Assembly: GCA_001770175.1 (NCBI GenBank) | Contig: MEQK01000164.1 | Location: 1 to 57,713 of the forward strand | Direction: 5' to 3' | DNA: 57,713 nucleotides | Source: Bdellovibrionales bacterium RIFOXYD1_FULL_55_31 | GTDB lineage: Bacteria; Bdellovibrionota; UBA1018 | Shown here: positions 1 through 57,713 of the stretch, in pieces | Layout of the letters: every line of letters begins with the position of its first letter | How positions within the stretch are numbered: the stretch's first letter is position 1 | Notes under the pieces: generated by a model | What the model was told of the DNA's origin: nothing | What the model saw: only the letters and a program-made list of their open reading frames with translations | The model's database searches: none | Position numbers and translations under genes: made by a program

Positions 1-1128
1 GTCATCGACGTGGCATCCACGTCCACATTTCTCGACCCGGAGGATATGGAAAAGGTATTCCGCGGAGAGCTGGAAGGGCGCTATCTTTACAGTCGCCATT
101 CCAATCCCACCGGAGTGGATTTCGGGAAGAAACTTGCGGCTCTCGAGGAGATGGAAGACGCGGTAGGTGTCGCGAGCGGGATGGCCGCGATTTCCTGCTC
201 CCTGCTCCAACTTGTGCCGAACGGAGGGCACATCGTTTGTTCACAGACGATTTACGGGGGAACCTACGCCCTTCTGAAGAATATCTTCCCAAGGATGGGT
301 ATCGCCGTCACTTTCGTCGATCCGAATGACGTCAGGGCTTTCGAAAGGGCGATTCGTCCGGAGACGAAGGTTCTTTATACCGAAACAGTCAGTAACCCGC
401 TTCTTGGAATCAGTGACCTCAAAGCGATCGGTGCGCTCGCGAAAAAACGCGGACTGAAATTGGTCGTCGACAATACGTTCACTCCGGCCGTGGTGACGCC
501 TTCGAGGTATGGCGCGGACGTCGTGATTCATTCGTGTACGAAGTACATTTCCGGCGCCAGTGATCTCGTGGCGGGCGCGATTATCTCGAGCAAGGATTTC
601 ATTCATCAGCTCGTCGATCTCAATGGCGGGATGGCGATGCTTCTCGGCCCTGTCATGGATTCCCGGATTTCCCACAAGCTTTATCTCAGGTTGGATCATC
701 TGCCGCTCAGAATGACCGCGCATTCCCGATCCGCGGGCTACCTTGCGGTTAAAATGGAAGAAGCCGGCGTGAAGGTGATCTATCCGGGACTGAAAAGCCA
801 TCCCCAGCATGAGCTCATGAAGAGTATGATGCATCCGGAGTATGGTTTCGGCGGAATGATCACGGTCGATTGCGGGACTCGTGAAAAGGCGTTCCGTCTG
901 GCTTCCCGGCTTCAGGAAGAGAAGTTCGGCCTTTATGCCGTTTCGCTCGGTTTCTCCCGGACCTTGATGAGTTGTCCCGCGGTGAGCACTTCGAGTGAAA
1001 TTCCGGCCGAGGACCAGGAGAAGATGCATCTTTCACCGGGGCTTTTGCGGCTGAGCATCGGGTTTACCGGCAACGACAAGGTCATGAGCGAGCGGTTCTT
1101 CAAGTGCTATCACGAGGTCTTCGGCTGA
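1..1128 (+). CDS. PLP-dependent Cys/Met metabolism enzyme, probably methionine gamma-lyase (5' end outside the window)
   Basis: Frame is open from base 1. Motifs YSRHSNPT, ASGMAAI, YGGT, ETVSNP, VVDNTF, HSCTKY (PLP lysine), AVSLG, LLRLSIG. Confidence 0.85.
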   Translation, partial: VIDVASTSTFLDPEDMEKVFRGELEGRYLYSRHSNPTGVDFGKKLAALEEMEDAVGVASGMAAISCSLLQLVPNGGHIVCSQTIYGGTYALLKNIFPRMGIAVTFVDPNDVRAFERAIRPETKVLYTETVSNPLLGISDLKAIGALAKKRGLKLVVDNTFTPAVVTPSRYGADVVIHSCTKYISGASDLVAGAIISSKDFIHQLVDLNGGMAMLLGPVMDSRISHKLYLRLDHLPLRMTAHSRSAGYLAVKMEEAGVKVIYPGLKSHPQHELMKSMMHPEYGFGGMITVDCGTREKAFRLASRLQEEKFGLYAVSLGFSRTLMSCPAVSTSSEIPAEDQEKMHLSPGLLRLSIGFTGNDKVMSERFFKCYHEVFG

Positions 1129-1145
1129 TCGATTATTCAGCTGAA

Positions 1146-3647
1146 TTATCCGGCACGACGCTCATCCCGCGCCGGCTTGGGTTCGGCTTGCGCGGGGGTT
1201 CCGAGCCGCCGTTGTTTGCGGATCAGATAAGCGGGAAGGGCGACCACCGCTGCCGTCGTGCAGCAGAGTTCGCCCAAGATCGCGAGTAGACCGAAGCTGA
1301 CAAAAGCCTGATTTTGGGCGATCAAAAGGGAACCGTACCCGATCGTGGTGGTGAGGCTGCATAGCAGGACCGCGCCGCCGGTTTCACGAACGACCCGGAG
1401 AATTCCACCGGCTTCGTTTTGTCGAAAACGCTGGAATATATTGACCCCATAGTCGACCCCTATTCCGAACGTGATCGGCAGAGCGACGAAGTTCAGGAAA
1501 TTGATTCTGATCCCGAAGCCCAGAATCAGACCTGAAAGCCAAGTCACTCCGAGCATCAGGGCAAAGAGGACCAGCCCGGTGATTCGGGGCGTCCTGAAAA
1601 GGATTGCGACCAGAAGAACAACCGCGCCGAATGCAAAGAGAGTGGCTCTCGGGCCATCTCTCGCGATCGATTCAAGCGTGTCGGCCGAAACCGGAAGCGC
1701 ACCCGCGACCGGAGTCCCTGGCGCGACTGAATCGGTGGCGTCGCGAATGGCTTTTACAAACCCGATGAGGCGCGTACGCTGCCGGATCTCATTACCGAGG
1801 GGCGGTTCGACCAGTACGAGATTGCCGATCGCGCCGTTTTTTTCGGTAAAACGGTCCAAAACGACGCTCGGCAGGTCGTCCGCGCTGATCGGGCTCAGCT
1901 TCTCGCCGATCAGCTCACGCGCAAGTCGACGATCCGAAGGGGAGAGTTGCATTAAAAGTTTTTCTGGAAGGACCGAGCGGATGTCCGCGAGCACACGAAG
2001 TTTGCGGGTCTGGTCCCTCGGGATAAAGTCACTCAGCGTTTGAACCGAGGCGAGCATCGAATAGGGACTACCGGGGTTCGTTTTTACCGCCTTTTCCTTG
2101 CGGGTTTTGAGAACTTTTGCAATTTCGGCCGCATCACGTTTGGTTTTCGGAAGGACCGCGATCGGGGACAGATAACGTTTGAAAATTTCATCAATGTACC
2201 GAGCGTAGTACCCCGAGCCCTTTTCAAGGCTGTAGCGGCTTCGAAGTCGGGTTAAATCCGCTTCAAGGATATCCGGGCTGAAGCGAGGCCACGTCATGAT
2301 CGAGAGCACCGTGATAATGATGGTCACCATCCAGATAACGCCTGGGTGGCGGAAGAGAAGTGTTGAAATGCGGCCGGGCTCGCGCTTTGTCACCGCTCTT
2401 GGACGAGCGAGCGGGCGGCCCCGGTCGATGAGGTTGAGGAAGGAGGGGAGGACCGTGAAGGCGCTGATCCAGCAAAGGACCATTCCGATCAGGCCGATCA
2501 CGCCGAATTGTCTGAACCCGCGAAAGTCCGTCAGGACGAGGGAACCGTAGGAGAGTCCCGCCGCCAGAGCGGCCGTAAGAGTCGCTTTCGCCGTGCGATC
2601 GATCGCGATCGCGCCCGCCACGACCGCTCGTCGCATTGCCCGTCGTTCCTCGAGATAGCGCGCCAGAAAAATGATTCCGAAGTTGATCCCGTTTCCGAGG
2701 ATGATGCTTCCCAGAAAGGCCGAGTTGGCATTGAGGTACCCTATCATGAAATAGGTAATCCCGAAGGTCACGGCAGATCCGGTAACGACGCTTAGAATCA
2801 CGGCGAGTGTTCCGCGGATGGATTTGAAATACAGCAGCATCACGATCGTGACGAGAACGCTGACCACGATCGATGAAAGGTCGAGGTCGGAAACGAGTGC
2901 CTTGTGCTCGTCTAGGATGTTTTCGATTCCGCCTGTGTAGTGAATCCGCATGTCCGCGGCGTACGATCGAGGATTCAGTTCGGCTATCGTATTCTCAACG
3001 AAACGCTTGGCGCTCCTGACTATTTTCATTTCGGAAGAGGTTCCGGGAACATAGACGAGAATGGCACGTTTGGTCTCATCCGGTGTCGCGTAGTAGCCGT
3101 CCGGGAACTGGTCAAAGGATGACGTACGCGCTTCATATTTGCCGCGCATCGCGGAGAAGTCGAGAACAGGTTCCGGTATATTGGTTTCGGCGAAAATATT
3201 CAGCGGATTACGGATCTCCCTCTCGTAATCGAGCCGATCGTTGACGTATTTGCGGATTTTCAGAAGGTCCGGGAGATCAATATACAGGGAACGGTTACGT
3301 TTGAAGAACTGAAGGGCGGGCTTGATTGTGTATTCCACTCCCGCGATGATCTCCCTGGGCCCTTTTTCGAGCCGGATAGCCAGATCATTCACGAAACGTT
3401 TGCTTGCCTTCGTGTCGTTTGAGAATACGAGAACGGCAAGATTATCTACTGACTTCAATCGTCGCGCGATCTCATTCAGGTCCGTGACACTTCGCGCGTA
3501 AGTCGGCAGGAGCTCCTGGAGGTCGGGTCTGAGGTTTCGGTAGAGCTTGTAAGAGTAGAAACCGCCGATAAAGGTGAGGAGCAGCGCGAATGACGCGATC
3601 GCGACGGAATGTCGCAGAATAAAGCGGGAATAGCGCGAAGTTTCCAA
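1146..3647 (-). CDS. MMPL/RND family transporter (HpnN-like, probable lipid exporter)
   Basis: 833 aa with two repeats of periplasmic domain plus TM bundle. GNGINFGI and GIGVDYGV motifs; TTTIGYGSL. Confidence 0.88.
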   Translation of the reverse strand: METSRYSRFILRHSVAIASFALLLTFIGGFYSYKLYRNLRPDLQELLPTYARSVTDLNEIARRLKSVDNLAVLVFSNDTKASKRFVNDLAIRLEKGPREIIAGVEYTIKPALQFFKRNRSLYIDLPDLLKIRKYVNDRLDYEREIRNPLNIFAETNIPEPVLDFSAMRGKYEARTSSFDQFPDGYYATPDETKRAILVYVPGTSSEMKIVRSAKRFVENTIAELNPRSYAADMRIHYTGGIENILDEHKALVSDLDLSSIVVSVLVTIVMLLYFKSIRGTLAVILSVVTGSAVTFGITYFMIGYLNANSAFLGSIILGNGINFGIIFLARYLEERRAMRRAVVAGAIAIDRTAKATLTAALAAGLSYGSLVLTDFRGFRQFGVIGLIGMVLCWISAFTVLPSFLNLIDRGRPLARPRAVTKREPGRISTLLFRHPGVIWMVTIIITVLSIMTWPRFSPDILEADLTRLRSRYSLEKGSGYYARYIDEIFKRYLSPIAVLPKTKRDAAEIAKVLKTRKEKAVKTNPGSPYSMLASVQTLSDFIPRDQTRKLRVLADIRSVLPEKLLMQLSPSDRRLARELIGEKLSPISADDLPSVVLDRFTEKNGAIGNLVLVEPPLGNEIRQRTRLIGFVKAIRDATDSVAPGTPVAGALPVSADTLESIARDGPRATLFAFGAVVLLVAILFRTPRITGLVLFALMLGVTWLSGLILGFGIRINFLNFVALPITFGIGVDYGVNIFQRFRQNEAGGILRVVRETGGAVLLCSLTTTIGYGSLLIAQNQAFVSFGLLAILGELCCTTAAVVALPAYLIRKQRRLGTPAQAEPKPARDERRAG

Positions 3648-3684
3648 GCGGGGCTCTCCGCCAGGTGACTTGCACGTCGTGTTC

Positions 3685-5982
3685 TCAGTGGGAAAGCGCT
3701 GCGCGGCAGAACGCGTTGAAAAGCTTCAATGCCTGGTCCGCCGCACGAAAGGTCGGGATTCCCTGAGCTTCAAGCGCGGTAACGAAAGGGTCAAACAGCG
3801 CTCCCGAATCAACGACGACGATCCAGGGCTTTTCGGATGACTGAAAGAGCCTGCCGAGCCTTGCGGCGACGCCGGTCGGGGCGAGGAGATCCTCGCCGTG
3901 AGTTGGCCCACTTGGTAACGTAGCGAGAGCGGCGGTGAGCGGCACGCACCCGACGATCGCGGCATCGATGGATGCATCGTTCAGCATGGCCCGCACAACC
4001 GCCTCGTAACCTTCGTCATTGGTCATGGGCGTCAAATCGATGGGATTGTGAAGATCAACGATCGAACTGATCCCGAATTGAGTGAAGATCGCGCGAAGTT
4101 CTCCCGCCAGGGGCTCCTCGAAAGCAGGGAGGCTAAATGAACCGAGGTTGTCGGCAAAACTGACGCATTCGAAGCCGGCATTTGAAACGGCGCCGAGCCT
4201 GGTGCCGCGCACGGATTTTTTTCGGAGAAACGTAAAGAGCTTCGTGAGTTCCTCGAAATCAGAAATGCTCTCCGCGACAGTGACGCCGGCCCTCTCGCAA
4301 AGAGCGCGCGTGACGGCGTAGTTTCCGGCGATGGAAGCCGTGTGGCTCGCGGAGGCTTGAGCGCCTTCGGCTGTTCTGCCGGAACGATATAGAACGATCT
4401 TCCGGCCGCTCCGCGTGATTTCCCGGGCAGCCGCAAGGAAACGGAGTCCGTCCAATTCTTTGAAACCCTCGACATATACGGCGAAGACCTCGAGCTCCGG
4501 GTCGTCTTTGAGATAGGTCAGGAAATCGCCGATCGTGAGATCCATCTGATTGCCGATCGTGATGGCGTATTTGGGATTCAAGGCCGCGAGTTTGCTTAAA
4601 CGGGAGATCGCGAACGCTCCGCTTTGGGAAACCAGCGCCACAGGCGAGACCGGCAAAAGACCGCGATCCCGAAGCGGCAGTTTGTAGTCCGGAATGAATA
4701 ACGTGTTGTATTTGCCAGGGCGGGAAAGAATGCCGAGACAGTTGCCTCCGTTTATGATCGGGCCGCCCCAAGGGGTGGAACGGCTTTGTTTCAGGCTGGC
4801 TTGCATCTCGGCGACGAGCGTGTTTCCACCGGCTTTTTCTTCCAGCCCGCCGGGAATGATAATGATGCTTTCCGCTTTTTCGGACCGGATGGCTTGGACG
4901 ACCGCCGCCGGAACCTGCGCGGCCGAGATCGCCAGAACGAGCAGATCAACCCGTTCTGGAATTGAGGAAACATCGGGAACACACCGGCATCCTTGGATTG
5001 AATCGGTGCCCGGTTTCACGATCGTGATGCGAGAACGATCAAAACCCTGGCAGATGAGGTTCTCGAGAATGATGCGGCCGGGATTGAGCTTCTCGGAGAC
5101 TCCCACGATCGCTGCCGTTTTGGGTTCGAGCAGATTTCGGATTTTTGCGAGAGGCCTGAGTTGCGCGACGTCAGAGCCGGCGGGGCGGGATTTAGCCAAT
5201 TTGATGAGGACGTCGACGGCATAGAGCGCCTGATTGCTGACGACGAGCGGATTGACCTCGAATTCCAGAATATCGGCCGGCATGAGTTCGGCCGCAAGTG
5301 CCAGGATCGTTTGCGTGACTTCGGCGAGCCTGTTCGAGCTGATCCGAGGGCGCTGCCCGCGAAGGGTTCCTGTCGCGAGTTTTGCCACCGCGACCGCATT
5401 GAGATCACTTTCGAGATGTTCGAGCTGGTCGGAGTAGGGGCTGAGAATCGCGATGTCAGACCCGGTTTTAAAATGCCGCGACAGGAATTCTGTATAGATC
5501 CCGCCTGGACCGAAACTGACCACTGGGCCGAAATCGTCGGTCCAGCGCATCCCGATCAGAAATTCGCTTCCGAGCGTCGCCGGATACGAGATGAACTGAT
5601 TCAGGCTGTATCCCGCGATGGCGTATTCGCCCCTCAGACGTGATTCCATGTCCTGCAACGTCGGGATAATCGCATCGATTGTGTTCGAAACGACAGCAAC
5701 GGCGCCGAGCTCGCTCTTGTGAAGAATTTCATCCGAAACCGCTTTGACGACGATTTTTTCGCCCGGAAAGGGCAATCCCCGTTCGCAAAGGAGCGCAGAC
5801 GCTTCCTTGCTCCCTCCGACGACGATCTGGTCGGGGACTGAAATTCCGATTGCCTTCAGAACTTCCATCCCTTCTGTCTCAAGGAGAACGTCTCTGCCGG
5901 CGGATCGGGCACCTTGAATGATCGCGCGAACCCGGGCGAGAACCGCCGGGTCAACTGGAGGGCGGGCCATTTTGAGTGACAT
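3685..5982 (-). CDS. ADP-forming acyl-CoA synthetase (acetate-CoA ligase family), beta-alpha fusion
   Basis: N-terminal ATP-grasp domain (HKSELGAV, FGPVVSFGPGG, EVNPL). C-terminal CoA-binding/ligase part (GGNCLG, SQSGA, GNQMD, ASHTASIAG phospho-His, NPIDLT). Confidence 0.85.
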   Translation of the reverse strand: MSLKMARPPVDPAVLARVRAIIQGARSAGRDVLLETEGMEVLKAIGISVPDQIVVGGSKEASALLCERGLPFPGEKIVVKAVSDEILHKSELGAVAVVSNTIDAIIPTLQDMESRLRGEYAIAGYSLNQFISYPATLGSEFLIGMRWTDDFGPVVSFGPGGIYTEFLSRHFKTGSDIAILSPYSDQLEHLESDLNAVAVAKLATGTLRGQRPRISSNRLAEVTQTILALAAELMPADILEFEVNPLVVSNQALYAVDVLIKLAKSRPAGSDVAQLRPLAKIRNLLEPKTAAIVGVSEKLNPGRIILENLICQGFDRSRITIVKPGTDSIQGCRCVPDVSSIPERVDLLVLAISAAQVPAAVVQAIRSEKAESIIIIPGGLEEKAGGNTLVAEMQASLKQSRSTPWGGPIINGGNCLGILSRPGKYNTLFIPDYKLPLRDRGLLPVSPVALVSQSGAFAISRLSKLAALNPKYAITIGNQMDLTIGDFLTYLKDDPELEVFAVYVEGFKELDGLRFLAAAREITRSGRKIVLYRSGRTAEGAQASASHTASIAGNYAVTRALCERAGVTVAESISDFEELTKLFTFLRKKSVRGTRLGAVSNAGFECVSFADNLGSFSLPAFEEPLAGELRAIFTQFGISSIVDLHNPIDLTPMTNDEGYEAVVRAMLNDASIDAAIVGCVPLTAALATLPSGPTHGEDLLAPTGVAARLGRLFQSSEKPWIVVVDSGALFDPFVTALEAQGIPTFRAADQALKLFNAFCRAALSH

Positions 5983-6000
5983 GATTGAGTCCCTCCGGGC

Positions 6001-6570
6001 CTATCGGGCCGCGCGCCCGAGCTCAAATGCCTTGAGATTGGTTTCGACGATTTTTTCGCCTTTCCTGCTGAACAGACGGTGAATCGCTTTCTGAAGGCTT
6101 TCAGGTTTGAGGGGCAGAACCCGCGAGCAGGCGCCAACGAGGACCATGTTCGCGGCCTTGGCGGACCCAGCGTCCCTGGCGAGTTGCTCGGCGTCGATGA
6201 CGGAGGCGCGTGGCAGCCGCTGAATCCGTTCCAAAACGTCGGCAATGGGCGGATAGTCGGCGATATTCGCGACCGGATTGGTCGATGTGATGACCGCCCC
6301 CGCGGGAGAAAGATAGGAGAGATAGCGAAGCGATTCGAGCGGCTCCATGCTGAGCACGAGCGACGCGCTCCCCAACGAAACAAGAGGGCTTTCGACGGGA
6401 GAATCGCCCATGCGCAGCGTCGAACTTACGGCGCCGCCCCTTTGCGACATGCCGTGTACCTCGGATTGCTTGACATGAAAGCCTTCGTCGAGAGCGGCAC
6501 TCGCGATGGCTGCTGTAACCGATAGAACACCCTGTCCCCCGACTCCTGCGAGGATAATATCGAATTTCAT
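6001..6570 (-). CDS. iorB: Indolepyruvate:ferredoxin oxidoreductase beta subunit
   Basis: MKFDIILAGVGGQG, SEVHGMSQRGGAV, ANMVLVGA. ATG at 6570 overlaps the iorA stop. Confidence 0.9.
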   Translation of the reverse strand: MKFDIILAGVGGQGVLSVTAAIASAALDEGFHVKQSEVHGMSQRGGAVSSTLRMGDSPVESPLVSLGSASLVLSMEPLESLRYLSYLSPAGAVITSTNPVANIADYPPIADVLERIQRLPRASVIDAEQLARDAGSAKAANMVLVGACSRVLPLKPESLQKAIHRLFSRKGEKIVETNLKAFELGRAAR

Positions 6571-8222
6571 TCTACAGACTCCGGTCGACTGTTTGGGATC
6601 TTCTTGCGCTTGGCGGTCTCGATGCATTCCCGTACCGCGATGATGACGGACAAACCTCGATGCTCCACTTCGGCTTTGATGATCATGACATTCTGCTCGA
6701 GATTCCTGCGGTGCGTGGTGATGACCTTGAGATGTTCCGGGTCGACGCCCAGGCCAAGGACTACCTCCTTGAGTCTGGATGACGGGGCGATGGTCTCTTG
6801 TCCGCCGGTCATCGCAACGGTCTGATTATCAAAAATCATGAGCGTCATGTTCGCGTTCGACGCGACCGCATCGAGGAGAGGGGACATGCCGGAATGGAGA
6901 AACGTGCTGTCCCCGAGAACTGCAACGACCGGGTAAAAGCCGGCTTCCGCGGCGCCTTTAGCCATGCCGACCGAAGCCCCCATGCATACGCAGGATTCAA
7001 TGGCGTTGTATTCAGGCATCGCTCCGAGCGCATAGCAGCCGATATCCGATGTGACGAGTTTGTTCTCGAACGTAGAGAGCGCTGCCTTCAGTGCTTCGAA
7101 ACTGTCAATGTGAGGACAGCCGGGGCAAAGTTGCGGCGGTCGGTTCGGGAGAGGAAAACCGGGACTCTCGAGCCCCTTCTGCGTCTGAAGCCCGAGAACG
7201 GCGCGGACTATGTCAGGGGTCAGCTCCCCGTCTTCCGGCAGGCGCAAGTCAGTGGTGAGCGAGGGTTCTTTTCCGATGATTTGCAGCTTTCCGCTCCTCG
7301 GAGCGATGATTCCTCTCAGTGCTCGTTCCAGAAAAGGGTAGCCTTCCTCGAGAATAATCACCCGCTTCACGTGCTCGACGAGAGAACGCACTTTGTCTTC
7401 AGGAAACGGGTAAACGCCAACGTGAAGGTGCGAAGGTTGTTCAACGAGTTCGGGCTGACACTCGAAATAATAATTTCTGGCCGTTCCGGTCGTGATCACG
7501 CCGAGGTCCCGCGAATTCAGTGAGAGCGTATTGTAGGACGAAAGGCCCGCGTACGCGCCTAAACTGAGCTGCTGCGAGAGTCTCGCACGCCATTGTTGTC
7601 TGGCGTTGGACGGGATCAAGATCCATGGCGCCGAGGAGGGGGCCTTTTGAAGAGCTTTCTCCGTGTCAGCCTTGCGTTCCTGAACCATGCCGCGTCCGTG
7701 CGCGAGCCGGGTCACCAGCCGGATCATGACCGGCATCTTGAATTTTTCGGAAGCTGCAAAGGCCTCACGAGTCATGTCGTAAGCTTCCTGGTGGTTCGTT
7801 GGTTCGAAGCACAGGATGCGGGCAAAGTTCGCGTAGTAACGGCTGTCCTGTTCGTTTTGCGAACTGTGCATTCCAGGGTCATCCGCGACCGCGATCACGA
7901 GTCCGCCATGAATCGAAACGAGCGCTGAACTCATGAAGGGATCTGCCGCGACGTTCAGGCCGACGTGCTTCATCGTAACCAGCGCCCTGCGGCCCACGAC
8001 GGACACCCCGAGTGCTTCCTCGTAGGCGGTTTTCTCGTTTGCGCACCAGGCGGCCAAAGGCTTCCCGTGCTCTTTCGAGTAGCTGAGCAGATGCTCCATG
8101 ATTTCCGTCGAAGGTGTTCCGGGATAACCGTAGGCGCCCGTGATGCCCGCGTGAATGGCACCGAGGGCGACCGCTTCATCGCCTAGGAGGAGAGTGGTTG
8201 TTGGGACATTTTCAGAACTCAT
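6567..8222 (-). CDS. iorA: Indolepyruvate:ferredoxin oxidoreductase alpha subunit (no C-terminal ferredoxin domain)
   Basis: LLGDEAVA, YPGTPSTE, NEKTAYE, MKHVGLNVAAD, DDPGMHSSQNEQD, LCPGCPH, SDIGCY, GDSTFLHSG, AMTGGQ. Confidence 0.9.
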   Translation of the reverse strand: MSSENVPTTTLLLGDEAVALGAIHAGITGAYGYPGTPSTEIMEHLLSYSKEHGKPLAAWCANEKTAYEEALGVSVVGRRALVTMKHVGLNVAADPFMSSALVSIHGGLVIAVADDPGMHSSQNEQDSRYYANFARILCFEPTNHQEAYDMTREAFAASEKFKMPVMIRLVTRLAHGRGMVQERKADTEKALQKAPSSAPWILIPSNARQQWRARLSQQLSLGAYAGLSSYNTLSLNSRDLGVITTGTARNYYFECQPELVEQPSHLHVGVYPFPEDKVRSLVEHVKRVIILEEGYPFLERALRGIIAPRSGKLQIIGKEPSLTTDLRLPEDGELTPDIVRAVLGLQTQKGLESPGFPLPNRPPQLCPGCPHIDSFEALKAALSTFENKLVTSDIGCYALGAMPEYNAIESCVCMGASVGMAKGAAEAGFYPVVAVLGDSTFLHSGMSPLLDAVASNANMTLMIFDNQTVAMTGGQETIAPSSRLKEVVLGLGVDPEHLKVITTHRRNLEQNVMIIKAEVEHRGLSVIIAVRECIETAKRKKIPNSRPESVE

Positions 8223-8322
8223 AGTGACACCCATGTAAGCGTTTTTGGCTGTAGCTTTGGGATACCGCAAATCCGTGCCTTAGCCAACCGGAATGGTGAC
8301 CGTCGATTGATCAACTGTCGGT

Positions 8323-9129
8323 TTGATTCGAGTCGAAAATCGGTATAGTGTCCCCGTTATCGTGAGTTTAAGAGATCTTTGTCCTACCGTTTACGGTCCA
8401 GTCCAAAGCCGCAGGCACGGGTTGTCCCTCGGCATCAATCTCGGAGATCCCGGAGCCAAAGCCTGCACCTGGAGTTGCATCTATTGCCAGTGCGGATTCG
8501 GCAATCGGGTGGAGACGATGGGAGGAGGATTCATCCCATCGGTCGATCAGGTGCTGAGTGGGTTGAAGGCCGCCATAGAGCAGCAGCCAGCCATAGATTC
8601 CGTCACGATCGCGGGAAATTCAGAGCCGACTTCCCATCCCTTGTTCGCCGAAGTCGTGGACGCGGTTTTGGACTTTCGAAAGGCTTCCGGAGGCCGATGG
8701 ATCTTCAATTCGCTCAGCAACGGCTCAGGCCTTGACGACCGCAAGGTCGTGAACGCTTGTAACCGGCTGGACGAGATCTGGATCAAGTTCGATTGCGCGA
8801 CAGACGAGCTCTTCCGCAGGCTGAATCGTCCGGCGGCCCGCGTGGGAACGGTGGCGGAACATCTGAATCGGATCAAACAATTGGAAAAACCCCGTATTCA
8901 GTCCTTGTTCTGGCTTTTTCCGGATCGCCCGGAAATGAGCAACTGGACTGATAAGAATCGTGAGGCGGTTTTGACGGCCTATCGGGCGATCGTTCCCGAG
9001 CAGGTTTTTATCACCACGATCAAACGCGAGCCCGCGATGCGGGGACTTGAACCTGTTCCGCTCGAAGAACTCGAATCTTTTGGTGATCGGGCCAGAGCAG
9101 CCGGCTCAGACGTGAAGGTATTCATTTGA
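8323..9129 (+). CDS. Radical SAM protein of unknown function
   Basis: YGPVQSRRHGLSLGINL, CTWSCIYCQCG (CxxxCxxC), TIAGNSEPT. Start codon uncertain. Confidence 0.85.
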   Translation: MIRVENRYSVPVIVSLRDLCPTVYGPVQSRRHGLSLGINLGDPGAKACTWSCIYCQCGFGNRVETMGGGFIPSVDQVLSGLKAAIEQQPAIDSVTIAGNSEPTSHPLFAEVVDAVLDFRKASGGRWIFNSLSNGSGLDDRKVVNACNRLDEIWIKFDCATDELFRRLNRPAARVGTVAEHLNRIKQLEKPRIQSLFWLFPDRPEMSNWTDKNREAVLTAYRAIVPEQVFITTIKREPAMRGLEPVPLEELESFGDRARAAGSDVKVFI

Positions 9130-10130
9130 AAGGTATGGGTTCTCTCATGAGTAAGATCGATTCCATCGCAGCCGCCTTCAGAAAAGAAGCTACTGAATGG
9201 CCGCTTTGGTGGTCCTTGTTGAGTTTACCGCAAAGACTTCTTCCGCTGCTGCTTGTTCTTCTGTACTGGGCGGTTCTCGTTTTTCTTCATGGCTTTCGCA
9301 GCGATCATCTGACAATCGGGCTCCTTATTCTTGCTGGCAGCTACGGCGGCAGGACCGCGCGAAAGGGGCTGCGGTTTTTTCTTCCGCTGCTGTTGACGGC
9401 GATCGTCTATGACAGCCAGCGGTTCTATGCGGACTATATTCGCGGACCCGTTCACGTCCGCGAACCGTACGAGTTCGATAAAAGGTTTTTCGGAATTTCG
9501 ACCGCCACCGGGACATACACTCCGAATGAATGGTTCGAGATGCATACGGTCCCGTTCCTCGACGTAATCACGGGCTTTTTTTACTTGACGTTCGTGCCGA
9601 TTTTCGTGGGAATTGCCGCCTATTTCAGTTTCTGGGCCCGTCCCGAGGTTCGCGCCATGGCGCCTCGGATGATGTGGGCGTTCTTGTGGGTAAACGTGGT
9701 CGGCTATACGACCTACTACTGGTACGCCGCCGCGCCCCCCTGGTACGTCGCACTGCACGGCTTTGGCCCCGCACGCATGGATACCTTGGCCAACGCGGCC
9801 GGATGCGTTCGTTTTGATCATATCCTTGGAACGAAATTTTTCACGGAATGGTATGGCCGCTCGGCCGACGTCTTTGGCGCGATTCCGTCGCTTCACGTGG
9901 CGTACCCGCTCCAAGCGGTTTATTTCTCGTTCAAATTCGGCGCGGTCAGGAAGTTCAGTATTTTCTTTTACATCATCATGTGTTTTTCGGCCGTTTACCT
10001 GAACCACCACTATGTGCTGGATGTGCTTTTGGGTTCCCTCTATGCTATCGTCGTCACCTGTGTAACCGATTTTGTATTTGAGCGGCGGCGTTTGCGGGCC
10101 GCTCAGGACTCCAAAGCCCTTGCTTCCTAG
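9126..10130 (+). CDS. Aur1/inositol-phosphorylceramide-synthase-like PAP2 membrane phosphotransferase
   Basis: Polytopic membrane protein with AAPPWY, FGAIPSLHVAYP and AVYLNHHYVLD (His-His-Asp triad). Confidence 0.8.
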   Translation: MKGMGSLMSKIDSIAAAFRKEATEWPLWWSLLSLPQRLLPLLLVLLYWAVLVFLHGFRSDHLTIGLLILAGSYGGRTARKGLRFFLPLLLTAIVYDSQRFYADYIRGPVHVREPYEFDKRFFGISTATGTYTPNEWFEMHTVPFLDVITGFFYLTFVPIFVGIAAYFSFWARPEVRAMAPRMMWAFLWVNVVGYTTYYWYAAAPPWYVALHGFGPARMDTLANAAGCVRFDHILGTKFFTEWYGRSADVFGAIPSLHVAYPLQAVYFSFKFGAVRKFSIFFYIIMCFSAVYLNHHYVLDVLLGSLYAIVVTCVTDFVFERRRLRAAQDSKALAS

Positions 10131-10236
10131 AGTCGTTCAGAGGCGAATTCTTGGAGCTTTGGCCGTGGCTTTTCAAAAGAAGAGCCACCAGGGTTGTGCG
10201 CGGAAACGCCTCAATCTCCCGTATCGGAAAGGAGAA
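10108..10236 (+). ncRNA. Moco (molybdenum cofactor) riboswitch-like leader RNA
   Basis: GCTTTGGCCGTGGC..GCCACCAGGG..GGAAAC..CTCCCGTATCGGAAAGGAG matches the moaA-leader Moco motif as recalled. Stem gtggcttttc/gaagagccac, a GAAA tetraloop, and actcc pairing with the GGAG SD just before moaA. Confidence 0.85.
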
Positions 10237-10238
10237 CC

Positions 10239-11228
10239 TTGGCTTCTTTAACGGATTCCTTCAAAAGGCGGTTTTCGTACCTGCGGCTTTCGGTCACGGA
10301 TGCCTGCAATTTTGGGTGTTCGTATTGCCTCCCGGGCGGCTATAGCCGAGCCTGCAGTCCCGCCGCTCCGCTTCTGCCCGCTGAAATTCGAAATCTCGTC
10401 GCTGCGTTTGCCCAGCTTGGCGTCTCGAAGGTCCGTCTCACGGGCGGGGAGCCGACACTCAGGCGCGATATTCTCGAAATCGCCCGAACGATCTCCGAAA
10501 CTCCTGGAATTCGCACGGTCGCCATCACGACGAACGGCTATCGACTCAAGGAGCTCGCCGAACCTCTGTTTGCTGCCGGCGTCACGGCGCTGAATGTCAG
10601 TGTAGACAGCCTCGATCCTGACGTATTCATGCGAATCACGGACGCGCGATCCACTCCTCTCGCGAAAGTTCTTTCAGGGGTCGACGAGGCACTCAGGATG
10701 GGATTTCGTCCGATCAAAATCAACGTGGTTCTCCTGCGTGGAATGAATGATTCCGAACTTCCTTCCTTTATCGAGTGGTCCAGGACAAAGCCGGTCCATA
10801 TCCGATTCATTGAATTAATGAGGACCGCGCAGAATGGTGATCTTTTCGCGCAGCATCATGTGTCGACGGGGCCGCTTTGTGAACGGCTGATTCGGGAAGG
10901 CTGGATCTCGAAACCGAGAGAGATGGACGATGGACCGGCACGCGAGTTCATTCATCCTGAATTTCGCGGTTCGATCGGTATTATCAGTCCGTACGCCCAT
11001 GGCTTTTGCGAGTCTTGCAACCGGCTTCGGGTAACGAGCCGCGGTGATCTGCGACTTTGCCTTTTTGGCGAGGCGGATGAGCCGCTTCGGCCGTTCCTGC
11101 GGGACAGCTCACAACGGCCGGAGCTGATCGAACGCATTCGGTCGGCACTCAAAGAGAAGCCCCTCTCTCATCTGCTGAATGAAGGAAAGTATGGCAACAC
11201 GGAAAACTTATCATCCATCGGTGGTTAA
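10239..11228 (+). CDS. moaA: GTP 3',8-cyclase
   Basis: TTG start after SD AAAGGAG gives MASLTDSFKRRFSYLRLSVTDACNFGCSYC. Also RLTGGEP, FCESCNRLR, LCLF and a C-terminal IGG. Confidence 0.95.
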   Translation: MASLTDSFKRRFSYLRLSVTDACNFGCSYCLPGGYSRACSPAAPLLPAEIRNLVAAFAQLGVSKVRLTGGEPTLRRDILEIARTISETPGIRTVAITTNGYRLKELAEPLFAAGVTALNVSVDSLDPDVFMRITDARSTPLAKVLSGVDEALRMGFRPIKINVVLLRGMNDSELPSFIEWSRTKPVHIRFIELMRTAQNGDLFAQHHVSTGPLCERLIREGWISKPREMDDGPAREFIHPEFRGSIGIISPYAHGFCESCNRLRVTSRGDLRLCLFGEADEPLRPFLRDSSQRPELIERIRSALKEKPLSHLLNEGKYGNTENLSSIGG

Positions 11229-11247
11229 GACGCAAGGCGAGGCAGGC

Positions 11248-12267
11248 GTGTCTCGGACCGAAATCGAAGTCCGCACTCAAAGCCGCTTCAAAATGATCGA
11301 CGTCGGATCCAAAACTCCCACGCGGCGGTATGCGGTCGCAAGCGGACGCATTCGCGTTGGCAAGGAGGCCTTCCTTCGGATTAAGGAAGGGCGGATGCCG
11401 AAAGGAGACGTCCTGGCGCTTGCCGAAGCAGCCGGAATCATGGCGGCCAAAAGGGCACCTGATCTGATACCGCTCTGTCATCCGCTCAGTCTCGAACAGG
11501 TCGTCGTGCGGTGCGATTTCGTTGAAGGGGAGCACGCCATCGAAGTGAGGTGCGAGGCGGTCGCGACTTCAAAGACCGGGGTTGAAATGGAGGCCCTCGC
11601 AGGCGTCAGCGGAGCTCTTCTTTCGATTTACGATCTCACGAAGGGGGTCAATCCCGCCCTGTGGATTTCGGATATTCACCTGCAACTCAAAGAGGGCGGA
11701 AAAAGCGGGAAATGGGTTCACCCCGAATCGACGGCTCAGAAAAGGGCGCGTGAACGGCACGTCACGCGGTCAGCTGCCCTGAACGGGTTGACGGTCGCTG
11801 TATTGACGATCAGTGATCGCGTATCGAAGGGGCTGGCTGAAGATGCTTCCGGACCGGCTGTTAACGCTTTTTTTATGGAACGAGGCGCTCAGATCGCGGC
11901 GCATGAGGTGATCGCGGATGAAAAGGCCGAGGTCGCGAAATTCCTGCGGCACTGCGCGCTCGAAGCAAATATCGACATCATCGTCAGCACCGGGGGTACC
12001 GGAGTTGGTCCGCGCGATGTCACACCCGAGGCTCTTGTCGAGGCGGGTGCCCGGATGATTCCGGGAATCGGAGAATTGCTCCGTTCGCGTGGCTCCCAAA
12101 CCACGCCGATGTCCTGGCTCAGCCGTTCCGAAGGCGCGTTGCTCGGAAGGACATTGATTCTGATCCTGCCGGGAAGTCCGAATGCAGTTATCGAAGGGCT
12201 TCTCACGATGGAACCCCTGATTCCCCATGCGCTTCACGTGGCACGCGGGGGAGGACATGCGAAATGA
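11248..12267 (+). CDS. moaCB: Bifunctional MoaC / MoaB-MogA fusion
   Basis: MIDVGSK, LIPLCHP, TGVEMEAL, KEGGKSG, followed by ISDR, DASGP, TGGTGVGPRDVTPEA, LPGSP. Start approximate. Confidence 0.9.
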   Translation: MSRTEIEVRTQSRFKMIDVGSKTPTRRYAVASGRIRVGKEAFLRIKEGRMPKGDVLALAEAAGIMAAKRAPDLIPLCHPLSLEQVVVRCDFVEGEHAIEVRCEAVATSKTGVEMEALAGVSGALLSIYDLTKGVNPALWISDIHLQLKEGGKSGKWVHPESTAQKRARERHVTRSAALNGLTVAVLTISDRVSKGLAEDASGPAVNAFFMERGAQIAAHEVIADEKAEVAKFLRHCALEANIDIIVSTGGTGVGPRDVTPEALVEAGARMIPGIGELLRSRGSQTTPMSWLSRSEGALLGRTLILILPGSPNAVIEGLLTMEPLIPHALHVARGGGHAK

Positions 12268-13532
12268 TCGCATACGGCGAGGCGCTTGAGGGGATCCGAC
12301 GTTCGGCGGAGAAGAATGCCCGGTTCAGATCAGCCGAGGAGTGCCCGCTTGAGGAAGCAGTCGGACGTGTTCTTCAGGAAGAACTTCGAAGCGCTGAAAA
12401 CGTTCCGGGTTTCGCGAATTCCGCTATGGACGGTTTCGCCGTGCGTGCCGAGGAAACCGTAAGCGCGTCTTACGCCAAACCGGTGCGATTGCGGGTCGTC
12501 GGTTCGATTGCGGCGGGCGAGGTGCCCCGGGCGAGCGTCGAGCCAGGACAGAAGACCTGCTGGGAAATCATGACTGGAGCGGCGGTTCCGGCGGCTTTCG
12601 ATTCCGTGGTCAAGATCGAGAATGTGGAATTGATAAAATCCATTCAGGATCAGCCCGAGGAGATTCTGTTGTTCAGTCCCGTCGATCGGGGTGCTCACGT
12701 CCGGCAGCCGGGGGAGGATTTTGAAAGGGGAACTCGTGTCGCGTCCTCAGGCGCGGTGATCCTGCCCCGACACGTCGTTGTGCTCGCGAGCCTTGGGGTA
12801 GCAAAATTGAAAGTGGCAAGAAAAGTACGGGTTGCCGTTATTTCGACCGGTTCGGAGCTGAGCGGGATCTCAGAGGCGCTTCAACCCGGAAAAATCCGCA
12901 ATTCGACCGGGCCGTTTCTCCGGGCAGCTTTGTCCGAGATCGACTCAGAGGTGACGCTTTCCGCGGAGATTCAGGACAACCCCGAGGAGTTCAGGGGGCT
13001 TCTCGACGGGATTCTTCGCGCGGACAATGCTGAGGTCATCATCACGACCGGAGCCGTTTCGATGGGTCGGCACGATTTCATTGCCGACACGCTTCGCGCG
13101 ATGGGTGCCACGATCCGTTTTCATAAAGTCGCGATTCGCCCGGGTAAACCCGTGCTCTTTGCGGAATTCCCGAACAGGGAGCGCCCGCTTGTGCTGTTCG
13201 GGTTGCCGGGCAATCCCGTTTCGACTGTCGTCGGGATGCGCTTCTTTGTTGAACCGTATTTGCGCGGGCTCCTTCAACGTGAGGAAGAGAGAGCCGAATG
13301 CGCCATTCTGAGCGCGGATGTCCCGAAGCCGGAGGGTCTGCGATGTTTCTTCAAAGCCCGCGTCGGGACGGATGCTTCGGGACATTCGATCGCAACCGTT
13401 CTCCCGGGGCAAGCCTCGTTCATGGTGAGCCCGCTTCTGCAAGCGAATGCTTGGGCTGTTTTGCCCGAACAAGGCACCCAGATCAGGAAAGGGACTTTGG
13501 TTCAGGTATTTGCGATGGAGGGGTCACGATGA
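12264..13532 (+). CDS. moeA: Molybdopterin molybdenumtransferase
   Basis: SAMDGFAV, IMTGA, STGSEL, TTGAVSMGRHD, IRPGKP, LPGNPVS. Confidence 0.93.
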   Translation: MIAYGEALEGIRRSAEKNARFRSAEECPLEEAVGRVLQEELRSAENVPGFANSAMDGFAVRAEETVSASYAKPVRLRVVGSIAAGEVPRASVEPGQKTCWEIMTGAAVPAAFDSVVKIENVELIKSIQDQPEEILLFSPVDRGAHVRQPGEDFERGTRVASSGAVILPRHVVVLASLGVAKLKVARKVRVAVISTGSELSGISEALQPGKIRNSTGPFLRAALSEIDSEVTLSAEIQDNPEEFRGLLDGILRADNAEVIITTGAVSMGRHDFIADTLRAMGATIRFHKVAIRPGKPVLFAEFPNRERPLVLFGLPGNPVSTVVGMRFFVEPYLRGLLQREEERAECAILSADVPKPEGLRCFFKARVGTDASGHSIATVLPGQASFMVSPLLQANAWAVLPEQGTQIRKGTLVQVFAMEGSR

Positions 13533-13828
13533 AAATACGAGTTCGTTGTTTCGGAACACTTCGAGAATTCGCGCCCCAAGGAGAACTCGAAATGGAGATC
13601 ATGCCCGGGGCCACCGTTTCGGCGCTGCGGGACGCGATCATTGCGCGTTTTTCGAGAGATTTCGGGCCGCGCTTCGGAAAGACCGGAGAAGAGCTTGTCC
13701 GGGCATCGGCGATCGCGACCGAGAAGACGCTTCTTGACGATTCGGCTCCCATCGCTGCCTGCGGGGCAGGTGAGCCGGCACGCGCTTCAATGACGATAGC
13801 GCTTCTCCCGCCTGTTTGTGGAGGCTAG
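13529..13828 (+). CDS. moaD: Molybdopterin synthase sulfur carrier subunit
   Basis: ATGA overlap with moeA. MKIRVRCFGTLRE ... ALLPPVCGG with C-terminal diglycine. Confidence 0.9.
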   Translation: MKIRVRCFGTLREFAPQGELEMEIMPGATVSALRDAIIARFSRDFGPRFGKTGEELVRASAIATEKTLLDDSAPIAACGAGEPARASMTIALLPPVCGG

Positions 13829-13830
13829 TC

Positions 13831-14313
13831 GTGAGCGGCGAGCCTCGAGAGCCGATTCTGACCGAAATCACCGAACGGCCCATCGCGGTTCAGGACGTCG
13901 CCGCACTATTTCAACAGGACGAGGCTGCGGGAGTGTTCGGGGCTGAGGTTTTTTTCGGCGGGATCGTCCGTGCTCGCAATGCCGCGAAGAATGTGATCGC
14001 GATCAGTTATGACGCATTTGTTCCGCTCGCTGAAACGGTGCTTCGGGAAATCGCGACCGAGGCACGCATGAAAGCACTAGCCGGTGAAGAGGGTGAAGTC
14101 AGAATCATTGCGCTCCATCGGATAGGGAAGTTGCACGTGGGAGAGGTGAGCCTGGTGATCGGGGTGGGGGCAGCGCATCGAGAGCAGGCCTATGGTGCTT
14201 CACGGTACATTTTGGAAGAAATCAAAACTCGCTTACCCGTTTGGAAAAAGGAACACTATGACTCGGGTGAAGCGGACTGGCTCAAGGGGCATCCTCTTGG
14301 ACGAGAACGCTAG
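13831..14313 (+). CDS. moaE: Molybdopterin synthase catalytic subunit
   Basis: GAEVFFGGIVR, HRIGKLHVGE, AAHREQAY, LPVWKKE. Confidence 0.92.
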   Translation: MSGEPREPILTEITERPIAVQDVAALFQQDEAAGVFGAEVFFGGIVRARNAAKNVIAISYDAFVPLAETVLREIATEARMKALAGEEGEVRIIALHRIGKLHVGEVSLVIGVGAAHREQAYGASRYILEEIKTRLPVWKKEHYDSGEADWLKGHPLGRER

Positions 14314-14923
14314 GATCGCGCACGCGGCAGTGATCGTGGTCGTGCTCTCCGGAGGCAAGTCCTCGCGGATGGGGCGAGACAAAGCCCTTTTGCCGTTTCG
14401 GGGGGCGGCGCTGATCGATCATGTGCTCGAACAGGGAGCACAGGCGGGCGCATGTACGGGGCAGCCGAGCGCCGTTGTGATCAGCGGGACGGTTCAACGG
14501 CCTGGCATTCAGTCGATTTCGGATTTGCGTCCCGACCGGGGCCCGCTCGAGGGGATTTTTTCTGTTCTGTCATGGCTGGTTGGACGACAAATTTCCGTCG
14601 AAGGTAAGCGGCTTCTGGTGATTCCGGTGGATCTTCCACGAATAACGGCGGACGTCCTTCTGCCGCTGCTTGCACGTACTGAATTTGCATTGGCGAGCCA
14701 TTATGAAGGACAGTTCCTGCCCATGTGCTTTCGGCTGAATTCACGTTCACTCGGGCTCATCACGGAAATGGCGGCTAATCCCTGTCTGCCGTCACAGTCG
14801 ATGCGTGAGTTTCTTGGACGACTTGATTCCACCGCCATCAGCGTTGGGGATGCCGGACATGACGGGCTCCGCGACGTTGACACGGCTTCGGACTGGGATG
14901 AGCTTGGAAAGGACCTGAGATGA
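14297..14923 (+). CDS. mobA: Molybdenum cofactor guanylyltransferase
   Basis: VLSGGKSSRMGRDKA, GPLEGI, PVDLP, DVDT. TTG start assumed. Confidence 0.85.
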   Translation: MDENARIAHAAVIVVVLSGGKSSRMGRDKALLPFRGAALIDHVLEQGAQAGACTGQPSAVVISGTVQRPGIQSISDLRPDRGPLEGIFSVLSWLVGRQISVEGKRLLVIPVDLPRITADVLLPLLARTEFALASHYEGQFLPMCFRLNSRSLGLITEMAANPCLPSQSMREFLGRLDSTAISVGDAGHDGLRDVDTASDWDELGKDLR

Positions 14924-15330
14924 ATATTCGTTTTTCAGGAACGTCGGTGCGCTGGAGGGTGAGCGTGGAGGAGGCAAGAACTCTTCTCGACTCGGGCATT
15001 CTCGAGGAGGTGACCCCGCTTCCGCATGGACACGAACTTCGGTACCAGGCCAGGGTTGAGCGAAGGGCCAGTCACGCCGAGGAGCCGCTGCAGCTGACCT
15101 TCGCCTCGGAACGCGGGAGCGATCTCGTGACCGAAATCGTCAATGACTTTCCTGGCGACCACTTGCAGAATCTTTTCAGGATTGTGGTGAGCGCGAAGGC
15201 TTTGCAGGAGCTCCTCGCGAAACCGATCACGAAACAGAGCGCGATTTCGCGGCGTTTTGAATTCCAGAACGGCTCGCAGTTAACCTTGGGCTTTGAGATC
15301 GACGCTATTAAGGCTGTCCGAGAGGGATGA
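14920..15330 (+). CDS. Hypothetical protein at the end of the moa operon
   Basis: ATGA overlap with mobA; 136 aa; no motif recognised. Confidence 0.65.
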   Translation: MNIRFSGTSVRWRVSVEEARTLLDSGILEEVTPLPHGHELRYQARVERRASHAEEPLQLTFASERGSDLVTEIVNDFPGDHLQNLFRIVVSAKALQELLAKPITKQSAISRRFEFQNGSQLTLGFEIDAIKAVREG

Positions 15331-16090
15331 CCTGACGGGGTACGAAGCTCTTGCAGCCTTCACAGCCGGAACGTTTCGGAATCATGAACTCAGAAGTCCT
15401 TGCGCGCGCTGAGTCGTAGACCCAAAGGCGTCCGATCAACGGGTCGAGCAAGGGAGAATCCACGATGAGCTTGATTGTCTCGATTGCCTGCATGCTGCCG
15501 GTAATTCCAGCCAGGGCGCCCACAACTCCGGACGAGGCAGCATTCGCGACTTCGGCGCGGGCGGCTTCGGGATAGAGGCAACGGTAACAGGGACCGGCGG
15601 GCGGGGCGAATACGGTCACGCGGCCTTCAAAACCTGATATCGAGCCGTGTACCAGCGGAATCCCGAGCTGTGCGCAGGTGTCGTTCAGGAGGGCTTTGGA
15701 AACGAAACAGTCGGTCGCGTCAATTACGACATCATGTCCGGAGAGAAGTTCGGAAGCGTTTTCAGCCGCAACTCGAGTGGCAAGGGCCGTGAAATTCACG
15801 AAAGGATTGAGTTCTTGAAGGCGGCTCCGCGCACGCTCCGTTTTGAGCACGCCGTGATCTGGCGTTCCATAAAGCACCTGTCGCTGGAGATTGGATTCAT
15901 CGACTCGATCGGGATCAACGAGGGTGAGGTGGCCGATTCCCGCGGCACTAAGATACAGCGCCGCTGGCGAGCCGAGGCCGCCCAGCCCGGCGAGGAGGAC
16001 TTTCGCCTTTCGAAGCCTGGCTTGGCCCTCCGGGCCGACTTCCGGGAGGCAGATCTGGCGTGAGTAGCGGAGGGGGTCCCCTGAATCCAT
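15308..16090 (-). CDS. moeB: HesA/MoeB/ThiF family adenylyltransferase
   Basis: RYSRQI, GLGGLGSP, SNLQRQ, DATD, CYRC and CEGC zinc pairs; adjacent to the moa operon. Confidence 0.85.
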   Translation of the reverse strand: MDSGDPLRYSRQICLPEVGPEGQARLRKAKVLLAGLGGLGSPAALYLSAAGIGHLTLVDPDRVDESNLQRQVLYGTPDHGVLKTERARSRLQELNPFVNFTALATRVAAENASELLSGHDVVIDATDCFVSKALLNDTCAQLGIPLVHGSISGFEGRVTVFAPPAGPCYRCLYPEAARAEVANAASSGVVGALAGITGSMQAIETIKLIVDSPLLDPLIGRLWVYDSARARTSEFMIPKRSGCEGCKSFVPRQVIPLGQP

Positions 16091-16153
16091 TCTTCATCAC
16101 TTAACCCCGCGGCGAATCGATTCGCAAGCACCTCGTTTGCATCGGATACAGTC

Positions 16154-16696
16154 ATGGCGAAGCGAAGGGTGTTGTTCAAGATGAGCGGTTCGATCGCTTG
16201 TTATAAAGCGTGTCAGATCGTTTCCCGGCTCGTGCAGACCGGTTATGAGGTTCAAGTCGCCTGCACGCACGGCGCGCTCCAGTTCATCGGGGAGGCGACC
16301 TTGGAAGGCCTTACCGGGCGGCCCGTTTTTACTGACACTTACGAGCGGGCTCGCATGATGGATCATATCGAGCTTGGCCGGTGGGCTGAACTCGCGATTC
16401 TCTGTCCAGCAACGGCGCATACGCTGAACCGGTTCGCTGTGGGACTCGCTGATGACGCGGTGGGTAGCCTATTCTTGGCTTACGATCTCGCTAAGAAACC
16501 TTACCTGATCGCGCCTGCCATGAACCAAGGAATGCTTCAGCATCCCGCAACGCGTGAGGCTCTCCGTAAGCTCGCCGCCTGGGGTGTGCGCGTTATCAGT
16601 TCAGAGGAGGGTTGGCAGGCCTGCGGGGATATCGGCCCGGGGAGGTTAGCGGACCCTGACCTCATTTATCGCGAGATTGTCGAGGCGCTCAAATGA
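16154..16696 (+). CDS. coaC: Phosphopantothenoylcysteine decarboxylase (stand-alone flavoprotein)
   Basis: SGSIACYK, HIELGRWA, PATAH, PAMNQGM, ACGDIGPGRL. Confidence 0.9.
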   Translation: MAKRRVLFKMSGSIACYKACQIVSRLVQTGYEVQVACTHGALQFIGEATLEGLTGRPVFTDTYERARMMDHIELGRWAELAILCPATAHTLNRFAVGLADDAVGSLFLAYDLAKKPYLIAPAMNQGMLQHPATREALRKLAAWGVRVISSEEGWQACGDIGPGRLADPDLIYREIVEALK

Positions 16697-17397
16697 ACAT
16701 CCTTGTTACCGCCGGAGCCACTCGGGAGCCGATCGATGGAGTGCGGTTCATCAGCAATTTCAGTACAGGAAAAACCGGAGCACGGCTCTCGGACGAGTTG
16801 ATCCAGCAGGGAAACCGAATCGTTTATGTTTGTGGAGCGGATTCGGAAATCCCACACCGCAGCTGCGAAATAATGAGATTCGGGAGTTTTTTTGAGCTCG
16901 ATGTGATTTTGCGAAGCCTTCTCCAACAGAGGAGCTTTGATTGTGTGATTCATCTGGCGGCTGTCTCGGACTTCTCTGTCGAGGCAATTGAAATCGAAGG
17001 ACACCGGTTCGCGGCCGGTATTATTCGCAAGATCGACTCCGAAGGACGAGTGATTCTGCATTTAAAGCCGAATTTCAAAATAGTCGAAAGGCTGAAAAGC
17101 TACGCCGCAAGCCGGAAAATGGCCGTGATTGCTTTCAAATTGACGAATATCCCGATCGAAATCGGCGATGGCGGTGACAGTTCTTCCGGCGAGAGTCGGG
17201 AAACTTTGCAAATGAAGGCGATCACGAAGCTCTTGGGGGGCGCGAACGTGGACTACGTCGTTCATAACGATTTTGCGGATATTCAATCAGGAAGCCAGCA
17301 CTTCGGGATCTATGGACCACACCATAAAATAAGGGATTGTGATACGCCCGAGTCACTCGCAAGGGAACTTGTGAACGAGGTGAAGAAATCGGCGTGA
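16693..17397 (+). CDS. coaB: Phosphopantothenate-cysteine ligase (stand-alone)
   Basis: ILVTAGATREPIDGVRFISNFSTGKTG, HLAAVSDF, AFKL, VVHND. Confidence 0.88.
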   Translation: MNILVTAGATREPIDGVRFISNFSTGKTGARLSDELIQQGNRIVYVCGADSEIPHRSCEIMRFGSFFELDVILRSLLQQRSFDCVIHLAAVSDFSVEAIEIEGHRFAAGIIRKIDSEGRVILHLKPNFKIVERLKSYAASRKMAVIAFKLTNIPIEIGDGGDSSSGESRETLQMKAITKLLGGANVDYVVHNDFADIQSGSQHFGIYGPHHKIRDCDTPESLARELVNEVKKSA

Positions 17398-17412
17398 GCA
17401 GGTCGTGGCGGG

Positions 17413-19074
17413 TTAGAGGCTGTCCTTTTTGCTGGCCGTGATCGAGGATCGGTCGATCCACTTTACCAAATCGATATACCTTTCTTCAAACGACTGCGTG
17501 ACGTCTTTCTTTTGTTTGCCGCGGCTCAGGACTTTGCCCGTAAAAAAGAAATCGCGGATTCGCGTGATATCGAGCGTTTCGGCAAGAATCGCCTTGTGAA
17601 GTTTTTTCCCGAAAATTTGACCCAGATAGCGCGCAGCCAACATGGCGGCCGGTGCGTGCCGCGGGGAATTCATCAGTCGGGTCACTTCGCGGCGATTTCC
17701 GGTTTTCCGGAGGAGCGACAAGGTGATTTCCCGCGCGATGACTTCGGCCTTGTTCATCGGTTTTGCCCCCTCAGCGAGTGCTTTGAGGCGGCTTCGGTGG
17801 TCGGCCGGGAGGTCGCATTTGCGGCGAGGATTGAGGATCAGGCTTCCGAGAAACGCAAACGAGGCTTCCAGGACGAGCCTGAAGAAGTCATCGCGTTCGT
17901 GCTGAAAAAGAAGCTTAAAGCGGGTCTGGGTGCGCAGCAGGTGAATCGCCGCGAGCTCAGCGGTCGCGTTTTGAGAGGGGCTTGCCAAGTAGGCGATATC
18001 GGGAGGGATATAAAGTCTCTGGTTGTTCAAGACGTGAAACCGGATCAGTGCGCGCTCAGTCCGTGAGAACCGATGATCCTTGAAAAGGGTGTCGACGAAA
18101 TCGAGCTCGTCAATGGTCCGGACCGTCAGACTCTCGTATGCCTGATGCGGAGATTCGACTCCGAAAAACTCGGCCAGCGTTTTACCATAAGTGACAAGCA
18201 GCGAAAGATAATCGGTCGATTCGTCTTGCTCGATCTGGGCCGCTTCGCCTTCAAGCCAGCTAATCAGGGATTGGAGCTTCGCCCAGGGAGTACTTGCTAA
18301 AACACAGAATACGTTCCTGCGGAGTTTGATGATTTCCGTCTGGAGTTCCTTCGCTTCCCGAGCCAGGCGCCAGTACAGAATGTCGTCGTTCTGATGAATC
18401 GAAATCGAACGGACCGGTCGCCCGAGCCGGAGCTTTGAGGCGATTCTGAGTTCGTCAGGAATGTGCTTGGTCCCTACGTGAAGCTCGCCATAGAGCACGA
18501 TCATACGTCTTGATTGCCCACCTGAAAGCAAAATGCTGATCAGGGATGCCGCCCAACGATCGCGCAGCTTCAGCTCTTCCATCGTCTTGCTGAAGCCGCT
18601 GGCCAACGTGGGCGCGCGCGAACGCGCGCCGGCGCGTCCGGGGCCATTCAGGGCGACGATCTTCACGGAATTCTGGCGTGCCCATTCGAAAATCGGTGCG
18701 TAGTTCTCCCACGGAAATCCCCATTCGTCTTTGTAGCGTATGATCTGATGAAACGCTTCGAGCCCGATCTTGCCGGACTGGAAGGCATCGAGCGCACTCT
18801 GAAACCGGCTCGGAACGACCTCCAGTCCGATCAACCAATCCTCTCCTGGTTGTATCGACTCCCGTATCAGACGAAGCGCGGTTTTCTGGGCCTGGCTGAA
18901 GGTGTGAAAATCAGCGATGAACGTGACCTCCGCGTCCCGAATGCGTCGGATCAGGGCTTTCTTCGAGACCGGCTGAATAAACTTCAGTCGCGAGCCGATT
19001 CCTGAAAAATCGGTTCGAAACTCCCGCTCGTAGTTGCGGATCGCGGCAGGGGCAGGTCCGAGAAGACTTTTCAC
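17413..19074 (-). CDS. ChaN-like (TIKI/EreA/ChaN fold) domain protein with C-terminal extension
   Basis: FIADFH, IGLEVV, WGFPWENYAPIFEWAR..VALN, RDRWAA, VLYGELHV. Confidence 0.65.
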   Translation of the reverse strand: MKSLLGPAPAAIRNYEREFRTDFSGIGSRLKFIQPVSKKALIRRIRDAEVTFIADFHTFSQAQKTALRLIRESIQPGEDWLIGLEVVPSRFQSALDAFQSGKIGLEAFHQIIRYKDEWGFPWENYAPIFEWARQNSVKIVALNGPGRAGARSRAPTLASGFSKTMEELKLRDRWAASLISILLSGGQSRRMIVLYGELHVGTKHIPDELRIASKLRLGRPVRSISIHQNDDILYWRLAREAKELQTEIIKLRRNVFCVLASTPWAKLQSLISWLEGEAAQIEQDESTDYLSLLVTYGKTLAEFFGVESPHQAYESLTVRTIDELDFVDTLFKDHRFSRTERALIRFHVLNNQRLYIPPDIAYLASPSQNATAELAAIHLLRTQTRFKLLFQHERDDFFRLVLEASFAFLGSLILNPRRKCDLPADHRSRLKALAEGAKPMNKAEVIAREITLSLLRKTGNRREVTRLMNSPRHAPAAMLAARYLGQIFGKKLHKAILAETLDITRIRDFFFTGKVLSRGKQKKDVTQSFEERYIDLVKWIDRSSITASKKDSL

Positions 19075-19166
19075 CTCGAGGGCAAGAGAACGGAAAATCC
19101 TTCGCTGCAGGAACAGGAGTCGTTCATGGGCAGTGCCCCTGATTCGCTTTGCGGGTCGGCGCTGCT

Positions 19167-19922
19167 TCAGGTCAACGCCCCCGGTTCATTTGCAATTTCG
19201 TGAGTGGAGCTTGCGAACAAGAATGACCATCGGTGGGAACACCGCGGAGATCCCGTTGAATCTTCGATCGAGATCCCGTTATTCAAGGAGTAGACGAAAC
19301 CGCGAATCCATTGTGAGTGGAGCTTGCACAGCTGATCCGCGACCGGTTGGACCTCGGGAAACGAGACCTGATGGGGGCAGCGATGAAATTCGAAGACCAG
19401 TTCGCTGTCAGTCGCTCTCTTGATCAGAAATGGTTCACCATGCGGATTTCTCCCGAAAGGGGAGTCGCCCATCGCGAGAAAAAGGAGTCGAAGATCCTGC
19501 CGGGACTTCACCGGCATTCCTGACCACCGCTTTTCACCGAGGTTGCGGCCCATTTTCCAGGCCGTGAGATCAAGAACGGTATTGAGGGCATCGCGTTCCG
19601 CTTGCGGAGTACGTTCAAAAAGATTGATCAGCGTCCAAGCTTGGACTGTCCATACCGTATGTTCCAGTCTTCCGAGAACGTCATCGGGCGAAGTATCATC
19701 GAGGAGCATGTCGATCTTGGTTTCACTCAAGGAATCAAGCATCCAGAGATTCTGCGTTACATCATGATCTTGTCCACGAGTCATGAGATGGGGAAGGCGC
19801 TGGATCTGAAGCTCTTTGATCCATGCCAGGGTAAGATCATGAAAATCAGCGAGATTTCGGAACCACTGATAATGCTTCGTGGTGCTGCTGGGCAAATGCC
19901 AGGCATGTTCCTTTTTGCTCAT
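19167..19922 (-). CDS. Hypothetical protein with C-terminal V4R-like Cys/His motif
   Basis: FEFHRCPH...LCKLHSQWIRGF...RCSHRW pattern. Confidence 0.55.
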   Translation of the reverse strand: MSKKEHAWHLPSSTTKHYQWFRNLADFHDLTLAWIKELQIQRLPHLMTRGQDHDVTQNLWMLDSLSETKIDMLLDDTSPDDVLGRLEHTVWTVQAWTLINLFERTPQAERDALNTVLDLTAWKMGRNLGEKRWSGMPVKSRQDLRLLFLAMGDSPFGRNPHGEPFLIKRATDSELVFEFHRCPHQVSFPEVQPVADQLCKLHSQWIRGFVYSLNNGISIEDSTGSPRCSHRWSFLFASSTHEIANEPGALT

Positions 19923-19988
19923 ACTACGAGTTTAGCCCAACGTTGCCGGTAGGTGAATCGCGAATTCCGCGTTTACCAAGGGGGGGTA

Positions 19989-20020
19989 CGGGCCCCGCGA
20001 TCCGAAAAATGCGGGGCCCG
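19989..20020. other. GC-rich hairpin after the lipoprotein gene
   Basis: CGGGCCCCGC-N12-GCGGGGCCCG, a perfect 10 bp stem. No clear U-tract, so a terminator role is uncertain. Confidence 0.45.
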
Positions 20021-20042
20021 GAGGGAATTGGGGCGGGGGCTA

Positions 20043-20708
20043 TCAGCGCTTTCCCAAATCGTCACGAATAGAGACGTCCTGCAGTTCGTTTCCGCAGCTT
20101 GCCGGAAGCGAGTATGAGCCTGATGCGACGCCTTGGGAAAACCCACAATCCAGAATGCGTATTTTGGACTGTGTCGGATCAAATTGATTTCCGTCCCGGA
20201 GCGCGACTACCAATTCAAGCGCGAACCGGGAGGTGGTCAAAGACGGAAGGGTCACGTCTTTGGTAATAAAACTGTATTTATAACCGCCGTTGTAGCGAAA
20301 GTCCCAGAGTCCAAGACTCAGGGACGTGTTGAAGCTCATACTGGCAAGCGGGCCGCTGATTTGAACGTTCGCATACGGGTAGAGCGCCGAACCATTTTGA
20401 GACTTATAAAGCGCGATCGAAACGATCTGCGGCTGAACAGGGCCGTAGTCGGACATTTCCTGAAGCGCTTCGGTCGTCATAGTAGCCGAATACGTTCCCA
20501 TCAAGGCATCCACCGTCGAAACCAAGGATCCCGCCAGATTACTATTCGGCGCCGGCCCGTTCTGGGGCGCCGGGGTCGTTTGATGAGGCGGTACGGAATT
20601 GGTCGGGCGGGTTTCGCTCGTTTGTTGGCCACAACCGATCATGAGCATTGAAGCGGAAGCTGCTGCGAGAATCGCGATCAACAATTTTGAATCTTTTTGC
20701 ACACTCAT
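20043..20708 (-). CDS. Hypothetical lipoprotein
   Basis: Signal peptide with lipobox MIGC, Pro/Gln/Thr-rich linker, GGAG SD. Confidence 0.75.
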   Translation of the reverse strand: MSVQKDSKLLIAILAAASASMLMIGCGQQTSETRPTNSVPPHQTTPAPQNGPAPNSNLAGSLVSTVDALMGTYSATMTTEALQEMSDYGPVQPQIVSIALYKSQNGSALYPYANVQISGPLASMSFNTSLSLGLWDFRYNGGYKYSFITKDVTLPSLTTSRFALELVVALRDGNQFDPTQSKIRILDCGFSQGVASGSYSLPASCGNELQDVSIRDDLGKR

Positions 20709-20785
20709 AACCACTCCAGCCTAAGAACCTACTATTTGGAAGGCCTCTCTCATGCCGATCCGCCGATCCAATGAGGATCTATGAC

Positions 20786-20801
20786 TGCACGTGTGGTGCC
20801 A
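20786..20801 (-). promoter_or_regulatory. Putative sigma54 (-24/-12) promoter
   Basis: Minus strand reads TGGCACCACACGTGCA (GG-N10-GC), about 80 nt upstream of the lipoprotein start, with an AT-rich tract further upstream. Confidence 0.6.
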
Positions 20802-20879
20802 CGGACGCAGGGGCGTGCGAATAGAAATAATTATCCGGAATGATTGAACTCTCATGTTAGAAAATGAACGTCAGAACTG

Positions 20880-23708
20880 TCAAATAAGTGTACAGCCGGA
20901 AAGCAACTCAACCAGTTCCGCAGCTTTCTGATTTTGTTCACCGTGGGAACGAAGAATATCTGAAGCGGTTGACTCGGCAAGTTCCATTCGGCGCGGGACA
21001 CGAAGGTATTGGAGGAGTTCGCTCCAGGTTGGGTGCTGAAGGCCTTCGCATTGTTCCCAGAGAAGGTCGATGATGTTTGGCTGGTCTGAGCCGATATGAA
21101 GAGTGAAACCGAGCTCGGTTGCGAGCAGGATGCCATTGGTAGGTGATTTCACGCGTTCCATGCAGCCGATCGGAATATGGAGCGGCAGGTTTCCGGTAAT
21201 CCTGATCTCCGGATGAAGCGTGATCGCAATGGGCTCAGCTTTAGGAATGATATTCATGATTCCACGCCAGCGGACCAGGCCTTGTGCGCCGATCACGGGC
21301 TCTAGGCGTTTTTGTGCAATTCTGACCTGTTCGAGACCGCGCGCCGCCCGAACGAAAATCGCGGCGCGGATTTTTGATCCTGTTTCGTCTGATGGAAGCC
21401 GATTGAGCGCCTCTCGAACCTGTTTGGGGCGATAGGCACATTCGGATGCAAGCCTTTCCCATTCGCCGGGGAGAGGATGAGCAAACGTCGACGGGTCAGA
21501 ATTCGGCAGAACTACACCGAGCGCCTCGAACAAGGCTTTCGGAATCGGAATCCATTTCACGGTCTGTTCGTCTAGCACCCATCGGTTGTTGCGGCGTTCG
21601 GCATGATGATCGAGCCACTCGCGAATCGGCTCGGATTCGAGGAATACGCATAGCGGCGCCGTCCAAGTGTCGTCGGGAACAAGGATGAGAAATCCTTTTC
21701 CCGCCGCCAATTCGGCGTTCTCACGCGGGATGGCGCGCGCGAGCAAGCGTCTCTGCTCGCCGTCCTGGGCGCAATCCACCCAGAGCCCCTTCAGGGTGGG
21801 GTCGATGATCCAGCGGTTCTGGTTTCGCGGATCGCCTTCCGGAGTTGCGCAAACCGTCGTCGCATGCGCGAGAGGAAGGGATGCCGCGCGAAGTTTTTCG
21901 AGCGCAACGAGGGCCGTCTGAGAGGCGGGCTCAGGCCAGCGTTCTGCCCATTCCTGCTGAGAGGTCGGACTCCGAGTGAGCTGCAACTCCCATTGCCCGT
22001 GGAATTGCGCTGTCGTTCCCATTCCCGCAGTTTCGTAGCCGCCGGTCGGCTTATCCGCGAGGTCGGGACCTAACGCATCCTGCAGCAGTACCGGCAATTC
22101 CACATGGCTTCGGATCTGGCCTCGCACACTCAACTGAGTCGGCCGGTGCGCGAGCCGATCTTCGAGCTTCGCTTCGCGCGAGAATAGATAAAGATACTTC
22201 GGAAAAAGCGGGATCGAGACCGGAAGCGAGTGTTTCACTTCGCTGAAATTCCACTCACGAACGAGCTTGGCTTTCTCAAGGAGGAAGCCAAGCATTTCTT
22301 CTCCTTCTTTCACTGAAAGAGGCTCTTCGCGTGCCCACCAAAGGAACCCGCCTGGACGCAGTTTGCTCAGGGCTACACAGGCCTGAAGGGCGCCAAGGCT
22401 TGTTGAGGCGCGGCGCATCTTCTTGAAATACGGCAATGTCTCGACCTGTTCACGAAAACGCTGTGAGCTCGGAGTTCTGTTTTGCCCGCGAATGGAGACT
22501 TCTTCAAAGACGAATGCGATATCGCAGGCTTCCATCTCGGCGATTCGTGATCCGATCGAAGGCTTCGCGGAAGATAACGCGAGACTGAGCTGATCTCGCG
22601 AATGCGTTTCGAGTCCGTTGCCAACGGCCCAGAGCGGGGGAGTGGAGGGGCCCCACCACAGGAGCGCCAGTTCAGCGACGATCATTTGGAAAAGCGAAGC
22701 TTCGGTGCCGATCCAGCTCACCTCTACCGGACCGTTTCTCACGATCGCTCCATCCCTGAGCGTGGGCGAAAACGCGATTTTCGCGCGTCGCAGTCGCGAT
22801 CGATCAGGTGTCACGCCGAAGCCAAGTTCGAGGCTTGCATCCCAAAGAGCCTTGAAAAACCGCGGATCGTACCCCGACAAATGCGCATGCCGGGCACGAG
22901 CGGTCGGGGCGATTAAGCTGGTCAAAAAAGTCGGGCCTTCGTCCGTAATCCGGAAGCTTTCGAGGCGGTTCCAGATTTCCTGCTGGATCGACCCGCTCGG
23001 GATGTACCACGAATAAAGATTGCGCCGGGTGAATTGCCAGCCTTCGCGATCGAGCGGCACGTGCGGTTTGAGTGCGCTCGTCAGTGCCCAATTCAGGTCG
23101 CTCAGGTCCTGGCGGGTCCAGGTCCGGAGACCGCGATCCGACCATGCTTTCAGGAGCAGTGTTTGACCGAGAACGACTAAGGCAATTTCCTCGAAATAAG
23201 TCTGAAGTGCTGATTCCTGCGCGGAACTTCTGGCGCCCTCAATCCAGCGGCGGAGCCCGCCGGCTGCATCGGCATTGCCAGCCAAAGTACTTGGGCCGGG
23301 AGTCAGGTGTGCAAGTTGATCGAGGTACTGCGCGATCGCCTCGCGCCGGCTCACGTTCAATTCGAGTAAGCGCCGCAGATTGCCCTCGAGCTCCTGGACG
23401 ATCTGGCTTTTTAAAACGACCAGGAACGGGAGTACGGAGGAAAAGGGCGACGGCAGCTCAGCAACCGCTGAATTGGCGTGCTCTTGCGAAATCGCCAAAT
23501 CCAGAAACTGCGCCATTTGGCTTCGTGTGTCAGGTTTCGTTGCGTTTGAATTTTCGCCCTGCCCGGAAGTTTCGCAATTCGGCGATACAGCCCCTGGGGT
23601 TCCCGCGGAAGGGTCAGCCCCATTTTGCGAAGAATTCGCATCATCTTTATTGGACGGTTCTGCCGCCAAAAGCAAAGACCGGAGGTCAAAAGAGACCGGT
23701 TTGTCCAT
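20880..23708 (-). CDS. Degenerate N6-adenine DNA methyltransferase-fold protein (Eco57I/TaqI-like MTase plus TRD), catalytic motifs lost
   Basis: Collinear remnants LLLKAWSDRGL, NLYSWY, AFSPTLRDG (motif I position), WIGTEAS, GNGL, CDIAFVFEE (NPPY position), LRPGGFL, and TaqI-C-like LCVFLES...VKWIPIP. Confidence 0.6.
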   Translation of the reverse strand: MDKPVSFDLRSLLLAAEPSNKDDANSSQNGADPSAGTPGAVSPNCETSGQGENSNATKPDTRSQMAQFLDLAISQEHANSAVAELPSPFSSVLPFLVVLKSQIVQELEGNLRRLLELNVSRREAIAQYLDQLAHLTPGPSTLAGNADAAGGLRRWIEGARSSAQESALQTYFEEIALVVLGQTLLLKAWSDRGLRTWTRQDLSDLNWALTSALKPHVPLDREGWQFTRRNLYSWYIPSGSIQQEIWNRLESFRITDEGPTFLTSLIAPTARARHAHLSGYDPRFFKALWDASLELGFGVTPDRSRLRRAKIAFSPTLRDGAIVRNGPVEVSWIGTEASLFQMIVAELALLWWGPSTPPLWAVGNGLETHSRDQLSLALSSAKPSIGSRIAEMEACDIAFVFEEVSIRGQNRTPSSQRFREQVETLPYFKKMRRASTSLGALQACVALSKLRPGGFLWWAREEPLSVKEGEEMLGFLLEKAKLVREWNFSEVKHSLPVSIPLFPKYLYLFSREAKLEDRLAHRPTQLSVRGQIRSHVELPVLLQDALGPDLADKPTGGYETAGMGTTAQFHGQWELQLTRSPTSQQEWAERWPEPASQTALVALEKLRAASLPLAHATTVCATPEGDPRNQNRWIIDPTLKGLWVDCAQDGEQRRLLARAIPRENAELAAGKGFLILVPDDTWTAPLCVFLESEPIREWLDHHAERRNNRWVLDEQTVKWIPIPKALFEALGVVLPNSDPSTFAHPLPGEWERLASECAYRPKQVREALNRLPSDETGSKIRAAIFVRAARGLEQVRIAQKRLEPVIGAQGLVRWRGIMNIIPKAEPIAITLHPEIRITGNLPLHIPIGCMERVKSPTNGILLATELGFTLHIGSDQPNIIDLLWEQCEGLQHPTWSELLQYLRVPRRMELAESTASDILRSHGEQNQKAAELVELLSGCTLI

Positions 23709-23888
23709 TCACTTCCCCGAAAAACTTCCCCAAAACGCTCGTTCTCAAACCCAAAATTTTATTGAAGGACGACAGTGATACCAGCGAAGTTTTCTTTTTG
23801 GCGAGAGAAAAAAACGGCTAGCACTGGCCGTTGAATATTTGCTTGGAAAACCTCGAACATAGCCGGTCAAAATAAAGTACCGCGCGCA

Positions 23889-23917
23889 TTGACGCATCGC
23901 GACAACTTGGGTATAAG
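23889..23917 (+). promoter_or_regulatory. Putative sigma70 promoter
   Basis: TTGACG-N17-TATAAG, 7 nt before ATG 23925. Confidence 0.55.
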
Positions 23918-23924
23918 GTTTTCG

Positions 23925-24515
23925 ATGAAGGTACACTATCTTGCCATTGTGGCTCTGACGCTTTGCTTACCGGTGCCATTTCTAACATCAAGTTATGCGG
24001 TCGAACAAAGGACGGAGTTTTCGTTTCAAGACCCGGGGAACGTCATTGATGAATTCCACGCTGTATCCCCTGGAATCTACCGGGGCGCAGTTCCAGGCGT
24101 AAATGGTCTGCAAGCCCTCGCGAAATTTGGTGTAAAAACCATCATTAATCTCAAAACGAATTTCACCGGGGATGATGAACGTCGGATCGCGGAGTCATTG
24201 GGAATGCAGTATGTGGCTAAACCGATGGTTCCGTTTCTCCGTCCTCAGGATCGCGACATGGCTGAAATTCTGAGAATCCTCGCAGACGGCTCTCAACATC
24301 CAGTGTTTGTTCATTGTAGGCACGGCCAGGATCGCACGGGACTCGTGATCGGACTCTATCGGGTTTTCGTCGAAAACTGGAGCCCGGCAGCCGCGTATGA
24401 CGAAATGCTTCGATATAATTTTCATCCCGAACTTTCGGCGCTGCAAAGCTATTTTGAGGAAAAGACTGACTGGTCACCCAAAGGAGAACTGATTTATGAG
24501 CTGGTCACTTTATAA
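23925..24515 (+). CDS. Exported Cys-based (PTP/DSP family) phosphatase
   Basis: Signal peptide, IYRGAVP, TIINLK, active site HCRHGQDRTG (CX5R). Confidence 0.85.
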   Translation: MKVHYLAIVALTLCLPVPFLTSSYAVEQRTEFSFQDPGNVIDEFHAVSPGIYRGAVPGVNGLQALAKFGVKTIINLKTNFTGDDERRIAESLGMQYVAKPMVPFLRPQDRDMAEILRILADGSQHPVFVHCRHGQDRTGLVIGLYRVFVENWSPAAAYDEMLRYNFHPELSALQSYFEEKTDWSPKGELIYELVTL

Positions 24516-25065
24516 TATGCGCGTGCTCTTTTTGGGTGTTGTTCTTCTTGTCGCCACATCGTTGGCTTCAAAAATGACTTTCGCGAAAGACGTGCGTTTC
24601 ATGACTATTGTCGGGCAGGACCGCGCCGATACTGTCGAACTTGAAGAAACCGCTGTCCTGATCCGTGAAGATGCAAAGGGTGGCTTGGCGTCTATCAAGG
24701 TGGTCAGTGAAGCCAATACGGTAAACGAAACTTACACGCTCCAGCAGCTTCGATCGATGAGGGGATCTCCGATTAAGTACAAATATCGAAGTTGGCTCAT
24801 CAACATGGACGTGAACGTCCTGACGATTGATGGTCAGAATCTCACTTCGCAAGGCGGCACGCTTGTTTTGAGGTATTTTCACAACGTTACGAAACCCAGA
24901 AACGGATCAGGCGTTCTCGAGCTCGAAATCGAGCGGCACGGAAGGCAGTGGTTCGCCTCGGTAAACGATCAAGCCGGACGACGGCCTATTCAAACACTCC
25001 ACCTTGTCCTGAATACGATGATGTCCGGCGTGCCCATTGGAGTCGGCGGGGTGATCGCGGAGTAA
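24496..25065 (+). CDS. Hypothetical secreted protein
   Basis: Signal peptide and AAGGAG SD; overlaps the previous gene. Confidence 0.7.
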   Translation: MSWSLYNMRVLFLGVVLLVATSLASKMTFAKDVRFMTIVGQDRADTVELEETAVLIREDAKGGLASIKVVSEANTVNETYTLQQLRSMRGSPIKYKYRSWLINMDVNVLTIDGQNLTSQGGTLVLRYFHNVTKPRNGSGVLELEIERHGRQWFASVNDQAGRRPIQTLHLVLNTMMSGVPIGVGGVIAE

Positions 25066-25122
25066 GTCACTCACGCGGCCAGGGCTGAGTAATTATTTAT
25101 AAATTCAAGAAGTTGTTGATGT

Positions 25123-25151
25123 TTGACGCAAACGCTTCGGTCCGGTAAACT
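25123..25151 (+). promoter_or_regulatory. Putative sigma70 promoter
   Basis: TTGACG-N17-TAAACT with an AT-rich upstream element. Confidence 0.6.
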
Positions 25152-25183
25152 AAAGTAAATTGCTATCTGGAAGAAGGACGTTT

Positions 25184-25933
25184 GTGAGGCGAATCTTCGA
25201 GAACAAAACAATTATCATTGTTGATGCCGATCTCGATCTTCGCGAGATGTTGGCTTTTGAATTTCGATCCCGCGGAGCGATTACCCGCGAATTTGGCAAT
25301 GTCCAGTTGGCGATCGAAGCCGGGCTAAATAGCGTGAATGGAATAATTACCGAAGTTTACACCCCCAGGGGTTCTGGGATTGACCTCCTGGTTCAGGCTA
25401 GAAAATTCAGCCAGACGGTGCCGGTGATACTGACAAATGGTTTTTCGGATATCAGTGATGCCGAAGCGTTTCGTTTGGGAGCTTCAGCGGTTTTTTTGAA
25501 ACCTTTCGACCTGAAGGTCTTGGCTCGAGCGCTGGCGGGAATGCTTGACCCGAAATCCGGCCAAAGTGCTCGCCGTGCAGCACGATATCCGACGGACATT
25601 CCAACCGAGCTGCGCCTGATGAGAACGGCGCGAAAGGTTGCGGGGCGGATTTTTAACATCAGCCGGACAGGCGCTTTTGTTCACCTGGCAAACGAAGTGC
25701 CCGAGCAAGGTGAAATCGTCAATTTTGCTTTTCGATTCGAGAAGGGACCCGCAATTCAGGTCCGAGGAAAAGCGGTCGTTCGTTGGACGAGGGCTGATTC
25801 AGGGCAGGATCTTCCAACAGGTTGCGGAATCGAATTCCAGGACTTGACCGAAAACGCTCAAGCCGAGATGGCTCGAATACTCGAATCCTTGAATGCTGAT
25901 CACGACAAATGGGTCAGCCAGTTCAGGCCGTAG
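25184..25933 (+). CDS. Atypical receiver domain plus PilZ domain protein
   Basis: IIIVDAD...IITEVYTP...KPF receiver fold. PilZ motifs RRAARY and NISRTG; VVRW..GCGIEF. Confidence 0.85.
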   Translation: MRRIFENKTIIIVDADLDLREMLAFEFRSRGAITREFGNVQLAIEAGLNSVNGIITEVYTPRGSGIDLLVQARKFSQTVPVILTNGFSDISDAEAFRLGASAVFLKPFDLKVLARALAGMLDPKSGQSARRAARYPTDIPTELRLMRTARKVAGRIFNISRTGAFVHLANEVPEQGEIVNFAFRFEKGPAIQVRGKAVVRWTRADSGQDLPTGCGIEFQDLTENAQAEMARILESLNADHDKWVSQFRP

Positions 25934-26091
25934 GAGCTTGGGCGGTCCGAAGGTTTTCAGAACCAGACCCAAAGAAATTGCGTCTGATAAGAAATATTAT
26001 GTCAACCAGACGAGATCCTGTCGGTCTTGCATAATTGCACGCTTTCTTCGACTCAGTTCGTCTTCCTCACGCGGTTTGCTACTCTACTGCT

Positions 26092-27162
26092 ATGCACCCA
26101 GCGATTCTCTCGGTGATCATCCAACTCTCATTCGCATGGGCGGCATCCCCATTGCCTTCGCACACAGCAGTTCCTGACTTGACTAGCCCTGTTGTCGCCG
26201 CAAGCCCCAGACCGGCGCCGCAAACGACGAGGCGGCCGCTCCAGGAGGCCCTTGCTGAATCGTATGCTTGTCTCATGGCCCAGGCCGATGGAACTCCGGT
26301 CGATTCGCGGCTCCTACGGTTCTCGACCGTCATTAAGAAATTTGGAGACCTGCGAAAAGACCTCTGTGAGCCCCTGACAATGGATCGTGTCTGCAAGAAA
26401 GCCGCGGCCGAATGCCGGTTATTGGGAAATGAAACCTGTTGGGCGTTAAATCAGCGCGCGCAAAGCGCACGGATGGAGTCAGTTTCACATCGCAAACTCG
26501 TACTGGAGAATACGTTCAGTTTTTTTGATTCGACTCAAAAGAACTCCGATTTTCTGAAAACCTGCTGCGGACACAACCCTGACTGCCAATCGAAGATTCT
26601 GAAGCTCGAGCTGGTCTTTGTACAGGGGCTTCCGAAGGACCAGCAGTACGCCTATTACTTCACCACTACCGACGGCAATGGCGAATTCACAAAACATCGG
26701 ATTGAACTGTCCGAGGCCATTCTTTTGAACTCCTTAAGCGCCGCCAACATCGAACGGGTTTTATTGCATGAGCTTGGGCATGCTTGCGATATCTCGCGCC
26801 ATGCCGGGCACAAATACATGACGAAAAAATTCAAAGGCTGCGCTTCTGACGAAGAATTTCGTAATCTTGAAACTTACTTTTCAAAAGAAGTCGCCAAGTG
26901 CATCCGTGATGATCTCGCTCGACCGATGGCGGCGTTCGAAAAGGCCTCTGGCCAGCGAGTCTGTCTGGCTGATTGGCTTCACGAAGCTTTCGCCGAAGCT
27001 TTCCAGTATCAGAATGCAAAAGATATTCAGAGTTTCAGCTGGGATTGTTCGGCTACGCCGCCCGATCTGATGCATCCCCCACCCGCTGTTCCTATGAATT
27101 GTATGTTGAAGCACGATCCGAAATTACGACGAAATTTATGTGGAGAACCAGGGGCTAAATAA
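26092..27162 (+). CDS. Secreted Cys-rich putative zinc metallopeptidase
   Basis: Signal peptide, LLHELGH, downstream HEAFAE, many cysteines. Confidence 0.6.
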   Translation: MHPAILSVIIQLSFAWAASPLPSHTAVPDLTSPVVAASPRPAPQTTRRPLQEALAESYACLMAQADGTPVDSRLLRFSTVIKKFGDLRKDLCEPLTMDRVCKKAAAECRLLGNETCWALNQRAQSARMESVSHRKLVLENTFSFFDSTQKNSDFLKTCCGHNPDCQSKILKLELVFVQGLPKDQQYAYYFTTTDGNGEFTKHRIELSEAILLNSLSAANIERVLLHELGHACDISRHAGHKYMTKKFKGCASDEEFRNLETYFSKEVAKCIRDDLARPMAAFEKASGQRVCLADWLHEAFAEAFQYQNAKDIQSFSWDCSATPPDLMHPPPAVPMNCMLKHDPKLRRNLCGEPGAK

Positions 27163-27177
27163 AAATTTTCCTCTCTT

Positions 27178-27858
27178 CTAGGGGACCTGTCGGCAATGAA
27201 TCGTGAAAAGAAGGTCCCGGTAGGCTCCCACTAAATAGCTGGACCACCCCAAAGGATCGTCGGTCGTCTGATAAAGCGCCCGGCCATCGGTATAATCGCC
27301 TGAGACCCCATCATGGGCATGCCACTGAATGAAATTCGCATCAGTCTTATTGCTCGCGCCCCAGGCACCCGTCAGCCTGAGCCAATAAGTCTTGTTGAAG
27401 TCTAAGGTGACGTAACCAGTAAAATTGAAACGATAAGCACCTGGAGTGCTGATGTTGGCGGGTCTCAGATTTCCCGAGGCTGCTCCGGTCGCGGAGGTCA
27501 CAACCGTACCGTTCGGTTTTCCCGGTTCGTCGCCCTCAATAGTCAGGGTGACAGGAACGTCATCAGGGACAGTGCCTGATTTCGAAAGGACCAAAGAAAC
27601 ACCGCTTACGTCGGCGCTCGCAGGCAGCTTGAAAGATTGCGCGAGGGAACTTCCTTTGTAGTCCGTAAAAACGATTGGCATTTCCGATTTCGTCGTCTCG
27701 GTCGTAAAAGTCAAGGCGACGCACTCATTTGAGGTCTCGGCTTGACTGCCGCACCCAGAAATTATGACTCCAAAAATAACGAGATAATGCGGTATGCGAG
27801 ACCCAAGGCCTCTGACATCGGACGGCATATTGCAAGTCATTCTCGAACAATAAACCAA
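27178..27858 (-). CDS. Hypothetical lipoprotein with beta-sandwich domain
   Basis: Lipobox ISGC; LAQSF...TYWLRL pattern. Start uncertain. Confidence 0.6.
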   Translation of the reverse strand: MVYCSRMTCNMPSDVRGLGSRIPHYLVIFGVIISGCGSQAETSNECVALTFTTETTKSEMPIVFTDYKGSSLAQSFKLPASADVSGVSLVLSKSGTVPDDVPVTLTIEGDEPGKPNGTVVTSATGAASGNLRPANISTPGAYRFNFTGYVTLDFNKTYWLRLTGAWGASNKTDANFIQWHAHDGVSGDYTDGRALYQTTDDPLGWSSYLVGAYRDLLFTIHCRQVP

Positions 27859-27979
27859 AGGCTCCGATTTTGACTATTTATTTTGGGTGGGTGCTTTACA
27901 AAATGGCCGATTGCGTTGACGATGTGCCGAAAGAGACGGCTGTGATGGAGCCGTGGGTGTTAAAACCCGAAGGGGGATT

Positions 27980-28672
27980 ATGAAGTCAGGGACAAAGGCG
28001 CAGGCGGTCCGCGCCGCGTTCGTCGCATCAGTGGTGTTATCGGTTTTTGCGTTCGGCCTGAGCCATGGGGCCCGTGCGGAATTCACGCCCGTATCTTCTG
28101 ATTCGGTTGATCCGGTGCTTCTCGGGAAATTTCGAAATACAAATTACTACGTCGTCATGGAACTCGATTATCTTCACCATCCTCTGGATACCTTTGTGCG
28201 GGACATGCGCGGGCAAACCCTTGCGATCGTCAGCACGCCATTCAAACAGGCCATGGACATTGAAGGAACGGGCAAACTGATAGCGGGCGACGTCCTCAAT
28301 TATGCGGGCCGTGTGAATAAGGAAATCCGGTATAAAATAACGAAGAATGAGTTCGGCGACGGCGTCGGAACTTGCGCACTCGTTCCCTTTCACACCATTG
28401 CGGTCGACCCGAAGACGATTCCACTCGGCTCCGTGGTCCAGATCGCTGAAACCATCGGAATGGTTCTCCCGGACGGATCGATTCATGACGGGATTTGGAG
28501 AGCGGAAGACGTCGGCGGTGCGATTAAAGGCGATCGAATCGATCTTTTCATCGGCGCCCGTACTAACGCGAAAACGCTGGTCCGCGCGGGAATCACGCAT
28601 CTGAAGCCGCTGACCATTCGGCTGCTTGAGACCCCCACTGAATCCTGCGTGAGCCGAGCACCGGAGATCTGA
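27980..28672 (+). CDS. 3D-domain (MltA-like) peptidoglycan-active protein
   Basis: Signal peptide; IAVDPKTIPLGS, AEDVGGAIKGDRIDLF (three Asp). Confidence 0.88.
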   Translation: MKSGTKAQAVRAAFVASVVLSVFAFGLSHGARAEFTPVSSDSVDPVLLGKFRNTNYYVVMELDYLHHPLDTFVRDMRGQTLAIVSTPFKQAMDIEGTGKLIAGDVLNYAGRVNKEIRYKITKNEFGDGVGTCALVPFHTIAVDPKTIPLGSVVQIAETIGMVLPDGSIHDGIWRAEDVGGAIKGDRIDLFIGARTNAKTLVRAGITHLKPLTIRLLETPTESCVSRAPEI

Positions 28673-28678
28673 CCGGGC

Positions 28679-29314
28679 ATGCCAGAAGCGCTGATCAGGC
28701 GTGCCCTTCCCGAAGACTGGTCAAAAATCCGTGAGATCTGTTGTAAGACCGCGCAGGCAGGAGCCGAGATCGCGCGTGAACGCTGGCCGTTTTTTGCCGA
28801 ACTCTGGGTCGGCCCCTATCAGAGACTTTTGCCTGAGTGGTGCTATGTCGCCGAATCCCCGGACGGCGAAGTCGTTGCTTACCTGACGGGTTGCCCGGAG
28901 TCGCGAAAATTCGCGGCTGCGAGAGCGATCTTTCACAGCATCCCGCTCTTCGTAAAAATCCTCACCCGGCGATATGACTGGAACGGCGATGTTAGCCGCT
29001 TCGTCCGCCGCACTTTGCGACTCGCACGGGATCCTGAACGATCCTTTTCAAGACGAGCACGCCGGCTTGTCCAAGGAAACTATCCTGCTCACCTGCACGT
29101 GAACGCCGAAGCTTCTTACCGAGGGGCGGGCATCGGTCAAAAACTCGTCGAACGCTTTATCATCGATCTGAAGGAACGAGGTTTTTCATCCGGCACTCAC
29201 ATCATTTGCGGCTCCGGACCCGTGAAATTCTATCAAAGAACGGGCTTCGAAACCCTCGAGCGGCTCGAGTTTCTGCCCGGCGTTCCCATTTACCTCATGG
29301 GTCGCCGGGCGTAG
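28679..29314 (+). CDS. GNAT family N-acetyltransferase
   Basis: IRRALPED, YPAHLHVN, YRGAGIGQKL, FYQRTGF. Confidence 0.85.
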   Translation: MPEALIRRALPEDWSKIREICCKTAQAGAEIARERWPFFAELWVGPYQRLLPEWCYVAESPDGEVVAYLTGCPESRKFAAARAIFHSIPLFVKILTRRYDWNGDVSRFVRRTLRLARDPERSFSRRARRLVQGNYPAHLHVNAEASYRGAGIGQKLVERFIIDLKERGFSSGTHIICGSGPVKFYQRTGFETLERLEFLPGVPIYLMGRRA

Positions 29315-29343
29315 AAAAAGCGATCTTACGTTGGGAAAGCTCT

Positions 29344-29646
29344 CTAAGCAGCGCGATCATGCCGATCGATCGAACTCGTTCCTGTAACCGAGCGGGTCCT
29401 TCTGCGTCCAAAAAACGCATGATAGAGGAACAAAACGACAATGGCACCGATCGTCGCTGAAATAAAACCTGCTCCCTCGCCCGGCTGATACCAACCGAGC
29501 GCCTGCCCTAGCCAGCCGGCAAGAACAGCGCCGACGATCCCGAGAAGCGTGGTCCCGAGAAGACCGAGGGCATCACGTCCGGGCATAATCGCACGGGCGA
29601 TCAAGCCAACGACAAATCCGAAAAGGATCCATCCCAAAATACTCAT
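29344..29646 (-). CDS. GlsB/YeaQ/YmgE (transglycosylase-associated) membrane protein
   Basis: MSILGWILFGFVVGLIARAIMPG...LGIVGA...ATIGAIVVL; AGGAGA SD. Confidence 0.9.
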   Translation of the reverse strand: MSILGWILFGFVVGLIARAIMPGRDALGLLGTTLLGIVGAVLAGWLGQALGWYQPGEGAGFISATIGAIVVLFLYHAFFGRRRTRSVTGTSSIDRHDRAA

Positions 29647-29699
29647 AAATAGTCTCCTATCGAGCGGAGGCGGTGCAATGGACGGGCCGATTTGAACTT

Positions 29700-30626
29700 T
29701 CAAAATAGCCGGCAGCGCCGGCTCAGAAACTGTGTTGTGAGTTGTTCGGCTGTTTGAGTAAGAGCGGCGAGGGTTCTTCCTGAAAATGCTTCGAGTCTCT
29801 TTCGTGAGTTTTCGCACGCGACTTGATTTAAATCGTCATACTCATCCAGAAGGGCGATCGGGTATGGAGCGTTGCCGGTCGAAGAAAACAGTTTAGGAGT
29901 GCTGGCCGATAGACTGGGAAATAGTGCTGTTTCCTTGCCGAGCCTGCGTGTAAGTTCGTGATGCCACTTACCGACACGATAGAAGTCACGGCGGATTTTC
30001 TGTTTTTCGATCACGCGTTGCTGTCCATTGGCTTTGTTGGCGAGGTATGTCCAGCAACGCTGTTGTGAACTGCCCAGAACGGAGGCGAGCTCCATGCTGA
30101 CACTGCATTCTGCCGCCACAGCTTCGATTTCCCCCCCCTCACCTTCAATGGCCGCCCAGACGTAGCGTCCCGGGGTCAGGCCAGGATCGTAAGGGTCCCA
30201 AGCCGGACGTGCTGTCGCGTGGATCAGTTCGTGAGCGAGATCCAGAATCGTATCATTCAACGACTGTCCGGGCCGCAGATAAACGATCACCTCACGTCGG
30301 CGACTTTCCTGTCCTGTTTTTGGATCAAGCTGCCGGGTCAGAACTGCATCGGTCCTCGATGTTTCGCCCCAGCGGAGAAACTCGATGAGTTTTTCCGCCA
30401 GCTCCGGGCTATCCGTTTTTAGAGGCGGGGAACTCGGAGCACTGAAGTTCCATGCTTGTTGAGCCCGCTTCAGTAACGCTCTTCCGGACGGAACCGTTTG
30501 CAGGTACCCGATGGCTTTTCGGAGCACAGTTTTATCGGCTGAGTCTGGCCGATCACCCGAGGCAATCTGGGGCAACGAGTAGAGCGGAAGCAGAATCAGA
30601 ATGAAGGCGAGCAGGAGCCGAGCCAT
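29700..30626 (-). CDS. Secreted HEXXH protein, putative metallopeptidase
   Basis: Signal peptide; LAHELIHA and a later GEIEA. Confidence 0.6.
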   Translation of the reverse strand: MARLLLAFILILLPLYSLPQIASGDRPDSADKTVLRKAIGYLQTVPSGRALLKRAQQAWNFSAPSSPPLKTDSPELAEKLIEFLRWGETSRTDAVLTRQLDPKTGQESRRREVIVYLRPGQSLNDTILDLAHELIHATARPAWDPYDPGLTPGRYVWAAIEGEGGEIEAVAAECSVSMELASVLGSSQQRCWTYLANKANGQQRVIEKQKIRRDFYRVGKWHHELTRRLGKETALFPSLSASTPKLFSSTGNAPYPIALLDEYDDLNQVACENSRKRLEAFSGRTLAALTQTAEQLTTQFLSRRCRLF

Positions 30627-30856
30627 AACTTTTTATCGGTTTTTGGCTCAAATAGTTTACCTAAATACTTTGGTCGGTCACCTGTCTAAACCTTCGACAT
30701 ATTTCGTCATAAAGGGCGAAACTGGAGCAAGAGACGCTCGGCACAACATGTTGTAATAATGTGCAATTTTAATGTGCTATCACGCTTCGAGCGGGCACAG
30801 CGCTTGCTTAGAACGGCCGCGAGCAGACGTCCCCCAGGCTTGTTTCGGGGGATTAA

Positions 30857-31996
30857 GTGGAAGTGGAAAAGGCGGTTATTATGCGTCGCTCCTTCGGCCC
30901 GTGGGCCCCGTGGTTTGTTACATTTTCAGTCTCGTCTATCATGTTCAGCCTGAGCAGCTTGACCGTGTACGCGTATGTTGCACCTTTCATTAAGAACTGG
31001 GGTTTGAGCAACGCACAACGCAAGTCACACATCAGTGCCGTCGATGCTTGGAAGATCGAAGAAGGTAGCCGGGATGTGATCGTCGCGGTCATCGACACGG
31101 GGATTGATCCGACGCATAAAGCGCTCGTCAGGAATTTGTGGCGCCAACCGAACTCCAAAAATTCAAACGTGTTTGGCTGGAACTTTGTCACGGATCACCC
31201 GAACCCCGTCGATGACCATGGTCACGGGACTCATGTCGCCGGCATCATCGGCGCGGTCGGCGATCCTGAATCCGGTGTCAGCGGAGTGGCTCACAATGTC
31301 TCAATCATGGCCGTCAAATATTATTGGGAAGCCAATTCCGGGAAAGTGAATCTCGCCAATACGGTGAAAGCGATCAATTACGCGGTTGATCATGGCGCGA
31401 AGATCATTAATTACAGCGGCGGCGGCCCGGAGTTTTCAGAAGACGAGTATCTCGCGATCAAACGCGCCGAAGCACACGGCGTGCTCGTTGTCGCGGCGGC
31501 CGGAAATGAACATCAGAATTCCGACGTTCCGGAGAATTATTACTACCCAGCCGCTTACCAGCTCAGCAACATCATTTCGGTCGCGGCAACTGACATGAAC
31601 AATATGCTCCTCGCCTCCTCGAACTGGGGAAGCAAGGTCGACGTGGCCGCACCGGGCGAGAACATCTATAGCACTTTGCCGCAGAACCGTTATGGGATGA
31701 TGACCGGCACCTCGCAGGCAACGGCTTTCGTGAGCGGCGTCGCCGCGCTCCTTCTTTCAAAGGATCCGAAGCTGAAGCCGTTTCAAATCCGGGAGATCAT
31801 CAAAAAGTCTGTCGACCGGTTCGCGCATTTGCAGAACAAAACCGCTACCGGCGGCCGCGTGAATGCCTACTCAGCACTTCTCGCCCTCAAAGATCGCGGA
31901 AGGCTTGTCACGAATCCCGGGAAGTCGGACTTGGTGGCGCGAAGGCCGGTTTCTTTGCTGAGGTCCTTGATTGAATCGCCGGGTTTCGCCCAGTAA
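30857..31996 (+). CDS. S8 subtilisin-like serine peptidase
   Basis: Triad VAVIDTG / HGTHVAG / GTSQAT; AAAGN oxyanion motif. Confidence 0.93.
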   Translation: MEVEKAVIMRRSFGPWAPWFVTFSVSSIMFSLSSLTVYAYVAPFIKNWGLSNAQRKSHISAVDAWKIEEGSRDVIVAVIDTGIDPTHKALVRNLWRQPNSKNSNVFGWNFVTDHPNPVDDHGHGTHVAGIIGAVGDPESGVSGVAHNVSIMAVKYYWEANSGKVNLANTVKAINYAVDHGAKIINYSGGGPEFSEDEYLAIKRAEAHGVLVVAAAGNEHQNSDVPENYYYPAAYQLSNIISVAATDMNNMLLASSNWGSKVDVAAPGENIYSTLPQNRYGMMTGTSQATAFVSGVAALLLSKDPKLKPFQIREIIKKSVDRFAHLQNKTATGGRVNAYSALLALKDRGRLVTNPGKSDLVARRPVSLLRSLIESPGFAQ

Positions 31997-32073
31997 GACC
32001 GGGTAGGTTTGGCTTTGTGCGAATCTGCGTGAGAGCTACTGACACGACGCCGCTTCCAGTCTAAGATACCAGC

Positions 32074-33804
32074 ATGAAAGGGCATCCTCTTCAACTCCGG
32101 CCCGACCGGCTCATCTTGTTGTCCTCGATTCTGATCGTGTTGGCTTTTCCACCTTGGGATCTGAGTTTCCTGATCTGGATCGCGCTGATCCCCTGGTTCA
32201 TGGTTTTGAATCGGGCAAATTCGTACCGGAACGCCTTTATTCAGGGTCTATGGCTGAGCTTCTTCATGACCTTGGGCGGGTTCTATTGGGTCGCGTCGGT
32301 TCTGCATGAATTCGGCAACGTTCCCCTTCCCCTCAGTGTTCTCGGGCTTCTCCTGTTCGGACTTGTGTGCCAGCCGCAGTTCCTGATCACCTCTCCCTTA
32401 TTCGTGTTTTTCAAGAGAACAGAGGGGAGCTGGATTCACACCGCTTTTCGCGGGGCTCTGTTTGCGCTGTTTCTCGGGCTCGTCTACGTGGCCTGTGACT
32501 GGGTTATTCCCAAGCTCTTCGTCGACACGCTCGGGCACTCTCTTTACCGCGCTCGAAATCTTCGGCAGATCGCTGATTTTGGCGGAGCGCACCTCCTGAC
32601 CTTTTTGGTGTTCCTCTGTAATTTTTCGCTTTGGAAACTCTTAACGGGCGCCCAACACTCTTGGAAAGGCGCTCTGCGAACAGAGGGTTCGGCGGTTGTG
32701 TTGACCGCCGCGCTTTGTCTGGCGAGCTGGTATTACGGACATGAACGCAACAAAGCACTCAGTGTGGCCCTTGCAAATCCCACGGGTCACCTTCAGGTCG
32801 CGGTTATCCAGGGGAATATCGGCGATTTTGACAAAATTGCCGCCGAACGGGGAATACGAGGGGCAGGCGAGAAAGTCATGAGCACTTTCTTCGATTTGTC
32901 GGAGGAAGCGCTCAATCTGACGCCAAAACCGGATGTGCTGATCTGGCCTGAAACGGCCTATCCCTCCACTTTTCGAACGCCGCAGACGACCGAGGAGTTC
33001 GCGCGCGACCGTCAGGTCGAGTCCTTTGTGCGGAAGCGTGGCATACCTCTCCTTTTTGGTGGGTACGACCATTCATTCAACAAGGACTACAATTCGTTTT
33101 TCTTTCTGACTCCACTCCCTCAGACCGGAGCCGGCACGCTCGCTTCCTTGGAACAGCACGAGCTCGACCTCCAGATCTATCACAAGAACATTCTGCTTCT
33201 TTTCGGAGAATATATTCCCGGCGCGGAACGGATCCGGTTTCTCCGCGATCTTTTCCCGCAGGTCGGAAATTTTGGTCGTGGAGAAGGACCGATCACCCTC
33301 AAGATACGTTCCCGTAATTCAAAACTCCAGACGGTGCTCGCGGGTCCCGTTATTTGCTACGAGGCGCTCTTTCCGAACTACGTGATCGAAGCCGCCCGGC
33401 GCGGGAGTCAGATGATCCTGAATATCACGAACGACTCCTGGTTCGGACCTTTCGGAGAACCGCAGCTTCACCTTGCCCTTGTCACCTTCAGGAGTATCGA
33501 AACGAGGCTTCCGCAACTCCGGGCAACGAATACGGGGATTTCAGCGCTCATCCTCCCTAATGGCGAAATCGCGCAACGCACATCGATCGGGCAGCCTGAA
33601 GTCATGAATGCCCGCGTGCCGATTATTTCGCCCGTCCCTACTGTGCTCAAAAAATGGGGTGATTGGTTCGGCTCGTTTGCGTTCTTTTGCGGGATCATCG
33701 GAACAGCCGGTTTAGGACTATCGGCCCGCTCCCGTGCGGCGTCGCAAAGTCAGAGATCAGCCGGTTCCGGCAAATCGCGACGTTTTAGCCACAAAAGATC
33801 CTGA
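32074..33804 (+). CDS. lnt: Apolipoprotein N-acyltransferase
   Basis: TM region, QGNI, WPETA, YHKNILLLFGEYIP, ICYE, ITNDSWF, RATNTGIS. Confidence 0.93.
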   Translation: MKGHPLQLRPDRLILLSSILIVLAFPPWDLSFLIWIALIPWFMVLNRANSYRNAFIQGLWLSFFMTLGGFYWVASVLHEFGNVPLPLSVLGLLLFGLVCQPQFLITSPLFVFFKRTEGSWIHTAFRGALFALFLGLVYVACDWVIPKLFVDTLGHSLYRARNLRQIADFGGAHLLTFLVFLCNFSLWKLLTGAQHSWKGALRTEGSAVVLTAALCLASWYYGHERNKALSVALANPTGHLQVAVIQGNIGDFDKIAAERGIRGAGEKVMSTFFDLSEEALNLTPKPDVLIWPETAYPSTFRTPQTTEEFARDRQVESFVRKRGIPLLFGGYDHSFNKDYNSFFFLTPLPQTGAGTLASLEQHELDLQIYHKNILLLFGEYIPGAERIRFLRDLFPQVGNFGRGEGPITLKIRSRNSKLQTVLAGPVICYEALFPNYVIEAARRGSQMILNITNDSWFGPFGEPQLHLALVTFRSIETRLPQLRATNTGISALILPNGEIAQRTSIGQPEVMNARVPIISPVPTVLKKWGDWFGSFAFFCGIIGTAGLGLSARSRAASQSQRSAGSGKSRRFSHKRS

Positions 33805-34349
33805 ACCTTTAACTCATGGTTTGCCAGTCGGGCGCACACAAAAAGGTAATCGCTGAGACGATTGGCATATTCGAGAACTTCCGGGCGCAACGGCGGCTCA
33901 CCAGGCACGTGATGAAGGGCGACGAGTTCACGTTCCGCTCGTCGGGCGACCGTTCGCGCGAGGTGAAAAAGAGCGGCTATCCGGGTCCCTCCGGGAATGA
34001 TGAAGTCGGAAATGGTCGAGAGCCACTGCTCCATCCTGTCGATCTCGCTTTCAAGCCGGAGAATAAATTTTCGCTCGATTCTCTCCAGCAGCTGTTCGCG
34101 TCCTCCATTCGAAGTCGCGAGTTCCGCTCCCAAGACCAAAAGTTCTCCTTGTATTCGAATTAACCGTTCCCGAAGATCGCGCAGCCGTTCCGTTGCAAGA
34201 TAGCCCTCTTCTGCAAGGGCGAGTCCCAGAACCGCGTTTAGTTCGTCGAAATCGCCGTAAGCACGGACTCGCGGACTGTCTTTGGCCACTCTGAAGCCGC
34301 CAATCAGGCCGGTCTCGCCCTGATCACCTTTTCGCGTATAGATCTTCAA
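33750..34349 (-). CDS. pduO: PduO-type ATP:cob(I)alamin adenosyltransferase
   Basis: KIYTRKGDQGET, AYGDFDELN, FIIPGG, RTVARRAER, NRLSDYLF; TTG start. Confidence 0.9.
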   Translation of the reverse strand: MKIYTRKGDQGETGLIGGFRVAKDSPRVRAYGDFDELNAVLGLALAEEGYLATERLRDLRERLIRIQGELLVLGAELATSNGGREQLLERIERKFILRLESEIDRMEQWLSTISDFIIPGGTRIAALFHLARTVARRAERELVALHHVPGEPPLRPEVLEYANRLSDYLFVCARLANHELKVQDLLWLKRRDLPEPADL

Positions 34350-34407
34350 ACTCAATCCCCCGAAGGCGGCTGGCGCCCGTTTTTTTGAAACGATAATCAA
34401 AGTTTGC

Positions 34408-34436
34408 TTGACGCTCAAGCCTTCGGTAGATAAAAC
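34408..34436 (+). promoter_or_regulatory. Putative sigma70 promoter of tRNA-Gly
   Basis: TTGACG-N17-TAAAAC, 18 nt before the tRNA. Confidence 0.55.
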
Positions 34437-34454
34437 AGGCACCTCATAGTGAGC

Positions 34455-34531
34455 GCGGGCTTAGCTCAGTTGGCTAGAGCGCCACGTTGCCAACGTGGAG
34501 GTCGAGGGTTCGAACCCCTTAGCCCGCTCCA
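34455..34531 (+). tRNA. tRNA-Gly (GCC)
   Basis: Cloverleaf with acceptor GCGGGCT/AGCCCGC, anticodon arm CCACG-TTGCCAA-CGTGG, GTTCGAA T-loop and encoded CCA. Confidence 0.97.
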
Positions 34532-34622
34532 ATTTTCTGCCCCCTATCTCCTGTAAAAACATTGGTCAGTTTTGGACTTTGAACCTAAATCCGCAGATCT
34601 GGGCCCGTTCATGCCCCGGGTA

Positions 34623-34651
34623 TTTACAAGCACACTGTGTCTGATTATACT
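34623..34651 (+). promoter_or_regulatory. Putative sigma70 promoter
   Basis: TTTACA-N17-TATACT, then SD AAGGAGG before TTG 34702. Confidence 0.55.
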
Positions 34652-34701
34652 TAATACTTGACAGCCCTGGTCTACTTTTAGTTCCAAGGAGGCCGGTTAT
34701 T

Positions 34702-36345
34702 TTGTTAAAATTCACCCCGTTTTCCACTCATGTTCAGATCTCGGTCCTGATTGCCATCCTCGTCACTATGACAGGCTGCAGGCAAACGACAGGCCGCCCA
34801 TCCACACAGCCGTCGTACACTCCAGGCGGCAGCGTTGATCCGGGTTCGTCCTGGGTGCCCACAGGGCCCGCTTCTTATGTGAATGTGAACGGAAGCAATA
34901 CCTCCGGAGACGGTTCCCAGGAAAAGCCATGGGCTACGCTCTCGCATGCCTGCTCGCGCGTGACCTCGGCCGGAGAAGCGATCATCGTCGGCGCAGGGAC
35001 ATATCACGATTCCAATCAGTGCGTCCTTGCTCCAGGGGTCAGTATTAAAGGCGCCGGTCGCGCCCAAACCACGATCATCAGCAGCCTGAACGCACCCTAT
35101 GTTCAGGCAGTGTCGAATCCCGTGGTCGACGGCAATCAGTTCGTGAGTGATTTCAGGCTGGACGGCAACAATAAGGCTCTCTTGAACGGCATCAATGTCA
35201 CGGGGCGCAATCACTTCACGATCAAAAACATCGACTTCATCCGCATTAAATACAAAGCGATCAGTCTTCAAGGCACGGAGTGGTGGACCCATGCCGAACA
35301 GGACTACCCCGCTGTTCCCCCTCCGGCCTATGCCAGGGGAATTCTGGTCAAAGACGTCACGATCACCGGTTGCTCGAGCAATCAGTTCCAGGCAGCCGTT
35401 TGGGTGCAATCTCTCGAGGATGCGATTTTCGACAATATCGTGGTCGATGAATCAGCAGCCACGGGCGGACAAGGAAACCCGATGAAAAGCTGGCCGGGAT
35501 GGCTAAAACATTGCACGATCAAGAACTCCATCTTTACCGTGAATCAGAACAATTTGGGCGTCAATCCCGAACCGATCACGCTTGAACTCTGGAATATTGA
35601 ACAAGACACCGAAATCTATAACAACACATTCAATGACGGATACATTTCCCTCGTTTCCGGCCGAAAAAACGGCGGCACGAACGCACTCAGCTTTCATGAT
35701 AATCGTCTGAACAACTCGGCTCCTCTCGGTGTCGCTCATGAACTCGCGGTCAGCTACACCGATTTTTACAACAATTCCATTCACACCCAGTCTCTCGGAA
35801 TCTGGGCCGCCACCCACATGTACAATTTCGACGGGATAACGGATATCCGGGTCCACCATAACGTGATCCGAAGCACGAAGGGCAGCAACATCCAGATTCA
35901 GAACGGCCCGGGTGCCGTCGCGTTCAACAATATCTCGGTTTACAATAACGTTTTGGACTCGACCGATGGCACGTGGCCGAATGCGGGTGTGCTCGTTTCG
36001 CCGAACCTCAATACGAATTTCTCGAATATTTCGATTCAGAACAATATTTTCACGAACCTCGGTGTTGGTGTTTACTTTTACGGGGGAAACTCCTGGCGAG
36101 TGCAGCGACCGGTCGTCAAATACAATGACTTCTGGAATGTCAGTAAACAGGTTCAGAACGATGGCGTGACGAGTCCGACAATATCGAACAATTATTCCGT
36201 CGATCCCCTTTTCATGAAAACAGGCGCCCGGCCGAACCCCTACTATCTTCTGCAAACATCAAGTCCGCTGATCAATATGGGAGCCAACGTCGGCTTGCCG
36301 TATCTCGGGACAGCTCCCGATATCGGCGCCTACGAGATGAGATAA
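34702..36345 (+). CDS. Lipoprotein with right-handed parallel beta-helix domain
   Basis: Lipobox MTGC; GDGSQEKPWATL, GAGTY, Asn-ladder repeats (IYNN, HHNVI, IQNNIF), C-terminal PDIGAYE. Confidence 0.82.
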   Translation: MLKFTPFSTHVQISVLIAILVTMTGCRQTTGRPSTQPSYTPGGSVDPGSSWVPTGPASYVNVNGSNTSGDGSQEKPWATLSHACSRVTSAGEAIIVGAGTYHDSNQCVLAPGVSIKGAGRAQTTIISSLNAPYVQAVSNPVVDGNQFVSDFRLDGNNKALLNGINVTGRNHFTIKNIDFIRIKYKAISLQGTEWWTHAEQDYPAVPPPAYARGILVKDVTITGCSSNQFQAAVWVQSLEDAIFDNIVVDESAATGGQGNPMKSWPGWLKHCTIKNSIFTVNQNNLGVNPEPITLELWNIEQDTEIYNNTFNDGYISLVSGRKNGGTNALSFHDNRLNNSAPLGVAHELAVSYTDFYNNSIHTQSLGIWAATHMYNFDGITDIRVHHNVIRSTKGSNIQIQNGPGAVAFNNISVYNNVLDSTDGTWPNAGVLVSPNLNTNFSNISIQNNIFTNLGVGVYFYGGNSWRVQRPVVKYNDFWNVSKQVQNDGVTSPTISNNYSVDPLFMKTGARPNPYYLLQTSSPLINMGANVGLPYLGTAPDIGAYEMR

Positions 36346-36351
36346 GCTTTT

Positions 36352-37119
36352 CTATTTAAATCGCGATTCGGCGAAGGCGGCGGCGAAGTCGTCGGGCAGG
36401 TCGCCGTCATAGAGATTCGTCAGGATATTCTCGCGATCCGTCCGGGGGAGATCCACATCGCTCGCAATAAATTGCCCCCAGAAATTTCTGTAATACCCGA
36501 AAACCGATTCTTCGAACGTCTGCTCGTAAATCGCGGCGATATTCTGATTGCGCCTCAGGCGATCACGACCGGCGGGCGTTCTTGCCGCCATCATGCGCCG
36601 AAGGTTCACATAGTTTTGAACCGTAATCGTGATGAAAGCCGCGTAAGCTTCTTCATGAAAGCCAAATGGATGAGATGAGTAGAGTTGAACGGCACTTTTA
36701 TACCATTCCCGGTAAAAGCCCTCCTCAGTGCGTTTGGCGACGGTTGCAAAGTAACAGTGAAAAAGCTCGTGAGCGACCGTCGCGACCTCGTCGTCCGAGA
36801 GTTCAGCGAACTTTTTCATAGCTCCGGTTCGTCGGTCCTGCATTTCAAGGCCGAAGGTAATCCGGTTCGTAAGGCGGTTGTAGACGGCGATTGCATTCTC
36901 AGGAAGCGCGGCAAAACCGATTCCACTGAGATTTTGTAATGCTTGTTTCAAATACCGAACGGGGGCGCGAAGTTCGGTCATCCCCTGAACGAAGTCAGAG
37001 CTGACACTGGTCGAGTCAGCCCAGCTACTGGGAAGGGTCAAAGAAGCCACTCCTCCGGCCAGAATGATTGCCACAATTGCGCGGCCGAACTGACGAGCAG
37101 CTGATTGAGTCCGTCCCAT
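36352..37119 (-). CDS. Secreted HEXXH protein, putative gluzincin-like peptidase
   Basis: Signal peptide; VAHELFHC and HEEAYA. Start approximate. Confidence 0.6.
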   Translation of the reverse strand: MGRTQSAARQFGRAIVAIILAGGVASLTLPSSWADSTSVSSDFVQGMTELRAPVRYLKQALQNLSGIGFAALPENAIAVYNRLTNRITFGLEMQDRRTGAMKKFAELSDDEVATVAHELFHCYFATVAKRTEEGFYREWYKSAVQLYSSHPFGFHEEAYAAFITITVQNYVNLRRMMAARTPAGRDRLRRNQNIAAIYEQTFEESVFGYYRNFWGQFIASDVDLPRTDRENILTNLYDGDLPDDFAAAFAESRFK

Positions 37120-37266
37120 TCCTGGCCCCCTTTCGGTACCACTCATCCCATAAATGGCTATGCGTGTCAAAAACGAATAAAGATTGATCTGTTCGGGCCA
37201 TTTGTGCTTTCTTCTACAGGGGTTGCACGGCCGCAACGCCACACAGAGAATGCGAGTACATTTCTA

Positions 37267-40200
37267 ATGAGCCCTGTCACAACAAGCCGTTCAGAACTTC
37301 TGCGAAGGCATCTCAGTCAACGCATTCTCGTCCTTGATGGCGCGATGGGAACAGCGATCCAGAAATTCAACCTGACAGCCGAAGATTTCGGAGGTTCTGA
37401 TCACGAAGGATGCAATGAGAATCTCGTACTCACCCGGCCCGAGGTCATCCGCCGGATTCACGAGAGCTATCTCGAGGCAGGGTGCGACATTATCGAAACA
37501 AATACTTTTGGAGCCACCCCGCTCGTTCTCGATGACTACAACTTAGGGTCCCGGTCCCACGAGATCAACGTCACGGCCGCTAAACTGGCACGCGATGCCG
37601 CGGAAAAGTATTCGACTTCCGCCCATCCGCGTTTTGTCGCAGGCTCGATCGGGCCCACGACAAAAGCAATTTCCGTCACGGGTGGGATTTCTTTCGACGA
37701 ACTTCAGGAAAATTTTCACCAACAGGCGAGAGCTCTTGTCGACGGCGGTGTGGATTACCTGCTGCTGGAAACCTGCCAGGACACGAGAAATGTCAAAGCG
37801 GCCCTCCTCGCGATTGATCGCCTGTTCAGTGAAATGGGTCGGGAAATCCCGATCGCGGTTTCGGGAACGATCGAGGCCTCGGGAACGATGCTCGCGGGAC
37901 AATCCATTGAGGCTTTCCTTGCCTCCCTCTCTCATCTCGAGCTTCTCTATATCGGGATTAATTGCGCGACCGGCCCCGAACTGATGGCCGATCATATCCG
38001 CCCCTTGGCTCGACTTTCGAGATTGCCCGTCGCCTGCGTTCCAAACGCGGGATTGCCTGACGAGCATGGCGATTATCTCGAGACCCCCGAAATGGTCTCG
38101 AATGTCCTGAAACGCTTCCTGACGAACCGGTGGATCAATGTGCTCGGTGGTTGCTGCGGAACACAACCGAGCCACATCGAAGCCCTCACCCGTCTCGCGC
38201 GTGACCATGCGCCGCGAACCGAGTTCGCTACTCCCCGATCTTTTCTTTCGGGCGTCGACTATCTCGAAGTTACGGACGAGGTACGCCCGGTCATTGTCGG
38301 AGAACGGACAAACGTGATCGGGAGCAGGAAATTCAAGAACCTCATTTGCGAAGAAAAATTTGATGAAGCATCTGAGATTGCGCGAGTTCAGGTAAAGAAC
38401 GGCGCCCAGGTGATTGATGTTTGTCTTGCGAATCCCGATCGGGACGAGCTTAAGGATATGCGAACTTTCATGGAGCACGCTTCAAAAAAGGTTCGAGTTC
38501 CTTTTATGATTGATACGACCTCACCGGAGGTCCTGGCTGCGGCTCTGACCTATTGCCAGGGAAAAACCATCATCAACTCCGTCAACCTCGAGGACGGGGA
38601 GGCCCGCTTCCGTAAGATTGTTCCCCTCGCCCGCAGGTTCGGCGCCGCCCTTGTCGTCGGCACGATCGACGATCACCCAGCGCAAGGAATGGGCATTTCG
38701 CGGGAACGTAAGCTCGCGATCGCTGAACGGTCTTACGAGCTCCTGACCGGAACCTACGGAATGCCCCCCGAAGACCTCTACTTCGATCCTCTCGTCTTTC
38801 CGTGCGCAACCGGAGACTCTCAATATGTCGGTTCGGCAATCGAGACGATTGAAGGTGTTCGCCTGATCAAGTCCCGGTTCCCGAGATCAAAGACGATTCT
38901 CGGGATTTCAAACGTAAGCTTCGGCCTTCCTGCGGCCGGGCGCGAGATTCTGAATTCCGTTTTTCTCTATCATGCAGTTCGTGCGGGACTTGACTTGGCG
39001 ATCGTGAATTCGGAAAAGCTGGAACGTTATGCGATGATCCCCGAAAGGGACCGCGAACTCGCCGAAGATCTTCTGTACAACCGCGGAACAGACCCGGTTT
39101 CAGCTTTCGCCACGCACTTTCGTGACCGCAAACCGGCGGAACGCACGGAGAAGCAAAAACTTCCGCTGCTCGAACGACTCGCACGGTCGATCATTGAAGG
39201 TTCCAAGGAAGGACTGGAAGCGGACATCAAAGAAGCCGTTCAACAACTCCGCCCTCTCGAAATCATCAACGGCCCGCTCATGAAAGGCATGGACGAGGTC
39301 GGCCGCCTGTTTAAGGCGAACCAGCTCATCGTCGCCGAGGTTCTCCAATCCGCTGAAGCGATGAAAACGGCCGTTTCCCATCTCGAACCTTACATGCAGA
39401 AATCCGAGACGAGTTCGCGGGGAAAAGTCCTCCTCGCGACCGTCAAAGGCGACGTTCACGACATCGGAAAAAACCTGGTGGAAATTATCCTGGCCAATAA
39501 CGGCTTTGAAGTCGTGAACCTCGGGATCAAAGTCCCGACCGAGGATCTGATTCAGGCTGCACGTGAACACCAGCCCGACATCATCGGCCTGTCGGGGCTT
39601 CTCGTCAAATCAGCCCAGCAAATGGTAGCGACGGCCGAAGACTTCTCGAGGGCGGGCGTGACAACTCCGGTCCTCGTCGGCGGCGCCGCACTGTCCTCCA
39701 GTTTCGTCGATAAGCACATTGCCAAAGCCTACGGCCAAGGAACGGTCGCTTATGCGTCCGATGCCATGGCCGGTTTGGAACTCGCCAAAAGGATCGTCAA
39801 CCCTCAACACTTTGAAAAGCTCAAGACGGAACTCGCTTCACGGCGAGAACACTCCACGAGTATCCCGAGTCAGGACCGCCCGGACAGCGCGAAAGCATCC
39901 CCGGAAGTCCGATCGGCCAAAATCGAACTTCTTCGTGAGTTACCCTCCCCTCCCGACTTTAGGCGCCACGTACTTCGAAACACCCCGCTCGAACAAATCT
40001 GGCGATTCGTCAATCCGCTCATGCTTTACGGACGTCATCTCGGAATCAAAGGCAGCACGGTGCGCCTGCTCGAAGCCGCTCATCTGCCCGAAGTAGCCTC
40101 CTCCGATCCAAAGGCTCTCTCCATCTGGAACACCGTCGAAGAAGTCAAAGCCGAGTACTCCGAAGGCAGCGGCGAAATTTTTCAGCCTTCGGCGATCTTT

Positions 40201-40794
40201 CAATTCTTCCGGGCTTCGAACAGTTCAAACCAGCTTCGGTTATATTCCGACGATCGGCTCCGAGCCGCCTTCGACTTCCCTCGTCAGGCGATGCCGGACG
40301 GCCTTTGCCTGGCCGATTACGTCGCCCCGGAACCAGCGCCACACGGCGAAAGGGATTCCGTCGCGCTCTTCATTGTCAGCGTCGGGAAAGGGATACGCCA
40401 GGTTTCCGAATCACTCAAAATGCGGGGGGATTATCTGAAGTCGCACATCATCCAAGCGCTGGCCCTTGAGTCGGCCGAAGCTTACGCCGAGTTGCTTCAC
40501 AGTCAAATTCGCAAGATGTGGGGATTCCCTGACCCGCCGGAACTCACGATGCTCGAACGCTTTCAGGCGCGCTATCGCGGAAAACGCTACTCGTTCGGAT
40601 ACCCCGCCTGTCCCCGCCTGGACGACCAGAAGATCCTGTTCGAGGTTCTTAACCCCTCCGAAATCGGGATCGAACTCACCGAAACCATGATGATGGACCC
40701 GGAGGCAAGCGTCTCCGCGATTGCCTTTCATCATCCCGCCGCGACGTATTTTTCCGTAGGTCATAAGGGAGGCGTTGACGATGATAACCGTTAA
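37267..40794 (+). CDS. metH: Cobalamin-dependent methionine synthase
   Basis: LDGAMGT, ETNTF, NCATG, GGCCGT, GERTN, DVHDIGKN (B12 His), RYSFGYPACP. Confidence 0.96.
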   Translation: MSPVTTSRSELLRRHLSQRILVLDGAMGTAIQKFNLTAEDFGGSDHEGCNENLVLTRPEVIRRIHESYLEAGCDIIETNTFGATPLVLDDYNLGSRSHEINVTAAKLARDAAEKYSTSAHPRFVAGSIGPTTKAISVTGGISFDELQENFHQQARALVDGGVDYLLLETCQDTRNVKAALLAIDRLFSEMGREIPIAVSGTIEASGTMLAGQSIEAFLASLSHLELLYIGINCATGPELMADHIRPLARLSRLPVACVPNAGLPDEHGDYLETPEMVSNVLKRFLTNRWINVLGGCCGTQPSHIEALTRLARDHAPRTEFATPRSFLSGVDYLEVTDEVRPVIVGERTNVIGSRKFKNLICEEKFDEASEIARVQVKNGAQVIDVCLANPDRDELKDMRTFMEHASKKVRVPFMIDTTSPEVLAAALTYCQGKTIINSVNLEDGEARFRKIVPLARRFGAALVVGTIDDHPAQGMGISRERKLAIAERSYELLTGTYGMPPEDLYFDPLVFPCATGDSQYVGSAIETIEGVRLIKSRFPRSKTILGISNVSFGLPAAGREILNSVFLYHAVRAGLDLAIVNSEKLERYAMIPERDRELAEDLLYNRGTDPVSAFATHFRDRKPAERTEKQKLPLLERLARSIIEGSKEGLEADIKEAVQQLRPLEIINGPLMKGMDEVGRLFKANQLIVAEVLQSAEAMKTAVSHLEPYMQKSETSSRGKVLLATVKGDVHDIGKNLVEIILANNGFEVVNLGIKVPTEDLIQAAREHQPDIIGLSGLLVKSAQQMVATAEDFSRAGVTTPVLVGGAALSSSFVDKHIAKAYGQGTVAYASDAMAGLELAKRIVNPQHFEKLKTELASRREHSTSIPSQDRPDSAKASPEVRSAKIELLRELPSPPDFRRHVLRNTPLEQIWRFVNPLMLYGRHLGIKGSTVRLLEAAHLPEVASSDPKALSIWNTVEEVKAEYSEGSGEIFQPSAIFQFFRASNSSNQLRLYSDDRLRAAFDFPRQAMPDGLCLADYVAPEPAPHGERDSVALFIVSVGKGIRQVSESLKMRGDYLKSHIIQALALESAEAYAELLHSQIRKMWGFPDPPELTMLERFQARYRGKRYSFGYPACPRLDDQKILFEVLNPSEIGIELTETMMMDPEASVSAIAFHHPAATYFSVGHKGGVDDDNR

Positions 40795-41851
40795 TCCCGT
40801 GCATGCGACAACCGGTATCGGGAGTCTTCCGCACCACAATATTGATTCAGCCCTCGATTTTTCGTTCAGGGCGGGGATTCCATTTCTTCCTCAGATTCCG
40901 ATCCGCAACCCATGGGAGTTCATGATCGCACAAGCGCTCGAGGGACTGCCGGGGTTGGAGGTCGAGAAAGACGGCGCCGTGTTTCTGAAGCTGGACGTAT
41001 GGAAGAGCCGCTCACAGGAACTCGATCGCAAACTCAATGAGGCTTTCTCGCGCAGCACACAGGAAAAGGAAGCCTTCATCGGTTTCGAACCGTCGCCCGC
41101 CATTTCGAGCAGCTGGCAACCCTTCCTGTGGGAACTCGAGGAACGCGGCACCTCGCTCGCCAAGATCCAGATTGCGGGACCGATGACCGCGCAATGGGCG
41201 CTGAGGGCAAAAGGTGGAGCCTCCCTCGACCAGTACCCCGAAGTCACGTCTCAGATCTTTCGGGTCATCATGGCCCGAGCCGTGGCGATGACCCGCCGTT
41301 TGAAGACGGCCGGAATTCAGCCCCTCATTTTTTTGGACGAACCGGGGCTCTACGGCTTGTCGCTCACGAATACCCGCCACCTGATGGGACTTCAGGAATT
41401 GAAGCTTTTGGTGCAAACCCTTTCGAAAGAGGGCGCTACCATCGGCCTGCATTGCTGCAGTAATACAATCTGGAGCAAGATTCTCGAACTCGGCCTGGAT
41501 TATCTCTCGATTGACGCTGATCTCTCGCTTACCGGTCTGATCGGTGATGAGCGCGGCGCGCGAGTCGCGGAATTCGTGAAGCACGGGGGGCGCCTTTCAC
41601 TGGGGATCATAAGAACGGGCTCGGCCGACCGTTCAGTCATGCTGCGAACGCTTCGTCCCGCGGTGCTTTTCGGAAATCTCATGGAGACCCTCGGCCGGGT
41701 TTGGAAAGAAGAAGCCGAACTCGTGAAAAAAGTTTTGAGCGAAGCGCTCTACACTCCCGCCTGCGGTTTGGCGCTCCACTCGACCGAAGAGGCGGAATGG
41801 ATTCTCGAAACCTTGAACGCCTTCCACAAGGATTGTATTTCGAAACTATGA
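40781..41851 (+). CDS. Single-barrel MetE-like protein (MesB/core-MetE type, URO-D/CIMS fold)
   Basis: TGIGSLPH, PFLPQIP, KIQIAGP, FLDEP, LHCC, LSID, TPACGL; no N-terminal folate-binding barrel. Confidence 0.75.
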   Translation: MITVNPVHATTGIGSLPHHNIDSALDFSFRAGIPFLPQIPIRNPWEFMIAQALEGLPGLEVEKDGAVFLKLDVWKSRSQELDRKLNEAFSRSTQEKEAFIGFEPSPAISSSWQPFLWELEERGTSLAKIQIAGPMTAQWALRAKGGASLDQYPEVTSQIFRVIMARAVAMTRRLKTAGIQPLIFLDEPGLYGLSLTNTRHLMGLQELKLLVQTLSKEGATIGLHCCSNTIWSKILELGLDYLSIDADLSLTGLIGDERGARVAEFVKHGGRLSLGIIRTGSADRSVMLRTLRPAVLFGNLMETLGRVWKEEAELVKKVLSEALYTPACGLALHSTEEAEWILETLNAFHKDCISKL

Positions 41852-43356
41852 CCTTCGCCCTCTTTCGCGAAATGCATTCGTTGACGCCACTCTCCGATTC
41901 GGTTCCCCTCGCGTCACTTGACGTTTCGCTTCTCATTCCTGCCCGTAATTCGGGTCATGCTCTCGAGAAAACCGTTCAAGAGGCCCATCGTTTTCTCAGC
42001 GTGCGTTATCCCGGCGCATTCGAGATCATTCTGATTCCGAATCCGGCGCTGAACCCGCCGCCGGGCGCGCCCAAGGATGAATCCACCGAGATTTCCGAAT
42101 CACTTTCGGCGCGCTTCGCGCACGTCAAGACGGTTCGACATTACTCGCCGAGCGGAAAGGGCGCGGCATTACGCACCGGCTTTCTCGCATCTCGCGGCCA
42201 GTGGATCCTATTCACCGATGCGGATCTCCCCTATGACCTGGAGTTTTTCGACAGGGCCATGGAAAAATTGCGGAACGGCTATCATTTCGTAACGGGCAAC
42301 CGGAGATTGGGTTCCAGTCATTTTAATGTGCCCGTCGATCTCCTTCGCCTCGCCTACGGACGGCATCGCTTGGGGCTTGCTTTCAATCAAGTCGTGCGCT
42401 GGCTTTTTCCGATCAAGGCGATCGACACTCAGGCGGGCATCAAGGCGATGTCGCGGGATCTCGCTGCAAAGGTATTTTCGTTGCAGCGTTGCCCGGGTTT
42501 CTTTTTCGATCTCGAGTTTTTCCTGACGGCGCGATGTCAGGGATTCAGGCACGTCGACCTTCCCGTCACACTTTATCTGAACAGCGAGAAGAGTACGGTT
42601 CGGGTCTTTCGCGAATCGATCCTCGCCGGCTTTTGGCTCGCAAGGATCTGGTGGCTGCATCGGCTTGGCTCCTACGGCCGGGCGCCGCGCAGACGCGGAG
42701 TGCTGGCCCGGTACCGCAATGCATCCTTCTCCACTCGCCTCTTCCTGAAAGCTCGTTGGCACCTCACGCCCTATCTCGATATGGCCGAGCATTTGCCTGT
42801 GTCAGGACCGGTGCTCGACCTGGGCTGCGGGCATGGTCTTCTTGCCATCGCAATCGCGCTCGATGCGCCTGACCGTGCCGTTTACGGGATCGACCATGAT
42901 GTCGCCCGCGTGGAACTCGCCAAGAACGCCGCCTCCGATTTGCCTAATATCCGCTTCAACGTCGGGACGATGGACCAGATCCCGGCGGCTGGCCCTTATT
43001 CGGGCATCGCGATGATCGATGTTTATCACTACTTCAAGCCCGAGACTCAGGAGGAACTTGCCCGGAGGGCATTCGCGCAACTCCAGCCCGGCGGGACGCT
43101 TCTGGTTCGGGAAGTCGAACCGCAAGGCGGGTTCGCCTCCTCCTGGAACCAGTGGTACGAAAAGCTCGCGACCGCGAGCGGATTCACTCAGGCCGATAAA
43201 GCCCAACTTCATTTCCGCACGACTCGCGATTGGGAGGACCTTTTCAAAAAAGCCGGATTCACGGTGAAATCACGACGCTGTGGCAGTCGGCTATTTTCAG
43301 ATGTTCTCTTCATATGCGATCGTCCTCGAATCGAGGGCATCGAGGCGTCACCATGA
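41848..43356 (+). CDS. GT2 (polyprenol-phosphate glycosyltransferase-like) fused to class I SAM methyltransferase
   Basis: SLLIPARN, GKGAALRTG, FTDAD, DTQAGIK, FFFDLE; then VLDLGCGHG, GIDHD, LQPGGTL. Confidence 0.85.
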   Translation: MTFALFREMHSLTPLSDSVPLASLDVSLLIPARNSGHALEKTVQEAHRFLSVRYPGAFEIILIPNPALNPPPGAPKDESTEISESLSARFAHVKTVRHYSPSGKGAALRTGFLASRGQWILFTDADLPYDLEFFDRAMEKLRNGYHFVTGNRRLGSSHFNVPVDLLRLAYGRHRLGLAFNQVVRWLFPIKAIDTQAGIKAMSRDLAAKVFSLQRCPGFFFDLEFFLTARCQGFRHVDLPVTLYLNSEKSTVRVFRESILAGFWLARIWWLHRLGSYGRAPRRRGVLARYRNASFSTRLFLKARWHLTPYLDMAEHLPVSGPVLDLGCGHGLLAIAIALDAPDRAVYGIDHDVARVELAKNAASDLPNIRFNVGTMDQIPAAGPYSGIAMIDVYHYFKPETQEELARRAFAQLQPGGTLLVREVEPQGGFASSWNQWYEKLATASGFTQADKAQLHFRTTRDWEDLFKKAGFTVKSRRCGSRLFSDVLFICDRPRIEGIEASP

Positions 43357-46229
43357 GAAGAACGATTCTGATCATGACCGCCCTGCTCGTTTTTGCCGTT
43401 CTCCCGATCTACACGGTTAAAGTAATACAAAAAACAGATTACACCGACTTCTCCGTCTACTATCGGGCAGCCAAGCGAATGCAAGCCGGCAACTGGAATG
43501 AAATTTACAGCCTGTCTGACGGGGCCTCTCCCCTACGGTACGCCCCTATCACCTTGCCGCTCATGCGGCCCCTCGCGGAGGTTCCTGAAACCCCCGCCCG
43601 GGTCCTTTGGTTTTACCTGCAGTACTGCTTCTTCGGCCTGGGGTTTTTCTTCCTTTTTCGGGCGCTCAAATTGGTCCGCCCGAGACGCCGCGCCAGCCAA
43701 ATACCAGAACGCGCGTCCTCCGGGCTGGTCGCGACTTGCTTCGGCATCCTTTTCATTCTGAGATTCTGCCTCGATACGTTCACGATCGGCCAGGTTTCGA
43801 GCCTGATGTTCGTCGGCTTCACCCTGTCTCTCTACGCCTGGATGCGGGGAAAAGCGTCTCTCGCGGGAATAGGTGCTTTTATCCCGACCGTCTTCAAGGT
43901 CGGTCCTGGGGTTTTGTACGGCGTATTCGCCTCATCGCGACCGAAGGCTTTTCGTCGAGCCCTGTCCGGCAGTGCACTCCTGTTTCTCATCCTGAATGTC
44001 CTGACGCTCGCCTGGCTCGGTTCGGGCCCCCGGTTCAAAACACTCTGGAGCGACTGGGTGCGGATCGTCCTTGAAGACGGCAATTATTACGATGCCTCCC
44101 ATTATGGAAGCCAATCCGTCAAAAGCGCGCTCCTCAGACTCGCCCGCCAAGGTTGGTTCAGCTCACAGTCGGTAACGGAGTTTTGGCTCCTCGCCGCGGC
44201 CGTGGGCTGTGCCGCGGTTGCGGCGTTCTGGATTTTGAGACGTCCGAGGTCCATCCGATCCCGCGGCCTTTTCTTTTCTTTGGGCATTTTCCTTTACCTT
44301 TGGTTCATGCCCGAAACCTTCAAATACGCGCTGACAACGCTTGCGATTCCGGCGACTCTTGTTTTCCTGACCCTACTCGACGGATCACGGATCAAGAGCA
44401 GGCTGCTTCACTCCGTGGTGCTCGGCTTCGGATTTCTCACGCTGTCGATTCCAGGTAAGGATATCGTCGGCGATCGAATCTTTTTCGCTCTTCAGTACGC
44501 TTCCATTCCACTCATGGCGACGCTGCTGCTCGGCACGTCGTGTTTGCTCCTCGCCTGGCAGGATTCGGCCCCTTCACGAGCGGCGCGCTGGTTCAAAGCA
44601 CTTCTTTCGCCACGGGTTCTTGGGCCTTGGGGCGCGGATGGGGGCGGGTTTTCGGAACGGACAGAGAAATCGCCCTGTAAAGTATCTCTGCTGCTGCCGA
44701 TTCCGTTCGGGCCGTACGGTTCATGCGATCTCGATGTTCAACGGGTCGAACGCATTATTGCTGACGCCACGCACTTCCTGGCGGCGGAATGGCCCGCTCG
44801 CTTTGAAATCATCGTGATCCCGTTCGGTGATCGCGTCAGCGAGTTCCAACCCGTTATCGCGCACGTTCGAAGTCTCGCGAAAAATCAATTTCGAATCAGA
44901 ATGACCGATTCCTTCAGCGGTTACGGCCGTGCAGCCGCGCTTCGCGAAGGTTTTCTCGCGTCTCATGGAGAGATCATTCTGGTCAGCCATTTCGAACAAC
45001 CCTGTGAGCTCTCTTTTTTCAAAAGAGCTGTTGCGGCAATCGAAACCGGCGCGACTGATCTGGTTCGGGCGAATCGCCGTCATCCCGAAACCCGGTTTAA
45101 AGTCCCGGTCTCGGTTCTTTCACTCGTTTACCGGCGGCATCGGCTTGGCTTGCGGTTCAATCGCCTGATTCGCGCGATTCTCCCGGTCCAAACGACTGAC
45201 ACCCATTCCGGCACGTTCGCGATGACGCGGAAGATGGCGTTGGAAGCTTTTTCACTGCAAAGTTCCGCCGACTTTCTTTTCGACCTGGAAATCAGTCTTG
45301 TCGCGCGAACGCAGGGTTTCAGGGAAGCTGAATTCCCGGTGGTTCTCTATCTCGCGCAGGAAAAGACGTTCAAGAGGATGGTCCATGAGACGATGAGCAT
45401 CCTGATCGGTTTGCCCGTCCTCGCTTGGCGCTATCACCGCGGCTATTATCGGCATTTCTCCTGGAAACCGGGTACCCTCGAGATCACGGCCGACGACTGG
45501 GGACTGTCGCCCTCCGTCAACAGCGGAATCCTCGAACTCGCCCGAATGGGACTGATACGAAAAATTTCGCTGCTCGCGGACAGCCGGTTTTTAACGCATG
45601 GATTAAACGAACTGAAGGAATTACGGAACCGCGGGACAGTCCGACTCGGACTTCACTTCAATCTCACCTACGGGAAAAACGGTGCCCGTCCAGCTGGCGT
45701 TCTTCTCCGCTGGATTCTCCCATTCCAGAACCGCAGCGCGCTTCAAGACTCCGTCCGGCGGGAATTCGCGCTTCAACTTCGAAAACTCGAGACCGAAGGG
45801 GTCCGGCCCGTCTACCTCGATGGACATCACCACATTCACCTCACCCCGGGTATTCTCGAGTCTTTAACGGATCTGCTGGCCACGAGCGACATTCGCGAAA
45901 TCCGGCTGCCCTATGACCCGCGACTCTGGTTAACCGGCAAATGGCCACTCAACCTTCTCTCCTTGAGATTGAAAACGGTTCTTTCCAGAAAAGGCTTTTC
46001 ATCGCGTCCCTTCTACTATCCCTCAACGTCAGACTTCATGGACCAAGGATTCCTCCGAACGAAGCTCTCCAAAACCGTTGCCGGAACTGAAGTCATTATC
46101 CACCCGGCAAACTCCAATGACGCAAGTGTTTGGGAATTCCCCGATTCATACGTCGAGGGGCGCGTTACCGAGTATCGCGCCTTGAAAATGCTCCTCGCCT
46201 CTGGCCAAGAGCAAAGTCGCGGGATATAA
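43353..46229 (+). CDS. Triple fusion: GT87/DUF2029 GT-C, degenerate GT2, and YdjC/ChbG/HpnK deacetylase
   Basis: TDFSVYY, YAP, GQVS, FKVGP in a membrane domain. A GT2 copy with SHFEQ at the DxD site. ITADDWG, GLHFNLT, DGHHHIH, EVIIHP. Confidence 0.8.
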   Translation: MRRTILIMTALLVFAVLPIYTVKVIQKTDYTDFSVYYRAAKRMQAGNWNEIYSLSDGASPLRYAPITLPLMRPLAEVPETPARVLWFYLQYCFFGLGFFFLFRALKLVRPRRRASQIPERASSGLVATCFGILFILRFCLDTFTIGQVSSLMFVGFTLSLYAWMRGKASLAGIGAFIPTVFKVGPGVLYGVFASSRPKAFRRALSGSALLFLILNVLTLAWLGSGPRFKTLWSDWVRIVLEDGNYYDASHYGSQSVKSALLRLARQGWFSSQSVTEFWLLAAAVGCAAVAAFWILRRPRSIRSRGLFFSLGIFLYLWFMPETFKYALTTLAIPATLVFLTLLDGSRIKSRLLHSVVLGFGFLTLSIPGKDIVGDRIFFALQYASIPLMATLLLGTSCLLLAWQDSAPSRAARWFKALLSPRVLGPWGADGGGFSERTEKSPCKVSLLLPIPFGPYGSCDLDVQRVERIIADATHFLAAEWPARFEIIVIPFGDRVSEFQPVIAHVRSLAKNQFRIRMTDSFSGYGRAAALREGFLASHGEIILVSHFEQPCELSFFKRAVAAIETGATDLVRANRRHPETRFKVPVSVLSLVYRRHRLGLRFNRLIRAILPVQTTDTHSGTFAMTRKMALEAFSLQSSADFLFDLEISLVARTQGFREAEFPVVLYLAQEKTFKRMVHETMSILIGLPVLAWRYHRGYYRHFSWKPGTLEITADDWGLSPSVNSGILELARMGLIRKISLLADSRFLTHGLNELKELRNRGTVRLGLHFNLTYGKNGARPAGVLLRWILPFQNRSALQDSVRREFALQLRKLETEGVRPVYLDGHHHIHLTPGILESLTDLLATSDIREIRLPYDPRLWLTGKWPLNLLSLRLKTVLSRKGFSSRPFYYPSTSDFMDQGFLRTKLSKTVAGTEVIIHPANSNDASVWEFPDSYVEGRVTEYRALKMLLASGQEQSRGI

Positions 46230-46238
46230 CAAAAGTCA

Positions 46239-47561
46239 ATGAAGAGCTTATCGCGAAACTGGAAAATATTCCTGATCCTTGCGTTCGTCGCCGGCGCGAT
46301 TCTCCGCCTCATCTATGTCAACGACATGGAGTACAAAGAGGACGAGGAATTTAACTTTACCCAAACCCAGATCGTTCGTGGATTCACCGATTGGCCCTGG
46401 GTCGGCATGCCTTCTGGGGTTTATCTTCAAAACCCCGGAATGAGCATTTGGGTCTTCATCGCGCTTGCAAAAATATTCCGGGTGACGCAACCGACCGAAC
46501 TCGCCCACGCAGTCCAGCTCTTCAGTCTGCTCGGAATCGCGATGATCATCCCGTTCGTTCTTTGGTTCGTCAGGACCGAGGAGCGCGAACCCTGGCTTTG
46601 GGCGTTCGTTTTCTCGCTGGTGAACCCCTTTGCCATCCTGTACCAACGCAAACTTTGGCCGGAGCCGTTCCTCCCGTTTTTCACGATGTTGGTCCTCATG
46701 GGGTGGTGGCGACGCGATCGGAAACCGGGAGCCTTCGTGTGGGGATTCATCGGCGCATGGCTCGGGCAGATCCACATGAGCGGTTTTTTCTTCGCGGCGG
46801 GTCTGTTCCTTTGGACGCTGTTCTTTGACCGTTCGACCGGCCCCCCCGAGTCCAGCCGACGTCCGCGCTGGAAATTCTGGTTCATTGGCTCCTGTCTGGG
46901 CGCGCTTCCGCTCATTCCCTGGTTCCTTGAAGTCCTCGCGCACCCGCCGAGGGGCCACATGGTATCGGGCATCAGTGAAGCGCTTCAGCTCAAATACTGG
47001 GTCTTCTGGATTACTGACGCACTGGGGCTTCACTTGGGCAATCCTCTCGGTTTATTGCGCGGGCAATCGAACTTTGCGCAGATTTCAGATTTTATCCGCT
47101 ATCCCCTGATCAACGGCCAGGCAACTTATCTCGTCGGGCTTGCTCATATCGCGATCGTGATCGGCGCGCTCATCATCGTCTATCGCGCGGTTCGGGGAGT
47201 TCCCATAACGTTCGCCGCCGCGGGTTCAGTCAAAAGTCTCTTTATCGGGCAAGGCTCACCGACTGCTTTTGTGCAAAGCGCGGCTCTTTGGGGCACCGGG
47301 ATACTATTGACCATCACTGGCGTGGCGATCCGCCGATATTACATGATGGTCACTTTCCCGCTGGAATTCGTCTGGCTGGCGCGAATAACGCTCGGCCATG
47401 GCCAGGCATTTTCGCGTTTTCCGCGCGCGGTTCTTGGAATAATCTGGACAGCCCAACTCTTTATTTCGGCCAATTTCGTCGGGTACATCCACGTCAATGA
47501 AGGAGCTGTCCAAGGGGACTACGGTCCCGCTTACCATGTCATCATGAAGCAGCGAAAGTGA
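46239..47561 (+). CDS. GT-C fold membrane glycosyltransferase (ArnT/PMT-like)
   Basis: Polytopic; LRL..EYKEDE acidic loop after TM1, NPG, VNPFAILYQRKLW, QIHMSG. Confidence 0.7.
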   Translation: MKSLSRNWKIFLILAFVAGAILRLIYVNDMEYKEDEEFNFTQTQIVRGFTDWPWVGMPSGVYLQNPGMSIWVFIALAKIFRVTQPTELAHAVQLFSLLGIAMIIPFVLWFVRTEEREPWLWAFVFSLVNPFAILYQRKLWPEPFLPFFTMLVLMGWWRRDRKPGAFVWGFIGAWLGQIHMSGFFFAAGLFLWTLFFDRSTGPPESSRRPRWKFWFIGSCLGALPLIPWFLEVLAHPPRGHMVSGISEALQLKYWVFWITDALGLHLGNPLGLLRGQSNFAQISDFIRYPLINGQATYLVGLAHIAIVIGALIIVYRAVRGVPITFAAAGSVKSLFIGQGSPTAFVQSAALWGTGILLTITGVAIRRYYMMVTFPLEFVWLARITLGHGQAFSRFPRAVLGIIWTAQLFISANFVGYIHVNEGAVQGDYGPAYHVIMKQRK

Positions 47562-47567
47562 GACTCT

Positions 47568-48863
47568 ATGCAAAAGCGTCCTGATCCCGGTTTCTTCGCC
47601 GAACTCGAAGCACGCGAAATCGTCAAGCAGGTGACCGATCCTGAACTCGCCCACGCGCTCAAGAAAGAGCCGATGACCCTCTATATCGGATTCGACCCGA
47701 CGGCCGATAGTCTTCATGTCGGCGGATTGCTGCCGCTCGTGACACTCAGAAGATTTCAGCTTGCGGGGCACCGGCCCATTGCCGTGATCGGAGGCGCGAC
47801 GGGAATGATCGGAGACCCGAGCGGGAAAACCCAGGAACGCTCGTTGCTCGATGACGAAAAGATCGCCCACAATCTCAAAGGCATCACGAAGAATATCGCA
47901 AAAGTGCTTGATCTCAGCCCGGCCTCCGACGCCAAGGTTCTGAACAACGCGGATTGGACTAGATCAGTGTCCTATATCGAGTTCCTGCGGGACATCGGAA
48001 AGCATTTTACGGTCAACCACATGACCGCCAAGGAATCCGTTCGCGCTCGACTGGAAGACCGTGAGCACGGCATCTCGTACACGGAATTTTCGTACATGCT
48101 CCTTCAGGCTTACGACTTCCTGGTCCTCAAAGAGCGCGAGAACTGTCTGCTTCAGGTCGGGGGCTCAGATCAATGGGGGAACATCACCGCCGGCATCGAC
48201 CTGATCCGAAAGGTTCACGGCACGAACGCGGGCGTTTACGGCATGACTCACCCGCTCGTGATGAAAGCGGACGGAACCAAATTCGGCAAATCCGAGCAAG
48301 GCGCCATCTGGCTCGACCCGGACAGAACGTCACCTTACCAGTTCTACCAATATTTCATCCAGACCACGGACGCGGATGTCATCCGACTCCTGCGCTATTA
48401 TACGTTCCTCCCCTTGGAAGAAATCGCCGCACTCGAAAACTCGCTCAAAACCGAACCTGAGAAGCGAGCTTCCCAGCTCACCCTCGCGCGCGAACTGACA
48501 CGAATGGTTCACGGCGATTCGGAACTCTCCCAAGTTGAACGAACAAGCCATGCACTCTTCGGTTCGGCAATCAAGGAACTCGACGAACGGTCGCTCCTCG
48601 ACGTCATGAGCGGCGCTCCCACGACACAGAAGTCAAAAGACCTCCTATCGCAAGGTATCGCGCTCGTCGATCTTGTCTCCGAAACCGGCCTTTGTTCTTC
48701 GAAAGGCGCGGCCCGAAAGGACATCACGGCCGGCGGCATTTACGTCAATAACGATCGGGTGAATGACGCTTCTCATGTGCTGAAAACGGCCGATCTGATT
48801 TCCGGCGGCTACATCGTCCTTCGTAAAGGAAAACGCACGTACCATCTGGTCGCGTTCAGGTGA
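47568..48863 (+). CDS. tyrS: Tyrosine-tRNA ligase
   Basis: YIGFDPTADSLHVGG, GDPSGK, QAYDF, QVGGSDQWGN, KFGKS, C-terminal S4 domain. Confidence 0.97.
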   Translation: MQKRPDPGFFAELEAREIVKQVTDPELAHALKKEPMTLYIGFDPTADSLHVGGLLPLVTLRRFQLAGHRPIAVIGGATGMIGDPSGKTQERSLLDDEKIAHNLKGITKNIAKVLDLSPASDAKVLNNADWTRSVSYIEFLRDIGKHFTVNHMTAKESVRARLEDREHGISYTEFSYMLLQAYDFLVLKERENCLLQVGGSDQWGNITAGIDLIRKVHGTNAGVYGMTHPLVMKADGTKFGKSEQGAIWLDPDRTSPYQFYQYFIQTTDADVIRLLRYYTFLPLEEIAALENSLKTEPEKRASQLTLARELTRMVHGDSELSQVERTSHALFGSAIKELDERSLLDVMSGAPTTQKSKDLLSQGIALVDLVSETGLCSSKGAARKDITAGGIYVNNDRVNDASHVLKTADLISGGYIVLRKGKRTYHLVAFR

Positions 48864-49848
48864 CTTTGCACCAGCGGTTCATGAGCTTTTGAGGAATTTT
48901 GTCGTGGTAGAGATTCGCGAGCGCCGCCGCTGTCGCGACCGGGTTTTCGATTTGCGGGCTATGGCCTACCCCTTTGAGCACGACGGCACGCACTTCGCGC
49001 CCGGAACTCTCCATCCCCGCCTTCAACCGGCTGGTCCAATGCTCGGCCATGACTGGGGGGATCAGGGTGTCTTTTTCGCCCCAAAGCAGCCAGACTCGTG
49101 AACGGATCTTTTCAACGGAATCCGCGAGAAAATGTTCATCCCTTACTGATCCCATGAATTGGTGCACTTCGGTCTTCCCGAGAAAGCTGTCGACTTCCTT
49201 CGCGAAAAACCTGAACCAGACGGGTTCTTTCCCGAATATGAACGGCCGCCAGGCCACGAGCCCATTTTCAGCAATGCGCTGAAAAACGCTCTCGAATTCC
49301 TTGCGTCGATCCGGGCTTTCGAAAAGGCCGGGCGGATCGACGAGGATGATCAGCTCAGGCCCTTGATAGTTCACGGTCCGCCCGGCTGGCCTCGTGCCCG
49401 CTCCGCAAGCCACGGCATAAAGACTCGTGAGCCAACCGCCGAGCGAATGCCCAAGAACCGTATCGGGCTTAAGCGTATCGAAAACATCACTGACGGCGTC
49501 GACGAGAAGATCCATGGAATCGAAGGCACGCTCCCGCGAAAGAAAACCGCCAAAACCCGGAAAATCCAGGAGCACCACTTCGTCGTACCGCGCGCGCAAC
49601 ACCGGGCGCAAAAGCGCGAGAATGACGAACCAGGAAAGAGAGGTGTCGCCGAACCCTGGAACGAGAACGAAGCGTTTCACATGCGGTTTCTTTTTCAGGT
49701 CGCGCCCGAAGCTTTTTCTCCAAAGTCCGATCTTGAGTTCGCCTTTACGCCGAAGCTCCCAAGTGTAACCTGTCCGCTCGAGTACCTGGCGGGCGGTCCA
49801 ATGAACGGCTCGCAACCACGGGACGCGATACTCACGAGAGACTGTCAT
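48856..49848 (-). CDS. Alpha/beta hydrolase
   Basis: VPGFGD, DFPGFG, GHSLGG nucleophile, WGEKD, GHSPQIE. Confidence 0.88.
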   Translation of the reverse strand: MTVSREYRVPWLRAVHWTARQVLERTGYTWELRRKGELKIGLWRKSFGRDLKKKPHVKRFVLVPGFGDTSLSWFVILALLRPVLRARYDEVVLLDFPGFGGFLSRERAFDSMDLLVDAVSDVFDTLKPDTVLGHSLGGWLTSLYAVACGAGTRPAGRTVNYQGPELIILVDPPGLFESPDRRKEFESVFQRIAENGLVAWRPFIFGKEPVWFRFFAKEVDSFLGKTEVHQFMGSVRDEHFLADSVEKIRSRVWLLWGEKDTLIPPVMAEHWTSRLKAGMESSGREVRAVVLKGVGHSPQIENPVATAAALANLYHDKIPQKLMNRWCKVT

Positions 49849-49928
49849 GGTTCGGTTTTACTGAAAATCCGACCAAATGCCCAGCCTCATGCTTTACTTT
49901 GACCTGATTATCGGGAAAATGGGTCTCT

Positions 49929-50867
49929 ATGACCGCGCTCCCGTTCAAAGCTGACCGAAAACTGACCGATGTGCTCTCCGAAACGAAGTTCACGGTTTCC
50001 GCCGAGGTTATCCCGCCCCGTAACGGTTCCGAACAAGGTAAAGTCCTCGCTCAAATCGACTCCTTGCGCGGCGCCGGCGCACAGTTCCTGGCCGTGACAA
50101 AGGGCGCCGGAGGAAGCCTCCGGGGAGGAAGCCTTCCGATCGCGCAGGCCATAAAAGAAAATTTCAACATCCCCTGCATCGCCCATTTCACCTGTCGGGA
50201 CCTCACCGCCTTCGATGTCGAGAATCAGCTGATTGACCATCATTACTTCGGCATACGCAACATCCTGGCTCTTCGCGGAGATCCACCGGACGGCCAACCC
50301 GAATGGCGGCCACGCGAAGGCGGCTATAGCTATGCGCATGAGCTGATTCGGCAAATCACCGCCCTGAACCGGGGTGAATACATCCCGAGACCGGGCGGCC
50401 CGGAGCGGGATGGGACGGCAACAACCGATTTCTGCATCGGCGCCGCCGTTTACCCGGAATTTCCTGACAAGATGAAGCGTCTCCAATACTTCCGGCAAAA
50501 AGTTGAAGCAGGCGCGCAGTACGGCATCACGGATATGCTGTTTGATCCAGAGGTCTATGCCCGCTTCCTGGATGATTGCGGTAAAGCCGGGATAACGATC
50601 CCGATCCTGCCTGGGACGAGGATTTTGAAATCGCGAACGCAAGCTCACAAGATGATGGCAAAGTTCCGCGTGAATCTCCCGTCCGAAGTCCTGAATATGC
50701 TTCCCGAAACAGCGACGGGACCGGAGGCCATTCCCCTGGCGACCGAACTATTTATGCGACTCGTCGAACGTCTTCGTTCCCTTGGCGCTCCCGGCATTCA
50801 TGTGTTCGTCATTTCGGACACCGATGCTGCCGTTACGGCGATCATGCGCTGCGCACTGAATCGGTAA
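49929..50867 (+). CDS. metF: 5,10-methylenetetrahydrofolate reductase
   Basis: EVIPPR, VTKGAGGS, AHFTC, NILALRGDPP, AVYPE, KVEAGA. Confidence 0.92.
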   Translation: MTALPFKADRKLTDVLSETKFTVSAEVIPPRNGSEQGKVLAQIDSLRGAGAQFLAVTKGAGGSLRGGSLPIAQAIKENFNIPCIAHFTCRDLTAFDVENQLIDHHYFGIRNILALRGDPPDGQPEWRPREGGYSYAHELIRQITALNRGEYIPRPGGPERDGTATTDFCIGAAVYPEFPDKMKRLQYFRQKVEAGAQYGITDMLFDPEVYARFLDDCGKAGITIPILPGTRILKSRTQAHKMMAKFRVNLPSEVLNMLPETATGPEAIPLATELFMRLVERLRSLGAPGIHVFVISDTDAAVTAIMRCALNR

Positions 50868-50898
50868 AGGTATCCACAAAAAATACCGATGAATCAGT

Positions 50899-51762
50899 AT
50901 GAAAAAACGTGGATTTTCGCTCGTGGAAATGACGGTGGTCCTTGCCCTGGGTGCGATCGGAATGCTCGGAGTGACGCAATTCATGAATTCATCGGCTCGC
51001 GCTCAGAAGGCCACGATGGTCAATGTCGAATTCATCAGCCTGGTCTCCTCGATCCAGTCCGTCCTGGCGAATACGACTCTTTGCAGACAAGCCTTTTATG
51101 ATTCCAGCGGAAGCGCACTGACGCTCGCGACGACAGCTGGCGCAATAACAAACGTGAACGAGATCAAAGCGCAGAACGCGTCGATCGCAAAACTTAACGA
51201 GAGCATGAACAGTTTCAAAATATCGAAACTCGCTCTCAAGACAAACTCCGCCGTGGGGACCGGCCTCTACACCGCGGATCTCGAGATGGAAGTCACGAAA
51301 ACCTCGCCCGTTCCGGGCCTTTCCGGGACGAAAACTCAAATTTTCCCGAACCTCACTCTTGGGGTCGATTCAGCGAACAAAATCACTTCGTGCGCTGCGG
51401 ATAAAGTGATCTCGGCTTCCAACATCAACAATTACATGACCAATAAGGCCAATTTCACTTACACCTACAACGGAACAAAGAAGCCGCTCTTGATCGTGAT
51501 GGAAGTTTTGCTCAGAGGATCCAACAACTGCACTTCCGGTATCGAAGCAAAGTGGTACGGCCCGGGCAGTGTCCAGGTTCGCGATTGGACGGTTCTCGCG
51601 GCAGTCGACCTTTATGATTCCCTGGGCTCCCACGGGCTGTTTCCGAACAACGTATTCCTGCTCACCATTCCTTTTATCGACGGCTCGAACTCGATCGCGT
51701 TCCGCAAGACCGGTTGCGCGAATATCTCTGACATCAATATTATTTCGGTTCTGGATCAGTAG
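50899..51762 (+). CDS. Type IV prepilin-like protein
   Basis: MKKRG/FSLVE cleavage-methylation motif followed by a hydrophobic helix. Confidence 0.85.
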   Translation: MKKRGFSLVEMTVVLALGAIGMLGVTQFMNSSARAQKATMVNVEFISLVSSIQSVLANTTLCRQAFYDSSGSALTLATTAGAITNVNEIKAQNASIAKLNESMNSFKISKLALKTNSAVGTGLYTADLEMEVTKTSPVPGLSGTKTQIFPNLTLGVDSANKITSCAADKVISASNINNYMTNKANFTYTYNGTKKPLLIVMEVLLRGSNNCTSGIEAKWYGPGSVQVRDWTVLAAVDLYDSLGSHGLFPNNVFLLTIPFIDGSNSIAFRKTGCANISDINIISVLDQ

Positions 51763-51893
51763 CTTTCAATACTTAAGATTATCGAGCGGTGGCAGTTCCT
51801 TCGGAATTCCTATGTTGTCAAAAATGACACCCTCTATTTTTGAAAATTTCGGTCTATAATTATAAGAATATCTCACTTGAATCGGGGGAACGT

Positions 51894-54800
51894 ATGGGTT
51901 TTATCTTTGGCCGTGTTTTGTCGAACTTTTGTACAGCATTTTTATTTATTTCCGTCTTAGCCGCGAATCAAGCCTCAGCGACACCGACCTTCGGGATCAA
52001 CGCTGGCGGTCCGACCTATACCACCAGCACCGGCATTGTTTATAAGGCCGATGCGCATTTCAGTGGTGGAAGAACGGCTGTTTTTACCAATACCGTTTCT
52101 GGAACTTCGGTCCCAAGGCTCTACCAAAGTGAGCGTTACGGAAACTTCTCCTATACGATCCCGGTGGATAATGGCGGTTACAGCGTGATGTTGAGGTTCG
52201 CCGAACTCTACTGGACGGCTGCCGGCAGACGCGTATTCGACGTGTCGATCAACGGCACGAGGGTCGTCAGCGGCCTCGATATTTTCGCCAGAGTCGGAAG
52301 GAATGCTCCTTATAACCTTACCTTCCCGGTGAATGTTTCAAACGGCGCCATTAACATTGTCTTCACAACGAGGGTGGATAACGCCAAAGTCAGCGCAATT
52401 CTTATCACCCCGACCTCCAGTCCGACGCCGACTCCGACAGCGACTCCAACGCCGACGGTAACACCACCGCCGCCCCTGAAGCCCTCGCTCATTTCACAGG
52501 CCGGGTGGAAATTGAAATACGTCGACAGCGTCGAATCCGTTGATCCGAAAGACGGAGACAAGGGCGGTGCAAACGCGTTCGATGGAAATCCCGCTACCTA
52601 CTGGCACACCGAATATACGAATGCCAGTCCGATGCCTCCACACGAAATCCAGGTGGACCTCGGGTCGAGCTACTCCATTTCAGGTTTCCATTATCAACCC
52701 AAGGTGGATGCGAATCCTGACATCTTGAACGGTACCATCGTTCAGTACGAGTTTTATGTCAGCACGGACGGGACGAACTGGGGTACGGCCGTGAACTCCG
52801 GCACTTTTGCAGCAGATCTAACTCAAAAGTACGTCAACTTCACGGCAAAAACCGGGCGTTATGTCCGGCTCCGTGCACTCAGGGAGATCAACGGCAATCC
52901 ATGGACGAATGTTGCCGAACTCAACGTTATGGGTCTCGCGGTCGTTTCGCCATCCCCGACTCCAACCCCAACGCCTCCTCCACCGACACCGACGCCGACA
53001 CCGACGCCGACTCCGACGGGGGGCCTGCCGCCCTTGACCGGTACGGCTTACTATGTGGCTACGACCGGAAATAATGCAAACGCCGGTACTTCAGCGAGTC
53101 CCTGGGCCTCGCTCTCGTACGCATGCAGCCGGGTGAGAAGCGCGGCGACGATCGTGATCAAAGCCGGATCGTACACCGATAACGGCCAGTGCGGACTTGC
53201 TCCGAGAGTGAACATTCGCGGCGAAGGAAAGTCCGTCACGACGATCAGGAGCAGTTACGGAGATTGGTATATCAATGCCAGCTCGAGTAACGGCACGGAC
53301 GGTGCTCAATATATCGGTGGTTTTACATTGAACGGGAATGGCCGCAGTCTCCGTCACGGAGTGCTCGTGATGGGCAGAAGCCATTTCTCGGTCATCGATA
53401 TGGATTTCCTGTCGATTGCCGACAAAGCCATTTCGATGGAAGGCTCGAGCTGGTGGAGCGGAGCTGACAGCGATTGGCCGGCCGTGCCGCCTCCCTCTTA
53501 CGGCACTGGCAATCTCATCCAGAATGTGACGATCAGGGGTTGCTCGGGACCGCACAACGGCGGCGCCCTGAATGCATCTCTCTGGATCCATTCACAGGCA
53601 GACCTGGTTCTCGACAAAGTGATCGTTGATGAAGGCGTCGGAACCGGCGGTCAAGGAAACGCGTTCAAATCCTGGCCGGGCTGGCTCAAGCACATGACCG
53701 TGAAGGACTCCGTCTTCAAGGTCAACCGTGCGAACAATTCCGAGCCGATCCCGATCGAGCTTTGGAATCTTGAAACCGATTGCGACATCTACAACAGCCA
53801 GTTTTGGGGTGGGTACCTGTCGTTGGTTTCCGGCCGCCAGAACGGCGGGACGTGGGCATTGAAATTCCATGATAATTTCGTGGATTTCACCGAAGCGGGC
53901 ACCTGGGGAGAAGGCCATGAGCTGTCGCTCAGTTATCTCGACTTCTATAACAACCATGTGACCGGTTATCCGATCAGCGTCTGGAACGCGAGCCACATGT
54001 ACAACTATCAGGGTGTGAATAACGTCCGGATTCACCATAACGTCATCGAGAAGATGGCGAGACGGGGAATTCTGGTGCTCCCTGGCGTGCCGATGGGCAC
54101 CGGTCAGGATAATATCCAGATCTACAATAACGTCGTCAGCGATATTTCATCCGCCACGTGCGGCATCCAGGTAGACGGCGGGAATTCGACCCTGACAAGG
54201 CTCAAGATCCAGAACAACATCATCCAGAACATCGGTGGCGCACCCGCCGTGCGGTTGCAGGGAGGGGGAAGCGTTGTGAGTCCGGTTGTGACCTACAACA
54301 ACTTCTTCAATGCGGGCGCGGTCAGCAACGGTGCTTCGGGAGCGACGATCAGCAGCAACAGGACCGTCGATCCGCTGTTCAGGAAGACGGGTGATTGGAA
54401 GTCCTGGTTCTCACTTCAGAGCACCAGTCCCATGATCAACGCTGGTACCAACGTGGGCTTCTCGGTCCCGGACGGTAGGCCGGATATGGGCGCTTTCGAG
54501 CTTTCAGGCACGCTGTACTTTCGTTCGGAATTTGAATCCGGGACGGTCTCGGAGTGGATCGGCGACGGGGGTGGAAATCATACGGGCGGGGGCTATGTCA
54601 CGGGAGAAAGGTCACGAACCGGACTCTATAGCTGGAAAGCTTACAACGATCCGAAGCTTCCACCGGGCGATAACATCAGCGCAAAACTTCTTCGTTGGAG
54701 ATTCGATTATGCTTCCGCTTACTATTCCGCCTGGTTTTTCTGGCCAACCGATTATCGAGTGGCCGGTGTGGCCGGACAGTACGTGAACATATTTCAGTGG

Positions 54801-55181
54801 AAAGAAAGAGCGGCTCCGTACGACCCAACCTGGGTTTTGGCAGTGAAGGAGTCGGTGACCTACCCCGGAGACGACGAAATCGTCGCGCATGACTGGCACG
54901 GCCAGAGGATTGTTAGAAACGGGATAAAGCTTCCGAAGGGCCGATGGTTTCATCTCGAAGCGTATTTAAAGACCGGACGGACGGATGGTCAGGTCAGAGT
55001 TTGGCTGGATGGTCAACAAATCTTCGATTTTACGAACGTGAATACCTCGGGAAATGCCACGAATAGCACCGGCTTCCTGATGTGGGGAGTTGGGAATTAT
55101 GGTGACGCCGGTCTAAACCAGTCCTTGTTTGTCGACGACGCGGTAGTCTCGGGTACTCGCATTTTCGGCCAGCCACAATGA
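51894..55181 (+). CDS. Secreted multidomain carbohydrate-active protein: malectin, F5/8 type C, beta-helix, polysaccharide-lyase-like jelly roll
   Basis: INAGG/LYQSERYG/FAE/GRRVFDV (malectin); AFDGN..TYWHT/VDLG/RYVRL (discoidin); beta-helix ending PDMGAFE; C-terminal NIFQWK, GRWFHLE, VWLDG, FVDD. Confidence 0.82.
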   Translation: MGFIFGRVLSNFCTAFLFISVLAANQASATPTFGINAGGPTYTTSTGIVYKADAHFSGGRTAVFTNTVSGTSVPRLYQSERYGNFSYTIPVDNGGYSVMLRFAELYWTAAGRRVFDVSINGTRVVSGLDIFARVGRNAPYNLTFPVNVSNGAINIVFTTRVDNAKVSAILITPTSSPTPTPTATPTPTVTPPPPLKPSLISQAGWKLKYVDSVESVDPKDGDKGGANAFDGNPATYWHTEYTNASPMPPHEIQVDLGSSYSISGFHYQPKVDANPDILNGTIVQYEFYVSTDGTNWGTAVNSGTFAADLTQKYVNFTAKTGRYVRLRALREINGNPWTNVAELNVMGLAVVSPSPTPTPTPPPPTPTPTPTPTPTGGLPPLTGTAYYVATTGNNANAGTSASPWASLSYACSRVRSAATIVIKAGSYTDNGQCGLAPRVNIRGEGKSVTTIRSSYGDWYINASSSNGTDGAQYIGGFTLNGNGRSLRHGVLVMGRSHFSVIDMDFLSIADKAISMEGSSWWSGADSDWPAVPPPSYGTGNLIQNVTIRGCSGPHNGGALNASLWIHSQADLVLDKVIVDEGVGTGGQGNAFKSWPGWLKHMTVKDSVFKVNRANNSEPIPIELWNLETDCDIYNSQFWGGYLSLVSGRQNGGTWALKFHDNFVDFTEAGTWGEGHELSLSYLDFYNNHVTGYPISVWNASHMYNYQGVNNVRIHHNVIEKMARRGILVLPGVPMGTGQDNIQIYNNVVSDISSATCGIQVDGGNSTLTRLKIQNNIIQNIGGAPAVRLQGGGSVVSPVVTYNNFFNAGAVSNGASGATISSNRTVDPLFRKTGDWKSWFSLQSTSPMINAGTNVGFSVPDGRPDMGAFELSGTLYFRSEFESGTVSEWIGDGGGNHTGGGYVTGERSRTGLYSWKAYNDPKLPPGDNISAKLLRWRFDYASAYYSAWFFWPTDYRVAGVAGQYVNIFQWKERAAPYDPTWVLAVKESVTYPGDDEIVAHDWHGQRIVRNGIKLPKGRWFHLEAYLKTGRTDGQVRVWLDGQQIFDFTNVNTSGNATNSTGFLMWGVGNYGDAGLNQSLFVDDAVVSGTRIFGQPQ
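52410..52475 (+). repeat. Pro/Thr linker repeat (CCGACN units)
   Basis: Encodes PTSSPTPTPTATPTPTVTPPPP. Confidence 0.8.
52947..53018 (+). repeat. Pro/Thr linker repeat (CCGACN units)
   Basis: Encodes SPSPTPTPTPPPPTPTPTPTPTPT. Confidence 0.8.
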
Positions 55182-55647
55182 AAATCCCAATTCCAACATC
55201 GCGAGCTCGACGTTTCGAAACCAAACCTTGAGATCAAGCCCCAGCTCCCTCGCCTTCGCCGTCGCTCTTTGTACTCGCGTCGGTCCCGCATTGTAGGCTG
55301 CCAGCATGAAGCGCAGCTTTTCCTCTTCGGCGAGATCTTTTTGGCCGTCGAAGAAGCTCTTCCTGATCCATGACAGATATTTCACTCCGGCGTGAATATT
55401 GTTGTCATAGTTCGGGCGATCTTCAGTTCCCCTTCTTTGATGCACTTTCGATTGAGCTGTCCGACGAATTCCCGCACCATCTCGTACTGAACGCCTTCCA
55501 TCTCGCCGCCATGAACATAATAGTCATAGGGATTTTTAGTCGTCAGGACTTTCAAATAGCGGTTTTTGATCACCCGATCCAGATCTGCTGCCAAGCAGGA
55601 ACAAGAACGCGACAATTCCGATTCTTGGAGTTCGAGCCATTCTTTGG
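55182..55647 (-). pseudogene. MltF-like lytic transglycosylase remnant with large internal deletion
   Basis: N-terminal fragment DLDRVIKNRYLKVLT..YYVHGGEMEGVQYEMVREF is joined out of frame near 55410-55420 to the SLT tail NIHAGVKYL..LAAYNAGP..WFRNVE. Confidence 0.75.
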
Positions 55648-56859
55648 TCAAGTCGTAGCGTTCAGTTTTAACCTGGTCGCCACGAAATCCGCGTCCTTGT
55701 CCCCGCGCCCTGAGAGATTGACCAGAATGGATTGCTCCGGTGACATCTGCTTCGCAAGCTTCATCGCATAGGCGACTGCATGGGCGCTTTCCAGTGCCGG
55801 AATAATCCCCTCGATGCGCGAAAGCACCATGAAGGCATCCAAGCACTCTTCGTCATCGATAGCGACATATTGAACCCGGCCGAGGTCCTTCAAATAGCAG
55901 TGCTGTGGACCGACTCCCGGATAATCGAGCCCCGAAGCAATGGAATAAACCGGCAGAGGGTTACCGTCGGCGTCCTGAAGCGTGTAGCAAACAAAACCGT
56001 GAATCGCGCCCTTGGTCCCAAGCGTCAGAGTCGCGGCATGGTCGGGAGTATCGAGGCCTCTTCCGGCGGGTTCCACACCGAAAAGCTTCACGCGTTCGTC
56101 CGGCAGGAATTCCGTAAAAATCCCGATTGCGTTCGATCCACCGCCCACGCAGGCGACGACGGCGTCGGGCAGCTTCTTTTCGCGCTCCAAGAACTGCGCG
56201 CGAGCTTCGCGCCCGACGACAGTCTGAAAATCCCGAACCATTTTCGGAAACGGATGTGGCCCCACGACCGAACCGATCGCATAGAAGAAATGGACCGGGT
56301 CTTTCATGTATTCCTCGAAAGCACTGTCAACGGCGTCCTTCAGGGTCCGGGTGCCGCGCGAGACCGGCACGACCTTTGCCCCAAGGAGCTTCATCTTCGT
56401 GACATTCGGGTGCTCCTTCGCGATATCGATTTCGCCCATGTGGATTTCGCACTCGATTCCGAGCAGTGCCGCGGCGGTGGCCAGTGCCACGCCATGCTGG
56501 CCGGCTCCCGTCTCGGCAAGCACTTTGGTTTTTCCCATGTGTTTGGCAAGCAGGACTTCGCCCAGACAATGATTGATCTTGTGCGCCCCCGTGTGATTCA
56601 GATCTTCCCGCTTGAGGTAAATACGTGCTCCGCCCTGCCTGGCCGAGAGCCTTCTCGCGTGAAAAATCGGGCTCGGACGCCCGACATAATGCGTGTACAA
56701 GTCAGTAAGCTCATCCTGAAAAGCCGGACTTTTACAAATCTGGTCATAAGTGGCATTGATCTCATCCATGACGGACTTGAGCTGCGGAGGAATGAGCTGG
56801 CCTCCATACTCGCCAAAGTAACCCTGTTGATCGGGCATCTCCAAATCCTGAATCTTCAT
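55648..56859 (-). CDS. trpB: Tryptophan synthase beta chain (no adjacent trpA)
   Basis: [68 protein letters not shown]; AGGAGA SD before ATG 56859. Confidence 0.95.
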
Positions 56860-56907
56860 GATCTCTCCTGGATATCGTGCGGTCACTAGTGCTGAGCCTG
56901 GAAATTC

Positions 56908-56996
56908 TGGTGCCGAGGGCCGGAATCGAACCGGCACGGGTCTTTCGACCCCCAGGATTTTAAGTCCTGTGCGTCTACCAATTTCGCCACCCCGGC
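56908..56996 (-). tRNA. tRNA-Leu (TAA)
   Basis: Reverse complement GCCGGGGTGGCGAAATTGGTAGACGCA-CAGGA-CTTAAAA-TCCTG, long variable arm, GGTTCGATTCC, ACCA end. Confidence 0.97.
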
Positions 56997-57002
56997 GGGT
57001 GC

Positions 57003-57030
57003 TTTGTAGTTGAGCATAAACCAGCGTCAA
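57003..57030 (-). promoter_or_regulatory. Putative sigma70 promoter of tRNA-Leu
   Basis: TTGACG-N16-TACAAA on the minus strand just upstream of the tRNA. Confidence 0.4.
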
Positions 57031-57075
57031 TTTCAAGGCAGCGTTCAATCCCCTACCCGGGTGCATCTCACAGCA

Positions 57076-57713
57076 TTAACGGGTTAAGGATTTCGCCTTC
57101 AACACTTCTTTTCCGCGCTCAATGAGCGGATTAGAAACCCACGCTCTCTGGTTGAGAAGATCAACCGTTTGAACCTGTTTGAGCGCGGCTCCCAAGGAAG
57201 TGCCCGGCTTTTTTAACGCCAAACGTACGCCTTCCGAAAATGCTCCCACGATGTATTCGGCCCTGAACGGCCAATCAAAAGGCGGACCACCTTCGAACGG
57301 ACTTGGAATCCAGATCTGGTGAATACTCGTGCCGCGAACATTATCCACAACCAACGCGTTATGACTGTTCACATGCGCTTTCTTGAGCTTTGCAGCTTCC
57401 TGCCCCCTGCCGTTCCTCGTAGTGCGGTCCAATTGAACATTCGCCGCCCGCTCACCAAGCGGACGCACGGGTTTGATCACATCGCTCCGGCTGCTGAACG
57501 GGTCCAAATTGAATCGGATTTCCCCGCTCGGAATCAGCCTGCCTTGGATGCGATGAAATAGCGGCTCATTTTTTCCAGGAACCCGGATCGCTTTCAGGAT
57601 GGCCCGATTGCGATCATTGCTCCCCGCGCTAAAGAAGTGGATCTGGATTCCCTTCTTTTCCAAATACATCAAGCTTTCGACCATGCCCGGAAGGATTTCG
57701 TAATTCTGGACCT
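57076..57713 (-). CDS. HAD-like hypothetical protein (5' end outside the window)
   Basis: Frame open to the window edge. ILPGMVESL..LEKKGIQIHFFSAG and ALVVDN resemble HAD motifs II and IV. Confidence 0.5.
   Translation of the reverse strand, partial: VQNYEILPGMVESLMYLEKKGIQIHFFSAGSNDRNRAILKAIRVPGKNEPLFHRIQGRLIPSGEIRFNLDPFSSRSDVIKPVRPLGERAANVQLDRTTRNGRGQEAAKLKKAHVNSHNALVVDNVRGTSIHQIWIPSPFEGGPPFDWPFRAEYIVGAFSEGVRLALKKPGTSLGAALKQVQTVDLLNQRAWVSNPLIERGKEVLKAKSLTR

Follow-up and report, generated by a model that had tools for sequence, protein, structure and literature searches.

A Near-Universal Core Gene in a Class of Bdellovibrionota Encodes a Methyltransferase-Fold Protein That Has Lost Its SAM-Binding and Catalytic Motifs

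Results

P0001, a protein encoded in the 57,713-nucleotide stretch of DNA analyzed here (the window), retains the fold of an N6-adenine DNA methyltransferase, has lost the motifs for SAM binding and catalysis, and is maintained under strong purifying selection as a single-copy core gene in a housekeeping locus. We favor, at about even odds (a probability of roughly 0.5), the reading that P0001 is a domesticated pseudo-methyltransferase that works by binding through a remodeled, still constrained pocket. Its frame opens with ATG and has no internal stop; that the frame is unbroken had been stated in an earlier interpretation made from the DNA letters alone (the sequence-only reading). The positions of the gene, its domains and motifs, and two syntenic neighbors are collected in Table 1.

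Table 1. Positions in the window of the P0001 gene, its parts, and two downstream neighbors
Feature	Position	Strand	Details or basis
Whole gene, pseudo-methyltransferase P0001	20880..23708	-	942 aa, stop codon included; single locus in genome
Residues 1-87, N-terminal tail, disordered, poorly conserved, no nuclease fold detected	23448..23708	-	pLDDT <50
Residues 88-275, N-terminal helical domain, HsdM_N-like	22884..23447	-	VIA matches and motif alignment
Residues 276-520, Rossmann-type methyltransferase-like core	22149..22883	-	Model, Foldseek, VIA, conservation
GYDPRF (within SGYDPRF), in place of motif X (GxYYTP)	22857..22874	-	Alignment
FSPTLRDG, in place of SAM-binding motif I (DPxxGxG)	22749..22772	-	Alignment
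WIGTE, in place of motif II (GVDI)	22701..22715	-	Alignment
GNGLETH, in place of motif III (GNSL)	22602..22622	-	Alignment
CDIAFVFEE, in place of catalytic motif IV (FDxVxxNPPY)	22500..22526	-	Alignment
Residues 521-740, target-recognition-like domain	21489..22148	-	M.TaqI VIA alignment, motif alignment
Residues 741-942, conserved C-terminal domain	20883..21488	-	CamA, M.BseCI, and LlaGI alignments reach residues 941-942
P0268, syntenic downstream gene, 251 aa, no Pfam family	19167..19922	-	Context only; tblastn: 35/49 related loci
P0293, syntenic downstream ChaN/Tiki-superfamily gene, 553 aa	17413..19074	-	Context only; Pfam PF04187, 4e-21

P0001 derives from an Eco57I/type IIG-like methyltransferase

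The AlphaFold (AF2) model of P0001 (pLDDT, 77.8; pTM, 0.65) contains a Rossmann methyltransferase fold flanked by a helical domain on its N-terminal side and a recognition domain on its C-terminal side. A Foldseek search with this model returned 89 PDB matches at an E value of ≤1e-3, and the matches listed are N6-adenine methyltransferases almost throughout: the best one is a type I methyltransferase (7eew; E = 1.2e-10), followed by M.BseCI, BpuSI, LlaBIII/LlaGI, DrdV, M.TaqI, CamA, and BrxX/PglX, with E values between 1e-10 and 1e-6 among the gamma-class matches. Structural alignment with VIA-align gave Z scores of 15.4 to 19.8 against gamma-class N6-adenine methyltransferases with recognition domains. 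Individual values were 19.6 for CamA (over P0001 residues 257 to 942), 18.7 for HsdM (residues 88 to 605), 18.4 for M.BseCI (residues 271 to 942), 17.3 for DrdV (residues 84 to 594; rmsd of 4.3 over 382 residues), and 16.0 for M.TaqI (residues 277 to 733). The methyltransferase/TRD fold was thus recovered against M.TaqI, BpuSI, and PglX, which removes the objection that P0001 might have no such fold.

At the sequence level, single-sequence queries with P0001 found no match in Pfam, NCBIfam (E ≤ 10), PADLOC, or the PDB (phmmer), and an hmmsearch of PDB sequences with the family profile gave zero matches; the sole Pfam row for P0001, NTP_transf_6 with an E value of 0.35, is noise. Because the Pfam Eco57I and N6_Mtase models do not match P0001 directly, its sequence link to the methyltransferases is transitive. 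In hhalign, the family profile A1 aligns over 774 columns with P0267 (probability, 98.6%; E = 9e-16), a single relative that itself matches Pfam Eco57I (6.5e-14; 52.8 bits against a cut-off of 25.3). The same profile matches the A2 profile of distant forms with an E value of 1e-49 and shows modest similarity to seven canonical NPPY enzymes (E = 2.5e-5; probability, 75%), while an ESM Atlas feature search scored 0.93 to Eco57I/N6_Mtase clusters, the 10 best of which all share a family. Together with the motif alignment described below, the P0267 profile link and the Foldseek and VIA matches support the origin that the sequence-only reading had proposed, namely, an ancestral N6-adenine methyltransferase of the Eco57I/type IIG-like kind whose recognition domain was TaqI_C-like.

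A six-frame search of the genome with PF02384 matched another gene and not P0001. One canonical N6_Mtase gene is present elsewhere in the genome, on another contig and possibly frameshifted. The family profile showed no similarity to this canonical Eco57I-like enzyme in hhalign (probability, 0.2%), and P0001 is therefore not a recent paralog.

Domain organization

More than 120 full-length homologs of P0001, with 44 to 56% identity, were found, and all conservation counts given here refer to 121 aligned family members. The N-terminal tail has a mean majority frequency of 0.23 and 0 invariant positions, and the VIA matches to HsdM and DrdV begin only at residues 84 to 93. In line with the earlier view that no nuclease domain is evident, none was detected in the full-length model, whose structural matches begin around residue 84. 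Neither did we find a fused nuclease or helicase domain, given that the structural matches to type IIG/IIL/ISP enzymes span the methyltransferase-recognition part only; a search for longer fused forms among proteins of 1,650 to 4,710 amino acids, which carries little weight as evidence, found none.

The helical domain carries LLLKAWSDRG and W.F.R.N.YSWY, the latter being the best-conserved motif across all four subfamilies of the superfamily (see below). It is followed by the methyltransferase-like core, the most conserved domain, with 31 invariant positions of 245 and a majority frequency in the family of 0.69, compared with 0.57 in the recognition-like domain. The latter terminates in a TaqI_C-type block, LESEPIREWL...KWIPIP, and a relative, P0252, shows a TaqI_C match below threshold. 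The net charge of the recognition-like domain is -7 in P0001, with a family median of +1, versus +4 to +15 for the same region in 7/7 canonical outgroup enzymes. The C-terminal domain is common to subfamilies b, c, and d and to three of the seven outgroup enzymes.

The substituted pocket is the most conserved part of the protein

Every motif equivalence proposed by the sequence-only reading was reproduced in a MAFFT alignment that also contained canonical enzymes, namely, the seven with NPPY and the one encoded in this genome. Beyond the motifs listed in Table 1, KLRPGG aligns with L(R/K)EGG of the canonical enzymes, and LESEPIREWL...IPIP aligns with the TaqI_C-type LLNSxL..W...IPI. The claim that both the SAM-binding and the catalytic motifs are gone holds across the family, since none of the 121 relatives keeps them at those positions. 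DPxxG[ST]G at the motif I position occurs in 0/121 members (a lone copy lies at residue 632 of P0110, away from motif I), and so does NPPY or any [NDS]PP[YFW] at motif IV, where the family instead has (L/F)-E-E-x; SPPF is present in 2 of the 121 proteins, inside WWGPxxPPFW and away from motif IV. In the model, helix alpha-A, which follows FSPTLRDG, is about 25 residues shorter, and only residues 321 to 324 remain.

The acidic residue of motif II, where strand beta-2 ends, is kept, position 336 being a glutamate in 117 and an aspartate in 4 of the 121 sequences, and D281, F313, R318, G320, G363, E402, and E403 are invariant (121/121). Overall, conservation within the protein is highest at the substituted pocket residues, which argues for a site repurposed for binding or catalysis and against an inert shell. 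The label "scaffold" given to the protein earlier therefore undersells it. Judging from residue identity, the invariant cluster of acidic and basic residues would suit a new catalytic site and a binding site equally well, and given the retained motif II acidic residue, the ligand may be of the nucleoside type or, conceivably, SAM bound in an unusual pose.

Related subfamilies retain some of the lost motifs

Subfamily b (P0267, P0273, and others) resembles P0001 in being a full-length homolog, in lying at the same place in the chromosome, with rsmD-coaD-aminotransferase running divergently from it, and in sharing the motifs N.YSWY, PYW, and LSKLR.GG. Unlike P0001, it keeps motif I (FDPTMGSGNF) and motif II (GCDID) and passes the Pfam Eco57I model, and its motif IV reads (C/G)CPPE, not NPPY; no downstream ChaN-like neighbor was present in the five subfamily b loci examined. 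In subfamilies c and d and in the P0001 subfamily, the SAM loop and NPPY are both lost. Subfamily b adjoins the NPPY outgroup in a FastTree topology, suggesting that NPPY might have changed to CPPE before the SAM loop was lost; this order is suggestive only, because the tree is midpoint rooted and long branches and composition bias were flagged. The subfamily b proteins would be miscounted as active methylases by annotation pipelines and in methylome studies. Database labels for the protein and its relatives read "hypothetical," except that some subfamily b proteins are called "N-6 DNA methylase [Bdellovibrionota bacterium]" (NCBI).

A constrained single-copy gene in a housekeeping locus

Compared with a 95%-identical ortholog, P0001 shows an overall dN/dS of 0.060 (dS, 0.31), with values of 0.026 to 0.033 in the helical and methyltransferase-like domains. 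The gene is present in 56 of the 57 genomes of its own family and, as detected with the A2 profile, in 99 of 101 sampled genomes of the class (families f1 to f14), with one full-length locus per genome; it is also found in families f19 (8/9 genomes), f20, f24, and f26. The low dN/dS and the finding of just one copy in almost all genomes sampled from the class support the proposal that P0001 is exapted and not decaying. Close homologs that retain NPPY, combined with relaxed selection on this copy, would have pointed the other way, but 0/121 members have NPPY and dN/dS is 0.06.

A comparison of 64 loci places the gene in a conserved housekeeping locus and not in a defense island. Upstream and divergent from it lie rsmD (44/64 loci), coaD (42/64), and an aminotransferase gene (42/64); downstream lie a P0268-like gene (31/64) and a ChaN-like gene (32/64). 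The upstream rsmD block is missing in this window, with the pseudo-methyltransferase gene unchanged. A Pfam scan of the 17 neighboring ORFs revealed no restriction or defense partner, in agreement with the sequence-only reading, which had noted none nearby; PADLOC models did not match P0001, and the neighbors are housekeeping genes by Pfam. A role as a decoy, as the sequence-only reading had suggested, or in defense is not easily reconciled with a core gene that is inherited vertically and lies in a housekeeping locus.

Another syntenic neighbor is an upstream protein of 173 to 219 amino acids. Weak Foldseek matches of the P0268 fold to Bet3/TRAPP (1.3e-3) and H-NOX (7e-3) provide a lead, not an assignment. 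P0293 was found in 28/49 related loci and in 6/15 distant loci. Across the phylum, 261 of 401 genomes have the ChaN-like gene, some of them from lineages that lack the pseudo-methyltransferase, but it was found in 0/17 genomes of family f3, which carries the pseudo-methyltransferase; a phylogenetic-profile link between the two was rejected, as their distributions do not match. A promoter and terminator scan of positions 17300 to 24100 gave counts at the level of chance (2 versus 2.3 expected and 9 versus 8.5 expected).

Discussion

Comparison with known methyltransferase systems

The closest solved counterparts of P0001 are the gamma-class modules of the Eco57I/MmeI type, i.e., M.BseCI (7qw5-8), CamA (7lt5), M.TaqI (2adm), BpuSI (3s1s), DrdV (7lvv), LlaGI (5ffj), and BrxX/PglX (9ewz and 8c45). 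P0001 shares with them the domain order (helical, Rossmann, recognition, C-terminal), the motif order X-I-II-III-IV, and the TaqI_C-type block that closes the recognition domain. It differs in that other sequences stand in for motifs X, I, and IV, with a shorter helix alpha-A, in that nuclease, helicase, and BREX partners were looked for and not detected, and in its recognition-like domain, which is conserved instead of hypervariable and not positively charged. Furthermore, P0001 belongs to the core genome, where it is inherited vertically and present in one copy, whereas Eco57I/MmeI-type genes are patchy and mobile. The same patchy, mobile distribution and hypervariable recognition domain set the type IIG/IIL/ISP enzymes (BpuSI, MmeI, DrdV, and LlaGI) apart from P0001, and the brx cluster context and defense-model match of BREX PglX/BrxX are likewise not seen. 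Residues ~85 to 605 superpose on HsdM (2okc, 3ufb, 3lkd, and EcoR124I 7bto) with Z scores of 16 to 19 and an rmsd of 3.9 to 5.3. However, HsdM retains motifs I and IV, and it lacks its own recognition domain and acts together with HsdS and HsdR; genes for these two partners were not seen near P0001.

With its fold kept, its cofactor and catalytic motifs lost, and its sequence under purifying selection, P0001 has the properties of a pseudo-methyltransferase. Known eukaryotic examples are METTL14, ciliate MTA9, and DNMT3L, which are binding partners of active enzymes and whose fold has stayed under selection after the loss of cofactor or catalytic motifs, binding being their presumed function. 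Unlike P0001, these proteins come from other methyltransferase classes, and they are obligate partners of an active paralog; no linked active paralog of P0001 was found in its genome.

Possible functions of the remodeled protein

In the account that we favor, the starting point would have been an Eco57I-type gamma-class N6-adenine DNA methyltransferase in which a helical domain at the N terminus was followed by the Rossmann core, the TaqI_C-type recognition domain, and the C-terminal domain. Its gene would have been captured in the chromosome of a forebear of this Bdellovibrionota lineage and passed on vertically from then on. NPPY would then have turned into CPPE with the SAM loop retained, the state seen in subfamily b, before the SAM loop was lost as well in subfamilies c and d and in P0001. 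In P0001, FSPTLRDG would have come to replace the glycine-rich SAM loop, helix alpha-A would have been almost deleted, and (L/F)EEx would have taken the place of NPPY. We infer that SAM binding has been lost, that the protein binds nucleic acid, and that the pocket has a new role. Most likely, P0001 neither binds SAM nor methylates and acts through binding: the invariant, remodeled cofactor and base-flipping pocket may hold a new ligand, a nucleotide, or a segment of a partner, and the helical and recognition-like domains may place the protein on nucleic acid (the ancestral substrate was DNA). The DNA-binding part of this proposal, like the sequence-specific DNA binding that the sequence-only reading had suggested, is weakened because the recognition-like domain lacks the net positive charge found in all seven outgroup enzymes. 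It is tempting to speculate that the gene was captured early in the evolution of the Bdellovibrionota and that the former pocket, with its carboxylates, arginines, and histidine, has become a new active or ligand-sensing site on nucleic acid that serves a lineage-specific housekeeping function, although we hold this more specific version only tentatively.

That P0001 is merely a decaying remnant of a restriction-modification system, its frame open by chance, could be argued from the loss of the canonical motifs and the missing partner gene, but this idea is refuted by the dN/dS value, by the full-length homologs at 44 to 56% identity, and by the near-universal, single-copy distribution in the class. 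It is also very improbable that P0001 is still a SAM-dependent methyltransferase that uses unorthodox motifs on a non-DNA or otherwise unusual substrate. While P0001 retains its Rossmann core, the acidic residue in motif II, and G-x-G-L at motif III, and the sister subfamily b has a perfect FDPTMGSGNF loop, the loop of P0001 has no GxG and contains the bulky L317 and R318, helix alpha-A is down to 4 residues in the model, and an Asn/Asp/Ser-Pro-Pro or aromatic residue at motif IV is found in 0/121 sequences.

Two further explanations seem unlikely to us, although clearly less so than those just discussed. Alternatively to mere binding, the former SAM/adenine pocket might now be catalytic, for instance as a metal-dependent site whose substrate is a nucleotide or a flipped base, with D281, R283, R318, E336, E367, H369, E391, E393, D396, E402, E403, and R407 as candidate site residues. 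Such a neo-enzyme would explain why carboxylates abound in the pocket, together with a single histidine and several arginines, and why its substituted positions are invariant or nearly so, more than the rest of the protein, when residues serving merely as a scaffold usually drift. However, a tight binding site for a ligand or partner predicts the same invariance, and no similarity to a known hydrolase, transferase, or metal site emerged from Pfam, NCBIfam, PADLOC, or the PDB. The other explanation is a METTL14/METTL3-like arrangement in which P0001 is a noncatalytic subunit, active only in a complex with, for example, an active methyltransferase, RsmD, the 173- to 219-aa upstream protein, the H-NOX-like P0268, or the ChaN-like protein. 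A gene order kept in up to 44/64 loci across class-level divergence and the one canonical N6_Mtase gene elsewhere in the genome are in favor of this arrangement. Yet the rsmD block is absent in this window with the gene unchanged, the ChaN-like gene also occurs in lineages free of the pseudo-methyltransferase and was not found in family f3, and the canonical enzyme lies on another contig and may be frameshifted. Binding through the remodeled pocket remains our preferred reading of P0001.

Significance of the family

Restriction-modification methyltransferases are usually mobile, patchy in distribution, and fast evolving, and motif loss normally precedes their disappearance. P0001, in contrast, is a near-universal single-copy gene that stayed under strong constraint across a whole bacterial class after losing both signature motifs, and the intermediate states in related lineages form a natural series in which the repurposing of an enzyme fold can be studied. 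The analysis also flags a ~940-aa core protein of predatory-type Bdellovibrionota on whose family the listings and abstract openings returned by full-text literature searches contained no paper. If the more speculative version, with a new active or ligand-sensing site, were true, it would imply a previously unrecognized housekeeping function peculiar to a predatory lineage, with living intermediates available for study. A homologous locus with 40% identity (L043) is present in a metagenome-assembled genome labeled Bacteriovorax stolpii, so cultivable Bacteriovorax probably has an ortholog, which would open the function of P0001 to knockout and binding assays.

Ancestry and fold of the pseudo-methyltransferase

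The sequence-only reading had described an intact 942-aa frame that originated from an Eco57I/type IIG-like methyltransferase. The frame is indeed an unbroken, ATG-started ORF (P0001, the pseudo-methyltransferase), and the proposed origin is supported by profile links, fold matches and a motif alignment. On its own, the sequence gave no match in NCBIfam, the PADLOC models or the PDB sequences and only a noise row in Pfam (E 0.35), and a profile of 31 family sequences (A1) likewise matched no PDB sequence. A word-indexed protein search returned 194 relatives at E<=1e-3; among the 120 matches listed, nearly all were full length (735-1040 aa), one was 95% identical and the rest 44-56%, none carried a Pfam domain, and those with names were "hypothetical" proteins from Bdellovibrionota, Oligoflexia or Bdellovibrio metagenome-assembled genomes.

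Searching 1.84 billion representatives exhaustively with phmmer yielded 157 matches, which tail off in proteins of 900-1000 aa and 26-32% identity. From this tail, P0267 matches Pfam Eco57I (6.5e-14, 52.8 bits versus a cut-off of 25.3) and MmeI_Mtase (6e-6), and P0252 has a subthreshold TaqI_C match. A1 aligns with P0267 alone from end to end (probability 98.6%, E 9e-16, 774 columns) and with a profile of 14 distant forms at E 1e-49, while P0267 in turn reaches ordinary Eco57I/TaqI_C enzymes with NPPY (alignment A3, 675-1232 aa). Compared directly, A1 and A3 match in the region behind motif IV (E 2.5e-5, probability 75%). Judged by these profile comparisons, the family is tied to Eco57I-type enzymes, and an independent lead from the ESM Atlas agrees with this ancestry (feature score 0.93; 10/10 best matches in Eco57I/N6_Mtase clusters).

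The AlphaFold2 model computed from the 31-sequence alignment (pLDDT 77.8, pTM 0.65) is disordered only at residues 1-87, 140-149 and 554-566. Foldseek found 89 PDB matches at E<=1e-3, and nearly all of those listed were N6-adenine methyltransferases, including a type I enzyme (7eew, 1.2e-10), M.BseCI, M.TaqI, CamA, type IIG BpuSI, type ISP LlaBIII/LlaGI, type IIL DrdV, BrxX/PglX and PacII. In VIA-align (Z 15.4-19.8), HsdM subunits and DrdV span residues ~85-605 (rmsd 3.9-5.3), M.TaqI spans residues 277-733, and CamA, M.BseCI and LlaGI extend to residues 941-942. These matches delimit four domains (see the feature table), so that the suggested check by structure prediction returned a methyltransferase fold with a recognition-like domain, matching BpuSI, M.TaqI and PglX among others. 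Neither a nuclease, whose absence had been claimed, nor a helicase was detected in the whole-protein model and structure searches.

Features described in the text (window positions unless stated otherwise)
Feature	Location	Strand	Length	Basis
Pseudo-methyltransferase ORF (P0001)	20880..23708	-	942 aa	
Helical domain	residues 88-275			structural matches
Rossmann core (methyltransferase-like)	residues 276-520			structural matches
Recognition-like domain	residues 521-740			structural matches
C-terminal domain	residues 741-942			structural matches (within whole-protein model)
P0269	20043-20714	-	223 aa	
P0268	19167-19922	-	251 aa	
CoaC (Flavoprotein)	16154-16696	+		
CoaB (DFP)	16693-17397	+		
Possible strand-bias switch point	about 24000-34000			
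Candidate partner gene, example locus	L003:7249-7770	-	173-219 aa (42 loci)	
Canonical N6_Mtase gene (L066)	G000 contig C72:15276-18992			
L066, first ORF	81-1406 of L066	+	441 aa	
L066, second ORF	1165-3402 of L066	+	745 aa	

Replacement of the motifs and constraint on the pocket

We aligned family representatives and distant forms with seven canonical enzymes and the canonical Eco57I-like gene of the same genome. The alignment reproduced the motif pairs claimed from the sequence, and it bore out the loss of both the SAM-binding and the catalytic motif.

Motif counterparts in canonical enzymes and the pseudo-methyltransferase
Motif	Canonical	Pseudo-methyltransferase
X	GxYYTP	GYDPRF
I	DPAxGSG	FSPTLRDG
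II	GVD(I/L)	WIGTE
III	GNSL	GNGL
IV	FDxVxxNPPY	CDIAFVFEE
Post-IV	PYW...LSKL(R/K)EGG.LGFIT	PYFKK...LSKLRPGGFLWWAREE
Recognition-domain end	LLNSxL..W...IPI	LESEPIREWL...KWIPIP

In addition, the protein lacks about 25 residues behind motif I, and helix alpha-A comprises only residues 321-324 of the AlphaFold2 model. As to whether homologues retain NPPY, none of the 121 family proteins (P0001-P0121) has (N/D/S)PP(Y/F/W) at motif IV; SPPF occurs in two of them within an unrelated WWGPxxPPFW block, and the sole DPxxG[ST]G lies in the recognition-like region of one member (P0110, residue 632). The residues substituting for the lost motifs are essentially fixed: D281, F313, R318, G320, G363, E402 and E403 occur in 121/121 proteins each, R283, T316 and L317 in 119/121 each, H369, C395 and R407 in 115/121 each, and at position 336, 117 proteins have E and the other 4 have D. 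Conservation in the 31-sequence alignment peaks in the methyltransferase-like domain (majority frequency 0.69, 31 of 245 positions invariant), compared with 0.57 for the recognition-like domain and 0.23 for the N-terminal tail.

Extant forms of the superfamily

Alignments of distant loci revealed four forms of the superfamily, all of which share LNxSRR, LLK.W, W.F.+.N.YSWY, PYW/F and LSKL+.GG. The window form carries FSPTLRDG and CDxAFVxEE; form c, from genome families f6 and f7 of the window's order, has F(I/L)PxLExG and FDLxxVxDH(I/P)D; and form d (f13 and f14, window's class) has lost the motif IV region. Form b, from genomes of 1.2-2.2 Mb (f19 and f20), keeps the FDPTMGSGNF loop and GCDID intact, with (C/G)CPPE replacing NPPY, and a locus in f26 (L054) holds a degenerate variant of it. 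In a FastTree tree, midpoint rooted and flagged for long branches and composition, form b adjoins the NPPY outgroup and form d groups with form c plus the window family, a topology that fits a loss of motif IV before motif I.

The form b members (loci L051, L052, L053 and L061; proteins P0267 and P0270-P0285) pass Pfam Eco57I/N6_Mtase, and some are named "N-6 DNA methylase" by NCBI, a label that may misstate their activity or substrate.

Selection and distribution

The pseudo-methyltransferase is under strong purifying selection. Against a same-genus orthologue (95% amino-acid identity, 932 codons), the Nei-Gojobori dN/dS was 0.060 (dN 0.019, dS 0.31), with regional values of 0.026 (helical), 0.033 (methyltransferase-like), 0.054 (recognition-like), 0.082 (C-terminal) and 0.20 (N-terminal tail). 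The gene is single copy in the window's genome. Among 401 sampled genomes of the phylum, A1 matched 108, including 56 of the 57 from the window's family and members of every sampled family of its order. A profile of distant forms (A2) matched 118, of which 99 belong to the 101 genomes of the window's class (f1-f14); the two genomes without a match are 75% and 96% complete. Outside the class, A2 matched f19 (8/9), f20 (1/1), f24 (1/1) and f26 (3/3), and weakly (E 3e-7 to 6e-6) f22 (4/100) and f25 (1/27); it found nothing in the sampled genomes of f15, f16, f18, f21 and f23. Each matched genome holds one full-length locus. The proposed check of orthologue distribution and dN/dS thus gave no sign of relaxed selection, and the gene is a vertically inherited core gene.

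Genomic neighborhood

In the window, the neighbors are housekeeping genes: MobA-like, ThiF/MoeB, separate CoaC and CoaB, ChaN-like, a dual-specificity phosphatase, a PilZ response regulator and a subtilase. Among them we saw no restriction or defense gene, in line with the reported lack of a restriction-modification partner. We clustered the ORFs of 64 related loci, many of them short contigs, so that the following counts are lower bounds. A divergent upstream block contains rsmD (44/64), coaD (42/64), an aminotransferase (42/64), two uncharacterized genes and a PhoH-PIN gene (21/64). Directly upstream, also divergent, 42/64 loci carry a gene without a Pfam family, absent from the window, which is a candidate partner of the pseudo-methyltransferase. 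Downstream lie a P0268-like gene (31/64) and a ChaN-like gene (32/64) on the same strand and, farther away on the opposite strand, a sigma-54 response regulator (27/64) and a histidine kinase (23/64). Even form b shares the rsmD-coaD-aminotransferase side, which supports the view that the locus is orthologous throughout the phylum. None of these three genes lies in the 57.7-kb window, where the upstream block is missing, as it is in the closest relatives.

Of the 10 loci fetched for forms c and d, 6 carry the ChaN-like gene downstream. It occurs in 261/401 genomes, far more widely than the pseudo-methyltransferase, and the query used found it in 0/17 genomes of f3, a family that does carry the pseudo-methyltransferase; given these differing distributions, the adjacency is weak evidence of a functional link. 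A promoter and terminator scan gave counts at chance level.

P0268, without a Pfam family, is syntenic in 35 of 49 related loci. Its model (pLDDT 88) has a helical and beta-sheet domain, with weak best fold matches to Bet3/TRAPP (1.3e-3) and H-NOX heme sensors (7e-3). It adjoins the gene of the ChaN "heme-binding" family, and in relatives it lies near the sigma-54 response regulator and histidine kinase; this neighborhood may form a ligand- or heme-sensing module. Between P0268 and the pseudo-methyltransferase, P0269 (no Pfam family) has a hydrophobic N terminus followed by Cys, as in lipoproteins, and since only 10/49 related loci carry it, it is a lineage-specific insertion into a conserved gene order. 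CoaC and CoaB are two ORFs with a 4-base overlap instead of a single fused coaBC. Cumulative GC skew rises until about 24-32 kb and then falls, and G+C drops to 0.50-0.52 at 24-28 kb; strand bias may switch within about 24-34 kb.

Possible functions

The pseudo-methyltransferase is a pseudoenzyme that descends from an Eco57I-type restriction-modification methyltransferase with a recognition domain; it has kept the fold, has lost the cofactor loop and catalytic tetrapeptide, and has become a core gene throughout the lineage, while intermediates survive. In ancestry and mode it resembles the module of methyltransferase and recognition domain found in type IIG/IIL/ISP enzymes, in BREX PglX and in solitary enzymes such as M.BseCI, CamA and M.TaqI. 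In contrast to restriction-enzyme families, it has no detectable nuclease domain and a different distribution. Full-text literature searches, as far as the texts were accessible, returned no paper on this family.

The protein has probably lost both SAM binding and methyl transfer. Since constraint in the protein is strongest at the pocket residues that replaced the motifs, we infer, with a probability of about 0.5, that it would act by binding through the remodeled pocket, the helical and recognition-like domains serving as a platform, most plausibly on nucleic acid. The DNA-binding part of this proposal is weakened by the low charge of the recognition-like region (family median +1, interquartile range -1 to +3; window protein -7) versus +4 to +15 for the same aligned region in 7/7 canonical outgroup enzymes.

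The invariant carboxylates, arginines and histidine could instead constitute a new catalytic site, which we consider unlikely next to binding through the former pocket. Equally doubtful is that it serves some other protein as an obligate subunit without catalysis of its own; the upstream gene of the relatives offers a candidate partner. In concept the pseudo-methyltransferase resembles its eukaryotic counterparts METTL14, MTA9 and DNMT3L; no linked active paralogue was found in the window's genome. An unorthodox yet active methyltransferase would account for the retained fold, but is very improbable. The protein differs from an active gamma-class N6-adenine enzyme in matching no curated model and in lacking motifs I and IV. 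A decaying gene, finally, is refuted by the full-length relatives, the genome distribution and the dN/dS, and the earlier preference for exaptation over decay is upheld.

The sole canonical N6_Mtase gene of the window's genome, on another contig (L066), is Eco57I/MmeI-like and has no detectable similarity to the family profile. Its motifs are all intact (GVFYTPP, ILDPACGSGAF, FGVDL, FGNSI, FDVVIGNPPY, LNSPLMWW), and its split over two overlapping ORFs points to a frameshift or an assembly error.

Follow-up and report, generated by a model that had tools for sequence, protein, structure and literature searches.

In Bordetella, glucosamine is placed on lipid A by LgmA, LgmB and LgmC, a set that combines a GT2 glycosyltransferase, a YdjC-like deacetylase and a membrane glycosyltransferase of the GT-C type. 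ArnC, ArnD and ArnT work likewise: a GT2 enzyme loads undecaprenyl phosphate, the sugar is deacylated in the cytoplasm and, once flipped, is transferred by a GT-C enzyme; ArnD, to our knowledge, is not a YdjC protein. The Francisella deacetylase NaxD belongs to the YdjC family and takes lipid-linked HexNAc as its substrate, and together FlmF1, FlmF2, NaxD and FlmK bring mannose and galactosamine onto lipid A. The characterised members of the GT-C family GT87 are mannosyltransferases, such as mycobacterial PimE, a stand-alone enzyme acting on phosphatidylinositol mannosides. As described for Francisella in PMC2233673, two GT2 enzymes resembling dolichol-phosphate-mannose (DPM) synthase and one GT-C enzyme act on lipid A. 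Among methionine synthases, core enzymes have been described as MesA to MesD (PMC7857596) and core-MetE (PMC7005905).

The locus compared here with these systems lies in a 57,713-nt stretch of DNA (the window) from Bdellovibrionales bacterium RIFOXYD1_FULL_55_31, whose genome is 89% complete. An 11.6-kb plus-strand string of co-directional genes runs from metH to tyrS (Table 1); the predicted start codons were placed with the help of the gene overlaps and of aligned orthologs. The order of these genes had been described in an earlier note, with a 14-nt overlap between metH and g2, ATGA overlaps at the g2/GT2a-MTase and GT2a-MTase/GT87-GT2b-YdjC junctions, and gaps of 9 nt before g5 and 6 nt before tyrS; all of this was recovered exactly, as was metF, one gene past the string and beyond an α/β hydrolase. 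The plus-strand unit stops at the minus-strand hydrolase, which shares 8 nt with the end of tyrS. The element AAGGGAGG is located 9-16 nt 5' of the g2 ATG. Since the junctions overlap or span only 6-9 nt, a single transcript is likely here, and the glycosyltransferase genes are probably co-transcribed with their metH-g2-tyrS neighbours. The metF product scores 204.9 bits on TIGR00676, under the cut-off of 293.7. The cluster had also been said to lack a GtrA-type flippase, and indeed none of its proteins matches GtrA (PF04138), whose sole hit in the genome lies on another contig. In the domain scans called for by the same note, metH, GT2a-MTase, GT87 and YdjC were matched, and g2 and g5 were assigned by fold.

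Table 1. Features of the locus, with positions in the window and the basis of each assignment
Feature	Position	Strand	Basis
metH, complete cobalamin-dependent methionine synthase	37267..40794	+	TIGR02082, five Pfam domains
g2, single-barrel MetE-like zinc enzyme, 356 aa	40781..41851	+	predicted fold
GT2a-MTase, GT2 fused to class I SAM methyltransferase	41848..43356	+	Pfam
GT87(GT-C)-GT2b-YdjC triple fusion, 958 aa	43353..46229	+	Pfam GT87, YdjC; GT2b by paralogy
g5, second membrane glycosyltransferase of GT-C fold, 440 aa	46239..47561	+	predicted fold
tyrS, tyrosine-tRNA ligase, last gene of the string	47568..48863	+	TIGR00234, 399.8 bits
α/β hydrolase, convergent with tyrS	48856..49848	-	Pfam Abhydrolase_6, 3.8e-24
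metF, methylenetetrahydrofolate reductase	49929..50867	+	Pfam MTHFR, 3.3e-57

The GT2a-MTase protein carries a GT2 domain (PF00535 at aa 27-162, 1.9e-13; about aa 27-250 in all, nt 41926-42597) and a class I methyltransferase (aa 311-474, nt 42778-43269, Pfam 5.9e-16). Its D124-x-D126 and D193-T-Q motifs and the SAM motif D324-x-G326-C-G-H-G330 are invariant among orthologs. Searched against PDB sequences, the GT2a ortholog profile matches DPM synthase at 9e-9, GtrB at 2.9e-7 and ArnC at 3.3e-7, and also heparosan synthase, a polysaccharide synthase, at 1.7e-7; HpnB is matched weakly (1.2e-4). ArnC has transmembrane helices, whereas no true one was found in GT2a-MTase in a hydropathy scan; the Arn enzymes are moreover unfused and perform no methylation.

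In the next protein, GT87 (PF09594) is matched at aa 63-314 (nt 43539-44294, 1.1e-14) with 55.3 bits against a gathering cut-off of 25, and exceeds this cut-off in nearly all of the 98 homologues of the fusion too. As in PimE, an Asp of the first extracytoplasmic loop is invariant (D32, among orthologs), but here the 958-aa protein has GT87 as its N-terminal third, followed by GT2 and YdjC domains. With E 0.018 and 15.4 bits, the central domain, GT2b (nt 44742-45467), falls under the Pfam cut-off; its identity to GT2a of the upstream gene is 38% (E 3.5e-44), its profile matches GtrB at 3e-3, and it has H-F-E where a canonical GT2 has DxD. GT2b may load a second sugar or merely hold the lipid-linked substrate. 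The C-terminal YdjC domain (PF04794 at aa 709-944, nt 45477-46184, 4.3e-33) matches PDB 7vi8 by profile at 1.3e-17, and D714, D715, H768 and H825-H829, which we take to be the metal and catalytic ligands, are invariant in 11 orthologs. Among 5.8 billion proteins only 98 match the fusion (526-1677 aa); the taxon names given for them are all Bdellovibrionota or older or member names of that phylum (Oligoflexia, Bdellovibrio, Bdellovibrionales, Deltaproteobacteria), and databases name the fusion only as 'ChbG/HpnK family deacetylase'.

The following gene, g5, matched neither PMT_2, PMT or any other Pfam family, even at E 10, nor any NCBIfam model. Its AF2 model (pLDDT 73.6, pTM 0.82) aligns equally well in VIA-align with ALG12 (Z 19.6), Pmt4 (Z 19.0) and ArnT (5f15, Z 18.6, 351 aa aligned). 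The list of 50 structural matches comprises 46 GT-C glycosyltransferases and four GPI transamidase complexes, with PimE in 44th place (Z 11.9); its neighbours in the Atlas are PMT_2/GT39-like (TM 0.72-0.74). The acidic residues of the first loop (D29, E31, E34, D35, E36) are invariant. On its predicted structure, g5 is a GT-C glycosyltransferase that belongs to no curated family.

The locus may share with Francisella a scheme in which two DPM-synthase-like GT2 domains feed GT-C enzymes (PMC2233673), and it resembles the Bordetella Lgm proteins in combining GT2, YdjC-like deacetylase and GT-C. The likeness to Francisella is one of domain logic. Where Francisella has a single ArnT-like enzyme, two GT-C proteins are found here, GT87 and the uncurated g5; the deacetylase shares a polypeptide with a GT-C and a degenerate GT2, and GT2a is fused to a SAM methyltransferase. 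The Lgm enzymes are likewise separate proteins, with an ArnT-type GT-C and without a methyltransferase. ArnC is one of the nearest solved relatives of GT2a, and ArnT one of those of g5.

Independent domain fusions in relatives join these parts and argue that all of them belong to one pathway. In another family, GT2a, methyltransferase and YdjC form one 730-aa protein (L128:9589-11781, Pfam-confirmed); GT2a and YdjC are fused, with canonical motifs, in a further genome (G002; L023:8638-10176); four database proteins combine GT87 and YdjC without a full GT2b; and GT87-GT2b-YdjC and g5 form a single 1437-aa protein in one metagenomic record, which is possibly a sequencing or gene-calling artefact. 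The logic of GT2, YdjC and GT-C proposed in the earlier note finds support in these fusions, and so does its proposal that the genes produce a sugar, both methylated and deacetylated, and transfer it, since GT2a, methyltransferase, YdjC and both GT-C proteins are all joined by them. Besides the source genome itself, 20 of 24 genomes from its family carry the module, and full homologues were seen only in family f1 among a 151-genome sample of the phylum. Judged from these fusions and from synteny, the glycosyltransferase genes are a genuine module that has been conserved.

The sugar handled by this module could in principle be mannose. GT87 and g5 would then mannosylate lipid A or another acceptor from polyprenyl-phosphate-mannose, with YdjC and the methyltransferase acting elsewhere. 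Lipid A of Bdellovibrio bacteriovorus carries mannose, the GT87 assignment points to the same sugar, the nearest solved relative of GT2a is DPM synthase, and at one locus in another family (L126) some 400 nt separate the module from a ManC gene, which serves GDP-mannose synthesis. The second GT2 of Francisella, too, serves mannose (PMC2233673). Yet GT2a is fused to YdjC in two lineages, in one of them with the methyltransferase, which argues for an N-acetylated product, and mannose bears no acetyl group for removal; the GT87-YdjC fusion itself suggests an amino sugar as the donor. The restriction of the module to one family among 151 genomes also speaks against its being the general mannosylation system of Bdellovibrio lipid A. 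Mannose brought by GT2b could coexist with an amino sugar, but GT2b is without DxD. We thus regard a mannose system as unlikely.

A free cationic glycolipid is another conceivable product. HpnI and HpnK act on hopanoids, GpgS and GpgD on phosphatidylglycerol, and by analogy GT2a and YdjC could build such a compound on a membrane lipid without feeding the GT-C proteins. This would fit the lack of transmembrane helices in GT2a, its weak HpnB match and that of YdjC to HpnK (TIGR03473, 2.8e-11); synthase-deacetylase-flippase operons offer precedents (PMC12713373). The HpnK score, however, is 43.2 bits, far under the cut-off of 232.6; a hopene cyclase was not found in the 89% complete genome; and GpgS and GpgD are of other families, GT4 and COG3233 (PMC12713373). 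YdjC is fused to a GT-C domain here and in the four proteins that combine it with GT87, and one record joins it to g5. This reading appears very improbable.

We favour, on balance, two separable units lying side by side, a metH-g2 pair and a self-contained lipid-linked amino-sugar module. On a lipid carrier, the latter probably assembles an amino sugar that is deacetylated, methylated and attached to the cell envelope. From the computed domain identities, folds, conserved catalytic residues, fusions and synteny we infer its substrates, sugar identity, methylation site, step order, topology and acceptor. At the cytoplasmic face, GT2a would charge polyprenyl phosphate with HexNAc taken from a nucleotide sugar, YdjC would take off the acetyl group, and the fused SAM methyltransferase would methylate the sugar, most simply at the freed amine. 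A flippase encoded outside the cluster would bring the product across the membrane, where the GT87 domain and g5 would pass it to one or two envelope acceptors. Precedent points to lipid A or LPS, although proteins or other glycans are possible; the source organism, too, makes lipid A, to judge from the presence of lpxC. One 958-aa membrane protein would pack donor synthesis, deacetylation and transfer, beside a GT2-methyltransferase and a second GT-C. If this chemistry is true, the module would be a compact model of the hand-over of lipid-linked sugars from synthesis to GT-C transferases. It would also point to a methylated amino-sugar decoration of the envelope, so far undescribed, in a little-studied group of relatives of predatory bacteria, and degenerate GT2b would be a candidate non-catalytic domain holding the lipid-linked sugar.

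The earlier note had gone further and coupled the two units, with methionine, then SAM, from metH, g2 and metF supplied under common regulation to the synthesis of the methylated sugar. The metH product is a complete enzyme with Hcy, pterin, cap, B12 and activation modules, scoring 1174.9 bits on TIGR02082 (equivalog cut-off 1010.85), and its zinc cysteines C233, C296 and C297 and D729-x-H731 motif are invariant in 18 orthologs. Within the family, the met genes and the glycosyltransferases are not unlinked: in 23 of the 32 loci that could be assessed, the gene just before the module is metH or g2. These loci span many genera (40-70% protein identity) but all come from one Bdellovibrionota lineage, so that the counts are not independent. 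Such adjacency, the likely single transcript, the SAM-dependent methyltransferase in the module and the nearby metF are what coupling would predict.

The units nevertheless come apart both ways. In 8 or 9 of the 32 loci metH and g2 are missing upstream of the module, and in 24 of 53 assessable loci metH-g2 is without a downstream module gene, the next gene being on the opposite strand in 8 of 14 such loci examined. One genome (G006) has the module and MetE, with metH and g2 absent, and another (G007) has module and metH on different contigs; in both, and in locus L054, the methyltransferase stays in the module although metH either is no neighbour or was not found. Near GT2 or GT2-YdjC modules of other families, the GT2-MTase-YdjC fusion included, metH was seen in 0 of 8 loci. 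As an internal control functionally unrelated to the module, tyrS follows it directly in 13 of 25 assessable loci (manual table count), a linkage comparable to that of metH. No SAM or B12 riboswitch was found upstream of metH here or in seven relatives, and no regulatory element shared by the met genes and the module was found. Meth_synt_2 (PF01717, E ≤ 0.001) gave no match in 40 of 41 genomes searched; most of these genomes yielded metH as their sole methionine synthase, which makes it a housekeeping gene, and a single methyltransferase would have no need of a dedicated methionine synthase. Intermediate states exist: metH-g2-tyrS-hydrolase-metF in L105 and L098, parts of that string in L108 and L112, and metH-g2-g5-tyrS in L090. 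The module would thus sit, in one family, between g2 and tyrS inside an older housekeeping neighbourhood metH-g2-tyrS-hydrolase-metF. A functional coupling with co-regulated methyl supply is therefore not supported, and we hold it to be quite unlikely; as far as gene order tells, the methionine link looks positional, and co-location is all that is supported. Inside this family a regulatory link may still exist, because the junctions overlap or are very short and metH adjacency is somewhat better kept than that of tyrS.

The pairing of metH with g2 is far stricter, metH being directly upstream of g2 in 55 of 55 assessable loci, and from this conservation the two form a predicted methionine-synthesis pair kept across Bdellovibrionota. 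Profile search gave no Pfam or NCBIfam match for g2. Its AF2 model (pLDDT 90.3) aligns in VIA-align with the MetE catalytic domain (3l7r, residues 405-743; Z 22.6, rmsd 3.3 over 284 aa), MesD (3rpd, Z 22.3), MtaA (Z 19.5) and UROD (Z 19.4). Residues S15, D186-E187-P188, H224, C226, D245 and C328 are invariant in 23 sequences, and those at zinc-ligand and homocysteine positions are kept in distant family members as well; hhalign of g2 with a MetE pairs DEPG, HCC and SID with DEPA, HMC and SIE, at a probability of just 2.6%. Like MesA to MesD, g2 is a single MetE-type catalytic barrel without a folate domain, and it probably binds homocysteine. It shares with MesB the pattern His-x-Cys...Asp...Cys and the conserved Ser and Asp at homocysteine-binding positions, so that the label 'MesB-like' given earlier is supported if it is read as denoting a core MetE-like zinc barrel. 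Characterised MesB has Asp in place of Glu among its zinc ligands, and the operational threshold for MesB is at least 173 bits to DET0516 (Price et al. 2021, PMC7857596). Unlike MesA to MesD, g2 follows a complete MetH and matches no curated model. Its family, which no curated model represents and which is related to core methionine synthases, is large, with 1786 clusters (50% identity, E ≤ 0.001); four of six members tested graze NF002119 below its cut-off (7.5e-9 to 1e-5).

This family of MetE-like zinc enzymes escapes Pfam and NCBIfam, and the strict pairing of g2 with a complete MetH raises the question of what use a core-type synthase is to a cell that already has MetH. No convincing CoFeSP (AcsC/AcsD) was seen in the g2-bearing genomes examined; in the source genome, 89% complete, PF03599 gave only a partial match, which covers 113 of 387 positions at 47.7 bits and falls in a protein of 385 aa encoded on another contig. 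One speculative answer, which we think improbable, is that g2 aids MetH in Bdellovibrionota as a trans-acting second acceptor or as a fifth core methionine synthase, taking the methyl group from MetH-bound cobalamin, and that this methyl hub is transcriptionally joined in one family to an N-methylated-hexosamine envelope pathway, the coupling being real there. Distant g2 relatives adjoin stand-alone corrinoid proteins in 7 of 80 loci.

The string of genes from metH to tyrS is laid out as the earlier note had described it: coordinates and domain scans agree with the order, the overlaps and gaps, and the position of metF beyond (table). The string is probably read as one transcript in this genome. 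Between positions 34000 and 52000, promoter-like sites (8, against 7.3 expected) and terminator-like sites (17, against 22.6 expected) were both counted at chance level, none of them at a junction.

Features of the contig (forward-strand coordinates) and of loci (L) and genomes (G) of relatives, where a handle precedes the coordinates
Feature	Position	Strand	Remarks
Moco (molybdenum/tungsten cofactor) riboswitch	10097-10250	+	49.1 bits, above gathering threshold
lnt (apolipoprotein N-acyltransferase)	32074-33804	+	3.4 kb upstream of metH
tRNA gene	34455-34528	+	
ORF, 547 aa	34702-36345	+	between lnt and metH; no Pfam match
ORF, 296 aa	36352-37242	-	between lnt and metH; no Pfam match
metH	37267-40794	+	TIGR02082, 1174.9 bits (cut-off 1010.85)
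g2, 356 aa	40781-41851	+	14-nt overlap with metH; AAGGGAGG 5' of ATG
GT2-methyltransferase	41848-43356	+	ATGA overlap with g2; GT2 aa 27-162, class I methyltransferase aa 311-474 (Pfam/NCBIfam)
GT87-GT2-YdjC, 958 aa	43353-46229	+	ATGA overlap; GT87 aa 63-314, YdjC aa 709-944 (Pfam/NCBIfam)
g5, 440 aa	46239-47561	+	9-nt gap before gene
tyrS	47568-48863	+	6-nt gap after g5; identity confirmed by Pfam/NCBIfam
alpha/beta hydrolase	48856-49848	-	convergent, overlaps end of tyrS
metF	49929-50867		after hydrolase; identity confirmed by Pfam/NCBIfam
287-aa protein	50899-51762	+	directly 3' of metF; prepilin-type N-terminal methylation motif
1113-aa protein	51840-55181	+	malectin, F5/8 type C (discoidin), beta-helix and polysaccharide lyase domains
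tRNA gene	56911-56996	-	
GT2-methyltransferase-YdjC, 730 aa	L128:9589-11781		single protein of G143 (another family); Pfam-confirmed
GT87-like stretch	G011:C20:13378-14283	-	two internal stops; after metH-g2
g2-like stretch	L085:1761-2390		WWE3-titled MAG contig; 28% identity; upstream of metH
Moco riboswitch	L022:1647-1878	-	related genome; ~0.7 kb upstream of metH, opposite strand

The three genes between g2 and tyrS form a glycosyltransferase module that is present in 20 of the 24 other genomes of the window's family. Its 958-aa fusion has just 98 matching proteins of comparable length in a collection of 5.8 billion, such taxon names as are given being Bdellovibrionota or its older or member names, and its database name is merely 'ChbG/HpnK family deacetylase'. 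Across a sample of 151 genomes of the phylum, the triple fusion was detected in the window's family only, with GT2-YdjC modules occurring in five others. The open-access literature yielded no paper on a GT87-GT2-YdjC or a GT2-methyltransferase-YdjC fusion.

The middle part of the fusion (GT2b) falls below the Pfam GT2 cut-off (E 0.018) and is 38% identical (E 3.5e-44) to the GT2 of the GT2-methyltransferase gene (GT2a). The type a enzymes, including the orthologs fused to YdjC, keep the motifs PA(R/K)N, GKGAAL, TD(A/S)DLPYD and DTQAGIKA. In type b, the DxD is replaced by H/D-x-E-Q-P or DAANP and DTQAG by DTHSG, so that GT2b may be non-catalytic or use another donor. Elsewhere in the module, the YdjC residues D714, D715, H768 and H825-H829, the GT87 loop Asp D32, the GT2a DxD and the SAM motif are invariant. 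The nearest solved relatives of the GT2a profile are dolichol-P-mannose synthase (9e-9), heparosan synthase (1.7e-7), GtrB (2.9e-7) and ArnC (3.3e-7), and GT2a has no transmembrane helix; its putative loading of polyprenyl phosphate is therefore deduced from its GT-C partners.

The way in which these domains are joined in relatives appears to tie the parts of the module together into one pathway. Besides the single protein of G143 uniting GT2, methyltransferase and YdjC, a canonical GT2 is fused to YdjC with GT87 adjoining in the related genome G002. Four database proteins of 647-813 aa (P0208, P0212, P0220, P0221) join GT87 to YdjC without a full middle GT2, and a single record of 1437 aa (P0146) extends the triple fusion into g5, the g5 homologue part being 53% identical (E 5e-147). 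The related genome G011 carries an intact module on one contig and, on another, a GT87-like stretch that is likely a pseudogene.

Searches of Pfam, NCBIfam and, by sequence, PDB chains gave no meaningful match for either g5 or g2, and both were therefore assigned from predicted folds. The g5 model, built from 12 orthologs (pLDDT 73.6, pTM 0.82), places the protein in the GT-C fold, with ALG12 (Z 19.6), Pmt4 (19.0) and ArnT (18.6, 351 residues aligned) as matches; GT-C glycosyltransferases make up 46 of the 50 structure matches listed, the other 4 being GPI transamidase complexes. Its structural neighbours in the Atlas are PMT_2/GT39-like, and the acidic first loop (D29, E31, E34, D35, E36) is invariant. 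By hhalign, the g5 profile has no similarity to the unannotated 421-aa and 509-aa neighbours of modules in other families.

Domain identities, conserved active-site residues, fusions and gene order are the observed basis for the following pathway. GT2a would put HexNAc on polyprenyl phosphate at the cytoplasmic face, YdjC would then deacetylate the lipid-linked sugar, and the methyltransferase domain would use SAM to methylate it, most simply at the new amine. A flippase would then bring the sugar-lipid to the periplasm, where GT87 and g5 could pass the sugar to one or two acceptors. The sole GtrA-type protein of the genome is encoded on another contig, where its neighbours are a CDP-alcohol phosphatidyltransferase and an aminotransferase rather than glycosyltransferases; no protein of the cluster matches GtrA. 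The genome contains lpxC.

Precedents for such a module come from Francisella and Bordetella. The lipid A system of Francisella involves NaxD, a YdjC deacetylase, and the second precedent is the Lgm system of Bordetella. In Francisella, one GT-C and a pair of DPM-synthase-like GT2 enzymes decorate lipid A with mannose and galactosamine (PMC2233673). What sets the module apart from both systems is that its domains are covalently fused, that it has a second GT-C and a methyltransferase, and that its GT2b is degenerate. Part of it may instead handle mannose, a reading that we keep because the fusion belongs in part to the GT87 family and a ManC gene adjoins one related module; it would leave a deacetylase fused to a catalytic GT2 unexplained. 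No paper on enzymes mannosylating the lipid A of Bdellovibrio was found in the open-access literature. A hopanoid (HpnI/HpnK) reading was rejected, as was the GpgSDF-type glycolipid operon as a model, the enzyme families being different. From comparative sequence analysis, we regard the module as a new, highly fused, methyltransferase-bearing variant of known envelope amino-sugar systems. The amino-sugar pathway proposed in the earlier note has gained comparative support; its proposed coupling to methionine synthesis holds up less well.

That coupling involves metH and its neighbour g2. The AlphaFold model of g2, from 23 homologues (pLDDT 90.3), has its best match in the C-terminal catalytic barrel of MetE (3l7r; Z 22.6, rmsd 3.3 Å, 284 residues), followed by MesD (3rpd, Z 22.3), MtaA (19.5) and uroporphyrinogen decarboxylase (19.4); Pfam Meth_synt_2 is reached by 2 of the 23 family members (best 4.6e-7). 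Invariant in all 23 sequences are S15, D186-E187-P188, H224, C226, D245 and C328, and a low-probability hhalign alignment with the bona fide MetE of a relative sets DEPG, HCC and SID of g2 against DEPA, HMC and SIE. Price et al. (2021, PMC7857596) describe such positions as the zinc ligands together with the Ser and Asp that bind homocysteine; in characterised MesB an Asp replaces the Glu, as it does in g2. With a predicted barrel of the MetE/MesD type, the His-x-Cys, Asp and Cys positions and the Asp of MesB, the 'MesB-like' label that g2 had received is therefore fair for its kind of protein, whether or not g2 belongs to MesB proper.

The pairing of g2 with metH is constant, metH standing directly upstream in 55 of 57 loci where g2 was found and the other two lying at contig edges (55/55 assessable). 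It holds across a number of Bdellovibrionota families, whether the glycosyltransferase module is present or absent (L069-L122), and metH occurs without g2 in the genomes G007 and G016. On the WWE3-titled contig, a second, weaker g2-like stretch accompanies the normal downstream g2. The MetH proteins paired with g2 have intact zinc cysteines in the homocysteine domain; a predicted complex of the MetH B12 domain (aa 712-885) with g2 scored 0.00, which without controls weighs neither for nor against an interaction.

Beyond the phylum, a g2 profile search of 1.84 billion representatives recovered 1786 clusters (50% identity) at E <= 0.001, 249 of them at E <= 1e-30. Ten distant relatives have almost no Pfam match (one weak Meth_synt_2), yet the Ser, Asp-Glu-Pro, His-x-Cys, Asp and Cys positions are conserved in the wider family. 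A locus search built on a 6-sequence alignment found at least 597 loci encoding such proteins, at 24-30% identity to g2, in many and mostly anaerobe-rich phyla: Planctomycetota including anammox genera, Omnitrophota, Aminicenantes, Chloroflexota including Dehalococcoidales, Clostridia, Thermodesulfobacteriota and others. The neighbourhoods of the best 80 of these at least 597 loci (L135-L214) contain no full metH beside the gene, a stand-alone corrinoid (cobalamin-binding) protein within ~1.5 kb upstream in 7 cases and a metF-like gene nearby in 3. The NCBIfam model for archaeal 'methionine synthase' is grazed, far below cut-off, by 4 of 6 members tested. Such a pattern is what one would expect for corrinoid-dependent core methionine synthases; the CdhD-like match in the window's genome is only partial. 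Judged by predicted fold and conserved residues, g2 is a member of a large uncurated family related to the core methionine synthases, in which the Bdellovibrionota branch stands out by its tie to a complete MetH.

Linkage of the methionine genes to the module was counted over 37 fusion-bearing loci, all from one lineage, 5 of which were not assessable. Within the family, the met and glycosyltransferase genes are linked, contrary to the refuting case set out in the earlier note: metH-g2 lies directly upstream of the GT2-methyltransferase gene in 21 loci, one more has g2 at a contig edge and another metH without g2, so that linkage holds at 23 of 32 assessable loci. Eight loci have neither gene, and one more probably neither. 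In the related genome G006, the module occurs without metH or g2 and a full MetE serves instead, and in G007 metH and the module are on different contigs. Seen from g2, the 57 loci continue with module genes in 27 cases, with g5 alone in 2 and with no module gene in 24 (4 not assessable); in 8 of 14 loci examined for what follows g2, its downstream neighbour is encoded on the other strand.

Intermediate arrangements also occur in relatives, namely metH-g2-tyrS-hydrolase-metF (L105 and L098, with parts of the string in L108 and L112), metH-g2-g5-tyrS (L090) and metH-g2-GT87-g5 (L075), and because of them the gene orders suggest that the space between g2 and tyrS, inside an older housekeeping neighbourhood, is a variable slot in which the module sits. 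As an internal control for linkage, tyrS, for which no part in the pathway is conceivable, nevertheless comes immediately after the module in 13 of 25 assessable loci. No metH was found near the GT2-YdjC modules of other families (0 of 8 loci, within the 8-20 kb fetched). Rfam searches revealed no SAM or cobalamin (B12) riboswitch in the window or upstream of metH in 7 related loci, and a search of the genome, which is 89% complete, turned up no metK. With the two units separable both ways, tyrS comparably linked, no metH near the modules of other families and none of these riboswitches found, nothing points to a dedicated or co-regulated methyl supply, and on gene order the coupling of methionine to the envelope reduces to conserved co-location within one family.

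The surroundings of the string deserve a few remarks. Upstream, lnt also precedes the module in genomes without metH there (L013/L052, L054), and the start of the 296-aa ORF is doubtful since it would leave just 24 nt ahead of the metH start. Downstream, the 1113-aa protein is, from its domains, probably a secreted or surface enzyme that binds and degrades glycans.
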